Assembly (NCBI GenBank): GCA_046045965.1
Contig: JBJOKS010000002.1
Span: 96,001-160,000 of the forward strand
DNA: 64,000 nucleotides
Reading direction: 5' to 3'
DNA from: Cyanobacteriota bacterium
Lineage (GTDB): Bacteria > Cyanobacteriota > Cyanobacteriia > Cyanobacteriales > Nostocaceae
Shown: positions 1-64,000 of the stretch, one piece after another
Layout: each line of letters starts with the position of its first letter
How positions within the stretch are numbered: the stretch's first letter is position 1
The notes under the pieces: generated by a model
Told to the model about the DNA's origin: nothing
The model's database searches: none
The model's input: the letters and a program-made list of their open reading frames with translations, nothing else
Translations under genes and position numbers: made by a program

Positions 1-66
1 GGTCATTTCTCTACTGATAAAAATCTGGCAAAGTTTGCTAAAGTCTCAAACTTTTAACCTAAAAGC

Positions 67-143
67 CCACAGGTCAATTACTGGAATACTCTACCAGACA
101 TAATTATAGATATGTAGCCAAATTGGCTTTTTTTGACCTGTGG
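67..143 (-). terminator. Multi-branched inverted-repeat structure downstream of hglT (terminator or stabilising RNA)
   Basis: Perfect 11-bp outer stem CCACAGGTCAA/TTGACCTGTGG enclosing three small hairpins; followed on the minus strand by GCUUUU; 10 nt past the hglT stop. Confidence 0.55.
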
Positions 144-153
144 ACGATAATAA

Positions 154-1416
154 TTATGAGGACAACTCAACCTGTGGGGATATATCTACTAATTGGTAGA
201 GCTTATCTTCAAATTGTTGGCTACATACTGACCAATCAAATTCTAAGATAGAGGGGCGAGCTTGCTGAGATAATTGGGCTTTGAGTTCAGGATTTTCGAG
301 AATTACAATGATATTTTCGGCAAAATCTTTGGGGTTGTTGGGTTGAGCAAGAAAGCCATTATAACCAACTATTACTTGTTCAGCAGTTGAGGGAGCCAGA
401 GCAGCAACTACAGGAGTGCCAGAAGCTAAAGCTTCATTATTTGTAGTGCAGAAATTTTCCGTAACTGAAGGGTTAATAAAAACATCTGCTCTTGCGAACC
501 ATCCTAAAAGTTCTGTACCGTGAGATTCTCCCCAAATAGTTATACCATTAGGGAAATTTTGAGCGCGACGAGCAATTTCTTTATCTAAGGGACCGCTACC
601 AACGATGACTAAATGGACATCAGGAATTTTAGCAGCAATCAAGGGATAAGCATCTAAAAGTTGAGTAACATTTTTTTCTGCGGTGATGCGTCCCACAAAT
701 AAAATTGTCGGTCTTTTATCGTTGGGAATTGGATCATAGCAGATGTTACGGGGATGAAATTTTTCGCAATTAATTCCTTGATAGGGTACGTATTCACCAC
801 GTTGACATTTTAGTTGTTGGTACTTGGATAACTGTTCTCTTGAAGAAAATAAGTTGAGGTTGTAAGCCTCACTAAACTGCTTAACTAAAAGCGGAACAAT
901 GGGACGCAGTAATGCAAATAATACATTACCTAAATAATATCGGATATAGGCAACGATATCGGTATGAAAAACGGAGATGATGGGGGTTTTAGTGCGTTTG
1001 GCGTAATCAACTCCTACAGGTCGTCCATAACCTTGTAGGAAAACTGAGTATAGCCCTCTCATCTGGGCTGCTTCTTCAACTATGATGATGTCAGGTTGAA
1101 ACTTTTCTAGTAATTTAGTATCGCTCCAATGGCGATAGTGCAGTGGTTGAGGTAGAGATTTATAGAAAATGAGTGGTTCTGTGGGAAAAGCATAGGATGA
1201 AAAGTTGGGAAAAGATTGTAGTTCTTCTAATCCCGACATGGGACGATTCCCAACTTGTTTGCTGTACTTATTATTGATTTGTGGATGAATGAGAAAAACT
1301 TCGTGTCCTTGTTCAAGTAACCAATGGACTCGCTGATGTACTGCAACTGATACTCCTGTTAAAAAAGGAGCATATAAGCCTGTAAATAAGGCGATGCGGA
1401 GGGGTTGTTTTTTCAT
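154..1416 (-). CDS. hglT: Heterocyst glycolipid glycosyltransferase (GT4)
   Basis: GT-B fold motifs FVGRITAEKN and ENFCTTNNEALASGTPVV; terminal position in the hgl island. Confidence 0.85.
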   Translation of the reverse strand: MKKQPLRIALFTGLYAPFLTGVSVAVHQRVHWLLEQGHEVFLIHPQINNKYSKQVGNRPMSGLEELQSFPNFSSYAFPTEPLIFYKSLPQPLHYRHWSDTKLLEKFQPDIIIVEEAAQMRGLYSVFLQGYGRPVGVDYAKRTKTPIISVFHTDIVAYIRYYLGNVLFALLRPIVPLLVKQFSEAYNLNLFSSREQLSKYQQLKCQRGEYVPYQGINCEKFHPRNICYDPIPNDKRPTILFVGRITAEKNVTQLLDAYPLIAAKIPDVHLVIVGSGPLDKEIARRAQNFPNGITIWGESHGTELLGWFARADVFINPSVTENFCTTNNEALASGTPVVAALAPSTAEQVIVGYNGFLAQPNNPKDFAENIIVILENPELKAQLSQQARPSILEFDWSVCSQQFEDKLYQLVDISPQVELSS

Positions 1417-1522
1417 TGTTGAGTAAACTATTTCATGAATGTGCTGGATTTAGGATTTACGCAGCAACTATCATGAAACTCTTGGTTTCTGCGCTGATAA
1501 TTAATAAAATACCCCAATGAAA

Positions 1523-2782
1523 TTACAGAGAACTTTTGGGATCAATAGGTTGATCTAACCATTGATAAGGATGATATTCAACTAAGCGAATATGCCAAGG
1601 ACTTTTAATTTTATAGGTAAGTCCTCGCCAGGTAACTGTTGACATCCATAAGGAAGATAGCATTGCTAATCCATAAACCCATTGTGTTAACGGAATAGCA
1701 ATTAACATTTTGATGATTGTGGTTAGTAAAATTTCCGGAATTGGTTGTCCTTGGGAGCGAATTATTTCTTGTACCCCTAGTTCCATGACTAGCATCAACA
1801 AGAGTAATCCAATTGTGTAGATGCTATAGGATTTAAATAAGGAAAATGCTGTATTCCATTCTGTTGCTAACAAGAATCCTAAAGCTAATACAATGGTGAC
1901 GGTAGGAAAGAGAATACTGGAAACAGCATCACTGACTAAAGCTAACCAATTGGGGTGATAAAGTCGGGAACAAAGTATTAAGCGTTTGAGCGATGTGAAT
2001 AAGTTGGGTAAATCGCTTTCTTCCCGGTTAACCATTAACAAAGAAGGGACAAATTTTATCTTCCATCCGTGTTTTTTGATGACTTTGTGCATGAGCATAT
2101 CGTCACCAAAAGCTTCTCCCCATTTTTCCAATAATTCTGTTTGGTGGAGGACTTCTTTTTTAATGGCTAAACTTCCACCCCAAGGAACTTGAAATAGGAA
2201 CATTTGCACCACTGTAGAAACGTTGCCGGCATAGCGTACTAAAGAACCCCAATATTTACCTGTGGGTACATACCAACGGTTTCCTGTTGTTAGTCCTATT
2301 TTTTCATCGGTGAAAGGACTAACTAATTCTCTTAACCAATTAGTATGAACTATGGTATCAGCATCTACTAATGCAATTACTTGGTAAGAGTCATCTAAAT
2401 CTGAAACTGCTTGCACTAAAGAACTGCATTTGAGACTACAATTATGGCGTACTGTTCTGAGGGTACTAATTTGAAAATTAGTCGCACCAATTTCCGTGAT
2501 GACTTCTTTAGCAACTTTAAAAGCTGGATCTTCTGTACTATCAATGATCAGCTTTAAATCGTACTGTGGGTAGTTTTGTTTTAAGAGCGATCGCACACAA
2601 TTAGGTAAAAACGGATCAGCACCTCGTAAACAAAGAATTACTGCCGTTTTTGGTAACTGGTTATCTGATAATAATGGTTGTTTGTATGCACGCAGATACC
2701 ATAAAAATATCAGCGTGAAACATACCTGCATCACCAGCCAACCTATCAAAGAATTAGACAGAAATGTGGTCAAATCTTCCAT
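1523..2782 (-). CDS. Membrane GT2/GT21-like (ceramide glucosyltransferase-like) glycosyltransferase
   Basis: N-terminal TM, ILCLRGADP, SLKCSSL, VDADT (DxD), C-terminal TMs and VTWRG motif. Confidence 0.8.
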   Translation of the reverse strand: MEDLTTFLSNSLIGWLVMQVCFTLIFLWYLRAYKQPLLSDNQLPKTAVILCLRGADPFLPNCVRSLLKQNYPQYDLKLIIDSTEDPAFKVAKEVITEIGATNFQISTLRTVRHNCSLKCSSLVQAVSDLDDSYQVIALVDADTIVHTNWLRELVSPFTDEKIGLTTGNRWYVPTGKYWGSLVRYAGNVSTVVQMFLFQVPWGGSLAIKKEVLHQTELLEKWGEAFGDDMLMHKVIKKHGWKIKFVPSLLMVNREESDLPNLFTSLKRLILCSRLYHPNWLALVSDAVSSILFPTVTIVLALGFLLATEWNTAFSLFKSYSIYTIGLLLLMLVMELGVQEIIRSQGQPIPEILLTTIIKMLIAIPLTQWVYGLAMLSSLWMSTVTWRGLTYKIKSPWHIRLVEYHPYQWLDQPIDPKSSL

Positions 2783-2845
2783 TAGTTATGAGTCATTGGT
2801 GATTAGAAATAGTTACTTCTTTCGCTGTTCCCTATCACCTATTCT

Positions 2846-3319
2846 CTAGGGATCAAGAGAATATTTCATGGTGATATTGATAGTTGTATTTTTGGTCATT
2901 TTAAAGCTGGTGTTGCGGAATTTTGGTGTACCAGTTTGGATGGAAACAATAGGATTTCTGGAAACTCCAAATCCTTCTTGGGGAATACCAAAAAAGTCTT
3001 TGTTGAGTTTTGTATCTCCATTTTGATCGTCAACTACTGCTACAGCATAAGTGCCAGGTTTTAAACCAGAAAATACCTTTTTAACAGAACTACCAGTAAT
3101 CTTAGTGCAGCCACTTTGAACTTCACTGATATCACTGTAAGGAAATCCTTTTTCAGAGTCATAAATTCTCAAACAAATTTCCCCTGTTTTATTGCGTATA
3201 CCATTCACAATTACAGTGAGTGCTGTGGTTGGTTCTGCATGAACAGTGTTAGCACAACTTAAACTTAATAAAGTCGCTAACAATAGATAGGAAATGCGAG
3301 CAATTTTCAACATAAGCAC
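2846..3319 (-). CDS. DUF2141 family exported protein
   Basis: Signal peptide; GTYAVAVVDDQNGD...FFGIPQEGFGVSRNP motif. Confidence 0.8.
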   Translation of the reverse strand: MLMLKIARISYLLLATLLSLSCANTVHAEPTTALTVIVNGIRNKTGEICLRIYDSEKGFPYSDISEVQSGCTKITGSSVKKVFSGLKPGTYAVAVVDDQNGDTKLNKDFFGIPQEGFGVSRNPIVSIQTGTPKFRNTSFKMTKNTTINITMKYSLDP

Positions 3320-3353
3320 CTATATGTTTGTGTGTAGGTTAATTGATTTAATA

Positions 3354-4316
3354 TTAATTGTTTGTTAGTAATTTATTGGAGTGGATCATTTTTGCAGCCA
3401 TCCACAAATCTTTGAGTAATAAAGATTCTGTACCTGAGAGCTTTTTCGCAATGCTTAAATAACACAATATTTGCTCATACAAATTAAGTGGACTTTGACT
3501 AATAGAAAGTAAATACTCTTTGAAAATGCGCCAATGGGGAAACAAAATTTTGCCTTTGTTACCTGAATCAAACCATACAGAATATTCATAGAAATCTGGT
3601 AACATATCTAATGAATACTGAGGATTTTTATTAGTAAATAACAGGTAATTGGGAAAAAACATACTTAGAGATTGTTGGGGATGAATCCGGGCAAAAAATA
3701 AGTATTCGGGAAGTTCATAAAACTGTCCTAGCATTGCCAGCCTTAATAATAAAATACCATCTGCATTGCCGTAACCACCCATAGGAGGGATTTTTTTTAA
3801 GGCACTTTTGCGGATTACACCATACATTTGATAACACAGATGTTTAGTTAGTAATTCATCAAACCTGATTTGTGGTTTTTCTGAATTAGTATTGAGTTTA
3901 ATGTCATAGTGTTGGAGAAAATCACCATGTTCATTAATCAAAGATGTGTGAGAATGGCATAAGATATAATGGGGATTTTTCTCAAGTACCTGTATACATT
4001 TACTGATAAAATCGGAAGCGTGTAAATCGTCATAAGCTGCCCATTTAAAGTATTCGCTCGTAGACAATTCAAAAACACGATTGAAATTACAAGCACAACC
4101 AATATTACTGGCGTTACGATAGTAACGAATTCGTTGATCTTGTGCAGCGTAATTTCTACAAATTTCCTCCGTATTATCTGTAGAAGCGTTATCTGAGATA
4201 ATTAACTCAAAGTCACTAAAAGTCTGATTTAATAGGGAATTTAGAGACTCTTTGAGAAATTTTCCGCCGTTGTATACAGGTAGTCCAATACTTAATTTTG
4301 GCTGAGATTTATACAT
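3354..4316 (-). CDS. Glycosyltransferase family 2 (start probably MYKSQPK at 4316)
   Basis: SIGLPVYNG, IISDNASTD, WAAYDD GT-A motifs. Confidence 0.85.
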   Translation of the reverse strand: MYKSQPKLSIGLPVYNGGKFLKESLNSLLNQTFSDFELIISDNASTDNTEEICRNYAAQDQRIRYYRNASNIGCACNFNRVFELSTSEYFKWAAYDDLHASDFISKCIQVLEKNPHYILCHSHTSLINEHGDFLQHYDIKLNTNSEKPQIRFDELLTKHLCYQMYGVIRKSALKKIPPMGGYGNADGILLLRLAMLGQFYELPEYLFFARIHPQQSLSMFFPNYLLFTNKNPQYSLDMLPDFYEYSVWFDSGNKGKILFPHWRIFKEYLLSISQSPLNLYEQILCYLSIAKKLSGTESLLLKDLWMAAKMIHSNKLLTNN

Positions 4317-4340
4317 ATGCCATTCCCCCAATCATTTATA

Positions 4341-5345
4341 CTACTTCATCAATTTTTGAATGTCAGTTTTTTGCAACCATTGATGAGTGCGCTTCATGCC
4401 TTCTTCTAAGTCAATTTTGGGTTTATAATTTAAAATGTTTGTAGCCTTAGCAATAGAATAAGGGTATGGACGACTCATAAAATCAACAGACTCAGGGAGA
4501 ATATCGGCTTTTTTACGAAACAGTTTTTGTCCTTGGTTACGCACTCGGAGAAACAATTTCATTTCCTCTTTAGGAAGAGACATTGGTGCAGGTAAACCTT
4601 CCATTGCTGCTAAGTGAATAAAATACTCTTTCCAAGAAGTTTCTTGGCCATCTGTGATATTAAATATTTCGCCATAGGTTTCTTTTCCTATAGCTAAAAA
4701 TATGGCATCAATTAAGTTGTCCACATACAAATGATTCATCACACCCTTACCCTCATTTGCATAGGCAAATAATTTTTGTCGCATCATCAATACTGGCCGC
4801 ACTATCCAAGGAATACTTCCAGGTCCATAAACATCTCCAGCACGAATGATGATAACTCCAAAATCTGGGGATGAATTAAGTTTTAAAACTTCTGTTTCGG
4901 CTTCAATTTTTGTTTGACAGTAGGGATTATTTTCACTAGAAACTGTCCCGGTTTCTGTAATATTATTGGCATAGTTAAAGCCATAAACTAGGACGGTAGA
5001 AAGATGTACAAATGTTTTGACACCAGCTTGTTTTGCAGCTTTGGCTATGTTGAGAGTTCCATTAACATTGATTTCTCGAAAGTGTTTAAGTTCTCCTGCT
5101 TCTTCTGCAAGTTGAGCGGTGTGCAGAATAATATCTACTCCCTGACAAGCTTTTTGAGCAATTTTTTCGTCAGTGATGCTACCAACAATAATTTCAACTC
5201 CTAAGTTTTGCAGGTTTTTATCATTAACTGAAGAAGTTTGTAAACCGCGTACTTTTAAACCTTGAGCTATAGCTAATTCTGCTGCACGTAAACCGATAAA
5301 CTCGTCAGTTCCAGTGATAAGAATAGTTTTGTTGTTGAGGTTCAT
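4341..5345 (-). CDS. hgdA: NAD-dependent epimerase/dehydratase
   Basis: Extended SDR with YCQTK catalytic motif and atypical TGTDEFIG Rossmann loop; directly downstream of hgdC. Confidence 0.75.
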   Translation of the reverse strand: MNLNNKTILITGTDEFIGLRAAELAIAQGLKVRGLQTSSVNDKNLQNLGVEIIVGSITDEKIAQKACQGVDIILHTAQLAEEAGELKHFREINVNGTLNIAKAAKQAGVKTFVHLSTVLVYGFNYANNITETGTVSSENNPYCQTKIEAETEVLKLNSSPDFGVIIIRAGDVYGPGSIPWIVRPVLMMRQKLFAYANEGKGVMNHLYVDNLIDAIFLAIGKETYGEIFNITDGQETSWKEYFIHLAAMEGLPAPMSLPKEEMKLFLRVRNQGQKLFRKKADILPESVDFMSRPYPYSIAKATNILNYKPKIDLEEGMKRTHQWLQKTDIQKLMK

Positions 5346-5398
5346 AGTATTAATTAGTAAATATGTGGGCTTGAATTTGTGAATTTGATTCAGGTTGC

Positions 5399-6577
5399 TT
5401 AGAAAATATCAGCCGGATCTGCGGAACGAAGTTTATTAATTGCCAACGCTCCAGAAGTTATGCAAATTAAAACTGTGGAAGTTAAAACAATTAGGGCATT
5501 ATTAGAAGTCATCATGATGGGTAATTTAGTTGCTTGCATAGCAAAATCATATAAAGCAACGGAACCAAGAAATCCTGGTATATAAGCTAGTAAAGCTAAG
5601 ATTAATGCTTGTTGAAAAACCACATTTAATAAGTAACCGTTGGCATAACCGATGGCTTTTAAGGTGGCATAGGCAATAAATTGAGTGGCAATATTGCTGT
5701 AAAGAATTTGATAGACAATAACTACACCCACTACAGAAGCCATTGTTAACATCAAGTTGAGAATGAAACCAATGGGTGTTCTTGCAGCCCAATATTGTTT
5801 TTCAAAATCAATAAATTGGGGACGGGTAAAAATCTGCACATCATTAGGTAAACTGGCTTGCAAATTTTTTAGAACCTGATTTGGATCAACACCTGGTTTG
5901 AGTTTAATGATACCTACATCTATATTTTCTGCGGGACGGACAAGAGGATTTATTCTTAAAAAAGTTGAGTCACTAACAATTAGATTTCCATCAACACCAA
6001 AGGAAGGACCTAAACTGAATAAACCGCCTACTCTGACTCGATAACCTTGGAGAGAATCGAAGGAAAAAATTTCAATTGTTTGCCCTGTATTTCCCTGATC
6101 AAATTTTTCGGCTATGGGACCAAATTCTGGACGAGAATCTCTATCAAATAGCATGACATCAGGAATTTTCAGCTTGTCTAAATTCTGCTCAATTTCTGGG
6201 ATATTCATGACTGGTTTACCTGGATCGAAACCAATTACATAGATTGAATATTTTTCACCAGTAGCAGGATTTTTTAATTTTGCAAATTGCAAATACATAG
6301 GGCTAACTGATTCGACACCATTAAACCCTAATGTTTGGTACAAACGATTTCGAGAAAAGCTTTGATTAGAAGTCAAAGATTTATATTGAGAACTGACTAA
6401 AAATAAATCACCTTTGAGATTTTGATGTACTGCTGTAGCACTAGAATAAAGTGCATCTTGGAAACCAAGTTGAATGAACATGAGCAGCACAATAAAAGCA
6501 ATTCCAGCGACAGCTACAACAAAACGGATTTTTTGCTGGGCTAACTGTAGCCATGCTAAAGGAATTTTAACATTCAT
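5399..6577 (-). CDS. hgdC: DevC-family ABC exporter permease
   Basis: IPLAWLQL start, FtsX-like TMs, EYATLKAIGY-type motif, KLRSADPADIF end. Confidence 0.9.
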   Translation of the reverse strand: MNVKIPLAWLQLAQQKIRFVVAVAGIAFIVLLMFIQLGFQDALYSSATAVHQNLKGDLFLVSSQYKSLTSNQSFSRNRLYQTLGFNGVESVSPMYLQFAKLKNPATGEKYSIYVIGFDPGKPVMNIPEIEQNLDKLKIPDVMLFDRDSRPEFGPIAEKFDQGNTGQTIEIFSFDSLQGYRVRVGGLFSLGPSFGVDGNLIVSDSTFLRINPLVRPAENIDVGIIKLKPGVDPNQVLKNLQASLPNDVQIFTRPQFIDFEKQYWAARTPIGFILNLMLTMASVVGVVIVYQILYSNIATQFIAYATLKAIGYANGYLLNVVFQQALILALLAYIPGFLGSVALYDFAMQATKLPIMMTSNNALIVLTSTVLICITSGALAINKLRSADPADIF

Positions 6578-6669
6578 ATATTTTGTTATTAGTCATTAGT
6601 TATTAGTCATTATTTAATGGTGATTGGTAATGGGGTTAGTTATTCCCCTATTTCCTTTATTCCTAATGA

Positions 6670-7878
6670 CTAGATTTGAATAGAAACATCTACCTGCAAG
6701 TTAGTTAAGCGAGATACATTTTTGCTATCAGTGGGATTATCCAGGGATATTTTTACTTCAACAATTCTGCGATCTGTATCTGAAGTGGGGTTAATACTAA
6801 AGATTTTTTGTCTGTCAACTTGCCAACCAATTTCTCTGACTGTTCCTTGTATTTTTTCAGAAAATGCAGGACTGGTGATGATGGCTTTTTGCCCAACACG
6901 CACTTTTTGAATATCGGTTTGATAAACTTCAGCAATTACATTCATTTCTGATGTTTTACCAAGTTCAGCAAAGCCAGGATTGGAAATTACTTCACCATTT
7001 TTGGTATGAATTTTCAAAATTCTGGCATCTTTGGGGGATTTGATATAAGTTAAATCGTGGTCTGCTTTGGCTTGTTGAATAGAAGTTTCAGCACTTTTAA
7101 CTTCACTTTCTGCCAATGCAACATCTACATTACGTACTTCTTTGATGCTGCTGAGTCTAGCTTTTGCTTCCTGAATTTGATCTTGTAAAGTGTTTTGAGT
7201 GCGGAGAAGAGTAGCTTTAGCTTCTGTTAATTGTTGCTGTGTTGTCTTAAGTTGTAAGGCTTTAGTATCGGCAATGGAAGCTGAAATTGCACCATCTTTA
7301 TATAATTGCTGATAGCGATCGCTCTCTTTTTGAGCATTATCTACTTCTGCTTGAATACGGCTAATTGTTGCATTTTGAGCAGCAATTTCACCTTTTAATT
7401 GTGACTCTAAACGAGTTACTGTTGCTTTTTGAGCATTAATATCACCTGGTTTTGCTCCAGCTTTTACCTGTGCAAGTTTAGATTTTGCCACTAGCAATTT
7501 ATCAAAAGCCTGTTTAATAGCAGTTTTAGAGCGTTCATAATTCTCTAAATAAGCTAATACTTGTCCGGTTTTTACTTCGTCTCCTTCAGCTACTAACAGC
7601 TTTTCTACCCGCACACCGTTGATAGAATTAGGAGCAGATAAATAAGTAATTTTGCCTTGTGGTTGCAAACGTCCTAAAGCAGTGACAGCAACTTTTACAG
7701 GAGGTGCTTTAGGGGAATTGATACCAGAAGATGGAACCGGAGAATGAGGTTTGATACTCAATTGAGAAAAACTGTAGAAAGATGCTAAACCAGCACCTAA
7801 AGCCAGGGAAGCTGCTAAAATTATTTTCCACTTCCTAGTAGCTTTTTTCAATAACTGGCTTTCTTTGTTTACTGCCAT
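6670..7878 (-). CDS. hgdB: DevB-family membrane fusion protein
   Basis: VTALGRLQP, long coiled coil, AEVYQTDI, LTNLQVDV; upstream of a devC homologue. Confidence 0.88.
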   Translation of the reverse strand: MAVNKESQLLKKATRKWKIILAASLALGAGLASFYSFSQLSIKPHSPVPSSGINSPKAPPVKVAVTALGRLQPQGKITYLSAPNSINGVRVEKLLVAEGDEVKTGQVLAYLENYERSKTAIKQAFDKLLVAKSKLAQVKAGAKPGDINAQKATVTRLESQLKGEIAAQNATISRIQAEVDNAQKESDRYQQLYKDGAISASIADTKALQLKTTQQQLTEAKATLLRTQNTLQDQIQEAKARLSSIKEVRNVDVALAESEVKSAETSIQQAKADHDLTYIKSPKDARILKIHTKNGEVISNPGFAELGKTSEMNVIAEVYQTDIQKVRVGQKAIITSPAFSEKIQGTVREIGWQVDRQKIFSINPTSDTDRRIVEVKISLDNPTDSKNVSRLTNLQVDVSIQI

Positions 7879-8106
7879 ATTTTTATTCCCATTATTATCT
7901 GATCAGGGATAGTCTTAATAGCGTAAATTACCTAAAAGAACTTATCCTTAATAGTTTTACTCTTCTTCAGTGGATAAGCCTAATTAGTTTTGTATGGATT
8001 GTTTTCAGAGTTTGTCGCCGCTATAGATAACAAGATGAACGGCAAAATAAACAGTGGTATTACTTCCAATTCTCCTCAGTTTTATCCTTAATTTGCGTTT
8101 CATGAA

Positions 8107-8120
8107 GTAGCGAGAAATAC
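8107..8120 (-). promoter_or_regulatory. Candidate NtcA box upstream of hgdB
   Basis: GTAGCGAGAAATAC = GTA-N8-TAC; on the minus strand an imperfect -10 (TAAAAC) follows 22 nt later. Confidence 0.5.
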
Positions 8121-9604
8121 AATAAAGCTCAATAAAATATTGGTTTCTAGATATATTGAATCTCTGATGCAATGAACTGGAAAAACTGAGTTAACTTAAA
8201 TTTAATTCTGCCAAAAGTATTTGATTTTGTCAACAAATAAACTCCAACTAATTTTCTTGATCTTAACAAACAATTGGTACTCAAAAACATAACTGAAAAT
8301 ATGTGTTTTATCTAGACCATTCTATTAAAAGCTCATAAATCAACCATTAAATCTGTATTTCTCTTATCAAATAAGGCTTTCTCAGGTGAAAATGTGCAGA
8401 TTCCATCACAATTTCACCCATTTGCACAGTGTAGAATCAGCCATTTGTGTGGATACTATTACATCTACTAAATTAATATTTGCTTTATAAATAACCACTT
8501 TGAGTAAGAAACTGAGTTATCTTAAAAATTCATCAAATACCAAAGCCGAATTATGATGTTTCTCTGAAAAAAAGATATTTATGTTCAAAACAAAGAGGTG
8601 TGTATTTAATTATTTGTGACTTACTAGACAATTTTTCAGTAAATCTTCATAGCTCAAGGTAAATAGACTGGATAACACCTAAATCCCCAAACCCTTGCCG
8701 CACAAATTCCAGTCAAAGATTATACGATTATACCGATTGAGTAGTTAAAAGTGAGTTCATGACCTCAAAATATTTTTGATAAACTTACTGTAAATGAACT
8801 ATTCAATTTCTATAAAGTGTGCTAGTCTTTGTATTAATTCAATATTTAAAAGCAGCAAAGGCATCAGTCAATTAATTGAACATGAACAGGAAAAAATACT
8901 ATAATCTAACCACTGTTGTTGGCACGATCAAACCGTTTAAGTATTTTTTATCTTGGCATGAATTTAGATTCAGGGTTGTGTTCTTTCTGTAACGAGCTTG
9001 GCAGCTTTTATTGGTCGAATCCCATAAAATATATTATCCTGGACGGTGAAACTGGCTATGGTCTTTATTAAGAGACAGAACGTTTTGATTAACACTAGTT
9101 ACGTTTCTGTATTGAAGCTAGATCATCCAAATGGGACAAGAAAAAAACACATTTCTAATTACATCCCTACTCTTGATGTTCCCTTCATTGGGATGCAATT
9201 CACCAATTTAGTACCTAAAGCACATCCAGAAAATTTTACTAGTTTCTGCAATATCTAGAGTCCTTTGTGTAGAGGTTCCTAAATTCTGTGGACAAAATTT
9301 ACCTTTCTAATATGCCCCAGTATTTACTCATAAAGTCTCTGATAAAACAACAAAAGGAAAGATAACCTTGTATAGTATTTTTCTAGGATTACAACGTTAC
9401 TAAATTGCATCACTACACCAGCAATGGCAATTATTTAGACGTGAAATTAAGGCAGTATTTACCGTGTAGTTTTGATGGATGAAAAGCCGGATTTCTTATG
9501 CAGCTAACTACTGCTGTTAAGCAGAAATAGCTTCATTATTTATGTGTAAGTGACAGGAATTACTGTAGCTAAATAATCCACAGTCCCCAAGATTACTCTA
9601 TGCC

Positions 9605-12600
9605 ATGATGTCTGCTGATTTAATTAATACTGCTTTGGCAGAGTTGGAGAGCCTTATTAACAGTTGTGAAAAGGATTTGATTAGGTTTATAGAGGGAAAA
9701 AAAATGAAATCAGAAAATCAAATGTCAACTCACAAAATTAACAGACAACTGCAACAAAATCCCATCGCAATTGTCGGTATGGCATCTTTATTACCACAAG
9801 CCAGAAACCTACGACAATACTGGGCAAATATTGTTAACAAAATTGATTGTATTACCGATGTTCCTGATACCCATTGGAGCGTTAAAGATTACTACGATCC
9901 CAACCCCAGAACACCAGAGGATAAAACCTATTGTAAACGTGGCGGTTTTATTCCTGAAGTTGATTTTAACCCGATGGAATTTGGTATTCCTCCCAGCATT
10001 TTAGAAGTTACTGATGTATCGCAACTGTTAAGTTTAGTAGTTGCGAAAGAAGCAATGGAAGATGCTGGTTATGGTGAATCTCGTGAATTTAGCCGCGAGA
10101 ATGTGGGTGTAATTTTAGGTGTAGCAATGGCTAAACAGTTGGGGATGCCATTATCTGCTAGATTAGAATATCCGATTTGGGAAAAAGTTCTCAAAAGTAG
10201 CGGTTTATCTGATGAAGATACTCAGAAAATCGTTGAAAAAATCAAAAGTGCATACATTAAATGGGATGAAAACGCTTTTCCTGGAATGTTAGCAAATGTT
10301 GTTGCTGGACGTATTGCTAACCGCCTCAATTTTGGGGGCATGAATTGTGTGGTTGATGCGGCTTGTGCTAGTTCCTTCGGTGCTTTGAAAATGGCAATTA
10401 GTGAACTGGTTGAACATCGCAGCGATATGATGCTGACGGGTGGTGTGGATACCGATAACACCATCATGGCGTACATTTCTTTTAGCAAAACTCCCGCTGT
10501 TTCTCCTAGCGAAAACGTCAAACCTTTCGATGCTAAATCAGACGGGATGATGTTAGGTGAAGGTATCGGGATGATTGTTATTAAACGTCTCGAAGATGCG
10601 GAACGAGATGGTGATAAAATCTATGCAGTTATTAAAGGTATTGGCACTTCTAGCGATGGACGCTATAAGAGTATTTATGCTCCCCGAAAAGAAGGACAAG
10701 TTAAAGCTTTAGAACGTGCTTACAATGATGCTGGTTTTTCTCCTGCTACTGTGGGTTTGATGGAAGCACATGGTACAGGAACAATGGCTGGAGATCCTAC
10801 AGAATTTGGTTCTTTACGAGATTTCTTGAATCAATATGACAACAAAAAACAGCATATTGCTTTAGGTAGTGTAAAATCTCAAATTGGACATACTAAAGCC
10901 GCTGCTGGTGCTGCTAGTTTAATTAAAACTGCACTGGCACTACATCACAAGATTTTACCACCAACTATCAATATTACTGAGCCAAATCCTAAGCTCGATA
11001 TTCAAAATTCTTCGTTTTATTTAAACACGGAAACTAGACCTTGGATTCGTGCAGAAGGTGAAGCACCAAGACGTGCGGGTGTGAGTTCTTTCGGTTTTGG
11101 TGGCACTAATTATCACGTTGTTTTGGAAGAATACGAAGCGGAACAACAACAAGCTTATCGTTTACATAATGCGGCAAGTGAAATGTTATTATTTGCTGCC
11201 AATCCATCTGAATTAATCAACAAGTTAGAAGCAACTTTCAATAATTTGCAATCTCATGAGGGAGAAAGACATTACTCGCAATTAGTCCAAGAATCGAAGT
11301 CTTTAACTATTCCTAAAACTGCGGCGAGAATTGGGTTTGTAGCTGAGAATGTGCAAGAAACTTGTAAGTTATTGAAAGTTAGTATTGATTTGCTGAAAAA
11401 TAAGCCTTCAGCAGTTTCTTGGGAACATCCTCAAGGTATTTATTACCGTGCTTCTGGGATGGAATTGGGTGGAAAAGTTGTGGCTTTATTCTCTGGACAA
11501 GGTTCTCAATACCTAGAAATGGGTAGAGAAGCAGTGATGAATTTCCCAGCTTTACGCCGTCTTTATGGGTTAATGGATGGGTTGTTAATTAAGGATAATT
11601 TGCAGCCAATTTCTCAAATTGTTTTCCCCCATCCGACTTTTGAGGAAGCAGAAAAAACTGCTCAAATTGCAGCTTTACAAAGAACTGAATATGCTCAACC
11701 TGCAATTGGTGTATTTAGTGCGGGACTGTATTCTATTTTCCAACAAGCTGGGTTTAAATCAGATTTTGCAGCGGGTCATAGTTTTGGAGAATTGACGGCT
11801 TTGTGGGCTGCGGGAGTGTTAACTGAGGAAGATTATTTGTACTTGGTTAAGTCTAGAGGTCAAGCGATGGCTGCACCAAAAGATCCTGACCATGATGCGG
11901 GTAGTATGTTAGCGGTGAAGGAAGATATTAATAAAGTGGAAGCGGTACTGCGGAATTTTCCCCAGGTTGCGATCGCTAATTTTAATTCTCCCACTCAAGT
12001 TGTTTTAGCAGGTCCTACTGCGGAAATTAAGAAAATTCAACAGAAGTTTCAAGAGTTAGGATATGGAGCGGTATTGTTACCAGTTTCCGCTGCTTTCCAC
12101 ACACCTTTAATTGCATTTGCTCAAAAATCATTTGCGATCGCTACTAAATCTGTTGCCTTCCAAAATCCGCAAATTCCCGTTTTTAGCAACGTCACTGGTA
12201 AACAATATCCCCAAGAACCTTCCAGCATTCAAAGAGTATTAGAAAATCATCTTTCTAACTCAGTGATGTTTAAACAAGAGATAGAAAATATCTATGCTGC
12301 TGGTGGTTACTGCTTCGTAGAATTTGGACCAAAACGCATTCTTAGCAACTTGGTAAAAGATATTTTAGGCGAGCGTCCACATATTACAATATCACTCAAT
12401 CCTAGTACCCAGAAAAACAGCGATCGCTCCCTCAGAGAAGCAGCAATACAACTGCGCGTCATTGGTATGGCTTTAAATGATCTTGACCCCTACCAACTAC
12501 CCCCAACATTACCTCCAGCCGCCACCAAAAAAGCCTTAAACGTCAAATTAAGAGGTATTAATTACGTTTCCGAAAAAACCAAAAATGCCTTCACTGAAGC

Positions 12601-14989
12601 ATTACAGGATGGGTTCAAAATCAAAGGAATTCAAGAGTCTAGAAATTTAGATATTCAGAATTTACCAACTCCTGAAATGCCTGTAATTCCTTCTAATAAC
12701 GGTCATAACGGTAATGGTAACGGAAACGGAAATGGGCACAAAAAAACCCCAGTAATTACTTCTTCACAAACAGTTCCCCAGATGAATCCGGCTACACCTG
12801 TAAATTCAAATCAAGTAACCAAAGAATTATTACCTACAGCACGCTATGCTATCGCAGAACGTCCAGGAGGGAAAATGGAAACACCAGATAAACATAACAA
12901 CTTCCAACAGGTTCTGGAAAGTTTAGAAAACCTCCTGAACCAGTTTCAAGAAAACCAAGGCGATAACTTACAAATTCACGGGACTTATTTAAGTCATCAA
13001 ATGGAATATGCCAAAACATTTTTCCAACTGATGCAACAACAAAACGCCCTGTTTATGAACAGTAAAGCTTCAGAAACTGCCCAAATCAAACAAGTAGTCA
13101 TGGAAAGCTTCGAGCGTAGCATGATGCAGTTTCACAGCCAACAAAGTGAAACCCTCCGCATTCATGAACAATATTTGCGTGAACAAGTAGAATACACTAA
13201 AAACTTTTTCCAACTCATTCAACAAGAATATTCTCTACTAATTGACGGTACAGAAACAAATCAACCAGTAATTCCGCCCCAATTTACCGAGACACACACC
13301 AACAGTCTCCGGGAATTGATGCCACAAAACCCAGAACCAACGATTACAGAAACAGTTGTTCCTCCTACCGCCAAAATAGTAGAAACTCAAGAACCTGTAA
13401 TTATCCAAACTGCACCTGCAATAGAAACAGTTCCCGTTGCTAAAATTGTAGAACCTGTAATAGAAACACCTGCTCCAGTTGTAGAAAAGCCAGTAGAAAA
13501 GCAACCTGAACCAATTGCACCCATAGCATTAATTCCAGAACCAACAAACTCTGGAGTTAATATTAAAGAAATAGGTAAAAATCTCCTAGCTATTACTAGT
13601 GAAAAAACCGGTTATCCCATCGAAATGTTAGAGTTTGACATGGACATGGAAGCTGACCTGGGAATTGACTCCATCAAACGGGTAGAAATTCTGGGAGGAT
13701 TGCAAGAATTATACCCCAACCTACCCAAACCAAACTTAGAAGAACTGGCAGAAAAACGCACCATTGGTCAAGTTGTTGAATATCTGCAAAAACAGGTTGC
13801 AGTTAACAGTTCAGAAGTAAAAAATGAGGTGACAGAAGAGGTAATAGGTGACAGGTTACAGGTGACAGAGGAAGTACAACAAGAGTTAGTCATTCCTCCC
13901 CAGTCCCTAGTTCCCAGTCCCCAGTCCCTAGTCCCCAGTACCGAATACCTTGATTTAGCCCAAACCCTGTTAAACATTACCAGTGAAAAAACAGGCTACC
14001 CAGTCGAGATGCTAGAACTAGACATGGACATGGAAGCTGACCTGGGAATTGACTCCATCAAACGGGTAGAAATACTGGGAGGAATGCAAGAAGCATACCC
14101 CGACTTACCCAAACCAAACATAGAAGAATTAGGCGACCTGCGGACAATTGGACAGATAGTGAACTACCTCCAGAAACTGGTGGCAGGTGAAAAAAAAAAG
14201 CTTGATTCTGACCAGATAGAACCACAAATAGAAACAATAGAAAAAGTGGTGGACTTAACCCCACCACTACCAGCAGACCCAAATTTACCACGTCGTCCAG
14301 CTAAACTTAAAACATTACCCAAACCTGATTTTTGGGAATGTAAATTACCAGAGGGACACATTGGTTTAATCACCGATGATGGTTCCCTCACCACCACCAA
14401 ACTAGCTCACGCACTTATTGAACAAGGTTGGAAAGTAGTAGTTTTAAGTTTCCCCCAATCATTAGTTGCAGAACAATTTCCATTACCAGCAGAAGTTACC
14501 CGCATCACCTTGGCAAACATGAGTGAAGAACATCTGCAACTACTCTTACAAAGTATCACCATTCAACACGGAAAAATTGGGGCATTCATTCACCTACATC
14601 CACAATTCACCACCTCTTATTTAGAAACAGAAAAAGCGATTGTCAAGCAAGTATTTTTGATGGCGAAACATCTCAAACAATCGCTCAACACAGCCGCAGA
14701 TTTAGAAGGAAGAGTGAGCTTTTGTACAGTTGCCCATCTCGACGGTGCATTTGGTTTAAACCACACAGAAGACTTCGGAATTATCGGTGCCGGATTATTT
14801 GGATTAACAAAGAGTTTGAGATGGGAATGGCCAAAAGTATTCTTGAGAGCAATTGATTTACATCCCAACTTAGACCCACACCAATCAGCAGAATATATTG
14901 TAGCAGAATTGCACGATTCTAACCGATATATTGGTGAAGTTGGTTATAGCTCCAAAGGACGAGTCACACTCATAGCTGAAGCTGAATAA
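9605..14989 (+). CDS. hglE: Heterocyst glycolipid synthase, KS-AT-ACP-ACP-C-terminal domain (PfaA-like)
   Basis: DAACASS and EAHGTGT (KS), GHSFGE (AT), two DLGIDSIKRVEIL ACPs; possible alternative start ATG at 9704 behind GAGGG. Confidence 0.95.
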   Translation: MMSADLINTALAELESLINSCEKDLIRFIEGKKMKSENQMSTHKINRQLQQNPIAIVGMASLLPQARNLRQYWANIVNKIDCITDVPDTHWSVKDYYDPNPRTPEDKTYCKRGGFIPEVDFNPMEFGIPPSILEVTDVSQLLSLVVAKEAMEDAGYGESREFSRENVGVILGVAMAKQLGMPLSARLEYPIWEKVLKSSGLSDEDTQKIVEKIKSAYIKWDENAFPGMLANVVAGRIANRLNFGGMNCVVDAACASSFGALKMAISELVEHRSDMMLTGGVDTDNTIMAYISFSKTPAVSPSENVKPFDAKSDGMMLGEGIGMIVIKRLEDAERDGDKIYAVIKGIGTSSDGRYKSIYAPRKEGQVKALERAYNDAGFSPATVGLMEAHGTGTMAGDPTEFGSLRDFLNQYDNKKQHIALGSVKSQIGHTKAAAGAASLIKTALALHHKILPPTINITEPNPKLDIQNSSFYLNTETRPWIRAEGEAPRRAGVSSFGFGGTNYHVVLEEYEAEQQQAYRLHNAASEMLLFAANPSELINKLEATFNNLQSHEGERHYSQLVQESKSLTIPKTAARIGFVAENVQETCKLLKVSIDLLKNKPSAVSWEHPQGIYYRASGMELGGKVVALFSGQGSQYLEMGREAVMNFPALRRLYGLMDGLLIKDNLQPISQIVFPHPTFEEAEKTAQIAALQRTEYAQPAIGVFSAGLYSIFQQAGFKSDFAAGHSFGELTALWAAGVLTEEDYLYLVKSRGQAMAAPKDPDHDAGSMLAVKEDINKVEAVLRNFPQVAIANFNSPTQVVLAGPTAEIKKIQQKFQELGYGAVLLPVSAAFHTPLIAFAQKSFAIATKSVAFQNPQIPVFSNVTGKQYPQEPSSIQRVLENHLSNSVMFKQEIENIYAAGGYCFVEFGPKRILSNLVKDILGERPHITISLNPSTQKNSDRSLREAAIQLRVIGMALNDLDPYQLPPTLPPAATKKALNVKLRGINYVSEKTKNAFTEALQDGFKIKGIQESRNLDIQNLPTPEMPVIPSNNGHNGNGNGNGNGHKKTPVITSSQTVPQMNPATPVNSNQVTKELLPTARYAIAERPGGKMETPDKHNNFQQVLESLENLLNQFQENQGDNLQIHGTYLSHQMEYAKTFFQLMQQQNALFMNSKASETAQIKQVVMESFERSMMQFHSQQSETLRIHEQYLREQVEYTKNFFQLIQQEYSLLIDGTETNQPVIPPQFTETHTNSLRELMPQNPEPTITETVVPPTAKIVETQEPVIIQTAPAIETVPVAKIVEPVIETPAPVVEKPVEKQPEPIAPIALIPEPTNSGVNIKEIGKNLLAITSEKTGYPIEMLEFDMDMEADLGIDSIKRVEILGGLQELYPNLPKPNLEELAEKRTIGQVVEYLQKQVAVNSSEVKNEVTEEVIGDRLQVTEEVQQELVIPPQSLVPSPQSLVPSTEYLDLAQTLLNITSEKTGYPVEMLELDMDMEADLGIDSIKRVEILGGMQEAYPDLPKPNIEELGDLRTIGQIVNYLQKLVAGEKKKLDSDQIEPQIETIEKVVDLTPPLPADPNLPRRPAKLKTLPKPDFWECKLPEGHIGLITDDGSLTTTKLAHALIEQGWKVVVLSFPQSLVAEQFPLPAEVTRITLANMSEEHLQLLLQSITIQHGKIGAFIHLHPQFTTSYLETEKAIVKQVFLMAKHLKQSLNTAADLEGRVSFCTVAHLDGAFGLNHTEDFGIIGAGLFGLTKSLRWEWPKVFLRAIDLHPNLDPHQSAEYIVAELHDSNRYIGEVGYSSKGRVTLIAEAE
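13897..13939 (+). repeat. STRR1-type (CCCCAGT)n heptamer array inside the hglE inter-ACP linker
   Basis: ccccagt ccctagt tcccagt ccccagt ccctagt ccccagt, encoding PQSLVPSPQSLVPS. Confidence 0.85.
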
Positions 14990-14996
14990 TTTGTCA

Positions 14997-15013
14997 GGTG
15001 GGCATTGCCCACC
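14997..15013. repeat. REP-like palindrome GGTGGGCATTGCCCACC; related GTAG-type copies at 25291-25315, 26198-26226 and 31283-31310
   Basis: Short GC-rich hairpins just after stop codons. Confidence 0.7.
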
Positions 15014-15327
15014 ACACAAATAAACTATGTTTCGCTTATCTTCTTCTCTTCTTCCTTTCTTCCTTCGTGTACTTCGTGTCCTTCGTGGTTCATTAAATCT
15101 TCTTCTTTGTGTCTTTGCGTGAGATTTTAATTAATCATTTTCTGTTATGGGTAAGGATTTCTTTTAAAACGAACCGCAGAGGCGCAGAGAACACAGAGAG
15201 AAGAATAATTTATGCACTGACTTTTATGTAGCTAGAGATTTATTTACCTATGCAGACAAATGAAATGTTTTGAAGTTCGGAATTTTTAATTTTTAATTTT
15301 TAATTTTTAATTCATCACCGAGGAATT

Positions 15328-17058
15328 ATGACAGCAACACTTCAAGTTAGCCCATCATCTGTTTTTGTTGTAAGTGGTGGAGCTAAGGGAATCACTGCAC
15401 AATGCACAATTAAATTAGCACAAAATCAACCTTGTAAATTCATTCTTTTAGGTCGTTCTGAAATTACCCCAGAACCAGAATATGCACGTGACTGTTTAGA
15501 AGATGCAGCTTTGAAAAAACGCATCATGGAAAATTTGATTTCTCAAGGTGAGAAACCGACACCCATGATGGTACAAAAGATATTTAATGAGATTAATTCT
15601 AGCCGAGAAATTAAAAAGACCTTGGCTGCAATTGAAGAAGCGAGTGCAAAGGCTGAATATATCAGCGTTGATGTGACTGATACTGTAGCTTTAAAAGAAA
15701 AACTCAACGCTGTAGCTCAAAAGTTTGGTCAAATTACAGGTATTATTCACGGTGCTGGTAACTTAGCTGATAAGTTAATTGAAAAGAAAACTTCTGAGGA
15801 TTTTGAAAAGGTTTACACAGCTAAAGTGCAAGGATTACAAAATTTACTCAATTGTATTAATCCTCAGCAATTGCAGCATTTAGTTTTGTTTTCTTCCGTG
15901 ACTGGTTTTTATGGAAATATTGGACAAAGTGATTATGCGATCGCTAATGAAATTCTCAATAAATCATCTCACCAATTTAAGAAAAATTACCCAAACTCTC
16001 ATGTAGTTGCAATTAACTGGGGTGGTTGGGATAGTGGTATGGTGACACCACAACTCAAAAAAGCATTTGCTGAAAGAGGAATTGACATTATTCCTGTAGA
16101 TATTGGTACACAAATGTTAGTTAATGAACTACATCCCGCTTATCAAAATCAGTCGCAAGTTGTAATTGGTAGTCCCATGAATCTACCACCAACACCATTA
16201 GATAATAAACTAAAAAGCTATCGCATCCGCAGACGGATGACATTAGCAGAAAATCCTTTTTTATATGATCATACCATTGCCGGGGCGCAAGTATTACCAG
16301 CCACCTGCGCCATGTCTTGGATGATTCATGCTTGTGAAGAAATTTATCCCGGTTATCGCTACTTGAATTGCAAAGAATTTAAGGTATTAAAAGGAATTAC
16401 CTTTAATTCAAGTCTTGCAGATGAATATATTCTAGAGATTCAAGAACTATCCAAAGTAGATGGTGATTTTATTGAATTTCAGACCAAGATATTGAGTAAA
16501 AATGCTCAATGTAAAACTCATTTTCATTTCTCTGCTATCATCAAAGTAGTGGGAAAAATGCCAGAAGCACCCATGTATGAATCTCTGAATCTCACGGAAG
16601 ATAATATTATTACCACCACAGGTAAAGGATTTTATCAAAATGGTAATTCAACCTTATTTCATGGACCAGCATTTCAAGAAATTACCAGAGTATTAAATGT
16701 TAACCCTAATAAAATTACTGTAGAGTGTTGTTGGCAAGAAATATCTGAACAAGCACAAGGACAATTTCCTGTTAAATGGCATAATCCTTATACTACAGAT
16801 ATCAGTACCCAATCACTTTGGATTTGGTTAAATCACTTTCATCAAGAAGTATGTTTACCAGGACAATTAACATATTCAGAACAGTTTTTAGCCGTACCTT
16901 GTAACTCACCATTTTATGTATCTTGCGAAATCGAAAATAAAACAGATACTGGAGCAACAGCTAATTTTATTCTACACAGTCATGAAGGGAAAATATACTC
17001 ACGAATTTTAGGAGCAAAGGCAGTAATTTGGCCAATGAAAATGTTAAATAAGAAGTAA
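15328..17058 (+). CDS. hglG: Ketoreductase/dehydratase subunit of the HGL synthase
   Basis: SGGAKGIT, HGAG, GQSDYAIAN (KR); FLYDHTIAGAQVLP (DH). Confidence 0.9.
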   Translation: MTATLQVSPSSVFVVSGGAKGITAQCTIKLAQNQPCKFILLGRSEITPEPEYARDCLEDAALKKRIMENLISQGEKPTPMMVQKIFNEINSSREIKKTLAAIEEASAKAEYISVDVTDTVALKEKLNAVAQKFGQITGIIHGAGNLADKLIEKKTSEDFEKVYTAKVQGLQNLLNCINPQQLQHLVLFSSVTGFYGNIGQSDYAIANEILNKSSHQFKKNYPNSHVVAINWGGWDSGMVTPQLKKAFAERGIDIIPVDIGTQMLVNELHPAYQNQSQVVIGSPMNLPPTPLDNKLKSYRIRRRMTLAENPFLYDHTIAGAQVLPATCAMSWMIHACEEIYPGYRYLNCKEFKVLKGITFNSSLADEYILEIQELSKVDGDFIEFQTKILSKNAQCKTHFHFSAIIKVVGKMPEAPMYESLNLTEDNIITTTGKGFYQNGNSTLFHGPAFQEITRVLNVNPNKITVECCWQEISEQAQGQFPVKWHNPYTTDISTQSLWIWLNHFHQEVCLPGQLTYSEQFLAVPCNSPFYVSCEIENKTDTGATANFILHSHEGKIYSRILGAKAVIWPMKMLNKK

Positions 17059-17069
17059 AGACACAAATT

Positions 17070-17160
17070 GTAGGTTGGGTTAAGCGATAGCGCAACCCAA
17101 CAACATTACCAAAATATTGAATTTATTAATGTTGGGTTTCCTTACGTCAACCCAACCTAC
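17070..17160. repeat. Long REP/BIME-like element GTAGGTTGGGTT...AACCCAACCTAC, copy 1
   Basis: 12-bp terminal inverted repeat with an internal CCCAACA/TGTTGGG stem; second copy at 21964. Confidence 0.8.
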
Positions 17161-17287
17161 AATTAAAACTTTGAACCACGTTTGGGGGAATCGCGTAAAT
17201 CCTAAAACACTATGAGGGAATTAAATTAAGGATTAATTCTTAATTCTTAATTCTTAATTTCCTCCTACCCCAACGAGGATTTCAACA

Positions 17288-18649
17288 GTGGAAAAAATAG
17301 CCATCATTGGATTATCATGCCTCTTTCCAGACGCAAACAATCCTGAACAATTTTGGCAGAATCTCAGCGAAGAAAAAGACTCAACCTCTGATATTAGCGT
17401 AGCCGATTTAGGTTTAGATCCTAGCATATTTTACGATGCTAACAAAGGCAAACCGGAAAAATTTTACTTTCTTAAAGGTGGATTTATTCGGAACTTTGAT
17501 TTTAATCCTAGTGAGTACAATTTACCTGGGGAATTTGTACAAAGCTTGGACAATACTTTTAAATGGTCACTGTATGCGGCTAAACAAGCAATTGTTAACA
17601 GTGGCTATTGGGGAAATGAATCTGCACTCTCAAAATGTGGCGTAATTTTAGGAACTCTCGCTTTACCAACTAAAGCATCAAATCAATTGTTTGCACCTAT
17701 TTATCAGCAAACCATTGAACCTGCAATTAGTGAACTTCTACAAGAAAAAGATTTCCGTCTAGGTGGTTCATTAACCGCAGCCAAAGCATCACCCTATAAT
17801 GCGATGGTTTCCGGTTTACCTGCTGCCATAATTTCCCGTGCATTTGCACTATCTGGAACTCATTGCTGTATAGATGCAGCCTGTTCATCATCATTTTATG
17901 CCATTAAATTAGCATCCCATTATTTGCAATCTGGCAAAGCAGATTTGATGTTAGCCGGTGCTATTAGTTGCTCAGATCCGTTGTTTGTAAGAATGCTATT
18001 TTCCGGTATTCAAGGATATCCAGAAAATGGCATTAGTCGCCCTCTAGATAAAGCATCACGGGGCTTAATTACCTCCGAAGGAATAGGGATGGTAATGCTG
18101 AAAAGATATAGTGATGCTGTCAGAGATGGAGATAAAATTCTCGCAACTATTTGTGGTAATGGTCTATCTAATGATGGGAAAGGTAAGCATCTCCTCAGTC
18201 CTAATGCTCAAGGGCAAATTACCGCCTATCAAAGAGCTTATGCTGAGGCAAAACTTGACCCCAAAACAATTGATTATTTAGAGTGTCATGCTACCGGCAC
18301 TCTATTAGGAGATACCACCGAATCTAACTCTATTGAAGGCTTTTTTGGTAAAAATCAAGCAACGCCTTTAGTGGGTTCTACTAAAAATAACGTCGGTCAT
18401 TTACTCGTTGCTGCCGGTATGGTGGGGATAACAAAGACCATTTTAAGTATGTCTCATAATGTGATCCCAGCGACTATTAATGTCAGTGAACCTATGGGTT
18501 CTGAAAATAATGTTGTTTCGCCACAAAACATTGTCAGAACCGCCACAAATTGGCCGAGTAAACTCACTAAGCAAGTAGCTTTGAGCGCATTTGGATTTGG
18601 TGGAACAAACTCTCATTTAGTTTTGGAACAAGGGGAAGTCAGCAAATGA
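17288..18649 (+). CDS. hglD: Ketosynthase
   Basis: DAACSSS, ECHATGT, GHLLVAAG, SAFGFGGTN; GTG start. Confidence 0.9.
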   Translation: MEKIAIIGLSCLFPDANNPEQFWQNLSEEKDSTSDISVADLGLDPSIFYDANKGKPEKFYFLKGGFIRNFDFNPSEYNLPGEFVQSLDNTFKWSLYAAKQAIVNSGYWGNESALSKCGVILGTLALPTKASNQLFAPIYQQTIEPAISELLQEKDFRLGGSLTAAKASPYNAMVSGLPAAIISRAFALSGTHCCIDAACSSSFYAIKLASHYLQSGKADLMLAGAISCSDPLFVRMLFSGIQGYPENGISRPLDKASRGLITSEGIGMVMLKRYSDAVRDGDKILATICGNGLSNDGKGKHLLSPNAQGQITAYQRAYAEAKLDPKTIDYLECHATGTLLGDTTESNSIEGFFGKNQATPLVGSTKNNVGHLLVAAGMVGITKTILSMSHNVIPATINVSEPMGSENNVVSPQNIVRTATNWPSKLTKQVALSAFGFGGTNSHLVLEQGEVSK

Positions 18650-21600
18650 GTATTCAAGAAAATAAGACCGCAAAAATGGCAATTGTCGGCATGGATGCCT
18701 TTTTTGGTGAATGTGATGGATTAGATGCTTTTGAGAGCAGTATTTATGACGGAAAACAGCATTTTATTCCCTTACCTGAAAAAAGATGGCATGGAATTAA
18801 TGAACAAGAAAAATTACTGCAAGAGTACGGTTTAGAAGCAGGAAGATCACCAAATGGCGCGTACATTAAAGATTTTGAAGTTGACACTTTGGCTTACAAA
18901 ATTCCACCTAATGAAGTTGAAAAACTCAATCCACAGCAGACCTTATTATTAAAAGTGTGCGATCGCGCCCTCAAAGATGGCAACATAAAACCTAACAGCA
19001 ATGTAGCCGTAATTATTGCCGCAGATACAGAATTATCTGTACACCAGCTACAACAACGGTGGAATTCATCTTGGCAACTAAAAGACGGTTTAAATAGGGC
19101 AGAAATTGCCTTGTCAACCGAAAAAATTACCCAATTAGAAAACATAATTAAAGATAGTATTCACCATCAAGTTGATATTGGCGAATATCTCAGTTATGTC
19201 GGCAATATTATGGCTAGTCGAGTTTCTTCTCTATGGAATTTCTCTGGTCCATCCTTGACTATTAGCGCCGTAGAAACTGCTACTTTTAAAGCTTTAGAAT
19301 TAGCAGAAATGCTATTAGCTACCAGGGAGGTGGAAGCAGTTGTTGTAGGTGCTGTTGACTTAGCTGGTGGAGTAGAAAACGTCTTACTCAGAAGTCAATT
19401 TGGTAAGCTAAATACAGGCATAAATACCCTCAGTTTTGATCAAAATGCAGACGGTTGGAATGTGGGAGAAGGTGCAGGTGCGGTAGTATTGCAACGACAT
19501 GATATAGCATTGCAAAATAATCAACGCATATATGCAATAATTGATGGTTTAAGTATTGGTCAATCTCCCTCAATGGCGATAAATGCAGATACGATCAACC
19601 AAGTCTGCAAACAGGCATTTAAACAAGCCGGAATTCAACCCCAAGAAGTCAACTATTTAGAAGTCTGCGGTAGTGGTATTCTCCAAGAAGACGAAGCGGA
19701 AATTAACGGTATCCTCCAAGCTTATCCTCCCATTGGTGATGGTTTGCATTGTGCCATTGGTAGCGTCAAAGCCAATATTGGTCATACTTTTGTCGCTTCC
19801 GGAATAGCCAGTTTAATTAAAACTGCCCTGAGTCTTTACTATAAATATCTACCTGCAACCCCCAACTGGTCTGGTGTCAAAACACCGCAAGTATGGGAAG
19901 GAAGTCCCTTTTATGTCGCTACCGAGTCCAGACCTTGGTTTTTGCAAAAAGAGGTCAAATGCAGAATTTCAGCTATTAATAGTATTGGTTGTGATGGTTC
20001 ATTTGCTCACGTTATCTTATCAGAAGAAACCCAACAAGAAGAACGCGGCAGTAGATATTTAGAGTCAAGACCATTTAATCTTTTTCCCATCGCTGCTGAT
20101 GACCAGTCTAGCTTATTTTCTGCATTAGATCAATTGCAACAAACAATTGAAAATGCTGAATGTTTGAAAACTACTGCAAGTCAAACATTTATTAAATTTC
20201 AGCAAACGCCTGATGCAAAATATACTCTATCTATCACCGGACGCAACCAAAAAGAATTACTTAAAGAAATAAATTCCGCTAAAAAAGGTGTCACTAATGC
20301 CTTTGAAAATGGCAAAGATTGGTTAACTCCTATTGGTAGTTATTTTACACCTAAGCCATTAGGAAAAAATGGCGAAATAGCCTTTGTTTATCCTGCCGCT
20401 GTTAACACCTATGTAGGTATTGGTCGGACTTTATTCCGGCTATTTCCTAAAGCCTTCGATGATGTAATTATGAAAAGTCTTTACAAGCGGGCAGCCGATG
20501 TAGAGAAATTAGTATTTCCTAGAAGCCTGAGTAAATTAACTACCAGGGAACTAGAAACACTAGAAAAGAAATTGTTAGATGATTCGCTGGCTATGTTTGA
20601 AGCAGAAATGCTCTTTACCAGATTCATCACCACAATTATCAGCGATGACTTCCAAATTAAACCCAAATACATCTTTGGTTACAGTTTAGGTGAAACCAGT
20701 ATGATGGTTGCCCAAGGAGTTTGGAGCAACTTCTATCAAGGAAGTAACACCTTTAACTCCTCCGCATTATTTGGTGATAGATTATCTGGACAAAAAAATG
20801 CAGTCAGAGAGTATTGGGGACTACCAAAAAATTCTGAAACTTATGATAATAATTTGTGGAGTAACTACGTTTTAATTGCCACTCCTGCACAAATCCGAGA
20901 AGTTTTAAAAACAGAAAATCGCGTCTACCTAACCCAGATTAACACACCAGAAGAAGTATTAATTGCCGGTGAACCAGCAGCCTGTGAACGAGTGATTAAA
21001 AAACTGGGATGTAATGCTTTTCCTGCACCATTTGATCATGTAATTCACGCTCCAGCAATGCACTCAGAATACCCAGAACTATTCCGACTCAACAACTTAC
21101 CAGCCCAAAAAATTACCGGAGTTACCTGTTATTCTGCTGCTGAATATCAACCTATTTCTCTAGAAAGTGAGGTAATTGCCCACAATATTGCCAAAGGATT
21201 ATGTCAAGAATTAGACTTTCCTCGCTTAGTAAATCGCGTTTATCAAGACGGAGCAAAAGTATTTATTGAAGCAGGTGCCGGTGGAATTTGTTCACGCTGG
21301 ATAGATAAAATTCTTAGCAACCAAGAACACATCACCATATCCTTAAATCGTCGCGGACTAGATGATCATACATCAATAGTCAAAGCCCTAGCAAAACTAC
21401 TCAGTCATAGAGTCAAATTAAATCTTTCTCCACTTTATAACCTATCCTCAGCTACAACTAAACAAAATAAAGCAGCCTTGAGAAAAGTTGCATTAGGTGG
21501 AAATTCCATGACTGCAACAATTTTAAGTACCGAAAACCGTCAGCTTTTCCAGAAAGATACTCCTCAAAAACAACAACAAACAATTCCCAATTACCGAGAG

Positions 21601-21957
21601 TATAAAATCATTAACTCCTTACAGCCATCATTAAAAATTGCCCCCAGTGAAATTTACCCCCAACCAGAAAAAACGACCATGAAAACTATCATGGATAACC
21701 GTTTAAAACCGCAAGAAGAATTAAACTCTTCAGAGTCAACTATCACCGAAAACCAAAAACCTCAAAACATTACTAGCAAAATCAATATGAATGATTTAAA
21801 AATATCTCAGTACCAAAAACTGACTAGCAACAACTCAAAATTAACAAAAGCCCATACCAGCTTTCTCGAAGCTAGACAAGATTTTAGTCAACAAATGAGC
21901 CAAATAATTCAACTCCAACTAGCTTGCGCTCAAAACTTACTCAACCCAGAAAAATAA
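18646..21957 (+). CDS. hglC: Chain-length factor / acyltransferase (PfaB/C-like)
   Basis: KS-like domain without the catalytic Cys, plus GYSLGE AT motif; ATGA overlap with hglD. Confidence 0.9.
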   Translation: MSIQENKTAKMAIVGMDAFFGECDGLDAFESSIYDGKQHFIPLPEKRWHGINEQEKLLQEYGLEAGRSPNGAYIKDFEVDTLAYKIPPNEVEKLNPQQTLLLKVCDRALKDGNIKPNSNVAVIIAADTELSVHQLQQRWNSSWQLKDGLNRAEIALSTEKITQLENIIKDSIHHQVDIGEYLSYVGNIMASRVSSLWNFSGPSLTISAVETATFKALELAEMLLATREVEAVVVGAVDLAGGVENVLLRSQFGKLNTGINTLSFDQNADGWNVGEGAGAVVLQRHDIALQNNQRIYAIIDGLSIGQSPSMAINADTINQVCKQAFKQAGIQPQEVNYLEVCGSGILQEDEAEINGILQAYPPIGDGLHCAIGSVKANIGHTFVASGIASLIKTALSLYYKYLPATPNWSGVKTPQVWEGSPFYVATESRPWFLQKEVKCRISAINSIGCDGSFAHVILSEETQQEERGSRYLESRPFNLFPIAADDQSSLFSALDQLQQTIENAECLKTTASQTFIKFQQTPDAKYTLSITGRNQKELLKEINSAKKGVTNAFENGKDWLTPIGSYFTPKPLGKNGEIAFVYPAAVNTYVGIGRTLFRLFPKAFDDVIMKSLYKRAADVEKLVFPRSLSKLTTRELETLEKKLLDDSLAMFEAEMLFTRFITTIISDDFQIKPKYIFGYSLGETSMMVAQGVWSNFYQGSNTFNSSALFGDRLSGQKNAVREYWGLPKNSETYDNNLWSNYVLIATPAQIREVLKTENRVYLTQINTPEEVLIAGEPAACERVIKKLGCNAFPAPFDHVIHAPAMHSEYPELFRLNNLPAQKITGVTCYSAAEYQPISLESEVIAHNIAKGLCQELDFPRLVNRVYQDGAKVFIEAGAGGICSRWIDKILSNQEHITISLNRRGLDDHTSIVKALAKLLSHRVKLNLSPLYNLSSATTKQNKAALRKVALGGNSMTATILSTENRQLFQKDTPQKQQQTIPNYREYKIINSLQPSLKIAPSEIYPQPEKTTMKTIMDNRLKPQEELNSSESTITENQKPQNITSKINMNDLKISQYQKLTSNNSKLTKAHTSFLEARQDFSQQMSQIIQLQLACAQNLLNPEK

Positions 21958-21963
21958 TCTCCT

Positions 21964-22038
21964 GTAGGTTGGGTTAAGCGAAGCGCAAACCAAAAAATTT
22001 ACCAAAATGTTGGGCTTCCTTACATTAACCCAACCTAC
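21964..22038. repeat. Long REP/BIME-like element, copy 2
   Basis: Same GTAGGTTGGGTT/AACCCAACCTAC ends as 17070-17160, shorter interior. Confidence 0.8.
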
Positions 22039-22073
22039 TAATTCATTACTTATAAACTGAGGAAAAAACTACC

Positions 22074-23744
22074 GTGACAACATTCAATACGGTACTAAAT
22101 AAACACAATAACGGACTAACCTTTTCCAGTTTCTCCAATCATCAAAACCAAACTTGGAGAGGTTCAATAGACTGTATCGCCTTTGAGCAAAACGCCATCA
22201 AAGATAAATTACTCACCCTCGAAAAACCCTGTCATATAGTCAAAATAGCAGGTAACATAGGCGTAACTAACGACGGTTATTTAACACCTGCTCATAACGG
22301 TGCTTCCGAACAAGCCGAACTATTAATATCATTACCACCTTTGGGATTGCAACAATTTGGCGACTCCAAATTTCTCACTGATTATAGTGTAAAATACGCC
22401 TATATGACAGGTGCAATGGCTGGTGGTATTGCTTCCGAAGAAATGGTAATTGCACTAGGAAAACAAAAACTTTTAGGTTCTTTTGGTGCAGGTGGTTTAC
22501 CTCCAGAACGCATAGAAACAGCCATTCAACGTATACAAGAAGCCTTACCTAATGGACCCTATGCTTTTAATTTAATTCACAGTCCTAACGAACCAGCAAT
22601 AGAACGCCGCGCCGTAGAATTATACTTAAAATATGGTGTCACAACAGTAGAAGCATCGGCATTTTTAGACTTAACTTCCAACATCGTTTATTATCGAGTC
22701 GCAGGACTAAGTTTAAATGCAAATCATCAAATTGAAATCAAAAATAAAGTCATTGCTAAAATTTCTCGTCGAGAAGTAGCGACTAAATTTTTGCAACCAC
22801 CACCAGCAAGAATTATCAAAGAATTACTTGAACAAGGGCTAATTACTGAACTGCAAGCAAGTTTAGCCAGCAAAGTGCCAATGGCTGATGATATTACCGT
22901 AGAAGCTGATTCTGGCGGCCATACAGATAATCGTCCCCTGGTATGTTTGCTCCCTTCAATTATTAGTTTACGGGACGAAATTCAAGCACAATATCAATAT
23001 GAAAAACCCATTAGAGTGGGAGTAGCAGGAGGAATTGGTACACCAGAATCTGCCTTAGCTGCTTTTATGATGGGTGCTGCTTATATAGTCACCGGTTCTA
23101 TTAATCAATCCTGTATTGAATCTGGAGCTTGTGATTACACCAAAAAATTATTAGCTCAAGCAGAAATGGCTGATATGATGATGGCTCCCGCTGCTGATAT
23201 GTTTGAAATGGGAGTCAAATTACAAGTCCTTAAACGCGGAACAATGTTTCCCATGCGGGCGCAAAAACTATATGAATTATACCGCAGCTATGACTCAATT
23301 GAAGATATTCCTTTAGCCGAAAGAGAGAAGTTAGAAAAACAAATCTTCCGTAAAACTATCGCTGAAGTTTGGGAAGGAACAGCCGCTTATTTATCACAGA
23401 AAAATCCTGAAAAATTAGGTAAAGCGGTTAATAATCCTAAATTAAAAATGGCTTTAATTTTCCGTTGGTATTTAGGTTTATCTTCCCGTTGGTCTAGTGC
23501 TGGTGAAAAAGGTCGAGAAGTCGATTATCAAATTTGGTGCGGTCCAGCAATGGGTGGTTTCAATGACTGGGTGCGTGGTTCTTATTTAGCAGAACCTCAA
23601 AACCGTCACGTTGTTGATGTTGCTAATCATATTATGTTAGGAACTGCCTTTTTATATCGCATTCAAAACCTAAAATTCCAAGGTTTGCAACTTCCCAGTT
23701 TTTACAGTCAATATCAACCAGTTCGTTCTACATTGGAGATGTAA
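22074..23744 (+). CDS. hglA: PfaD-family enoyl reductase
   Basis: [29 protein letters not shown] motifs. Confidence 0.92.
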
Positions 23745-23746
23745 AA

Positions 23747-25264
23747 ATGAATTTAAAACCTGCTTATACTGCTGAAAATATTCAATCTTTCATGGTAGCT
23801 AATTTAGCGGAAGTGCTAGGAACAACTCCAGCAGAAATTGACGTTCAAGAACATTTAGAAAATTATGGTTTGGATTCAGCCCAAGCTATGATTATTATCA
23901 GTAAGTTGGAGAATTTACTAGGTTTTAAACCTTCTCCTGTTTTACTTTGGCATTATCCCACTATTGCTGCACTTTCTCAACGTTTATCTGAAGAATTACC
24001 AGGTGAAGCACAGTTAAAAGATGCGGTAAATGGAACAGTTTCAACTGTTAATATTGCTCCCCCTTTCCTAGATTTAGGTGCTGAAGCTGTACTTGACCCA
24101 ACTATTCAACCAGTGGGTAATACTGCTATTTCTGTTACCAATCCCAAAAACATCTTTTTAACTGGAGGAACAGGTTATTTAGGTGCTTTTGTAATCAAGG
24201 AACTCCTAGCAGAAACTCAAGCAACTCTCTATTGTTTGGTGCGTGCTGCTGATGTTGTAGAAGGGAAGAATAAATTAGAAAAAAATCTTCAACAGTATGC
24301 AATTTGGGATGATAAATATACTTCTCGAATTATTCCTATTGTTGGTGATTTAGCCCAGCCACTTTTAGGTATTGGTGCAGAACAGTTTGAAAATCTAGCT
24401 GCTAATATTGACACCATTTATCATAGTGGTGCTTTGCTGAATTATGTCTATCCCTATTCAGCATTAAAAACAGCTAATGTTTTAGGAACTCAAGAGGTTT
24501 TAAGGTTAGCTTGTAAAACCAAAATTAAGCCTGTACATTATGTTTCTAGCGTCGCTGTTTTTGAATCTACTGCTTATGCAGGTCAAGTAGTTAAAGAACA
24601 GGATGATTTTCATGATTGGCAAGGTATTTTCTTAGGTTATTCTCAAACAAAATGGGTAGCAGAAAAGTTAGTTAAAATTGCCAGTGACCGGGGACTTCCT
24701 GTTACAATATATAGACCACCTTTAATTGCTGGAGATAGCAAAACAGGGATTTGTAACACCCATGATTTTATCAATTTGATGATTAAAGGCTGTCTACAAA
24801 TGGGGTCTTTCCCTGATGTAGATTATATGTTGGATATGTCTCCAGTAGATTATGTAAGTAAAGCCGTAGTTTATTTATCCAGACAGGAAACATCAATTGG
24901 TAAAGCTTTTCATTTACAACATCCTCAACCAGCTTCTTTAAAATCTTTAGTGGAATGGATACGCACTTTTGGTTTTAAATTAGAAATGATTCCCTACGAA
25001 CAATGGCAAGCTGATTTAATCAATAATGTCACTGACCAAGAGAATCCATTATACACCCTCAGACCATTTTTATTAGAGCGTTGGTCTGATGAACAAATCA
25101 CCATTCCTGATTTGTATTTGCAAGCTAGAAGGCCAATCATTAGCTGCGAAGAAACCCTAGAAGCTTTGAAAGGAAGTTCCATTGTTTGTCCTCCTATTGA
25201 TTCCCAATTGTTGATAACTTACACTTCCTATTTGATGCAAACAGGTTTCCTCAGTCTCGTATAA
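23747..25264 (+). CDS. hglB: ACP plus thioester reductase (HglB/HetM)
   Basis: N-terminal [15 protein letters not shown] and GYSQTKW reductase motifs. Confidence 0.92.
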
Positions 25265-25379
25265 TTATAGTCTTGTATAGTCTTGAAAAAGTAGGGTAGG
25301 TATTGCCTACCTTACAGAATTATCATGTTAGCACCATTAAATTGCTAATAATTTTAGGTGAATATCACCATTTTTTAAT

Positions 25380-26183
25380 ATGAACATCAAAGGTCAATTA
25401 CAGTGTCAAGAAACTGTTCTTATTACTGGAGCAGCTAGTGGAATTGGCTACCAATTAGCCTGTATATTTGCCTCTGAGAATTATCATCTTGTCCTAGTAG
25501 ATAGAAACGAAATCAAACTTCTAGAAATCGCTGTCTATTTCCAAGAAAAATTTAATATTCTTGTTAAAACCATTGTCAAAGATTTATCCATAGCATCGTC
25601 TCCTGAAGAAATTTTCACGGAGTTGCAACAAACCGACATTAAAGTTAATATTCTTGTGAATAATGCCGGATTTGGTACTTATGGTTTATTCAATGAAACC
25701 AGTTTAAAAAATGAGCTAGAAATGTTGCAGGTTAATTTAGTTTGTTTGACTCATTTAACCAAGCTATTTCTCAAGGATATGGTGAAGCAAGGTCAGGGAA
25801 AAATCTTAAATGTTTCTTCGGCTGCTGCTTTTCAACCTGGTCCTTTAATGGCGGTTTATTTTGCCACTAAAGCTTATGTTTTATCTTTTTCTGAAGCTAT
25901 TGCTAATGAGTTAGAAGGTACAGGTGTAACAGTAACAGTTCTGTGTCCAGGTTCTACTGTATCTGCATTTCATGAACGCACAGGAATGGCAGATTCTAAG
26001 CTGGTTAAGGGGCAAAAAATGATGGATGCTGAAACTGTAGCTCTGATTGGGTATGATGCCTTAATGCGAGGTAAAACAATTGTTATTCCCGGACTTTTAA
26101 ATAAAATTTTGGCCAAAAGTGTCAGATTTTTTCCTAGAAAGCTGGTAACAAAAATTGTCAGGAGTATGCAGGAAGATAAATAA
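25380..26183 (+). CDS. Short-chain dehydrogenase at the hetN position, without the RGSGR motif
   Basis: TGAASGIG, NNAGFG, YFATK; KQGQGK where HetN has ERGSGR. Confidence 0.8.
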   Translation: MNIKGQLQCQETVLITGAASGIGYQLACIFASENYHLVLVDRNEIKLLEIAVYFQEKFNILVKTIVKDLSIASSPEEIFTELQQTDIKVNILVNNAGFGTYGLFNETSLKNELEMLQVNLVCLTHLTKLFLKDMVKQGQGKILNVSSAAAFQPGPLMAVYFATKAYVLSFSEAIANELEGTGVTVTVLCPGSTVSAFHERTGMADSKLVKGQKMMDAETVALIGYDALMRGKTIVIPGLLNKILAKSVRFFPRKLVTKIVRSMQEDK

Positions 26184-26369
26184 TAATTTAGGAGTTTGTA
26201 GGGGTTTAGCAATGCTAAACCCTGACTTACAGGATTTTTACTGCCAAATTCTTTCAGTCCGTTTTAACGGACTTTGGCTATGAGAATGAGAATTTATTTC
26301 CAGACGGGAGAGGTGTTGCTTGAGAAAGGAGAAATTTATAAATTAAACTGAGGTTGATACACCAACAGA

Positions 26370-27392
26370 CTACTTAATTGGGTTTCGTTTGAAACCAGCA
26401 TATCCACCAGTAGTAAACCAATATTCCCAACTTCCACCAGAAGCATTTGACCAATTATTGAGGTCGAATTTTCCACTTCCTTCTGGTGTTCCGGCAATTT
26501 TATAAACTTTAACTGCCTTGCCGTTATTATTCCAAATTACGGGTAAATGCCGTTTAACTTGTTCTGGTTCTGCACCGTTAATTTGCAAGAAATAGGCATC
26601 TTGTCCTTTATCAGCACCATTACCAAATACTTTAGCAATTCCTTTTTCATCAATGGCAACAAAAGCACCTTCTTCTAAACCAATGGCAAAAGCTGAAAGT
26701 CGATTGCTATCATGGACAACTCTAGCTAATAATCCAAAAAGTCTTCCGTATCTTGTTTCAGGATGGTTTTTATCAATCCTATCTAAATGCGTATCAGTAA
26801 TAACATTTTTTAGAAATGGAACTTTAATAAAATCACTGCGATAAATATCCTTTGTATTGTGGTGAAAGGGATCATTTAAAATTTCTGAACTCAGCACACC
26901 CTGATGGGAAGGTACATAATAGTAATCTCCCAAAATTGCCATACCGGCACTAGTTCCAGCAATAGGAATCTTTTTTTCATTAATCAAAAAATTAATTGCG
27001 TCTTCTACTGCTGTTCCTTCCCAATAATCTTCATAGGCATTTTGATCACCACCAGCTATAAATAGAGCGTCGGCCTGGCGGATATATTCAATAACTTCTG
27101 GATCATCCGCTGCTTCTCGACTGTCAATAGAAAGTTCAGCTGCTGAACTGATAAAATCTCTATAATTATCACAAATCCAATCAGCGTGTTTGCCTACTCC
27201 ACCAGAACGAAGCACTAAAAAATTGCCCCGATTTGCTCTTTTAAGAAACCATTGCGTAGCTGCATCTTCTCCAGATTTTTTGCCTTCTGCACCACCAATT
27301 AACAGAATTCCAGGAACTGGTTTAGCTGATGTCTTATTGACTTTTCCGCATTCTCTAATATAGTCAAAGTCTCGTCTTACCATAAACATCAC
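26370..27392 (-). CDS. Cyanophycinase-like peptidase S51
   Basis: LIGGAE, FIAGGDQ, GTSAG nucleophile, TDTH and RYGRL motifs. Confidence 0.8.
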   Translation of the reverse strand: MMFMVRRDFDYIRECGKVNKTSAKPVPGILLIGGAEGKKSGEDAATQWFLKRANRGNFLVLRSGGVGKHADWICDNYRDFISSAAELSIDSREAADDPEVIEYIRQADALFIAGGDQNAYEDYWEGTAVEDAINFLINEKKIPIAGTSAGMAILGDYYYVPSHQGVLSSEILNDPFHHNTKDIYRSDFIKVPFLKNVITDTHLDRIDKNHPETRYGRLFGLLARVVHDSNRLSAFAIGLEEGAFVAIDEKGIAKVFGNGADKGQDAYFLQINGAEPEQVKRHLPVIWNNNGKAVKVYKIAGTPEGSGKFDLNNWSNASGGSWEYWFTTGGYAGFKRNPIK

Positions 27393-27599
27393 ATTTGCTA
27401 CTTATTGAGAATGACAAATCTTGAGAACCTTTGATGTTCAAAAAATACATTTTTATAAATTATTAAGAATGGTGTAGAATATCTGCTATTCGTTACCTTT
27501 TGCGTTTATGCAGCATAAAAAAGAAACAATAATCATCCAATCTTGTTTCCTATCACCTATTTCCTATGTTTATTGCAAATGCTCTACAGTTAGGGCAAA

Positions 27600-28868
27600 C
27601 TATTGGTTTTTTTGAATCAAACTGTTTAAAGCAGAAGCTGTTTCCTCTGGTTTTCCAGACCCAGGGAAAACTAAAATACTCTTAATTTCCGGGTTATCTA
27701 CTAATTCTTTGACTCGATGAAACTGTTGCTCAGTAATAGCAACCCCTTCATAATTTTTAGCATAATTTAATTCTTCCTTAAAATTAGCATCATTATAAAC
27801 TTGAATAAAAACTCTATCCACATTCCATTTCTCCCAATCAGCAGCAAAGTATCTTTTAGCCCAATAAGGATTATGATGACAAAGATCAAAACTCACTGAA
27901 GAATTAGCTTGTTTCATCCCCGTGATCATTTGCTGCACAAAAGTAGTTAACTTAGTTGTGCGATCTACTTTTCCTGGTAATTCAGCATGATATCCTAGAT
28001 AATCATCCCATTGCACAGCATCAATTTTTGGATACCTCTGCACAAACTCAACTACAATATTTTTAAAGAAATTAGCAACTTCAGGAATTTCTACATCAAG
28101 CACATAATGATCAATGCCAGAATAGGTTTTATCTACACCAGGAACAATCCATTTTTTAGCAACTGCTAAATCAAAAATTGGGCTTTTTTCGTCTATTTTA
28201 ATTCCTTTCTCAAAATAAGCGTGAACTTCCATCCCCTGTTTATGTGCCTCATCAATCAGCCAATCTAGCCATTGGTCTTGAAACAAGTTTGGACAACTTT
28301 TATAACCTAGAGTTTGCTGCATAACCTTACTATTGTACATCGTACAACCATTACCCCAAACACCATGAAGAATCGTATTAAATCCTTGAGAGCGATAAAA
28401 TCTCACTCTTTCACGAATCACGTTTTCATTGGCATTATTAGTAATGTGGTAGCGACTGAAATAAATTCCTCTAATTACTTTCTTATCCCAAGAATTGGCA
28501 AATGTTGAAGTTTTTGAAAGTACATTTTTTTTAATTGCATCTTGCTGATTATTAGGATTGATTGATAGAGCAGGAGTAGGAATTTTACTAGCAATAGGTA
28601 TAGGATTTAAACTAGTAATAGAGCTAGGAATTGGTAGAGGTGTAGGATTTAAACTAGGCGTAGGTGTTGCTGTAGAAATCGGTATTTGATTTGATTGTTG
28701 CTGGAAAAGGGGACTAACAACTTCTTGACCTTTAGCCCACAAATAACCGACATCTATATTATCTCTTTGGCTAAATAACCAATAACCTCCTCCCAAAATA
28801 ATTACAATTACAGACAATGGAATATTGGCGCATCCACATCCAGTTGGTTCTTGTTTTTTAGGAGGCAT
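27600..28868 (-). CDS. Membrane-anchored glycoside hydrolase-like protein (GHL10/DUF187)
   Basis: N-terminal TM, Pro/Thr linker, RGIY, EAHKQGMEVHAYFE, DAVQWDDY. Confidence 0.75.
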   Translation of the reverse strand: MPPKKQEPTGCGCANIPLSVIVIILGGGYWLFSQRDNIDVGYLWAKGQEVVSPLFQQQSNQIPISTATPTPSLNPTPLPIPSSITSLNPIPIASKIPTPALSINPNNQQDAIKKNVLSKTSTFANSWDKKVIRGIYFSRYHITNNANENVIRERVRFYRSQGFNTILHGVWGNGCTMYNSKVMQQTLGYKSCPNLFQDQWLDWLIDEAHKQGMEVHAYFEKGIKIDEKSPIFDLAVAKKWIVPGVDKTYSGIDHYVLDVEIPEVANFFKNIVVEFVQRYPKIDAVQWDDYLGYHAELPGKVDRTTKLTTFVQQMITGMKQANSSVSFDLCHHNPYWAKRYFAADWEKWNVDRVFIQVYNDANFKEELNYAKNYEGVAITEQQFHRVKELVDNPEIKSILVFPGSGKPEETASALNSLIQKNQ

Positions 28869-29157
28869 AGTAATATAGTTTCCAAGTAATTAAATACTGA
28901 AAAATAAACAGATATATTTCAGATTATCAAGTAAATACCGCTTCAAATCTCCAGATTCCGGTTACGAGTTACAAAATATTTACAATTGACAACACTCATA
29001 GCGGACAAGATCCTCAATTCCTCCGTGTTCTCTGTTCTCTTAATTACTCTCACTAATCACCAGCATCCTGCCTCCTAAAATTTCCACAGTCCTCTATTGC
29101 TGTGATATTATGGAAAACTGCTGCATACATTTAGAAAAAATAGAAATTTCATAGATT

Positions 29158-29427
29158 ATGGCTCTGACGCAACAGCGCAAACAAGAACTCATCTCTGGCT
29201 TCCAAGTACATGAAACCGATACCGGTTCAGCGGATGTCCAAATCGCTATGTTAACTGATCGCATTAACCGCCTCAGTCAGCACCTCCAAGCTAACAAGAA
29301 AGATCACTCCTCCCGCAGAGGACTATTAAAGATGATCGGACAACGCAAGCGTCTTTTAGCTTATGTTCAGCAAAACAACCGGGAAAAGTATCAAGCTTTG
29401 ATTTCTCGCCTCGGTATTCGTGGTTAG
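29158..29427 (+). CDS. rpsO: 30S ribosomal protein S15
   Basis: [22 protein letters not shown]. Confidence 0.98.
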
Positions 29428-29439
29428 GAACTACAGCTT

Positions 29440-29910
29440 ATGTCTGCTGAAGAATCAGATCGCAGTCGCTTACCTTTTGAACCAAACACAAAGCGTCAAA
29501 AAACTACAAAAGCTAAAAGTAAACCCGTAATCAAGGAACAGGAATCAAGTCAAAAGTCGCAAAAGCAGCCACCATTCACTAAAGAAGAAATGGCGATTCC
29601 TGAAGTGGTCAGCCAGCGGATGATCCGCAGAGTCGCTGCATTTTGTGGTATACCTACGGCTTTAGGTATTACTACTCTGGTGGCCAGCTATTTGTTGGTC
29701 AGCTACGCTCATATCCAATTACCTCCTATCGCTGTGTTATTGGTCAACATGGGATTATTTGGTATCGGGGTTTTAGGCATAACTTATGGTGTTCTTTCTG
29801 CCTCTTGGGATGAAGACAGCCCTGGAACTTTAATAGGTTTGGGTGAATTTAAGATCAACTGGGGAAGGATGACTGAAGTTTGGCGTGAAACACGCAAAAA
29901 GAACGTCTGA
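29440..29910 (+). CDS. PAM68 family protein (DUF3464)
   Basis: IPEVVSQRM and YGVLSASWD motifs, two TMs; conserved position after rpsO. Confidence 0.9.
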   Translation: MSAEESDRSRLPFEPNTKRQKTTKAKSKPVIKEQESSQKSQKQPPFTKEEMAIPEVVSQRMIRRVAAFCGIPTALGITTLVASYLLVSYAHIQLPPIAVLLVNMGLFGIGVLGITYGVLSASWDEDSPGTLIGLGEFKINWGRMTEVWRETRKKNV

Positions 29911-30134
29911 TCAGCGGCGCTCAGGTATCTTTAGATAACTGCAATATTGGGTAAATTAGTGAATAAATTTTGTCTGATTTATACCCAATATTCAGGAAAA
30001 GTACCTCACGCTACATTTTTTCTATATTTTCTAGCTTAATTATTTAGTAATTCCAGTAGGCAAAAGTAAAGTCAACATTCCTGAGTCGGTAAATATTTTA
30101 CGCAAATTTTACTCAAAAATACAGGGATTTTAAA

Positions 30135-31193
30135 ATGATTGTTGTCATGAAAGTCGGTTCCCCACAGGTAGAAATAGACCGTTTAACTGAAGAGTTAGCA
30201 GCCTGGGGTTTAACACCAGAAAAAATTATTGGACAGCATAAAGTAGTCATAGGTTTAGTAGGTGAAACTGCGGATTTAGATCCCCTGCAAATTCAGGAAC
30301 TCAGTCAATGGATTGAGCAAGTATTAAGGGTGGAAGTACCTTATAAACGCGCTAGTCGTCAGTTCCGCCACGGTGAAGCTTCTGAGGTGGTGGTAAATAC
30401 TCCCGATAGTCCTGTAATTTTTGGTGAACATCATCCTTTAGTGGTGGTTGCTGGACCATGTTCAGTAGAAAATGAAGCCATGATTGTGGAGACGGCGCTG
30501 CGGGTTAAGGCCGCTGGTGCTAAATTTCTCCGTGGTGGTGCATATAAACCCCGAACTTCACCCTATGCTTTTCAAGGACACGGTGAAAGTGCTTTGGAGT
30601 TGTTAGCAAAAGCACGGGAAGTCAGCGGACTGGGAATAATTACTGAGGTGATGGATGGGGGAGATTTGGAAAAAATCGCCGAAGTTGCCGATGTGATTCA
30701 GGTAGGGGCAAGAAATATGCAGAATTTCTCCCTTTTAAAACAAGTTGGGGCGCAATCAAAACCGGTGTTGTTAAAACGGGGAATGGCGGCCACTATTGAA
30801 GACTGGTTAATGGCGGCTGAGTATATTTTGGCTGCTGGTAATCCGAATGTGATTTTGTGTGAGCGAGGAATTAGAACTTTTGACCGTCAGTATACGCGCA
30901 ATACTTTAGATTTATCTGTTGTACCGGTGTTAAGAAAACTCACTCACCTGCCAATTATGATTGATCCTAGTCATGGTGTGGGTTGGTCTGAGTTTGTACC
31001 TGCAATGGCGATGGCGGCGATCGCAGCTGGTACTGATTCTCTCATGATTGAAGTCCATCCCAACCCAGCTAAAGCTTTATCTGATGGACCCCAATCTTTA
31101 ACACCAGACCGTTTTGATCAATTGATGTCAGAATTGGCAGTCATCGGTAAAGCCGTAGGACGTTGGCCACAACCCGCATTTGTGGCAGTTTGA
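30135..31193 (+). CDS. aroF: DAHP synthase (type I-beta)
   Basis: AGPCSVE, RGGAYKPRTSPY, DPSHG. Confidence 0.95.
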   Translation: MIVVMKVGSPQVEIDRLTEELAAWGLTPEKIIGQHKVVIGLVGETADLDPLQIQELSQWIEQVLRVEVPYKRASRQFRHGEASEVVVNTPDSPVIFGEHHPLVVVAGPCSVENEAMIVETALRVKAAGAKFLRGGAYKPRTSPYAFQGHGESALELLAKAREVSGLGIITEVMDGGDLEKIAEVADVIQVGARNMQNFSLLKQVGAQSKPVLLKRGMAATIEDWLMAAEYILAAGNPNVILCERGIRTFDRQYTRNTLDLSVVPVLRKLTHLPIMIDPSHGVGWSEFVPAMAMAAIAAGTDSLMIEVHPNPAKALSDGPQSLTPDRFDQLMSELAVIGKAVGRWPQPAFVAV

Positions 31194-31330
31194 TGGGTGA
31201 CAGGTGATAGTGAAGAAAGCAGGGGAGGCAGGGGAAGTTGGGGAAGCAGGGGGAGAATATTAACTTTTGCCTCCTGACTCCTGTACGGGCGAACGGCCGT
31301 TCGCCCCTCCTGACTCCTGCCTCCTATCAA

Positions 31331-32221
31331 TTATCTTCTTCTGCTTCTGCTACCAAAGCCAGAAGAACGACTACCAGAAGAACGGCCACCACTACCAAAA
31401 CTACTACCAGATTTGCGTTGAGTAGAACTGGAGTTACCAGAAGGACGGAGGTTACTGCTACCAAAGCCAGAACCTGTAGAACGTCCACTTGTATTTGTCC
31501 GTGGTGTTGTGGTTGTAGAACCTCCAGAGGATCTAATTGAACCTGTAGTGCGGAAAGCAGTACGATTTCTTACCGCTGCGGGTGGTTCATTGTAGCGAGT
31601 CCGATAACTGGAAACCGCTTGGTCATAACTAGAACCATAGCCACCATAGCCGGTCATAACCCCACCGGGTTGATAAACGGGTGGAACATAATATTGAGGT
31701 CTAAATAATAGACTACCAATAGCTTGACCTGCCACATTACCAGCCAAAGACGCTGCGAAAGGTGTCCAGAAGTTAGATTCTCTCCGCACAACTACGGTTT
31801 CTTGTTGTCCGGTTTGGGGATTGGTTTTTGTCTCGGTGACGTTATGAACGTACTCAATTTTAAAGTCTTCTGTCAGGTATAAGGCTGGTTGGCCATTTTC
31901 TACCTTCAGGTAACTTTTTTTGCCCTCTTTGATTTCTTCCTCTGTCAGCCGCGCCATTTGTAATTTTTCTGTGGCAAAGGTTGGCGGCTGACTACCAAGT
32001 AAAAACAGGGTATACTCCCCGTTGGCATCGTTATAAGTGGCTTGTTGTACTGGATACTGTCCATCATTCAGCTTCGTGGGGGTAGCACTTTGGCTGGTAC
32101 TTTGGCTACCACTCTGAGGAGAAGATGTAGTTTGGGTTCCTCCCCCACAGGCGACAGTTGTTAAGCATAAACTCAGGGTTAAACAAGCGATTGTAAATTT
32201 ACGCATTATAATCTTGATCAT
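31331..32221 (-). CDS. Lipoprotein with Gly/Ser/Arg-rich tail, function unknown
   Basis: Lipobox LTTVAC; low-complexity SGFGS C-terminus. Confidence 0.75.
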   Translation of the reverse strand: MIKIIMRKFTIACLTLSLCLTTVACGGGTQTTSSPQSGSQSTSQSATPTKLNDGQYPVQQATYNDANGEYTLFLLGSQPPTFATEKLQMARLTEEEIKEGKKSYLKVENGQPALYLTEDFKIEYVHNVTETKTNPQTGQQETVVVRRESNFWTPFAASLAGNVAGQAIGSLLFRPQYYVPPVYQPGGVMTGYGGYGSSYDQAVSSYRTRYNEPPAAVRNRTAFRTTGSIRSSGGSTTTTPRTNTSGRSTGSGFGSSNLRPSGNSSSTQRKSGSSFGSGGRSSGSRSSGFGSRSRRR

Positions 32222-32291
32222 TGCATGATTGTCCTAATTTGTTAGCTATCCTTGCCAATGTTCTGGTGATAACTACAGACTAACCAACAAG

Positions 32292-32885
32292 TTACAATGG
32301 GATCAATTCCGGAAAATACTGCAATAACTGATCGTTAGTCAATTCGTCTCCTAACTGCGCTGGTGAGAAATGCACTTGGATGGCTCGGAGTTTATGTTTG
32401 TGGTGTAAATTAATTAAAGCTTTCAATCCTGCTTTTAATGCTTGGATGTTAGAAAGATCAGCTTCTAATTCTGGTACTTCTCCTTCAAAAGCTACTGTCA
32501 GCATTACTACTACGTTGCGGGTGACAGGAATAGATAAAGGTTGATCGAAACCAGAGGCAGAACTAATATCAAATTCAGCGCCATATCTTTCGGCGGAGTC
32601 GGTAAATAATTCATTCACATAATCTCCCGCTTCTCCTTCATTCCAAAAAACATCGCCTTCGTTAGCTGATGAAAGCCAGTATTCATCAACTCTAAGTAGG
32701 CTTTCGCAAATTTCTACCAATCCTTCTCCCAAGACTTCTAAATCGCCATCAGCATCAATGGCTTCCCTGGCAGCGCGGTTTAAAACTCCTAAAATTGGTG
32801 CGACTTCGCCTCCTGCTAAATGCAGAAATAGACGGCAAACTACATAGCGAGTTCTACCTATCATGCGGTTAAATGTATCACGCAT
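32292..32885 (-). CDS. DUF1517 domain protein
   Basis: Recognised from sequence, e.g. GDELTNDQLLQYFPELIPL end. Confidence 0.7.
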   Translation of the reverse strand: MRDTFNRMIGRTRYVVCRLFLHLAGGEVAPILGVLNRAAREAIDADGDLEVLGEGLVEICESLLRVDEYWLSSANEGDVFWNEGEAGDYVNELFTDSAERYGAEFDISSASGFDQPLSIPVTRNVVVMLTVAFEGEVPELEADLSNIQALKAGLKALINLHHKHKLRAIQVHFSPAQLGDELTNDQLLQYFPELIPL

Positions 32886-33094
32886 TTTTTTTCTCCAGTA
32901 ATTTTCTCAGTTATGGCGGTTGTCAGTTGGATGAGAACATACATTTATAGCAGGAGTTGGGAGTCAGGAGGTAGGGGGCAGGAGTTCTTAATTTTGGATT
33001 TGGGATTTGGAATTTTGGATTGTTTTTGTCAACTCCAATCTAACATCTAAAATGTTCCTCCCCCTGAACCCATCTCCCTGTTAAGAGTTCCCTG

Positions 33095-34654
33095 TCACTG
33101 ATTAATAAGGTAAAAACCTTGGACAAAATCTATGATCATCTTTAAGGAAGGTATAATATATTCTGATTCTCCAGATATATCATCGCCAGTACCACTATTA
33201 GAATAACGATTGACAAATCTTTTGCCAAAGTTAGGATGATCATAGATGGTCAAGCACTGGGCGCTAGAATTGGTTAATATTGTTTGGGTTGGCGCTTTAA
33301 AAAATCTTAGTTTTGCTGCTACTTCTAAATTTTTTTTCGTTTGTTTAATAGTTTTAGATTTATTGATAGCTTCCTCTATCAGCAACATTATTTTTTTTGC
33401 GAGTACGGGTGATTTGAAAATAGAGTTAGTAATTCCTTCTTGACAAATCATGTCTACCATTGTGTAAATAACTTTTTGGGTAGCTGTTGCATCTTTAAAC
33501 GGAAGAATTGCCATAAAAGCTGTGGATAATAAAGCTTCATCGCTATCTACTCGAAAGGTTAAAACAGTCCTGCGGTTACTGATTTCTAGGCTGGGAGGGT
33601 GAATTAATCCCTGGTATTCTTGAGCTATTTGGAAATAAGTACCAGCAAGAACAAAGTTAGCTTCGTGTTCTAATGGTAAATCAACAATAATGCGGATTGT
33701 TGGTGGTGTCGCATTAAAAAAGTCGCGTAATTCTTCTTCATTGAAATTTTGGATAATGGTGCGATCGCCTGTGGGAGAAAGATCAACCCATTCGCATTTA
33801 ATACCTTCAATTTTTAAACCAAATCTGGGGGTAGCATACAGCTTGGCACCGGTTAAGGTAGATCCAGTTAAGTCCGCACCCATCCATTCAACTTTAATTA
33901 ATTTTGACTGAGTTAAATTAGCGTGTACTAAACTTGCATTTGTTAAATTGGCATTAGTCAAATCTGCCCCCGTTAAATTGGCTCCACTCAGTTTGGCTCC
34001 ACTTAAGTCAGCCCAAATCAAATTTGCCCCTCTTAAATCTGCCCATCTCAGATTTGCCCCACTTAAATCGGCTCCACTGAGGTTAGCCATACAAAGATTA
34101 GCTTGTCTGAGTTCACTGTCTCGTAAATTTGCGCCACTCATGTCTGAGGAAGTCATATCAGCGGCGTTTAAGTTGGCCATTTCTAAGTTGGCTTCTCTCA
34201 AACAAGAACCTCTTAAGTTGGCTTCGTTTAAATTAGCCCGACGGAGATTTGCTTGTCGCAGTGTAGCTTCTCGTAAGTCAGCACTGTTGAGATTAGCTTC
34301 ACACATATCAGCGCGGCTAAAATCTGTGCGAATCAACTCGGCGCGAATAAAGGAGGCTTGACGCAGTTGAGTGCGAGTTAGATCCGCACGAATTAAATTA
34401 GCAACGTTAAGACTACAGTTATTAAGAATAGCGCCAGCGAGAGTTGCACCACTAAGTCTAGCTACATTGAGCTTGGCATAACTCAAATCAGCATCAGTAA
34501 GATTTATGCCACTGAGATTCGCTACGCTCAAATTAGCGTCGCTAAGATTAATACCACTAAGTTTAGTGCCACTTAAATTGACTTCAGCCAGGTCAGCGCC
34601 ACTAAAATCTAAGACTCCCGTTGCATATTTTTCTAGTAATTCTTCTATAGTCAT
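33095..34654 (-). CDS. Pentapeptide repeat protein with C-terminal domain
   Basis: About 260 aa of A(N/D)Lxx repeats. Confidence 0.92.
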   Translation of the reverse strand: MTIEELLEKYATGVLDFSGADLAEVNLSGTKLSGINLSDANLSVANLSGINLTDADLSYAKLNVARLSGATLAGAILNNCSLNVANLIRADLTRTQLRQASFIRAELIRTDFSRADMCEANLNSADLREATLRQANLRRANLNEANLRGSCLREANLEMANLNAADMTSSDMSGANLRDSELRQANLCMANLSGADLSGANLRWADLRGANLIWADLSGAKLSGANLTGADLTNANLTNASLVHANLTQSKLIKVEWMGADLTGSTLTGAKLYATPRFGLKIEGIKCEWVDLSPTGDRTIIQNFNEEELRDFFNATPPTIRIIVDLPLEHEANFVLAGTYFQIAQEYQGLIHPPSLEISNRRTVLTFRVDSDEALLSTAFMAILPFKDATATQKVIYTMVDMICQEGITNSIFKSPVLAKKIMLLIEEAINKSKTIKQTKKNLEVAAKLRFFKAPTQTILTNSSAQCLTIYDHPNFGKRFVNRYSNSGTGDDISGESEYIIPSLKMIIDFVQGFYLINQ

Positions 34655-34736
34655 GAATCTACCTCTCGGATGCCAACTTTAAATAGTTGGTAAAGTATGC
34701 AGATAATATTTCAAAGTTTAGTTGTCAAGGGTAAAA

Positions 34737-35573
34737 ATGAAAATTGGTATTTTAGGATTGGGGTTAATAGGCGGTTCTTTAGGTTTTGATTTACGCTCCC
34801 AAGGACATTATCTGTTAGGTGTTAGCCGTCGTGAATCTACCTGTCAAAAAGCTATTGACATCGGCAGTGTCGATCAAGCCTCAATTGAGTTGAGTTTGTT
34901 GGCATTTGCTGAAGTTGTGTTTATTTGCACCCCTATAGGACTTATTGTGCCTCAAGTTGAACAGTTAGTTGCTCATTTGCCACAAACTACTATTATCACT
35001 GATGTAGGTTCTGTAAAAACACCTATAGTAAATGCAATTTCTCCCCTATGGAATAATTTTGTTGGTGGTCATCCTATGGCGGGAAACACAGATGTGGGTA
35101 TAGAGGCTGCACAAAGAAATTTATTTGTGAATCGGCCTTATGTACTCACACCAATAGAGACAACGCCAACCAGTGCAATTACTGTTTTAGAGGAAATAGT
35201 GCGATCGCTTGGTTCTATTATCTACCATTGTCCGCCAGAAAAACACGACCGCGCTGTAAGTTGGATTTCCCATTTACCTGTCATGGTTAGCGCCTCTTTG
35301 ATGGCTGCTTGTTTGGGTGAATCAGATCCAGAAATTTTCCAATTAGCCCAAAACCTTGCTAGTTCAGGATTTCGGGATACCAGCCGCGTTGGGGCGGGCA
35401 ATCCCGAATTAGGGGTAATGATGGCGCAATATAATCGTCAAGCATTAGTTAGTTCACTACATCAATATCGTCAAAACCTAGATGAATTTATTAACCTGAT
35501 TGAACAAGAAAAATGGGAAATGTTAGCAGAAAAGCTGACGTTAAATCAACAGAGTCGCCCTAAATTTCTGTAG
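34737..35573 (+). CDS. tyrA: Prephenate/arogenate dehydrogenase
   Basis: MKIGILGLGLIGGS, TDVGSVK, GGHPMAG, SGFRDTSR. Confidence 0.93.
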   Translation: MKIGILGLGLIGGSLGFDLRSQGHYLLGVSRRESTCQKAIDIGSVDQASIELSLLAFAEVVFICTPIGLIVPQVEQLVAHLPQTTIITDVGSVKTPIVNAISPLWNNFVGGHPMAGNTDVGIEAAQRNLFVNRPYVLTPIETTPTSAITVLEEIVRSLGSIIYHCPPEKHDRAVSWISHLPVMVSASLMAACLGESDPEIFQLAQNLASSGFRDTSRVGAGNPELGVMMAQYNRQALVSSLHQYRQNLDEFINLIEQEKWEMLAEKLTLNQQSRPKFL

Positions 35574-35670
35574 TTGGGTAGAAGGCAGAGGGTAGGAGGC
35601 AAGGGAATAGGAATTAAGGAAAAATATATTACCAATGCCAATACCCAATGCCGAATTTCCATCCGTTAGT

Positions 35671-36402
35671 TCAATCTCTCCATAAAGCAATCCCACCTAA
35701 TAAACCGGTGATATTAGGAATCAGCTTCACGTTTAAGGGTAAGTTCATATTCACGCGCACAGCTTCACCACCACCGATGTAAAGACAATCATAGTTAAAT
35801 AGACGTTGTAAAGATGTGATCGCTTTTTTTAACCGCTGATTCCATTTCTTATCGCCAATCTTTTCTAATGCAGCACGTCCTAGCTGTTCTTCATAAGTCT
35901 TACCTTTGCGAAACTGATGATGTCCCATTTCCATATTGGCAACTAATTTCCCATCTACAAACAAAGCTGAACCAAAACCAGTACCCAAGGTAATTACTAA
36001 TTCTACGCCTTTACCGGCAATTGCTCCTAATCCTTGCATATCTGCATCGTTAATTACTTTTACAGGTTTATTTAACAGTCCAGATAGTGCTGTTGCTAAA
36101 TCGAAGCCAATCCAATTAGCATCTAAATTTACTGCTGTTTCTGTAACTCCATTGCGAACTACACCAGGAAAACCGACGGAAACCCGATGATACTCACCTT
36201 GAGATGCGGCTAATACAGCAATGGCATTAATTATTACTTCTGGTGTGGCTGGATGGGGTGTTTCTAATCTTCCCCTTTCTGTTAATGGTTTGCCGGTGAT
36301 GTCCAAAACTATAGCTTTAACACCACTTCCACCAATATCTACTGATAGGGTACGAACTGATCCGTTATCTTCAACCATTGGAGTTTTTCCCTTATGCTGC
36401 AA
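35671..36402 (-). CDS. ppgK: ROK family polyphosphate glucokinase
   Basis: VDIGGSGVK, NDADMQG, TLGTGFGSA, NMEMGH. Confidence 0.85.
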   Translation of the reverse strand: MQHKGKTPMVEDNGSVRTLSVDIGGSGVKAIVLDITGKPLTERGRLETPHPATPEVIINAIAVLAASQGEYHRVSVGFPGVVRNGVTETAVNLDANWIGFDLATALSGLLNKPVKVINDADMQGLGAIAGKGVELVITLGTGFGSALFVDGKLVANMEMGHHQFRKGKTYEEQLGRAALEKIGDKKWNQRLKKAITSLQRLFNYDCLYIGGGEAVRVNMNLPLNVKLIPNITGLLGGIALWRD

Positions 36403-36533
36403 TTTCTTTGGCTATTATGATCTGTTAAATTCCAGTCAGTAGCAGATATTCCGAGTATTTTCACAAATTCCCGCATCTGGAGGTGACAGGGACTGGGAAG
36501 GTGGGGAGAATAACAACTTACTGATAACTAATG

Positions 36534-36571
36534 ACCAATTACCAATTACCAATTACCAATTACCAATTACC
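36534..36571. repeat. (ACCAATT)n heptamer array; inverse array (TTGGTAA)n at about 37168-37220
   Basis: Tandem heptamers on both sides of the 36657-37163 gene. Confidence 0.85.
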
Positions 36572-36656
36572 ATCTAGATTTGCTAATGTAGGAGTAGTGC
36601 CAAAATTGCTAATACTGGCGTAGTTCTTTATTAAAAATATTATCAGACAAAGCATT

Positions 36657-37163
36657 ATGACAACCTTTGAATCTAATAGCCTACGTTCCTATAGCCAAGA
36701 AGAGGTTCAGCAAATACTGCAACTAGCGATCGCTCGTCAAACCGATGATGGTGATCAAGAATTTTCATATCAGCAAATCATTGAAATTGCAGCCGAGTTA
36801 CAAATTTCACCAGAAGCAGTCAAACAAGCAGAATTTGACTGGATAGCCCTACAAAGCGAAGCACAACAACGCAAAGCTTTTGACCTTTACCGCCAAGGTA
36901 AATTTAAAAAACGTCTGGGTAATTATGCAATTATCAATGGTTTTTTCATACTTGCAGATTTGATTGGTGGTGCTGGTCTTTCTTGGTCACTATACATTTT
37001 ACTATTCTGCGGATTAGCAATTGTACTTGATATCTGGAATACCTTTCAAAGTCAAGGTGAAGACTATGAAGTTGCTTTCCAAAAATGGAACCGTAAGCAT
37101 CAAATTAAACAAACTATCAATACAGTTATAAATAAGTGGTTTAAGGCACTACAAACACATTAA
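36657..37163 (+). CDS. 2TM domain-containing protein
   Basis: YSQEEVQQIL start and two C-terminal TM helices. Confidence 0.75.
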   Translation: MTTFESNSLRSYSQEEVQQILQLAIARQTDDGDQEFSYQQIIEIAAELQISPEAVKQAEFDWIALQSEAQQRKAFDLYRQGKFKKRLGNYAIINGFFILADLIGGAGLSWSLYILLFCGLAIVLDIWNTFQSQGEDYEVAFQKWNRKHQIKQTINTVINKWFKALQTH

Positions 37164-37608
37164 ATTTAGTAATTGGTAATTGGTAATTGATAATTGGTAA
37201 TGGGTAATTGGTAATTGGTAATGAGTGATTGATTACTTGATTTTAGTAGTATTGAATACAAAAAATCATCCTTACCCTAATGCAATTTCGGCAAAAATCA
37301 AAATCTTGATGAATATTGTTGATTGAGAAATCATTAACATATCTATCAAATATTGTCATGGCAATTTGACCAGATTTTTGATTTAGATTGCTATATAATC
37401 AAAATACATTAGTAATCATGGCTCTTGTGGTTTTCCCATAGTCAGGAAAACAGAAGACATTTTCAGAACTTTAAATATAATAAGTAATTCCTCAATCCCT
37501 AACCAGGTTGAACTACCATTTCAGTCAGCAAGAGTCCGTGAAATAAAGGGAAAATGTGGAAAAAACTTAGCATTATTTATCATGCAGTCACTCTTCTTAG
37601 ATTATGTC

Positions 37609-39684
37609 ATGATATGCTGCTTAAATCCCGATTGCCAAAATCCACAAAATCCCGATGTCAACGAGTTTTGTCAAAGTTGTAATACTCCCTTAGTACCACT
37701 TTTAAGAAATCGTTTCCGCGTGATCCGGGTACTTTCCGATGAAGGAGGATTTGGTAGAACCTATCTATCAGAAGATACAGATAAATTAAATGATTGTTGT
37801 GTAGTTAAACAGTTAGCACCAAAATTTCAAGGAACTTGGTCACAAAAAAAAGCTATGGAGTTGTTTAGCGAAGAAGCAAAACGACTTCAAGAACTGGGAG
37901 AACATCCACAAATTCCCACTCTATTAGCTTATTTTGAACAAGATAACTGCTTGTATTTGGTACAACAGTTTATTGATGGCAATAATTTATTACAGGAGTT
38001 ACAGTTAAGAAAGAACTATAAAGATTGGGATATTCAATCTATTTTACTAGATTTGTTGCCTATTCTCAAATTTATTCATAGTCGAGGAGTGATTCATCGA
38101 GATATCAAACCTGAAAATATTATCCGACGTAAAAGTGATGGAAGATTAACACTAATTGATTTTGGTTCTTCCAAACAATTAACAGCTACAGTGCAGAAAA
38201 AACATGGTACTTCAATTGGTTCACATGGTTATTCTGCTATTGAACAAATCAGAGATGGTAAAGCTTACCCTGCTAGTGATTTATTTGGTTTAGGAGCTAC
38301 TTGCTTTCATTTAATCACGGGAATTTCTCCTTTTCAATTGTGGATGGAACATGGTTATAGTTGGGTAAAAAATTGGCAAGATTATTTGCGATCTCCTCTT
38401 AGTCATGAATTAGCAATTATTATTGATAAGTTGTTACAAACAGATATTCGGAATCGCTATCAATCTGCTGATGAAGTTATTAGAGATTTGAGTAAACAGT
38501 ACACACATTTACTAGCACCAGCTAGTAATTCTTTATTAGCAACACCACCAAAAAAAGCGGATGTTTATCCTAAAAAATATATTTTTCTGAGAAATTCACT
38601 TTTAATATTGGGGACGATGATATTTTTAGGTCTGGGAGAATTTGGTTATAGACACTTTCACCAACTACAAACAGCTATTTCTTCTCGTTTTAATTCCCCA
38701 ACAAAGAGTACAGCTAATAGTGATGCTGTTGTTTATCAACCACCACAAGAAAATATAGAAAAAATTGCTTTATTGAAAACTATTTCTGAACCAAATGAAT
38801 TGATTTTATCTGTTGCTATTACTCCAGATGGTCAAACTATTGCTAGTGGTGGTAATCTCATAATTAAATTATGGAATATTACCACAGGTCAAGAAATTAC
38901 AACCCTGAAAGGACATACAAAAAATGTCAATGTCGTAGCTATTAGTCCTGATGGTAAAAATGTGGTTAGTGGTAGTGATGACAAAACAATTAAAGTTTGG
39001 AATTTGCAAACAAAAAAGTTAGTTCATACCCTCATTAGTCATAGTGACTCAGTTCATGCTTTGGCTATTAGCAAAGATGGAAAAACTTTGATAAGTGCTG
39101 GTGATGATAAAACAATTAAAGTTTGGAATTTAGCTACAGGGAAGTTAATTCGTACTCTCAAAGGCCATGCTTACTGGGTGCGTTCTGTGGCTATTAGTCC
39201 TGATGGTGTTACCCTCGCAAGTGGTAGTTTTGATAAGACTATTAAACTGTGGAATATTACTCAAGAAACACCAATTCATAACTTAAGTCCAAATTCGCAA
39301 ACTGTGACATCTTTGGCTTTTAGTCCAGATGGTAAAATTCTTGCTAGTGCTAGTCGCGATCGGCAAATTAAACTCTGGAATCTCAATACAAAGACGGAAA
39401 TTAACACGATTACAAAAGAAGATCATAATGTCACATCTTTAGCTTTTAGTCCAGATGGTAAAACTCTTGTTAGTGGTAATCGCCATTGTACAGAATGTAA
39501 CGACACTATTAATCCTAATATTAAATTATGGGATGTCGTGACAGGTGAGGAACTTTCCACTGTAACTGGACATACTAACACAGTTACTTCTCTGGTTTTT
39601 AGCGCAGATGGTAAAATTTTAGTTAGTAGTGGAGAGGATAATAAAATTAACATTTGGCGTTTTTTACAGTCCAGCAAGGAATAG
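37609..39684 (+). CDS. Ser/Thr kinase with 4-Cys prefix, TM and WD40 propeller
   Basis: CLNPDC..CQSC, GGFGRTY, HRDIKPEN, DFG, seven WD repeats. Confidence 0.92.
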   Translation: MICCLNPDCQNPQNPDVNEFCQSCNTPLVPLLRNRFRVIRVLSDEGGFGRTYLSEDTDKLNDCCVVKQLAPKFQGTWSQKKAMELFSEEAKRLQELGEHPQIPTLLAYFEQDNCLYLVQQFIDGNNLLQELQLRKNYKDWDIQSILLDLLPILKFIHSRGVIHRDIKPENIIRRKSDGRLTLIDFGSSKQLTATVQKKHGTSIGSHGYSAIEQIRDGKAYPASDLFGLGATCFHLITGISPFQLWMEHGYSWVKNWQDYLRSPLSHELAIIIDKLLQTDIRNRYQSADEVIRDLSKQYTHLLAPASNSLLATPPKKADVYPKKYIFLRNSLLILGTMIFLGLGEFGYRHFHQLQTAISSRFNSPTKSTANSDAVVYQPPQENIEKIALLKTISEPNELILSVAITPDGQTIASGGNLIIKLWNITTGQEITTLKGHTKNVNVVAISPDGKNVVSGSDDKTIKVWNLQTKKLVHTLISHSDSVHALAISKDGKTLISAGDDKTIKVWNLATGKLIRTLKGHAYWVRSVAISPDGVTLASGSFDKTIKLWNITQETPIHNLSPNSQTVTSLAFSPDGKILASASRDRQIKLWNLNTKTEINTITKEDHNVTSLAFSPDGKTLVSGNRHCTECNDTINPNIKLWDVVTGEELSTVTGHTNTVTSLVFSADGKILVSSGEDNKINIWRFLQSSKE

Positions 39685-39695
39685 AGAATTGGTAA

Positions 39696-39871
39696 CTAGG
39701 GTTTGCTGAAAAAAGGGAACAGGGAACAGGGAACAGGGAACAGATAACAAACTTTAGTTCTGAGTTTAAAGCTCAGTCAAAAAAAAGATGTTTTTAAAAG
39801 ATGCATAGCACGCAAAAAACAGTGTCATTATTTCAATCTTATGTTTTTAAACATGAGTTTTTCCTGTTCCC
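39696..39871. mobile_element. MITE-like remnant with one IS-like end and GGGAACA repeats
   Basis: CTAGGGTTTGCTGAAAAA end, (GGGAACA)n, inverted CCTGTTCCC, internal CTGAG-TTTAAAG-CTCAG hairpin; no second IS end seen. A (TCCTGAC)n array follows at 39897-39928. Confidence 0.45.
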
Positions 39872-39896
39872 TCTGAATTTCACCTGTCACCTCTTC

Positions 39897-39930
<34 letters not shown>

Positions 39931-39935
39931 TTTTA

Positions 39936-41201
39936 TTAACGTCTATCTCTTTCTAAATCATCAATTACTGTTTGCAAATACCACTCTTCCGACATACCCG
40001 GATAAAAATCTTTCTTTTGCTGAATTAATCTTTCGGCTATTTCCCAATGTCCCCCAACCATGCGTAATAGTCTTTGACGTAATAGGTTAGAGGTGACTTT
40101 TTTGGTTTCTGGGATAGATGATTGGATTTTTTGTGAGCTATTTAATACTTGTTGATAATTTTGCCAATCTTCTTGTTCACAATAGATACTCGCTGCTTTT
40201 TGATAATCTTCTACAGCATGAGATATTTCTTCTAAACAAGTGTAGGCAATACCACGATTATAGTAAGCTAAGGCATGATCAGGATTAATTTGTATTGCTT
40301 GAGAGTAATCTTGAATTGCTGCTAAATAATTACCCATTGCTTGATAAATATTACCTCTAGCAATGTATACTAAAATTTCTTGAGGCTGCATTTTTAGAGC
40401 TTGATTGATATCAGCTAAACCTCCTTGATGATCTCCTATTTGAGAACGGGCTTTTCCGCGATTTCGATAAACAATAGCATCTTTAAAATTGAGTTCTAGG
40501 GCTTGATTGAAATCTGCGATCGCCTCTCGATAATTTCCCATTTTGCAATATACCACCCCACGACAGCAATAAGCTTGAGCATCTTGATTATCAGCTTTTA
40601 ATATCCAGTTTAAATCAGCGATCGCTTCTTTTGTATCTCCTTTTTCTGCCTTGTCTAATAATTGTGTGAAATAATCTTGAGTAGATATGATTGGTGCAGG
40701 TTTGGTAATAGCTGGATTTGGTGTAGGTTCTACTTTTGGTTGTAGCTGTTTAATTTTATCTAAACAAAGGCGAACATTTTCTTTATCTTTTTGTTCTAAA
40801 TATAATTCTGCTGCTTTTTTAAAATTAGCGATCGCCTCTGGAATATTTCCTTGTTTGCGCTGAACTATCCCTCGTAAATCATAAGCAGCAGCATCATTAA
40901 ATTTAAAGTGAATTGCTTTTTCTACATCTTCTAAAGCACCAGGAAAATTTTTTAAAGTTAACTTTGCTAAAGCCCGAAAATAATAAGCTTTTGCATTTTC
41001 CCCATCCAACTTAATAGCTTCATTATAATCAAAGACGGCTGGCAAAGTTGCACCTGAGTTGTAATAAGCCAGACCCCGTTCCATGTAAGCTTTGCTAAAG
41101 TAAGGATCTAGCTGTATAGCTTGGTTAAATGCCTCAATAGCACCAGCATAGTCTTTTTGTTTAGCTTGTTCTAATCCGCGACTGTAAAATTCTGAAGTCA
41201 T
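39936..41201 (-). CDS. Tetratricopeptide repeat protein
   Basis: Repeated AYxxRG...AIxDFxQA units. Confidence 0.92.
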   Translation of the reverse strand: MTSEFYSRGLEQAKQKDYAGAIEAFNQAIQLDPYFSKAYMERGLAYYNSGATLPAVFDYNEAIKLDGENAKAYYFRALAKLTLKNFPGALEDVEKAIHFKFNDAAAYDLRGIVQRKQGNIPEAIANFKKAAELYLEQKDKENVRLCLDKIKQLQPKVEPTPNPAITKPAPIISTQDYFTQLLDKAEKGDTKEAIADLNWILKADNQDAQAYCCRGVVYCKMGNYREAIADFNQALELNFKDAIVYRNRGKARSQIGDHQGGLADINQALKMQPQEILVYIARGNIYQAMGNYLAAIQDYSQAIQINPDHALAYYNRGIAYTCLEEISHAVEDYQKAASIYCEQEDWQNYQQVLNSSQKIQSSIPETKKVTSNLLRQRLLRMVGGHWEIAERLIQQKKDFYPGMSEEWYLQTVIDDLERDRR

Positions 41202-41283
41202 AATTTTTGATATGAACTCGGCTTAAATTATAGAACTAATCGCACAGGGTATAACTAATTATCCTAATTATCCGAACTTGAAC

Positions 41284-41382
41284 AGCTGTTATGCAGCTAA
41301 ATTGTATAATCCTCAATAGTTAAGTCTTGTGGTGCGCGCTGAAAAACCCGCTAGACTGATACAAATTAAATGCACAACAGCT
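41284..41382. mobile_element. About 99-bp MITE with imperfect 24-bp terminal inverted repeats
   Basis: Left AGCTGTTATGCAGCTAAATTGTAT versus reverse complement of right AGCTGTTGTGCATTTAATTTGTAT (20/24). Confidence 0.65.
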
Positions 41383-41401
41383 TATTAAACATTTGGTAAG
41401 T

Positions 41402-41437
41402 GCGATTGCGCTCTAGCGCAGTGCCATAGGCAATCGC
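41402..41437. repeat. SDR5-like short dispersed repeat inserted in a HIP1 site
   Basis: GCGAT-TGCGCTCTAGCGCAGTGCCATAGGCA-ATCGC; two inner hairpins. Confidence 0.7.
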
Positions 41438-41583
41438 TCTCTAAAATCCAACAGGCTTGGTCTAACTTTTCAACTTCAAAACATTAAAACAAAAGATTTG
41501 CTGCATTAAAAGTACCTGTGATAGACGTAAAGTTGATTTCCAGATCACCTTTTTTAATTTTTAATTGATTTCTCCCTATGCTC

Positions 41584-42252
41584 CTATTCCGTAATTAAAC
41601 TAGGACAAGTCAGTACGAAAACATCCCTAGTTCCCGGTGCTAGATTTTGGGATTTAATGGGAGTTGTAAAGTGAAAGAAATCATGATCGTTGACCACAAT
41701 TAGTTCTCCTGGTTGCAGGATTTTGTTAAAAACTGGTTTCTGTTTTTTAGCAGTATATAAATGTGTTTCTCCACCTTGAATATTGTCTCTACCAACAGAA
41801 AAGATGGCTATAAAATCAGTTCCATCTTGATGAATACCTTCAGGGGCGGGATTTCCTAAATGACCTGGTGAACAAGTAGTTCTAATTTGATGAATACCAA
41901 TTTCTGCTTCTGGATGCAGTTTACAAGAATCAATAAATGCTAATACCAAATTCTTGAAAATCTCCAGTTCTACAAGTTCATCTTCTAATTCTGCAAACTC
42001 TCTTTTGATATCACCCAATAAAGGGTTATATTCTTGGCTTTGGAATAAATGTCCATGGGGGAGTTTAATCAACTTATTCTCAGAAACTATTACCCTTGAT
42101 AACCTTCTTGAACGATATTTACCCTTAATGTAAGGATCAATAGGTAAGTTCTGAAAAAATGGCTGGAAACCTTCACTATTAATCGAATTTACTTTTCTGA
42201 GGGTAAACAAAAAAGCATATTCTAACTTTGTCGCTGACGAAACTTGTTGCAT
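41584..42252 (-). CDS. 2OG-Fe(II) dioxygenase family protein
   Basis: PEGIHQDG (HxD), distal His (FFHFT) and RDV. Confidence 0.85.
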   Translation of the reverse strand: MQQVSSATKLEYAFLFTLRKVNSINSEGFQPFFQNLPIDPYIKGKYRSRRLSRVIVSENKLIKLPHGHLFQSQEYNPLLGDIKREFAELEDELVELEIFKNLVLAFIDSCKLHPEAEIGIHQIRTTCSPGHLGNPAPEGIHQDGTDFIAIFSVGRDNIQGGETHLYTAKKQKPVFNKILQPGELIVVNDHDFFHFTTPIKSQNLAPGTRDVFVLTCPSLITE

Positions 42253-42317
42253 AGGATTGTTCTCCTTGCATTTTCAAATACTCCCAAATTTTTTAACGTG
42301 GGAGGTCTGTAATATCT

Positions 42318-42358
42318 ATTATACGCAATTATTCACCAACTGTGGTAAATTTGACTAC
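42318..42358 (-). promoter_or_regulatory. NtcA-activated class II promoter
   Basis: Minus strand GTAGTCAAATTTAC-N21-TATAAT, about 65 nt upstream of the dioxygenase ATG. Confidence 0.7.
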
Positions 42359-42408
42359 AAAAATTGTTAAGCTGGGTTATTTAATCAGACCTATAGCTAC
42401 TCGCTTTC

Positions 42409-43554
42409 CTATTCCTTATTCCCTATTCCCTGATTCTCTATTCCCTTTTTTTGATAGCTATGAAGATGAGCTAATGTAATCAGGTTATCTAATGAAATGG
42501 TCGTATTGGTATGATAAGACTGGATACCAATATTTACAGCTAGGGGAAACGGTAACTGTTGAGTCTGATTGAATTGGTCGATATTGGTTTCCACTCGGTT
42601 TTGTATCACTTCACAAGTAGAATCATATCCCTGGATTAGCACTGCAAACTCATCTTCCCCAATTCTTCCTAATGTGTCAGAAGTGCGGAAACTTCGTTTG
42701 AGCAATCTTGCAACTGCAACGATAGCATCTTCGCCGAGTTCATGACCAAAGGTTTCCTGAATTTGTTCGAGTCCATTCACTTCAATGAACATCAAATTAG
42801 TGTAAATTTGCGCTTGCGTGGAGCGCACTGCTGTAGGTAATCGCTTGGCTAATCTTAGCTGTTGTTCAGCCAACAGGAAAAAGCCACGTCGATTATGTAG
42901 TTTAGTGAGTTCGTCTGTGAGTGAGAGTCGTCGGACTTCCGCTTCCATCGCTTTGCGTTCTTGTCTTTCTTTTTGCAGAAGAGTATTCGCGGTTTCTAGG
43001 GCGGTTGTGCGATCGCGCAATTGTCTTTCTAGTTGAGAATATGTCTGTACATTCTCCATAGCCACCGCTGTACTATCTGCTAGTAATTGCAGCAATTTTA
43101 CCTCTTCTGTAGTCGCTTGATGCTGCTGTAACCAATAAGTGCCAATTGCACCAATCGGTTCATCGGTACTGATGGGAACCATAGCCATACTTTTGACAAA
43201 TGTATCTTTATCAATAGTCCTGGAAGTTCTTTGATCTTTAGATACGTCTTCTATAATTGTCGGCTCACGGTTCAGCATTACCCAACCGCCGATACAGGTA
43301 TTGATCGGAAATCGCTGACCTTTCCACAGGGGAGCTATAGCATTCTCATCAACGTAGTAGGAAAAGCCATTATCTAATAGTACAAACGTCGCTCCATCAG
43401 AATTGGTTAGTTCGCGGACTGCTACTAGCACAATTTTCGTAATCTCTTCTAAGGTGTGTGCCAAGCATAAGTTTTGAACTACTTTTAACAACTTCTCTAG
43501 TGACTGGAAATAATACTCAGTACCAACCGTTGGAGATTCAATTTTGATGTACAT
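42409..43554 (-). CDS. GAF plus degenerate GGDEF protein
   Basis: GAF, coiled coil, SLTDELTKLHNRR, RTSD I-site, GEDEF A-site. Confidence 0.88.
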   Translation of the reverse strand: MYIKIESPTVGTEYYFQSLEKLLKVVQNLCLAHTLEEITKIVLVAVRELTNSDGATFVLLDNGFSYYVDENAIAPLWKGQRFPINTCIGGWVMLNREPTIIEDVSKDQRTSRTIDKDTFVKSMAMVPISTDEPIGAIGTYWLQQHQATTEEVKLLQLLADSTAVAMENVQTYSQLERQLRDRTTALETANTLLQKERQERKAMEAEVRRLSLTDELTKLHNRRGFFLLAEQQLRLAKRLPTAVRSTQAQIYTNLMFIEVNGLEQIQETFGHELGEDAIVAVARLLKRSFRTSDTLGRIGEDEFAVLIQGYDSTCEVIQNRVETNIDQFNQTQQLPFPLAVNIGIQSYHTNTTISLDNLITLAHLHSYQKKGIENQGIGNKE

Positions 43555-43699
43555 AAAATTTTTGCCCCCTGTGTTTTACACTATATAATTGCTGCTCTGT
43601 GAGCTACGATATCAAAATATTTACAGAAATGTAATCTTCTTCGTAACCACTTTTATCGTATATTTACTAAGTATTCAAATTCATAATTTACATATCATA

Positions 43700-44425
43700 A
43701 TGACTGATTGGCTTTATCAATACCCTAAATTATACCCTGGGATTTTACTTAAACGCTACAAGCGTTTTTTTGCTGATGTTCAACTTGTCTCTGGGGAAAT
43801 TGTCACAGCACACTGCCCTAATACCGGACCAATGACGGGAGTTTCCACAGTAGGTAGTGCTGTACAGTTGTCTCAAAGTGATAATCCTCAGCGAAAATTA
43901 GCTTATACTTTGGAGTTAATTCAAGTAAATGAACCAGAAACGACTTGGGTAGGCGTAAATACCGCTTTACCTAACCGAGTAGTGAAACTAGCTTTAGAAA
44001 AACATCTTTTCCCTGAATTAAGTGAATATACAGCAATTAAGGGAGAAGTAGTTTATGGCAAAGATCAAAAAAGCCGGGTAGATTTTTACTTAACAGGAAA
44101 CGATGAACAACGACCGATTTATTTAGAAGTTAAAAATACTACTTGGACTCAAGGTAATTTAGCACTTTTTCCCGACACGGAAACCACCAGAGGACAAAAA
44201 CATTTGCGGGAATTAATGGAAGTTTTACCCCAAAGCCGTGCGGTAATGTTGTATTTTATTAATCGTGGTGATTGTCCAGAGTTTGCCCCTGGTGACACTA
44301 AAGATCCTCTATATGGTAAGTTGTTACGACAAGCGATCGCTCTCGGTTTAGAAATCTTACCCTGTCGTTTTGATATTTCCCCAGCAGGTATCCGTTATTT
44401 GGGTTTAGCAAAACTGAAAATTTAA
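43700..44425 (+). CDS. sfsA: DNA/RNA nuclease SfsA
   Basis: KRYKRFFAD, HCPNTG, SRVDF, EVKN, FPD..TTRGQKH; start reassigned to MTDW at 43700. Confidence 0.93.
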   Translation: MTDWLYQYPKLYPGILLKRYKRFFADVQLVSGEIVTAHCPNTGPMTGVSTVGSAVQLSQSDNPQRKLAYTLELIQVNEPETTWVGVNTALPNRVVKLALEKHLFPELSEYTAIKGEVVYGKDQKSRVDFYLTGNDEQRPIYLEVKNTTWTQGNLALFPDTETTRGQKHLRELMEVLPQSRAVMLYFINRGDCPEFAPGDTKDPLYGKLLRQAIALGLEILPCRFDISPAGIRYLGLAKLKI

Positions 44426-44441
44426 TAATTTTATCAACATA

Positions 44442-44924
44442 ATGATAATTGTGATCATGGGTGTTTCAGGTTCTGGTAAAACCACTATCGGTCAACTTTT
44501 AGCAGCATCACTGAACTGGGAATTTATCGACGCTGACAGTTTTCACCCACAAGCAAACATTGCCAAAATGCAGCTTGGTATTCCCCTCAGTGATGCGGAT
44601 AGAATACCTTGGTTACAAGATTTACAAAGCTATATCAAAAGTTGGTTGCAAGAAAATAAAAATGTAGTTTTAGCCTGTTCTGCACTTAAAGCTAGTTATC
44701 GGCAAATATTGATCATTGATAACCGTGTTCAACTGGTTTATGCACAAGGTTCTTATGATGTCATTCACGAACGACTCAGAAGGCGGCAAAATCACTTTAT
44801 GAGTGAAAAACTCCTCAAAAGCCAGTTTAATGACCTTGAGGAGCCGGATAACGCTATTTACATTGATGTTTCCCTATCGGCTGAAGTGAGTGTTGCTCAA
44901 ATTAGAAGGGTTTTAGGGGTTTAG
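44442..44924 (+). CDS. gntK: Gluconokinase
   Basis: MGVSGSGKT, DADSFHP, LACSALK. Confidence 0.9.
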   Translation: MIIVIMGVSGSGKTTIGQLLAASLNWEFIDADSFHPQANIAKMQLGIPLSDADRIPWLQDLQSYIKSWLQENKNVVLACSALKASYRQILIIDNRVQLVYAQGSYDVIHERLRRRQNHFMSEKLLKSQFNDLEEPDNAIYIDVSLSAEVSVAQIRRVLGV

Positions 44925-44936
44925 CTGATTTGATGG

Positions 44937-45023
44937 GATGAGGTACACACGGGCGGGCAGGATGCCCACCCCACAAGAGTTATAATATTAAGATGCGTAC
45001 TTCATTTATTTACAAAATGCTGT
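44937..45023. mobile_element. Degenerate MITE carrying a GGCGGGCAGGATGCCCACC hairpin
   Basis: ATGAGGTAC...GTACTTCAT inverted repeat around the hairpin, ending in TGCTGTA. Confidence 0.5.
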
Positions 45024-45062
45024 ATATCTCATATTCCCCTGGTTGCGGTGTTAGTTAAATCA

Positions 45063-46040
45063 TTAAAGTTGATGATCAGCCAGAAAAGCATCAACTTCTT
45101 GGGCAGTGGGTTGAGATGCGATCGCACCAGGTTTAATGGTAGTCAACGCTCCTACAGCACTAGCATAGGTAACAACTCGTTTAGCAGTTTCTCCATCCCG
45201 TAAACTTTGAATACCCGACTTACTCAACTGATGGATAAACCCAGCCAAAAAGCTATCTCCCGCACCAGTGGTATCGACAACAGGGATGGAAAACGCTGGT
45301 AATTTACCTTCGTTCTCACCTAAACAATAGGAACAACCATTTTCACCATCTGTTACTAAAACCCCTTCCAATGAATTCAGTCGGTAAGTAATTGCTCCAG
45401 GGTCTTTAGTATCAAATAGCCATTCAGCTTCTTCTTTAGTCAGTTTGAGAAAATCGAACCGCTTTAATAATGCTAGAATTTTCGACTTGGCTGTATTCTC
45501 ATCTTGCCAAAATACTGGTCGCCAATTTACATCTAAGATAATTTTCAGGTCATATTGTTCTGCTAACTCTAAGGCTCGCAAAACTGCTTGCTCACTTTCA
45601 GGATAGGCTAGTTCTAAAGTTCCTACTACCAAAAAGTTTGCTTCATCAAATATCCCAGGTGGTAATTTTTTGGCTTGTAACCGGGTATCGGCAAACTCGC
45701 TAGTATCATATTTACCAAAACCTGCAAAAGAGCGATCGCCCGCTAAATCCCTGACTACATAAACCTGTCGCGTTGGTGCTGTGGGATGACGTTGCACACC
45801 CGTTGTATCTACACCTACATTTTGTAATAACTTCACCAGTGTATTACCGGGTTCATCTTCACCTACTGCACCAATAAAACCTGCTGGGGTTCCCAGTTTG
45901 ACTAAAGCACAAGCAACATTAGCTGGCGCTCCCCCTGGGTAGGGAGTCCAAGACTTGACTTCTGACAGCTTTAGCCCGATTTGATCAGCTAAACAATCAA
46001 ACAAAACTTCGCCAAGGCACAAAACATGGGGATTACTCAT
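45063..46040 (-). CDS. PfkB family carbohydrate kinase (fructokinase-like)
   Basis: GGAPANVA, DVNWR, DTTGAGDSF. Confidence 0.92.
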   Translation of the reverse strand: MSNPHVLCLGEVLFDCLADQIGLKLSEVKSWTPYPGGAPANVACALVKLGTPAGFIGAVGEDEPGNTLVKLLQNVGVDTTGVQRHPTAPTRQVYVVRDLAGDRSFAGFGKYDTSEFADTRLQAKKLPPGIFDEANFLVVGTLELAYPESEQAVLRALELAEQYDLKIILDVNWRPVFWQDENTAKSKILALLKRFDFLKLTKEEAEWLFDTKDPGAITYRLNSLEGVLVTDGENGCSYCLGENEGKLPAFSIPVVDTTGAGDSFLAGFIHQLSKSGIQSLRDGETAKRVVTYASAVGALTTIKPGAIASQPTAQEVDAFLADHQL

Positions 46041-46221
46041 TTTCGATTTACGTCTTGGGATTAGGAATCTTGGGAATCTGTATAAAATCTACAACAATCT
46101 TTATTCCTCTGTCTTCACTTATTCATAGAATACAATAGCAGATTTTGTCACTAAATATAGTGCATAATGCTATTAAATTCCAAAATTTATAACTTCAGTA
46201 GCTAAGAGAGATTTTATAAAA

Positions 46222-46243
46222 AATAGTAATATTTATTACTATT
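46222..46243. promoter_or_regulatory. Palindromic operator candidate containing GTA-N8-TAC
   Basis: AATAGTAAT-ATTT-ATTACTATT between divergent pfkB and pedR. Confidence 0.4.
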
Positions 46244-46395
46244 ATCTTGCTCAAGTCAACTCAGTTCCAAATTAAATCTAAATTAAATCTTGACTTTGGT
46301 ATTAAGAGGAACATTTACAACGTCTACCTCTGAGAGAATCTTTTAGAATTAGAAAGAGTGATTGAGTACATATACCAAGGGAGAATAAATAAGTC

Positions 46396-46671
46396 ATGGC
46401 TGCTAGTGAGTCTGGGACCCCTGTTAGTCTGTCAGACAGAGAACTGCAAATTATCGACTTAGTGGCCGCTGGCTTAACTAACCAAGAAATTGCAGGAAAA
46501 CTGGAGATTAGCAAACGTACAGTTGATAACCATATCAGCAACATCCTCACCAAAACTAAAACTGACAACCGAGTCGCTTTGGTTCGCTGGGCTTTACAAT
46601 GGGGTAAAGTATGCTTAAACGATGTTAATTGCTGCACTCTGCCTAACTACAACGATGCAGATGTTGGTTAG
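46396..46671 (+). CDS. pedR: Redox-responsive small LuxR-type regulator
   Basis: Stand-alone LuxR HTH with C-terminal VCLNDVNCC three-Cys tail. Confidence 0.85.
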   Translation: MAASESGTPVSLSDRELQIIDLVAAGLTNQEIAGKLEISKRTVDNHISNILTKTKTDNRVALVRWALQWGKVCLNDVNCCTLPNYNDADVG

Positions 46672-47058
46672 TTGATTGCTATTAATCACTTCTACGATGC
46701 TGAAAAGTTAATTCTGAGGTTTACCGGTTGTTCTCCTCCTCACTTCTATTTTTCAGTGTGAACCTCAACCATCAGTTCTGAAATTTTCACTCAGCACCAG
46801 TTGAAGCTCAGGAATCAGTCGATTTTTGAAGTCGGAACTTACATATCAGAATTCTTCATTCTTCTTGCGATTTAGCTTAAGCAGACTACCGAAGAAAGAT
46901 CAAGGAATCTCTTGACTTCCTATAGAAGTCGGGGAAAAGATAAGGGGAAAAGAGCGTAATTTTATTTACCCTTTACCCTTTACCTTTAGTGACATCGATC
47001 ATTTGGAAAAGTTGTAGACTGAAAAGGAACCTATTTTGCTTTCTCAGCTTGGGGGAAA

Positions 47059-47712
47059 ATGAATACTCCTGCTTCTTTTCCAGATCACTCATCTCCCTTT
47101 AACTTTTTTAACCTCGACTTGATAGCGCCATCACCGCATCAAGATACAGATTTACTCCAACAGCTATCTTTTGTCCCCGGTTTGCAAGAAATTCTTATGT
47201 TGCGTCAGGTTCACGCCCTAGAACACGCTACTGTTTGGGTTCTGGGTGAAACTCAAAGTGTTTATTCCTCTCCTCAAAAGCCTACTAATGTCCAGTTCGA
47301 TAACGAGTCATTAAGCGGTTTATCCACAGAACAAGGCTTTTATCTTTATGGTGAGGTGAATATTAGTCATTTGCGGCGTGCGGTAACACTGGCCCAGCAT
47401 CGTCTCACTAACGGAGAATGGGATTTAGCTGTCCATCCTCGTTGTGGTACAAATTTATCTGTGGCAATGTTATTAACTGCTGGACTTGCTGTAGGTGTCT
47501 ATGTAATGTTACCATTTCGACCAGTTGAGCAAATAATAGGTTTAGGATTAGCAGCAACTACGGCCTCTGAACTTGCACCAGATTTAGGAGCGATCGCTCA
47601 ACGTTATTTAACAACAGCTATCCCCTTTAACCTCACAATTGAAAATATCATTCGTACACGGGACACTTGGGGTAAGGAGGCACATTTTGTTAGGGTAAAA
47701 TGGCGGGAATAA
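47059..47712 (+). CDS. DUF6391-like membrane protein
   Basis: HALEHAT and LAVHPRCGTN motifs, two TMs. Confidence 0.7.
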   Translation: MNTPASFPDHSSPFNFFNLDLIAPSPHQDTDLLQQLSFVPGLQEILMLRQVHALEHATVWVLGETQSVYSSPQKPTNVQFDNESLSGLSTEQGFYLYGEVNISHLRRAVTLAQHRLTNGEWDLAVHPRCGTNLSVAMLLTAGLAVGVYVMLPFRPVEQIIGLGLAATTASELAPDLGAIAQRYLTTAIPFNLTIENIIRTRDTWGKEAHFVRVKWRE

Positions 47713-47762
47713 TTCATAATTCATAATTTATAATTCATAATTCATAATTCATAATTCATAAT
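47709..47762. repeat. (TTCATAA)n heptamer array
   Basis: Tandem heptamers fill the intergenic gap. Confidence 0.85.
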
Positions 47763-47763
47763 C

Positions 47764-48759
47764 ATGAGAAAGCTTTACTTTTTACTGCCAGGAACAGACG
47801 GAAAATTTGCCTGTGGTGGTTTATGGGCAGAATTAAAAACATTTAATTTAGCTCAAAATATTTGTAGTGCGGAAGTTGTCACTTATCGACAGAAAGAAAA
47901 AAATAAACTTTTTCTTGATGACTTATTACAAAATGAAAATCATGAAAATTTAGATAATGTAATATTTGTTATTAGTTGGGGATTTGATATTGCTAAACTT
48001 GCGCCTAAACTGCAAAAATACAATCTCGTTTATCATGCTCATAGTGCAGGTTATAAATTTAGTCTTCCCTCTAGTATTCCTATTATTACAGTCAGCCGCA
48101 ACACAATGGGATATTGGGGACAAAAATCACCCAATAATTTAATTTATTATTTACCTAATCAAATCGCTGATGAATTTACAAACTTACAGTTAAACAGAGA
48201 TATTGATGTTTTAGTTCAAGCACGAAAATCTTCTGAATATTTAATCAAAGCATTAATTCCTGCATTGCAAAAACATTGTAAAGTCTTTGTTGTTGATTCT
48301 TATATCGAAGATTTACCAGGTTTATTCAACCGAGCTAAAATCTACCTCTATGACTCTGCTGAATATTGGGCGTTACAGGGAGTAAGTGAAGGTTTTGGTT
48401 TACAACCAATGGAAGCTCTCGCTTGTGGTTGTCAGGTTTTTTCCAGCGTTAATGGCGGACTTTCTGATTATTTAGATCCGGGATTTAATTGCTGTAAAAT
48501 AGCTGGTTATTCTCTAGAATATGATATACAACGTATTCTCAAAACTCTAGAATCTCCCGTTTCTTTAAATTTACTACCAGAGATTTTAACAGAGTACAGA
48601 ACTGATAACATTATTAAACGATTTACAGTAATTTTATCAGAAATAAATACTTTCTTTGACCACAAAAACCATTACTCAGCTAATATTCAAGATTTAACCC
48701 AATTGCGTCTAATAAAACTCTTTATACAGAGAGTATACAAAAAACTGAAACAGAATTAA
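47764..48759 (+). CDS. Glycosyltransferase family 4
   Basis: SEGFGLQPMEALACG. Confidence 0.85.
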   Translation: MRKLYFLLPGTDGKFACGGLWAELKTFNLAQNICSAEVVTYRQKEKNKLFLDDLLQNENHENLDNVIFVISWGFDIAKLAPKLQKYNLVYHAHSAGYKFSLPSSIPIITVSRNTMGYWGQKSPNNLIYYLPNQIADEFTNLQLNRDIDVLVQARKSSEYLIKALIPALQKHCKVFVVDSYIEDLPGLFNRAKIYLYDSAEYWALQGVSEGFGLQPMEALACGCQVFSSVNGGLSDYLDPGFNCCKIAGYSLEYDIQRILKTLESPVSLNLLPEILTEYRTDNIIKRFTVILSEINTFFDHKNHYSANIQDLTQLRLIKLFIQRVYKKLKQN

Positions 48760-49266
48760 GAATTGTCTGGAACTTGCAAAGGTATTTGAGCTTTAATGCG
48801 AAAAATTATAATTTAAAGCGTAGACAAATAACTAAATGCAACCGGACACTGATTTCTTGGAGAAGTCGAGGATTTGAAGACTCAAAAAGCCAATGTCAAG
48901 GTTTACTGATATAACGACCCCCGTATAGAACTGAATGTTATGATTTCCTGACAAAGTGATCCCCCAAGGGCTGATAAATACGTGAAATAGGCAAAAAACC
49001 GTCTTCATACCCCTTGATCACTAGGCATGAATACCTGTTAATATTTCTTTAACAAAAGCACGCCGCTGATCCCAAAGAAATGCTAATCATGGCAAAACTA
49101 GGAATCAGAAAGCGTGAAAATCCATTTAAAAACAAACTAAAACACTTATAAACTGGGCAAAACCAGAGTCAGGAATAAGAAACTCATCTGGGATAGATGA
49201 CATTTTATCAACCATTCTATAACCAGGGGAAGTCATTTACCCTTAAAACTACTGGAGGCCAAATTA

Positions 49267-50514
49267 ATGGCAAAAGAACGCCCACCGCTAGAGGAGATGA
49301 CATTAAGGCAACTTCGTAAAGTTGCTAGTGAGTATGGAATTTCTCGCTATAGCCGAATGCGTAAATCTCAATTACTGGCATCGATTCAAGAAGTACAACG
49401 CAACAAAGTCTCGCTTAGTCCATCTCGTTCACTGGAGGCACAGGAAACCGTGGAAGCTGCAAAGTTTGAATTAGGTCAGGAAGATCGCACTGGTGGTTCT
49501 CTCGCTGATGTTGATGAAGCATTAGCTGATTTACCAGGTGGTTATGGTGAAAGTCGCATTGTTTTGTTACCTCGTGATCCACAATGGGCTTATACATACT
49601 GGGATATTCCCAATGATCATAAAGAAGAACTGCGCCGTCAAGGTGGTCAGCAACTAGCGTTGCGGATTTATGATGTTACTGATATTAGTCTGGATCATCA
49701 AAGTCCCCACAGCATCCAGGAATATCCAGCCGATGAACTAGCCAGAGAATGGTATTTACCCATTCCTGTGAGCGATCGCGATTATGTGATAGATATCGGT
49801 TATCGTACCCCAGATGGTGGCTGGTTGGTATTGGCTCGTTCCGCTAGAGTCCACATTCCTCCTGTATATCCTTCTGACTGGATCGAAGATGTCTTCATCA
49901 CTGTAGACTTTGAAGAAGACTTGCGCGGTAAAACTAAGTATGAATTGGTTCCCCCAGCTAAGAAAATCGCCACTACTGCTGCTGGTGCAGGTGGAAACCC
50001 CATTTACGACCAAATCTTTGGTATGGCAGAATCTGCCGAAGCTCAACGGGTTGCTGGTTCTCTTTTCGGTTCTATGCAGCACGTAGCCGGTTCTGTCCGT
50101 CCAGAACAAGCTATCAGTTCCTACGTCTTCCCATCTGGTGTGGGTATGTGGGCAGTTCCTACCGTGTCTGGTTTAACCATGTCCGGTGTGGGTATGTCTG
50201 GTGTTGGTTTCTCAGCTTCTGCTGTACCAGTACGTCCCCGCAAATTCTGGTTAATTGCTGATGCTGAATTGATTGTATATGGTGCAACTGAACCAGATGC
50301 AACTGTAACTATTGGTGGTCGTCCTATTAAACTCAATTCAGATGGTACATTCCGTTTCCAAATGTCCTTCCAAGATGGTGTAATTGATTACCCAATTTTG
50401 GCTGTTGCTGCTGATGGTGAACAAACTCGTTCTATTCACATGAAGTTTGAACGGGAAACACCTTCTCGCAATACCAACACCAAGGATGAAGCTGTTCTGG
50501 AATGGCTTAAATAA
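49267..50514 (+). CDS. Rho-N plus DUF4912 domain protein
   Basis: LEEMTLRQLRKVA..YSRMRKSQL, LPRDPQWAYTYW, AELIVYGATEP. Confidence 0.88.
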   Translation: MAKERPPLEEMTLRQLRKVASEYGISRYSRMRKSQLLASIQEVQRNKVSLSPSRSLEAQETVEAAKFELGQEDRTGGSLADVDEALADLPGGYGESRIVLLPRDPQWAYTYWDIPNDHKEELRRQGGQQLALRIYDVTDISLDHQSPHSIQEYPADELAREWYLPIPVSDRDYVIDIGYRTPDGGWLVLARSARVHIPPVYPSDWIEDVFITVDFEEDLRGKTKYELVPPAKKIATTAAGAGGNPIYDQIFGMAESAEAQRVAGSLFGSMQHVAGSVRPEQAISSYVFPSGVGMWAVPTVSGLTMSGVGMSGVGFSASAVPVRPRKFWLIADAELIVYGATEPDATVTIGGRPIKLNSDGTFRFQMSFQDGVIDYPILAVAADGEQTRSIHMKFERETPSRNTNTKDEAVLEWLK

Positions 50515-50557
50515 AGTTTGAATTTTACATTACCCATAACTGCATTTTTTAATATTT

Positions 50558-50588
50558 CCCGCTATAGTTATTCTGTGGCGGGTTTTTT
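50558..50588 (+). terminator. Rho-independent terminator
   Basis: CCCGCTATAG/CTGTGGCGGG stem followed by T6. Confidence 0.8.
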
Positions 50589-50666
50589 ATGTAGGAGGCA
50601 GGAGGCAGGAGGCAGAAGGCAGGAGTAAAATATTTTTGTTGTCATAAAAATTCTTTGTAAGTCTGT

Positions 50667-51650
50667 ATGTTTATAAATAAATTGAATTTAATACCTCTCT
50701 CCAAACCTCTCTCCTACAAGGAGAGAGGCTTTGAGTTTTCTTTCTCTTTATTGATTTCCATAATTACCACAGGTTTATTATTAGGTAATCAGGATATGGT
50801 AGCGAATTCAGCCCCAAAATCAGCTGCTAATTGTCCTGGGAATAATTCACAGTTTAGTATGGAATTTTTTAAGACTAATAATAAGGGTGAAAAATATTCT
50901 AAAGGCATCAATCATGTGATTCTCTTTAATCCTAAATCCCCAAGTTTAGATTTTAAGGTGAATGTGGGTTTGGCTCATAAAATATATGCTAAAGATGGTA
51001 GGGGGAATTTTAGGAGAGAATACATTCCTAAATATTTTAGTCAATTGATAGCTGATGAAAATTCTCAGTTAAATGGTAGAAAACCTATTGCTGCTATTAA
51101 TGCAGATTATATAGATACTGTAAATAAACCCCAAGGTTTAAATATTTCTCGTGGGGTAGAATATTCTGGTGCATTTAAAAATAGACGTTCTTCTTTTGGA
51201 ATATCTGGAGGAAACCCAAGAGAACGTATAGCTACTATTGATACTGGAAGAAGAGGAGCAAATTTTCTTAATTATAATCTCGTGGGAGGTAATGGCAGAT
51301 TTTACCGTCAAGGTGTTTTTAAAGATATTTGCAAAGCTTTGGGTGAATTTGCTTGTAAAGGTGCAACTAATCGCTCTATGGTAGCAGTTACAAGTAAAGG
51401 TTATGTGATTTTGTTAGTTAATGATGTGAAAGCTAGTTCTAGTATTCAAACTTCTGCAATTAATAAAGAGTTGCTACCCAGTCAGTTTGATGATGTGTTA
51501 TCAGGTATTGCTAGAAATAATTGTTTGGGGAGAATTCAAGAAGGAATGTTGTTTGATGGGGGGATGTCTCCGGGGTTGTTTTATAATAATAAGGTTTATG
51601 TGGAAAATTTTGGTCCCATTGGTTCGGTGTTTCTGATTTATAAGAAGTGA
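50667..51650 (+). CDS. Phosphodiester glycosidase (NAGPA/DUF2233) family protein
   Basis: AAINADY, NRSMVAV, MLFDGGMS. Confidence 0.75.
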   Translation: MFINKLNLIPLSKPLSYKERGFEFSFSLLISIITTGLLLGNQDMVANSAPKSAANCPGNNSQFSMEFFKTNNKGEKYSKGINHVILFNPKSPSLDFKVNVGLAHKIYAKDGRGNFRREYIPKYFSQLIADENSQLNGRKPIAAINADYIDTVNKPQGLNISRGVEYSGAFKNRRSSFGISGGNPRERIATIDTGRRGANFLNYNLVGGNGRFYRQGVFKDICKALGEFACKGATNRSMVAVTSKGYVILLVNDVKASSSIQTSAINKELLPSQFDDVLSGIARNNCLGRIQEGMLFDGGMSPGLFYNNKVYVENFGPIGSVFLIYKK

Positions 51651-52120
51651 AAGTAAAATTTCAAGATGCTGAAATTATCAAGCTATACTAGAATAACTAG
51701 AATAAAATAGCCATAGCCGAAGCACAGAATTTACAGGATATATCAAAAAACTCCCTTGATTCCTAAATTATAAGTAAAAACTATTAATTTATATATTTTT
51801 AATAAGTTTTTTTTGAAAAAATTTTTTGTTTTTTAGGGTTCACGGGGCGGCGGCTGTGGTAAGATAGTTTTATTAATATAATAGGATGTAAGCAAAATTT
51901 TTATCGAGGCACACATTCCCATTATAAAAATACCACTTCTAGAAGAAAAAGTCAATCGGTTGGAACCCCAAAAAACGAATTTTTTTTTGAATTTTTGAAT
52001 TTTTTTTAACTTTTATTTAATTTTTGTGAAGCTTGGAGAAAATCGGCAGCGGGATTTCAGATAGAAGAATCATAACACAAAAAACATCCTGTCAATCCTG
52101 ATTCAGAGAAATGGATATTA

Positions 52121-53074
52121 CTATTTTTCATATTGTTCATAAGCAGCAACAATCCGCTGTACTAGAGGATGACGGACAACATCTTTTTGGGTAAATTCAC
52201 AAAACGCTATCCCTTCAACGTGCTTCAAAATTTGTAAAGCTGTTGTTAACCCTGATTGCTGGTAATGTGGTAAATCGGTTTGTGTGATATCACCTGTAAT
52301 CACCATGCGTGAACCAAACCCCAAGCGAGTTAAAACCATTTTCATTTGCGCTGGTGTGGTATTTTGGGCTTCATCAACAATCACAAAAGCATTGTTTAAA
52401 GTGCGTCCTCGCATATATGCCAATGGTGCAACTTCAATCACACCACGTTCCATTAAATTAGGTACTTTTTCGGGGTCGATAAATTCATTAATAGCATCAT
52501 AAAGAGGACGGAGATAGGGGTTAACTTTTTGTTGCAAGTCTCCTGGCAAAAATCCCAATTTTTCCCCAGCTTCCACCGCAGGACGAGTTAAAATTAAGCG
52601 TTCAAATTGATTAGATAAAAGTTCTTGAACAGCGACGACAACCGCGAGATAGGTTTTACCAGTTCCCGCAGGACCAATACCAAAAGTGAGATCGCGTTTG
52701 CGGATAGCTTCAATATATTGTCGTTGACGAAAGGTTTTAGCGCGGACTTCTTGACCACGACGACTTTTAGCGAGGATATCGCGTTGGAGGTCTTGGAGTT
52801 CACCTTGGCGATCGCTATCTAATGCCTGACGGGCTGTTAAAATATCAGCAGTTGAGATATTATTACCTTTACTCCAGAGATTTTCCAGCGATCGCACTAA
52901 ACGCATTGCTAGATCAACCTGCTTTTCTTGACCAGCAATGAGCAATTCTTGTCCGCGCAGAACTAAATTAGCTCCTGTTTGTTGAGACAGAAACTTGAGA
53001 TTTGCTTCCCCATATCCCGCTAGAGCGATCGCACTGGGAATATTAGGCAGTTGAATTGTTAAAGCACCTGCCAT
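52121..53074 (-). CDS. phoH: PhoH family protein
   Basis: GPAGTGKT, RPAVEAGE, YMRGRT, DEAQN. Confidence 0.95.
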   Translation of the reverse strand: MAGALTIQLPNIPSAIALAGYGEANLKFLSQQTGANLVLRGQELLIAGQEKQVDLAMRLVRSLENLWSKGNNISTADILTARQALDSDRQGELQDLQRDILAKSRRGQEVRAKTFRQRQYIEAIRKRDLTFGIGPAGTGKTYLAVVVAVQELLSNQFERLILTRPAVEAGEKLGFLPGDLQQKVNPYLRPLYDAINEFIDPEKVPNLMERGVIEVAPLAYMRGRTLNNAFVIVDEAQNTTPAQMKMVLTRLGFGSRMVITGDITQTDLPHYQQSGLTTALQILKHVEGIAFCEFTQKDVVRHPLVQRIVAAYEQYEK

Positions 53075-53099
53075 AGTTTTTGTAAAATGCTGAGTATAT

Positions 53100-53132
53100 A
53101 GATCCCCAACTTCTTTGAGAAGTCGAGGATCT
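53100..53132. repeat. AGATCCCCGACTTC...GAAGTCGGGGATCT-type palindromic repeat; other copies at 63368-63400, about 46905-46934 and about 48853-48874
   Basis: Four related intergenic palindromes in the window. Confidence 0.75.
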
Positions 53133-53279
53133 AAGTATTGCGTTTTTTAAGTCGAAGCTTAGGGAGCAACGAGAGATTGCAAAAACATTTAATTTGACAA
53201 TCTGATTGCCACCTATATCTATCTTTACCAGAACTGCTTACTGGCTGAGTCTCCTCAACATTACCAGTTTAAACTAAAC

Positions 53280-53711
53280 CTAGCGAAAGCGTGGTTTAGC
53301 AACAGGTTTGGGTATATTTCCACTTCTTTCTCTTGATCTTGGTGGGGGTATTCTTTCTTCCTGTTCTTCATCAAAAGACATCCCATCCCGACTTTGGGAA
53401 TTGTTGCCGTAGATGTCCAGGTATACTGATTGACCTGCCAACTCTGCTGCTGCTGCAATTACCGTGCGAATTGCCTGAATATTGCGTCCCCCCCGGCCAA
53501 AGACTTTTCCTTTGTCTGTAGGGTCAAAAGCGATGCGAATCCAAGCCCGTTTGAGGGTGTGAGACATTTCACAATCGACACTTAAAGACTCTGGAGATTC
53601 TAAAAACGGCTGCACAAGAAACTTCACCAGTCCAATATAGTTAGGACCGGCTGCTGGTAACTTCGTCTCAAGCTTATGATGCGGCGTTTGCACTGACTTG
53701 TTCAAAAACAT
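53280..53711 (-). CDS. khpA: KH-domain RNA-binding protein
   Basis: [17 protein letters not shown]; follows rpsP. Confidence 0.85.
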
Positions 53712-53934
53712 TAGCTTTTACTAGGATGCGACGAACGGTGTCCGTAGGTTGAGCGCCCTGTTGTAGTCGCTTAACGATACCGGGAACATCCAATCTCACT
53801 TCATCAGTTCTGGGGTTGTAAAATCCTAGTTCTTCTAGGGGACGACCATCACGACGGGATAAGTCGTTAATAGCAATAATGCGGTAACTTGCTTCCCGCT
53901 TTTTACCAAATCGCTTCAAGCGCAGTTTGATCAT
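53674..53934 (-). CDS. rpsP: 30S ribosomal protein S16
   Basis: [23 protein letters not shown]. Confidence 0.98.
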
Positions 53935-54012
53935 GTTGAGAACTTGTTCTCCTGTTTATTAGTCGGTAGTGATTTTGTGAATGAAATGATAATTGTAGCA
54001 CGGTTAGGAGTC

Positions 54013-54157
54013 AGGGAACAGGGAACAGGGAACAGGGAAAAGAAGGCAGGGGAGGCAGGGGAGGCAGGGGAGGCAGGGGAAGATTAATAATCTAATAATG
54101 CCCAGTCCCCAGTCCCCAGTCCCCAGTCCCCAGTCCCCAGTCCCCAGTCCCTAGTCC
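54013..54157. repeat. Composite tandem repeats: (GGGAACA)n, (GGCAGGGGA)n and STRR1 (CCCCAGT)n
   Basis: Directly visible between ffh and rpsP. Confidence 0.9.
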
Positions 54158-55618
54158 CTAAAGCGTGCCAAAGCCTTTTTTCTTTTTCTCTTTCTTTTTC
54201 TTTTTCGCTGGTGGTGCGCCGCCGGGATAACCGCGCCAACCGGGTGCAGTGCGATTTCCTGCTGCTAGGGGGTTGCCACCGCCGCCAAACATTCCGGGCA
54301 TTCCGGGCATTCCGGGGAAATTGCCTTGTCCCATTTGCTGCATGAGCGATCGCATTTTTTGGAAATCTGCTACCAACTTACTCACGTCTGATTCTCTATA
54401 ACCTGAACCAGAAGCGATGCGTCGCCGACGACTGGGAGAACTGGCTAATAGTTCTGGATCTTTTCTTTCCTGCTTAGTCATGGAATTAATCATGGACTCA
54501 CAGCGTTTTAGCTGGGTTTCCCCTTGCTTTAACTGCTCATCGGAAAGTTTACCCATGCCGGGAATTAATTTCATGATCCCACCTAATGAACCCATGTTTT
54601 TCATTAGGCGTAGCTGTTTTAAGAAGTCTGTAAAATCAAACTTCGCTGACAGCATTTTCTCCTGCATTTTCTCAGCGTCGGCGATGTCGATTTCTTCCTG
54701 GGCTTTTTCAACCAAGGTAAGAACATCACCCATGCCTAAAATCCGCGAAGCCATGCGGTCAGGATAAAACGGTTGCAGCGCCTCGACTTTTTCACCCACA
54801 CCGATAAATTTAATCGGCGCACCGGAAATTTGCCGCACTGACAAAGCCGCACCACCCCGGCTATCACCGTCCATTTTGGTGAGAATAGCCCCAGTTATAC
54901 CGATTTGTTCATGGAAAGTACGGGTAAGATTTGCTGCTTCTTGCCCCGTCATGGCATCCACAACTAACAGGGTTTCGTCTGGTGCGATAGTTGACTTGAT
55001 GCTGGCTAATTCCGCCATCATGTCTTGGTCAATTTGCAAGCGTCCAGCAGTATCAACAATAACTGTATTAATACCTTCTGCCTTGGCGCGTTCCACACCT
55101 TGACGGGCGATTTCTACGGGGTCGGCATCACTACCCATCTCAAACACGGGTACGTTAATTTGCTTACCCAGTGTAATTAACTGATCAATAGCTGCGGGAC
55201 GATATACGTCAGTAGCTACTAATAAACAACTACGATCTAATTTTCTTAAATGTAAAGCTAATTTAGCAGTAGCGGTGGTTTTACCAGTACCCTGTAAACC
55301 CGCCATTAGCACAACGGTAGTTTTATCCTTAACTTCTGCCAGGGGAACATTTTCTTCCCCCATCACCTGTACCAGTTCATCGTAAACAATTTTGATAAAC
55401 TGTTGATCAGGACGTACACCAGCTATGACCTCGGCTCCCTGAGCTTTGGTTTCGACTTCAGCTATAAAATCTTTAACTACCTGGAGGTTAACATCTGCTT
55501 CCAATAAAGCGCGACGCACTTCGCGCAAAGCGTCTTGAATGTTGGATTGAGAAATTTTATCTTGTCCCCGCAGTTTTTTCCAGGCAGATTCTAAACGGTC
55601 AGATAGTGCATCAAACAT
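54158..55618 (-). CDS. ffh: Signal recognition particle protein
   Basis: GLQGTGKT, DTAGR, TKMD, Met-rich M domain. Confidence 0.98.
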   Translation of the reverse strand: MFDALSDRLESAWKKLRGQDKISQSNIQDALREVRRALLEADVNLQVVKDFIAEVETKAQGAEVIAGVRPDQQFIKIVYDELVQVMGEENVPLAEVKDKTTVVLMAGLQGTGKTTATAKLALHLRKLDRSCLLVATDVYRPAAIDQLITLGKQINVPVFEMGSDADPVEIARQGVERAKAEGINTVIVDTAGRLQIDQDMMAELASIKSTIAPDETLLVVDAMTGQEAANLTRTFHEQIGITGAILTKMDGDSRGGAALSVRQISGAPIKFIGVGEKVEALQPFYPDRMASRILGMGDVLTLVEKAQEEIDIADAEKMQEKMLSAKFDFTDFLKQLRLMKNMGSLGGIMKLIPGMGKLSDEQLKQGETQLKRCESMINSMTKQERKDPELLASSPSRRRRIASGSGYRESDVSKLVADFQKMRSLMQQMGQGNFPGMPGMPGMFGGGGNPLAAGNRTAPGWRGYPGGAPPAKKKKKEKKKKGFGTL

Positions 55619-55938
55619 AATGTAATTACAATGTACGTGAGTCGGTGTGAAAGTTTGAACCGCTGGTTTTGCGCTCCAGGCAGAATTTTCGGTAAAGTTT
55701 TAAGTTTCCATATTACCAGCTTAGTAGGTTTTATCCCAGGTGTGGCAACAGGATGAGTGATTATGTGATGCGGAAGTGAAGAATAAGGGTGTGGGGTTTG
55801 GGATGTAGGGTGTAGATTTAATCGCATGATTATTAAAATAATCTTTTCATAAACGATATAAAAACAAATCTCCAGTAATATTGATGATTTGAAATTAAGT
55901 CTAATTTTCTACCTTGAACTGCAAGAGGATTGATTTTT

Positions 55939-56421
55939 ATGTCTGCATCTATAAAAAATCAAGCTTATATTGCTGCTTTGTGGGAACAACCAACTTTATG
56001 CCTAGCATTCTTTGGTGTGCAGTTTCAGACTGAAGAAGGTCAAAAACTGTATAATGATTCGGGTATCCAGGAAGAAATTTTACCAGCTTTAGCTGCGGCT
56101 GAATCTGAAGGGTTGTTGCTCAACCGGGAGATGATGACTAAAGAGGGTCCGGTGATTATGCAATATTGGAGATCCCACGAAGAGTTAAATCAATGGTCGC
56201 ATAAACTTCCCCATACTCGCTGGTGGCAATGGTTAGTAGATAATACTGATAAGGGTGTTTGCTTTTATCACGAAATTTATCAGGTAAAAACCGCAGAAGC
56301 AATTTATGAACCTGGTACTCAACCTGTTGGACCGGCGGTGTTTTGTTCTTTGTATCCTGTGAAGACTGGGGAAGGAAAGTCAAAACAGCGTCAGCAAAAA
56401 TTTACGGAAGCTGCAAATTAG
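55939..56421 (+). CDS. DUF4188 / monooxygenase-like protein
   Basis: MQYWRS..L..W...PH..WW and YHEIY motifs. Confidence 0.65.
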   Translation: MSASIKNQAYIAALWEQPTLCLAFFGVQFQTEEGQKLYNDSGIQEEILPALAAAESEGLLLNREMMTKEGPVIMQYWRSHEELNQWSHKLPHTRWWQWLVDNTDKGVCFYHEIYQVKTAEAIYEPGTQPVGPAVFCSLYPVKTGEGKSKQRQQKFTEAAN

Positions 56422-56475
56422 ATTGAGTAAGGAAAGCAAAATAGGCGTTAAAATCGATCCAGCCTTTGTATTTTA

Positions 56476-58191
56476 GTGGTTTTGTCCCAGATAAATCAGA
56501 GTGCGGTTCACTGCATAAATCCTCACTGTCAACGTCCTTATCCCCAACCTTGGGGAAACAAATTTTGTAACAGCTGTGGCAGTCAGTTACAGTTGGTAGA
56601 CCGCTATTGGCCACTTCAACCTTTAGGTTCGGGCGGTTTTGCCCAAATTTATACGGTTTGGGATGTCAAAACTCAAACTGAAAAGGTGCTGAAAGTGTTG
56701 GTGGAAAACTCTCCCAAAGCTTTGGAATTATTTATCCAAGAAGCGGAGGTTTTAAGTAATTTCCGAAATCCTGGTGTTCCTAAAGTGGATGCTGATGGGT
56801 ATTTTCAAATCAATTTGACTAACCCTAAACCACACCAGTTGGCCTGTCTGGTGATGGAAAAAATTGATGGCCATAATTTAGAGGAAATTCGCAAAAAGTA
56901 TCCTCAAGGATGTCCAGAAGATTTGGTGTTAAATTGGTTTTCCCAATCTGTAAAAATTTTACAGGAATTACACAAACGCCACATTATTCATCGAGATATT
57001 AAACCTTCTAATTTAATGTTGCGTAGTCCTGCACCTAACGCACCTTTTAAAGTACAACAATTGGTGTTAATTGATTTTGGTGGGGCTAAACAGTTTAGTG
57101 GGGGAATATTACGATCACATTCTTCTTCTACCCGATTATTTTCTTCGGGTTACAGTCCACCAGAACAAATCATTGGTGGTAATGTTGGTCCTGCGGCTGA
57201 TTTTTATGCTTTGGGACGAACAATGATTGAATTACTCACAGGTAAATATCCGCAAGAATTGGAAGATCCGATTACTGGGGAATTAAGCTGGCGTAAGTGG
57301 TGTAATGTTAATATTCAACTAGCAGATTTACTAGATGAAATGATACAGGCGGATGTGCGATCGCGTCCAGCCCATGCAGCTATTATTCAAAAACGTTTAT
57401 TAGCAATTAATTCTGTAAAATCCAAAAAATTACAAAAATCACAACCAGGGTTTTTTACCCAAATTAAAAATACTATCATTCATGGTATTACAGAATTTAC
57501 CCAAGCTGTAGGTAATACAACTTTATTTACAGTGCAAGCAATTTTCAAATTTTTGAAAGCTTGTCTGGCTACAATTTGGGCGATAATTTTAAGTTTTATT
57601 GGTGCGAGTGTGGGGACTATTGGTGGTTTTTTTCTGGCTTATCAAACTAAATTAGGTGCTTTTGTTGCAGAATTTATATTACGTCAATTACCAGAATTAA
57701 TCCCCAATTTTACACCTACAAATCCCAAGGAAATTATCATCTATGCTGTTGCTGGTTTAGGGACTGCTTGGGGAATTACTTTATCTGGAAGTTTTGGACA
57801 AAAACGACGTTTTTTAAGTTCAGCAATGATGGGTTTAATAGGCTATAGTTCAGGTTGGATAACTTGGCAATTTATTAAACCACAGGATAGTCCCGAAGGA
57901 TTAATTGCTTGGATGTTAATATCAATTTCTCTACTGACTTTGGGTTTAGGTCTGCGTAGCCATTACCTAGCTTACGCTTTTATAGCTGCTTTTGGTAGTG
58001 CTAATATTGTCGCAGGTTTAATTCATTTAGGAATAAAAATTTCATTGGTTCATTTTTCCGATCCACCAAATTGGGTAGAGTTATTACAACATATAGCTTT
58101 TTTGGGTTTTATTGGTATTTTAATTAGTCTTTGTTTAGGGTTGAGTCATTACATTATTGTTCCCTGTTTACGTTGGTTAGGATGGAGATAA
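56476..58191 (+). CDS. Ser/Thr kinase with 4-Cys prefix and multi-TM C-terminus
   Basis: CINPHC..CNSC, GSGGFA, HRDIKPSN, DFG; hydrophobic C-terminal third. Confidence 0.9.
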   Translation: MVLSQINQSAVHCINPHCQRPYPQPWGNKFCNSCGSQLQLVDRYWPLQPLGSGGFAQIYTVWDVKTQTEKVLKVLVENSPKALELFIQEAEVLSNFRNPGVPKVDADGYFQINLTNPKPHQLACLVMEKIDGHNLEEIRKKYPQGCPEDLVLNWFSQSVKILQELHKRHIIHRDIKPSNLMLRSPAPNAPFKVQQLVLIDFGGAKQFSGGILRSHSSSTRLFSSGYSPPEQIIGGNVGPAADFYALGRTMIELLTGKYPQELEDPITGELSWRKWCNVNIQLADLLDEMIQADVRSRPAHAAIIQKRLLAINSVKSKKLQKSQPGFFTQIKNTIIHGITEFTQAVGNTTLFTVQAIFKFLKACLATIWAIILSFIGASVGTIGGFFLAYQTKLGAFVAEFILRQLPELIPNFTPTNPKEIIIYAVAGLGTAWGITLSGSFGQKRRFLSSAMMGLIGYSSGWITWQFIKPQDSPEGLIAWMLISISLLTLGLGLRSHYLAYAFIAAFGSANIVAGLIHLGIKISLVHFSDPPNWVELLQHIAFLGFIGILISLCLGLSHYIIVPCLRWLGWR

Positions 58192-58436
58192 TTGACAATT
58201 GATAATTATGGTATTTTTCAGGTAAATTAACCAAGTTTTCAATTTTTTTAATGTCTCTCGCAATTTCCGCCAGGAGATCCCGCAGGGTAGGAACAAAAAA
58301 GCAAAGGTGTCGTTATAAGTGAAAAATGCCGTTAATATATAAAAATTTACAAATAATCTCTCAGTTGTAAGGTAGACTATCCAAAACTATGGTATTTTTA
58401 CTTAAAAAAGTTATAGTAATTTACCAATAATCAATC

Positions 58437-60000
58437 ATGATCATAGAATTTTCTACCATCACTTCTGCTATTAGTAAAGTTGCTCCTCAAGCAAGTCAAC
58501 TACTAATTAAACACGCGCAAAGAAACGAAGCTTGTAATCAAAGTTTTACAGGAATTAAAACTCAATCCAACAGAAATTCCTGATGATATTGATGGAGTTT
58601 ATGCTTATAGCTTGGTTAGATATGGGATATTTAAACATTCAGCCATATTAAACCTGTTTAGAGAAAAGCCAATAAAAGATTATTTTTGGGATGCTTACAG
58701 TAATAATGCCCCGTTTCAGTTTGTAGAAAATGCCAAAAAATACTTGAATTTAAATAGTGAATTAAAGACACAAGTAATTAATAGTAAAATTAATTTTTTA
58801 GCAGAGTTAGAAGAATTTGGTGAGGCTTTTATTGCTGTTGCCAAACAAACCAAGAACGAAAAATATCAACCTTATCCAGATTGGGATTTAGATATTTATC
58901 CTAAAGAATTTAAAGCCTTAATTTTTGAAAAGACTCGCTTATTTTGCGGTCGTGATTTTGTATTTAAAGCTATCAATCAATTTTTCACAACTCAACCCAA
59001 AGGTTATTTTACAGTGATTGGGGATGCAGGGATGGGAAAAAGTGCGATCGCATCCAAATACGTTTTAGCTACTAAATTTCTTTGTTATTTTAATATCTTT
59101 GCAGAAGGACGCAACAAACCAGAGAAATTTTTAGCTAGTATGCGTCAACAATTAATCAAACGCTACTCTTTACAAAATGCAGAAACCGCAGATTTAAGGA
59201 CTTTATTAGAAAAAGTCAGTGAAAAAGGACAAAGATTAGTCATTGTTGTTGATGCACTAGATGAAGTAGAACAAGAAGGAAATGGTAATCTTTTAGATTT
59301 ACCCCAAAACCTGCCTAACGGCATTTATTTTTTACTAACCAGAAGACCTTATAATCAAGAAACCAAACGTTTAACAGTTTCTCCTGATACTCCTGTTAGT
59401 GAATTGGATTTAACCAAAGGTGATTATACAGCTTTGAGTCAGGAAGATATCAAAGAATATCTGCACTTATTTTTAAACAACGACAAAAAACTGAGAAATT
59501 GGATTAATGAACGTCATATTTCTGAGGAAAGTTTTGTGGAACAAATAGCGGTCAAGAGTGAGAATAATTTTATCTATTTACGTTATCTTTTACCAGGAAT
59601 ATCTGAAGGTAAATATAACGATTTAACTTTACAGGGATTACTCCAAGGATTACAGGATTATTATACAACCCATTGGACACGCATGGGCATGGATAAAGAA
59701 TCTAATGAAAAGAAAGTGAAAATACTTTATATCTTGGTAGAAAGAGGTGAAGCAATTTCTAGTGAAATGATTGCGGATATTCTCGATGAAGATGAATATG
59801 ATGTGAAAGACGTTTTAAATGATTGGATAGAATATGTGACACCGAAAGTAAATTTAAAGGAACAGAAAACTTACTATAGTATTTATCATCGCAGTTTTTT
59901 AGAATTTCTTAAAGGTCAGGATAAATTAGGCAAAGGAAGGAAACTGTTTAGGGAAGTTAATAAGAGTATGGCTGATTATATGCTCAAGGAGATGGAATAA
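58437..60000 (+). pseudogene. STAND/NACHT-like P-loop NTPase with a single +1 frameshift near codon 32
   Basis: FCGRDFVF, Walker A GDAGMGKS, Walker B IVVDALDE, YSIYHRSF winged-helix motif; ATG at 58437 joins the 58612 frame if one T at 58532-58533 is removed (520 aa). Confidence 0.75.
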
Positions 60001-60001
60001 A

Positions 60002-60649
60002 ATGGATTTCTCAGCTTTGTACCAATGGATTATTAATTTACAAATTGCAAAAATAGCACCAGTTATAGGAATAGTTATAGCGGTCATAGTGAATTTTCCA
60101 AAAATTTACGCTATGGTGAGAGGAGTAATTGTTAAAATTGAAATTAAACAGTTTACTCTTGTCGAAAGAGAACCCGGCTTAGTGGATTTTCAACTTAATT
60201 TATGTATGCACGCCTTATATGGAAAGGTAGTCGTTAAAGGAATTTATTTGGTAAATAAACACAAGTTTCATTTACTATACAATGAGTCAATTTGCTTATA
60301 TAATGAACCAGATAACAATACACCAAGTAATAAGGCAATAATAAAACTTGCTATGCCTATGATTGACTTTGAGTTTACTCAATTTGTAGAGGATAAATTT
60401 AAAGAGTTACTTTGCAAAAAATTGGAACAGTCTCAAGTGAATGTTCTCGGATTTGAAATTCTTGAAAATTCATTCAAGTGTTTAACAATGGCTGGTAGAT
60501 TAAAAGGAAAACTTGATGGCATATATTTTTCAAATATTTCTTTGGAAAATTGGAGTGTCCTGGTGGAATATGGTACTGATAAATGGACACGCACCACCAA
60601 GACAGAACTTATGTCTTCGATTATTGACAATGAGAAAACTATTTATTAA
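60002..60649 (+). CDS. Hypothetical protein with N-terminal TM anchor
   Basis: 215-aa ORF starting 1 nt after the NTPase stop, behind AGGAG; hydrophobic residues 17-31. Confidence 0.65.
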   Translation: MDFSALYQWIINLQIAKIAPVIGIVIAVIVNFPKIYAMVRGVIVKIEIKQFTLVEREPGLVDFQLNLCMHALYGKVVVKGIYLVNKHKFHLLYNESICLYNEPDNNTPSNKAIIKLAMPMIDFEFTQFVEDKFKELLCKKLEQSQVNVLGFEILENSFKCLTMAGRLKGKLDGIYFSNISLENWSVLVEYGTDKWTRTTKTELMSSIIDNEKTIY

Positions 60650-61347
60650 CTATCAATACCTCCGTTTAATGATTCCAGTCGTAATAGCCATGAATTAAAA
60701 TGAGGACATTTATCCCGAATTACTTCTAATCCAATTGATTCAGCTAATAGTGAGCCAACAGTAGATTTTGCTCTTTCATAATCAGGAAATTGGGCAATAA
60801 TACGTTTACTGGGGGCTGTTTCCTTGCTATCATTAATCAACTCAGGGGTTTCATAGCTATCAGAAATAGTCTTGAGAATTACAACCTTATCTGAGCAATT
60901 ATCATAAAAGGACTCAAAACAAGTTGGATCAGAAAAAAGATAAGCCTCGTATTCATGCAATTGAATGTACGGTATGAATCGAGGATCATCAATATCATCA
61001 GCAAAGCTTTTCTCCAAAAACTCGACTCGTTTGATGGGATTTTGGCGCATAATTTCAGATGCTGCTAATCCCGGTAAATTATGATGAATTGCATACAAAT
61101 CAATCATGGTAGTAAAAAATACATTAGTTCCTTTCTCCTGCTTGAGAAAACGCAAAATGTCGTCCCTCATGGGCTGATAGTCACCATAACCGCTACCACC
61201 ACGATGAGCCTTTCCCTTTTTTCTTGCGTGAGCAATTAATATAATCTTGTCCAAAAAAACACCGTATTTAGCAAGGTGTGGTTTCAGGATGCTATCAGCA
61301 AATGTTTGTTCAGTTGGTCCTTCAGCAAATAAATAGAGTCGTATCAT
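60646..61347 (-). CDS. DUF4276 family (TOPRIM-like) protein
   Basis: LFAEGPTE, TMIDLY, HEYEAYLF, PELIND..ETAPSKR, IRDKCPHFNSWL; start overlaps the ATPase stop (TAATG). Confidence 0.82.
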   Translation of the reverse strand: MIRLYLFAEGPTEQTFADSILKPHLAKYGVFLDKIILIAHARKKGKAHRGGSGYGDYQPMRDDILRFLKQEKGTNVFFTTMIDLYAIHHNLPGLAASEIMRQNPIKRVEFLEKSFADDIDDPRFIPYIQLHEYEAYLFSDPTCFESFYDNCSDKVVILKTISDSYETPELINDSKETAPSKRIIAQFPDYERAKSTVGSLLAESIGLEVIRDKCPHFNSWLLRLESLNGGIDS

Positions 61348-62444
61348 TAGTGTGGACCTCCACCAAGGATATTTTTTTCCCACATTTCTCCCAAACTATA
61401 TTCTTCTAACCAAGCTTCTAATTCTTCGGGATTTAACCGCTTAAATTGCGACTCCTTACCCACTCTATCTACTGTAATTACATCTTCAGCATTAAAGTTA
61501 TCTAAGAAAGAACTAGATTGGGTGCTGATGAGAATTTGTGTATGATAGGAAGCCTTACCAAACATCGCAGCTACAACATTGAGCGCATAGGGATGAAGAC
61601 CCAGTTCCGGTTCATCAACAATTATTAGTTCTGGAAGTTCTGTTTCTGGCTGCAAAAGCAACGTAGTCAGGCAGATAGCTCGCAAAGTACCGTCCGAAAA
61701 TTGGTGTGGACCAAATACTTGATCTGAGCCTTTTTCTCGCCAATTGAGAATGATATTAGTCCCTCTACGCTCAAGGACAAAATCATCAAAAAATGGGGCA
61801 ATCAAACGGATAGTTTTAATAATACGCTGATAAACTGTATTATTATCGTCGCGGAATCGGAGGAGTAATGCGGCTAAATTTCCCGCATCAGGTTTTAACT
61901 GAAGATTGTCATCAACATAACCGGCTAGACGAACTGCGGCAGTAGAAGACGTATCATGAAAGTGGTAAACATGGCAATACTTGAGCAAATGTTTGATAGT
62001 GTTGGCAATTGTTGGCGTACCTTCTTGTGCTGCTTTGTTGATTTTTGTTTCCTGATGTCCTGCACCGAATGAGTAAGTGGTTGAGGGTTGAGGTAGGTGT
62101 GAGCCGTTTCGCGTCCCTGTTTCTTCAGCAAATATCAAAGTATCACCTGCCGCATGAACTAGACAGATTTTATAGATAATATCCCCTTTGTCAATCTTGA
62201 ACTCTAGTTTTGCTTCTATTTCCCGTGTTACCTTCGGTCCAAAGTGCAATAGGGATTGAGCATAACCCGATATGCCGATATATTCTTGAAGTCGTTCGGC
62301 CATCATCTCATTCAGCATCTTGAAAAAGGAGATCAGATTGCTCTTACCTGCTCCATTAGCTCCAATCAATATGTTTAAGGGACGCAACTCAAGATCCATT
62401 GTCTTAATGGACTTGAAGCCCTTGATCATTAGTCGCTGTAGCAT
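61347..62444 (-). CDS. ABC-type ATPase (AAA_21/AAA_15-like)
   Basis: IKGFKSI, GANGAGKSN, FSDGT signature, IVDEPELGLHP, STQS. Confidence 0.9.
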   Translation of the reverse strand: MLQRLMIKGFKSIKTMDLELRPLNILIGANGAGKSNLISFFKMLNEMMAERLQEYIGISGYAQSLLHFGPKVTREIEAKLEFKIDKGDIIYKICLVHAAGDTLIFAEETGTRNGSHLPQPSTTYSFGAGHQETKINKAAQEGTPTIANTIKHLLKYCHVYHFHDTSSTAAVRLAGYVDDNLQLKPDAGNLAALLLRFRDDNNTVYQRIIKTIRLIAPFFDDFVLERRGTNIILNWREKGSDQVFGPHQFSDGTLRAICLTTLLLQPETELPELIIVDEPELGLHPYALNVVAAMFGKASYHTQILISTQSSSFLDNFNAEDVITVDRVGKESQFKRLNPEELEAWLEEYSLGEMWEKNILGGGPH

Positions 62445-62533
62445 GACAAACAATTAGTTCTTATACAAAATAATTATAATATATGTAATCTCTCTGTACA
62501 GGATAAAAAATTAAAAAATTACGCAAAGTGCTG

Positions 62534-62581
62534 TATTGACGGTTGAGATTTTGATAATTTAATTGAAGAGATAGATAGTTT
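62534..62581 (+). pseudogene. Fragment of a second DUF29 gene
   Basis: 48 nt matching 62993-63040 with 3 mismatches. Confidence 0.7.
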
Positions 62582-62632
62582 TGGAGATTGGAATAAAAAG
62601 GTAAATAATGAATGGTTTTCTATTAACTGGAG

Positions 62633-62839
62633 ATGATGAAAATGACACTGATTGAATTACGTACAAAAGGTTATCAAGCCTTAGTTAAAGAGTTAGGATT
62701 AATTGACACAATACGCTTTTTACAAGAAATGGGTTGGGGTTCTGGTGACTATACAAAAGAAGGCAAAAAGTCTCTAAAAAATGTAACAAGAGGAGAATTT
62801 TGACAAGATATTGAAGAAATTACAAAGGAGAAAATTTGA
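62633..62839 (+). pseudogene. Small antitoxin-like ORF with in-frame TGA at 62801
   Basis: MMKMTLIELRTKGYQALVKELGLIDTIRFLQEMGWGSGDYTKE...EF*QDIEEI; resembles small proteins that usually follow PIN genes. Confidence 0.6.
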
Positions 62840-62903
62840 ATTTATCATAATAGTAAATAAAGTTATATAATGTTTAATAACATAACAATTAAGAGGCGGA
62901 AAA

Positions 62904-63353
62904 ATGACACAGATACAACCAGAAGTATCCTTATATGAACAAGATTACTTACTCTGGATAGAAGATATAGTTAACAAATTACGTAATAGGGATATTGACG
63001 GTTTAGATTTTGATAATTTAATTGAGGAGATAGACAGTTTGGGACGTTCAGATAAACGTGAGTTAGAAAGTAGACTCAGAGAACTTTTAGAGCATATTCT
63101 CAAGCGCAAATATGTGGATATGCCTGATTGTTCTCGTGGTTGGGTAGAATCTATTAACAAGCAAAGGATTGGAATTAGAAAATTACTCAAAGATTCACCA
63201 AGTCTCAAGCCCTATTTTAGCACAGTATTTGATGAAGTTTATGCGGATACTCTCAAAATCGTATCTATGAGTTATCCACAGTGTGAATTTCCTGATAAAT
63301 GGCCATTTAGTTGTGATATTGATGCAATGCTAAATGTGGATTTTTGGGAATAA
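62904..63353 (+). CDS. DUF29 domain protein
   Basis: LYEQDYLLW, DNLIEEIDSLG, LLKDSPSLK, FPDKWPF. Confidence 0.9.
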   Translation: MTQIQPEVSLYEQDYLLWIEDIVNKLRNRDIDGLDFDNLIEEIDSLGRSDKRELESRLRELLEHILKRKYVDMPDCSRGWVESINKQRIGIRKLLKDSPSLKPYFSTVFDEVYADTLKIVSMSYPQCEFPDKWPFSCDIDAMLNVDFWE

Positions 63354-63420
63354 TTAAATAATATACCAGATCCTCGACTTCTTAAATAATTCGGGGATCT
63401 AAATCAGGAGGTGTCATAAA

Positions 63421-64000
63421 ATGGGAAATCTTGCCGATAAATTAACCACAAAATCACCAGAATTTAAAAATATGTTTTTAGGTCAATTTCCTGAACAACA
63501 ACTCAAAGCAGGAAACACAGATAAATATTATCAAACTCTCACGGATTTTGATTTTATCTCTCTCAAAATCAATTATACTCAATTGGGAATAGAAGCATTA
63601 ATCAAAGATTATGATTTAATTGAAAATCCTGAAATATTAGAACTTTTAGCGGATGATGAACAACTAACAACAGGACAAATTAAAACTTTAAAATTAATTC
63701 AAAGAACCTTAGAATTATCAGCCTATATTTTAAACGAACATCCTCATCAATTAGTCGGTCAACTCTGGGGAAGATTACAGAGTTGTCAAAATCCCGATAT
63801 TCAGAAATTATTACAAGATGCAGCAGCAAGTAAAAGTGAAATTCCCCGATTTATTCCCATTAAATCCAGCTTAAATACTCCTGACGGAAAATTATTGCGT
63901 ACTCTTAAAGGTCATGATAACGCAGTCAGAGCAGTAGCAATTACACCGGATGGGAAAAAAGCTGTTTCTGGTTCTGATGATAAAACTTTGAAATTATGGA
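63421..64000 (+). CDS. APAF1-helical-domain plus WD40 repeat protein (runs off the window)
   Basis: Not in the ORF track because it has no stop in the window; AGGAGG RBS; MGNLADK...LTDFDFISLKI..GIEALIKDYD..QLVGQLWGRL..LRTLKGHDNAVRAVAITPDGKKAVSGSDDKTLKLW. Confidence 0.88.
   Translation, partial: MGNLADKLTTKSPEFKNMFLGQFPEQQLKAGNTDKYYQTLTDFDFISLKINYTQLGIEALIKDYDLIENPEILELLADDEQLTTGQIKTLKLIQRTLELSAYILNEHPHQLVGQLWGRLQSCQNPDIQKLLQDAAASKSEIPRFIPIKSSLNTPDGKLLRTLKGHDNAVRAVAITPDGKKAVSGSDDKTLKLW

Follow-up and report, generated by a model that had tools for sequence, protein, structure and literature searches.

A probable decaying copy of an Apaf-1-like STAND receptor module with switch and sensor on separate genes in a filamentous cyanobacterium

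Many filamentous cyanobacteria encode a receptor-like switch across separate genes, and the split is conserved. In a window of 64,000 nucleotides from a member of the Nostocaceae (the whole stretch of DNA that was analysed), we found a locus that is probably a decaying copy of an Apaf-1/NWD-type STAND receptor module, split in HD2, that would sense invaders and have its HD2 rebuilt by two chains. The module parts at this locus are an NTPase (NTPase A), a sensor with a helical domain and WD40 repeats, and a bare NTPase (NTPase B) that lies just past the window. Known NLR and Apaf-1 proteins rely for their autoinhibition on a single chain that contains both sensor and switch. A family that is cut in HD2, kept under purifying selection and present in about a quarter of family genomes offers a direct test of how release of the sensor activates a STAND switch.

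Results

The split between NTPase and sensor is conserved

Homologues of NTPase A were present in 104 of the 389 genomes of the family, with a patchy distribution and one plasmid-borne copy. The 133 loci considered here are the 140 A loci minus seven that had no downstream sensor (three contig ends, two fragments, one deletion fusion and one inversion); rhizobial plasmid matches, which were distant and comprised one fused-length protein and one broken locus, were omitted. At these 133 loci repeat sensor and NTPase were encoded separately, and single-chain fusion was confined to a minority of relatives. A sequence-only reading of the window had paired the two genes as one receptor, and their linkage held in orthologous loci, with A and sensor at most 15 bp apart in 110 of 133 and at most 300 bp apart in 128. 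The same reading had proposed a two-component NLR; the separation of switch and sensor stands, while the module usually has three genes, NTPase B being found in 95 of the 133 loci. B was absent from 16 of the 108 loci with room to see it and is therefore not essential, and 10 of 23 modules in a distant clade had no B.

Among 78 longer homologues inspected at the junction, five (P0010, P0026, P0032, P0033 and P0040) had the same helical domain after the NTPase in one chain, so the claim that this domain normally follows the YHxxF motif in a single polypeptide holds. These fused relatives join the halves at the same point as the gene split. Each of the 10 pairs compared gave a dN/dS below 1, for A as well as for B. 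Many copies sat amid housekeeping genes (pheT, rbcL and gdh-type neighbours) and not in defence islands, and a search of viral contigs gave 105 pattern matches, none of them confirmed as an A relative. The literature searched held no description of this split, and the STAND clade tables in the supplements of PMC13581612 may list these NTPases. In two relevant sources, the word "split" is absent from 10.1101/2022.07.19.500537 and occurs in PMC13581612 only in a methods line on Avs7/Dsr1.

NTPase A resembles Apaf-1 in fold and ends inside HD2

The gene for NTPase A starts with an ATG at 58437 on the forward strand. Its 5' end (58437–58533), the first 32 codons of the NNH5 domain, is truncated by an extra base at 58532/58533; alignment to two intact orthologues identified this +1 frameshift as a single extra T, and a check against the contig of the probable source sample found identical letters there. 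The frame is open thereafter from 58534 to 60000 (forward strand), and Pfam and a structure model place in it the remainder of the NNH5 helical domain, a NACHT-like NBD, HD1, a winged helix and a C-terminal helix. Pfam matches over this stretch were NNH5 (E 1e-33), NACHT (E 1.3e-6) and NPHP3_N (E 2e-6). Walker A lies at 59020–59043, Walker B (DALDE) at 59251–59265 and YHRSF at 59884–59898. About 35 residues remain after YHRSF, in agreement with the earlier remark that the NTPase ends soon after this motif.

The model of A (pLDDT 90) and fold searches indicated the STAND order of P-loop NBD, HD1 and winged-helix domain. A aligned with Apaf-1 residues 107–469 and the sensor helical domain with 469–586, which bears out the Apaf-1-like layout that had been suggested; the modelled cut falls at Apaf-1 residue 469, inside HD2, and the C-terminal helix of A corresponds to the first helix of HD2. 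Apaf-1 gave the top Foldseek matches and whole-domain comparison gave the best Z scores to archaeal ATPases and plant NLRs, so the likeness to Apaf-1 is a fold match and orthology is no part of the claim. A sequence search of solved structures returned no match for A or for the sensor helical domain.

The Walker B signature of the NACHT clade is hhhhD[GAS]hDE, and the NB-ARC sequence signature has a GxP in HD1. Walker A GxxGxGK(S/T) and Walker B D(A/G)LDE were present in 135 of 135 matched A proteins, and A passed the thresholds of PF05729 (28.8 bits, cut-off 26.7) and PF24883 (28.6, cut-off 24.8), both marginally. By contrast, the NB-ARC signature was absent: A had no PF00931 match and the consensus reads SENNFMYL at the place of GxP. 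The commonest output domain of A is NNH5, for which we know of no activity. Other members carry CHAT/caspase, nucleoside phosphorylase, HEPN, kinase, EAD or HTH (Cro-type, LuxR-type) domains at the N-terminus, and some have no N-terminal domain at all; the effector-type N-termini vary while those NTPases share the same end point. An atlas search with the N-terminus of A gave unnamed clusters and NNH2/NNH5, as leads only.

The sensor completes HD2 and is predicted to dock on NTPase A

The sensor gene begins at 63421 on the forward strand, 3420 bp beyond A, in accord with the co-oriented helical/WD40 gene noted earlier 3.4 kb downstream. It encodes an HD2-like helical domain (residues 1–138) followed by three WD40 repeats and continues past the window edge at 64000; the focal sensor has 281 aa and ends at window-equivalent 64266 (L001 7422–8267). 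The shortness of the sensor and the presence of NTPase B lay beyond the view of the sequence-only reading. The best matches of the helical domain were HD2 of Apaf-1 and Dark. Comparison with Apaf-1 469–586 gave Z 8.9 (rmsd 2.9, 117 aligned), a value in the range called ambiguous for helical bundles, yet top-ranked and collinear. By structure, the focal sensor has an HD2 of the APAF1_C type followed by WD40 repeats; it had no match to Pfam PF17908 (APAF1_C), which is listed for the fused relative P0010.

The predicted complex of A and sensor, a modelling step already proposed from sequence, scored 0.82 versus 0.00 for the best control, a mark that 116 of 157 solved pairs attain, compared with 2 of 215 mismatched ones; these are rough counts, given that we used our own alignments. 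Contact agreement between model runs was at least 91% and partner pLDDT at least 79. The predicted interface on A comprises residues 359–373 and 289–298, and the main predicted contact is a helix (model residues 356–373, at 59941–59994, forward strand) that NTPase B does not have. The last helix of A is thus predicted to dock on the sensor, with a score that may stem from likeness to solved Apaf-1-type structures.

Sensor genes occur in tandem arrays of two or three, and once of four, counting one gene without a helical domain. Fifteen sensors were counted as short, with L057 (805 aa) wrongly among them. WD40 repeats were 83% alike within genes versus 64% between genes. At repeat columns 4, 5, 7, 23 and 25, amino-acid change was seen in 46–66% of close pairs versus 2–8% for silent change, a contrast that is descriptive because the repeat pairs are non-independent. 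These columns share their spacing with HET-E positions 11, 12, 14, 30 and 32, as given in PMC12222747.

NTPase B keeps its P-loop and lacks other features of NTPase A

NTPase B (342 aa, NTPase-only; L001 8272–9300, outside the window) starts 4 bp after the sensor gene. Walker A is retained (GKS in 96 of 96 B proteins), and one of 63 matched proteins has the glutamate of Walker B. Its dN/dS was 0.23–0.43. B proteins end a median of 17 residues past the YH motif, versus 38 in A, and so have no helix of the kind that carries most predicted contacts. B is fused to the sensor C-terminus in L076 and L109, and A and B are fused in one protein without a sensor (L055, P0002). Since B has no Walker B glutamate, output domain or docking helix, its most likely role would be to co-assemble with A and act as a brake or spacer that has no output of its own.

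The focal interval holds passenger genes and relics

Between A and the sensor lie all the elements reported earlier: a gene for a presumed membrane protein, an inverted ABC-ATPase/DUF4276 pair, relics and a DUF29 gene. The first (60002–60649, forward strand) encodes a 215-aa protein that had been called an orphan TM protein; the hydrophobic N-terminal segment is there, and the orphan status is not, the protein belonging to a small cyanobacterial family with 21 homologues found. It had no match among Pfam and PADLOC profiles, and an atlas search gave leads only, under 0.9. Its ATG occupies the position of the first sensor's ATG in orthologous loci. The pair on the reverse strand consists of a DUF4276 gene (60646–61347; Pfam DUF4276 E 1.4e-56, PADLOC HEC-01B E 1.5e-72) and an ABC ATPase gene (61347–62447; Pfam AAA_21 E 2.3e-25, PADLOC HEC-01A E 2.8e-142), which adjoin and overlap at 61347, both strong matches to the PADLOC model. 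Neither a target-site duplication nor a terminal repeat was seen around them. Forward-strand relics follow, namely 64 bp of a DUF29 gene (62534–62597), 86% like the intact DUF29 gene (family D2), and the final 16 codons of a gene for a PIN toxin with an overlapping 68-codon partner gene (62605–62839) that has a premature TGA at 62801–62803. The pair is undamaged in L144 and L143, and PIN was assigned by Pfam (E 2e-6); its partner is probably an antitoxin, judging by position. The intact DUF29 gene (62904–63353, forward strand, Pfam) is reduced to a 3' tail in L144 and is skipped by one contig of run X4. A short palindromic dispersed repeat without assigned strand (63368–63401) lies 5' of the sensor, and NTPase B has a related copy behind it; by repeat comparison the two (D7, I1) match 10 and 15 genome places. 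Two RNA runs contain part of the stretch.

In the syntenic locus L144 the order is A, sensor, PIN pair, DUF29 tail, repeat, sensor, B, and of 12 other genomes 9 have the PIN pair immediately downstream of a sensor gene. Judged by this gene order, the PIN-partner and DUF29 relics belong to the spacer behind a lost first sensor gene. Passenger genes gather behind sensor genes and not at the A–sensor junction: 28 of 95 loci have genes between the last sensor and B, and in 25 of these it is the same inherited Uma2 gene. The focal sensor fell in an open polytomy of a tree built from 37 sensor N-termini, so we do not take that tree as proving the identity of the lost sensor; similarity to the focal sensor was 0.73 for one first-position sensor and 0.72–0.75 for second-position sensors. 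The first sensor gene appears to have been replaced here by the 215-aa gene and HEC-01, A would have gained its frameshift and the last sensor would have shrunk to three repeats, from which we infer that the focal copy is probably inactive, a decaying copy of a conserved module. The passengers look like ordinary mobile defence and TA genes.

Discussion

In the mechanism that we propose, gene A would supply the output domain, the ATP switch and the first HD2 helix. The remainder of HD2 would come from the sensor gene, along with a WD40 double propeller, and by modelled helix complementation both chains together would rebuild HD2. With the sensor on its own chain, a single switch can work with several sensors. 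At the level of sequence, these diversify at five positions on the surface as nearly identical repeats recombine. By the biology of STAND proteins, a ligand, most likely a phage or other non-self protein, would free A, which would then form oligomers and so draw its N-terminal domains together. An antiphage function is suggested by analogy. HTH-bearing A proteins and those without an N-terminal domain fit signalling as well as killing.

The same split design might instead serve to switch signalling or transcription in response to cues from the cell or its environment, in the manner of MalT or AfsR, which we consider rather unlikely. The Cro-type and LuxR-type HTH domains would suit such a role, as would an NNH5 domain without known toxic activity, the stable housekeeping positions at which whole clades keep the module, the low dN/dS of A and the zero copies found in viral contigs. 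However, several traits are hallmarks of conflict: the repeats evolve in concert and have hypervariable positions at their surface, the number of sensors varies, copies often decay, and CHAT/caspase, HEPN and nucleoside phosphorylase domains occur on relatives. Less probable still is that B, not A, partners the sensor (as in NAIP/NLRC4, sensor and B nucleating and A executing), or that B is a second active switch. The absence from B of the helix with most predicted contacts and the many B-less modules of the distant clade argue against this, even though B usually follows the sensor, can be fused to it or to A, and keeps its P-loop and a low dN/dS.

The proposal that accessory defence genes land repeatedly at the A–sensor junction, with the bracketed cargo as part of the system, was largely refuted and is the least probable of these readings. 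Tabulation found inserted genes at only three of 133 loci. Besides the focal one these are L037, with a gene resembling HSDR_N, and L056, which carries HNH and XisH/XisI together with a nested HEPN-NTPase module. Reading frames of 87 aa at the L036 and L222 junctions, whose gaps measure 279 and 548 bp, were excluded as short and chance-like. The other 130 junctions were gene-free. In its favour, L033 is broken at the junction by an inversion, HEC-01 was originally found embedded in another system, and content varies among close strains, given that X4 has no DUF29 and that, in a contig of run X9, the HEC-01 block comes straight after the final codons of an NTPase A. Yet the X9 block is the same event and not a new one, none of the 12 further complete or near-complete HEC-01 pairs obtained (L135–L141, L147–L153) lay at the module, and the relics belong behind the lost sensor.

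We therefore retain the split, invader-sensing receptor as the preferred reading. A bolder extension, which we offer tentatively, is that one ATP switch takes interchangeable WD40 sensors through a single complementing helix, that duplication or exchange of sensor genes alone widens or swaps the recognition repertoire, and that the catalytically altered twin NTPase sets the firing threshold; if true, the module would be to bacteria what HET-E allorecognition is to fungi, and it would offer a natural plug-in chassis with which to re-aim an NLR. The module allows one to ask whether one switch reads several sensors and what role the hydrolysis-altered twin plays, and it provides a bacterial case of HET-E-like repeat diversification. 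The focal copy, with its frameshift and shrunken sensor, is a poor experimental subject, and intact orthologues such as L144 and L032 are better suited. The cargo adds little, being known TA and candidate defence genes.

Several known systems resemble the module in part. HEC-01 (Hma-embedded candidate 01) pairs an ABC ATPase with a DUF4276 protein, HEC-01B, that is TOPRIM-like according to Payne et al.; it is embedded in a host system, which here is a STAND module and not Hma, and it gave no protection in E. coli against the tested phages (10.1101/2024.01.29.577857). Bacterial NACHT/Avs proteins share with the module a STAND switch with exchangeable N-terminal effectors, an NNH-type domain and enrichment in multicellular cyanobacteria, but are single-chain effector–NTPase–sensor proteins (10.1101/2022.07.19.500537, PMC13581612); PADLOC Avs1b matched weakly and partially (E 1.5e-13, positions 302–531 of 1924). 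A stand-alone HD2 and WD40 protein like the sensor exists in Ulva, where an APAF1_C/WD40 protein has no NB-ARC; a partner NB-ARC at a separate locus was considered and a solitary NB-ARC was not found there, whereas the partner NTPase gene of the module is adjacent (PMC8891106). HET-E and HET-D (HNWD/NWD) likewise combine a NACHT-type NTPase with internally conserved WD40 repeats and length polymorphism, although HET-E is a single polypeptide with a HET effector and the module is bacterial, with sensor and switch separate (PMC12222747). Apaf-1, Dark, CED-4 and their fused bacterial orthologues have the NBD-HD1-WHD-HD2-WD40 order in common with the module, and the closest Apaf-1 homologues have been placed in cyanobacteria (PMC13581612). 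Compared with Apaf-1, the module is cut inside HD2 into two genes, has several sensors per switch and an extra NTPase, and combines a NACHT-type Walker B with an HD1 that has no GxP.

A switch and sensor on separate genes

NTPase A, the STAND switch gene, has matches with E values of 1e-150 or lower in 104 of 389 genomes of the family. With a threshold of E 0.001, matches extend to 34 of 61 relatives in the wider order, for some through the N-terminal domain only. We mapped fetched loci and removed duplicates (four of the twenty in one batch), leaving 140 A loci, 133 of which had a downstream sensor gene with an HD2-like helical domain and WD40 repeats. The gap between A and sensor was at most 15 bp, overlaps counted, in 110 of the 133 and at most 300 bp in 128; these and the other locus counts are tallies rather than tests because related genomes are not independent. 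A second, bare NTPase gene, B, was reached in 95 of the 133, with one helical-domain gene in 83, two in 7, three in 3 and none left in 2. A complete A-sensor-B copy was also found on a Chroococcidiopsis plasmid, adjoining an integrase. As judged from gene order, the split that the sequence-only reading had described at one locus is a conserved trait of the family. At the same site as the focal locus, and in the same genus, locus L032 (4588-15343) carries A, three helical-WD40 sensors, a WD40-only gene and B, all abutting; the WD40-only fourth gene of this array (624-625 aa) is present in L142 too.

The model of A (pLDDT 90) had Apaf-1 as its top Foldseek match and covered Apaf-1 residues 107-469 in VIA-align, with Z scores for archaeal ATPases (20.2) and plant NLRs (17.8) both above those for Apaf-1 (10.6-12.2). 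Sensor residues 3-138 aligned to Apaf-1 469-586 (Z 8.9, rmsd 2.9, 117 aligned), so the halves join at Apaf-1 residue 469, after the first helix of HD2. Consistent with this position, the A and sensor profiles lie end to end at the cut point in the fused relatives P0010, P0026, P0032, P0033 and P0040. The predicted complex of the window's A core with the helical domain scored 0.82, compared with 0.00 for the best control; 116 of 157 solved complexes attained that mark, as did 2 of 215 mismatched pairs, although for our own alignments these figures are approximate. At least 91% of contacts were shared between prediction runs, with a partner pLDDT of at least 79. In the predicted interface, sensor residues 4-35 face the last helix of A together with part of the winged helix. 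The proposed pairing of the two proteins is thus backed by the predicted complex, whose score is support and not proof of binding because halves of a split gene may pass via likeness to solved structures.

Among 113 complete sensors most had 14-15 repeat lengths and 14 had five or fewer (one miscount removed). Repeats from the 102 sensor genes with at least four exact 42-residue units had a median DNA identity of 83% within a gene versus 64% between genes. In 1025 within-gene pairs more than 85% alike, columns 4, 5, 7, 23 and 25 (GH being 1 and 2) carried amino-acid changes in 46-66% and silent changes in 2-8%. The N-terminus of A is exchangeable (NNH5, Cro HTH, LuxR HTH, HEPN_Swt1, kinase, EAD4 and EAD10), and among 78 longer homologues we found CHAT, caspase, nucleoside phosphorylase, GUN4 and kinase domains ahead of NTPases with the same end point. 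Hypervariable sensor repeats and swappable A N-termini are signs of a conflict system.

NTPase B retained the Walker A GKS in 96 of 96 proteins; the Walker B glutamate was present in 1 of 63 matched B proteins versus 135 of 135 matched A proteins. B ends a median of 17 residues past the YH motif and A 38, so B has neither the docking helix nor an output domain. Its dN/dS of 0.23-0.43 in 10 pairs shows purifying selection (A, 0.06-0.54). In loci with room to see it, B accompanied 79 of 85 NNH5-type A genes and 13 of 23 others. Gene fusions place B behind the sensor in L076 (5888-8839, 983 aa) and L109 (5857-8682, 941 aa) and join it to A in L055 (7356-9605), where NNH5, a shortened A and B form one 749-aa protein that has no neighbouring sensor. 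We infer that B may be an output-less subunit tuning A assembly. In L066 (5211-9099) a B-type NTPase immediately follows an 878-aa Cap4 nuclease-NTPase protein, which stands where a WD40 sensor would otherwise be.

The focal copy is decaying

All features listed by the sequence-only reading were found in the window. NTPase A, with NNH5, a marginal NACHT/NPHP3_N match and a C-terminus about 35 residues past YHRSF, starts at 58437 and is frameshifted by a single additional T at 58532/58533; the open frame then resumes and reaches 60000. One contig from the probable source sample has the same letters at the frameshift. The first ATG of the downstream frame lies within Walker A, making a full-length product unlikely. 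The sensor gene, cut by the window edge, is complete in the genome with only 281 aa and three WD40 repeats, and B (NTPase-only, 342 aa, 35% identical to A) begins 4 bp past it. In PMC12222747, which covers HET-E, alleles with fewer than 10 repeats are treated as the non-reactive class, which by analogy suggests that the three-repeat sensor is not functional. The focal locus is a decaying and broken copy. Three further loci of this kind lie in the same genome, on contigs C72 (1-2370), C14 (55640-60221) and C94 (1-1762), with A abutting the sensor on C72 and C14. Two of the three reach contig ends inside the WD40 repeats; on C14 the sensor is 1050 aa long and there is no B. Elsewhere in the window lie a further WD40-repeat gene without a helical domain match (about 38770-39483) and, beside a Ser/Thr kinase, a small protein of monooxygenase af470-like or haem dehydratase type (55930-56421).

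Cargo between A and the sensor

The ABC ATPase/DUF4276 pair in the cargo is PADLOC HEC-01, a candidate system for which the source paper (10.1101/2024.01.29.577857) reports no protection. Cargo-stretch DNA was matched in 62 of 389 genomes. Around the best-matching pairs, 14 loci were inspected (L135-L141, L147-L153), and in none did the pair adjoin a module gene; L146 contains a fragment only. The A-sensor junction had been proposed as a recurrent slot for defence genes, yet genes occur there in only 3 of 133 loci: the focal one, L037 and L056. In L056 (1794-12386) two split modules are nested in opposite orientation: a kinase-NTPase is separated from its downstream sensor by 6.2 kb, and the interval contains HNH, XisH/XisI and an entire HEPN_Swt1-NTPase and sensor module. 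L033 is broken at the junction by an inversion of about 18 kb (3290-19900, with L142), one end of which lies there, so that the housekeeping genes relA, mltA and cemA separate an intact A from its sensor. Genes between the last sensor and B were present in 28 of 95 loci, 25 of them being one inherited inverted Uma2 gene (assigned by Pfam for two and near-identical sequence for the remainder). A recurrent slot at the A-sensor junction is therefore not supported, and we consider it very improbable.

What did hold is that the intervening genes vary among close strains. In isolate run X9 a contig places the HEC-01 block, at 95% identity, immediately after the final codons of an A gene and lacks most of the 215-aa gene; in run X4 one contig, of depth 3, skips DUF29. 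This variation in cargo content is real. At the same kinase-amidohydrolase site, the gene order of L144 is A, sensor, PIN toxin, partner, DUF29 tail, palindromic repeat, sensor and B. In 9 of the 12 other genomes that carry the PIN pair in the loci set, the pair or its relic comes immediately after a sensor, and the ATG of the 215-aa gene falls at the first sensor's start position. Together these make loss of the first sensor the simplest history: it and most of the PIN gene would have been lost, and the 215-aa gene and HEC-01 would now occupy that stretch. The argument is one of synteny, since the tree of sensors does not resolve the point. The 215-aa protein (60002-60649) belongs to a small cyanobacterial family of about 230 aa with 21 homologues; a broken copy of its gene sits amid housekeeping genes in L134.

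Comparison with known systems

Fused cyanobacterial Apaf-1 homologues (PMC13581612 and preprint), bacterial NACHT defence (10.1101/2022.07.19.500537) and an algal HD2-WD40 protein without an NTPase (PMC8891106) are known, as are predicted conflict systems. In the passages of the literature consulted we found no description of this A/sensor split. The positions under selection in HET-E (11, 12, 14, 30 and 32, PMC12222747) are spaced as the five hypervariable sensor columns, each set in its own numbering. The module is a real variant of the NLR/Apaf-1 architecture, undescribed in the texts consulted and probably immune. The family is worth testing even though the focal copy is broken. New in this analysis are where the cut lies, the predicted docking helix, the arrays of sensors, the hypervariable columns in their repeats and a corrected view of the cargo slot.
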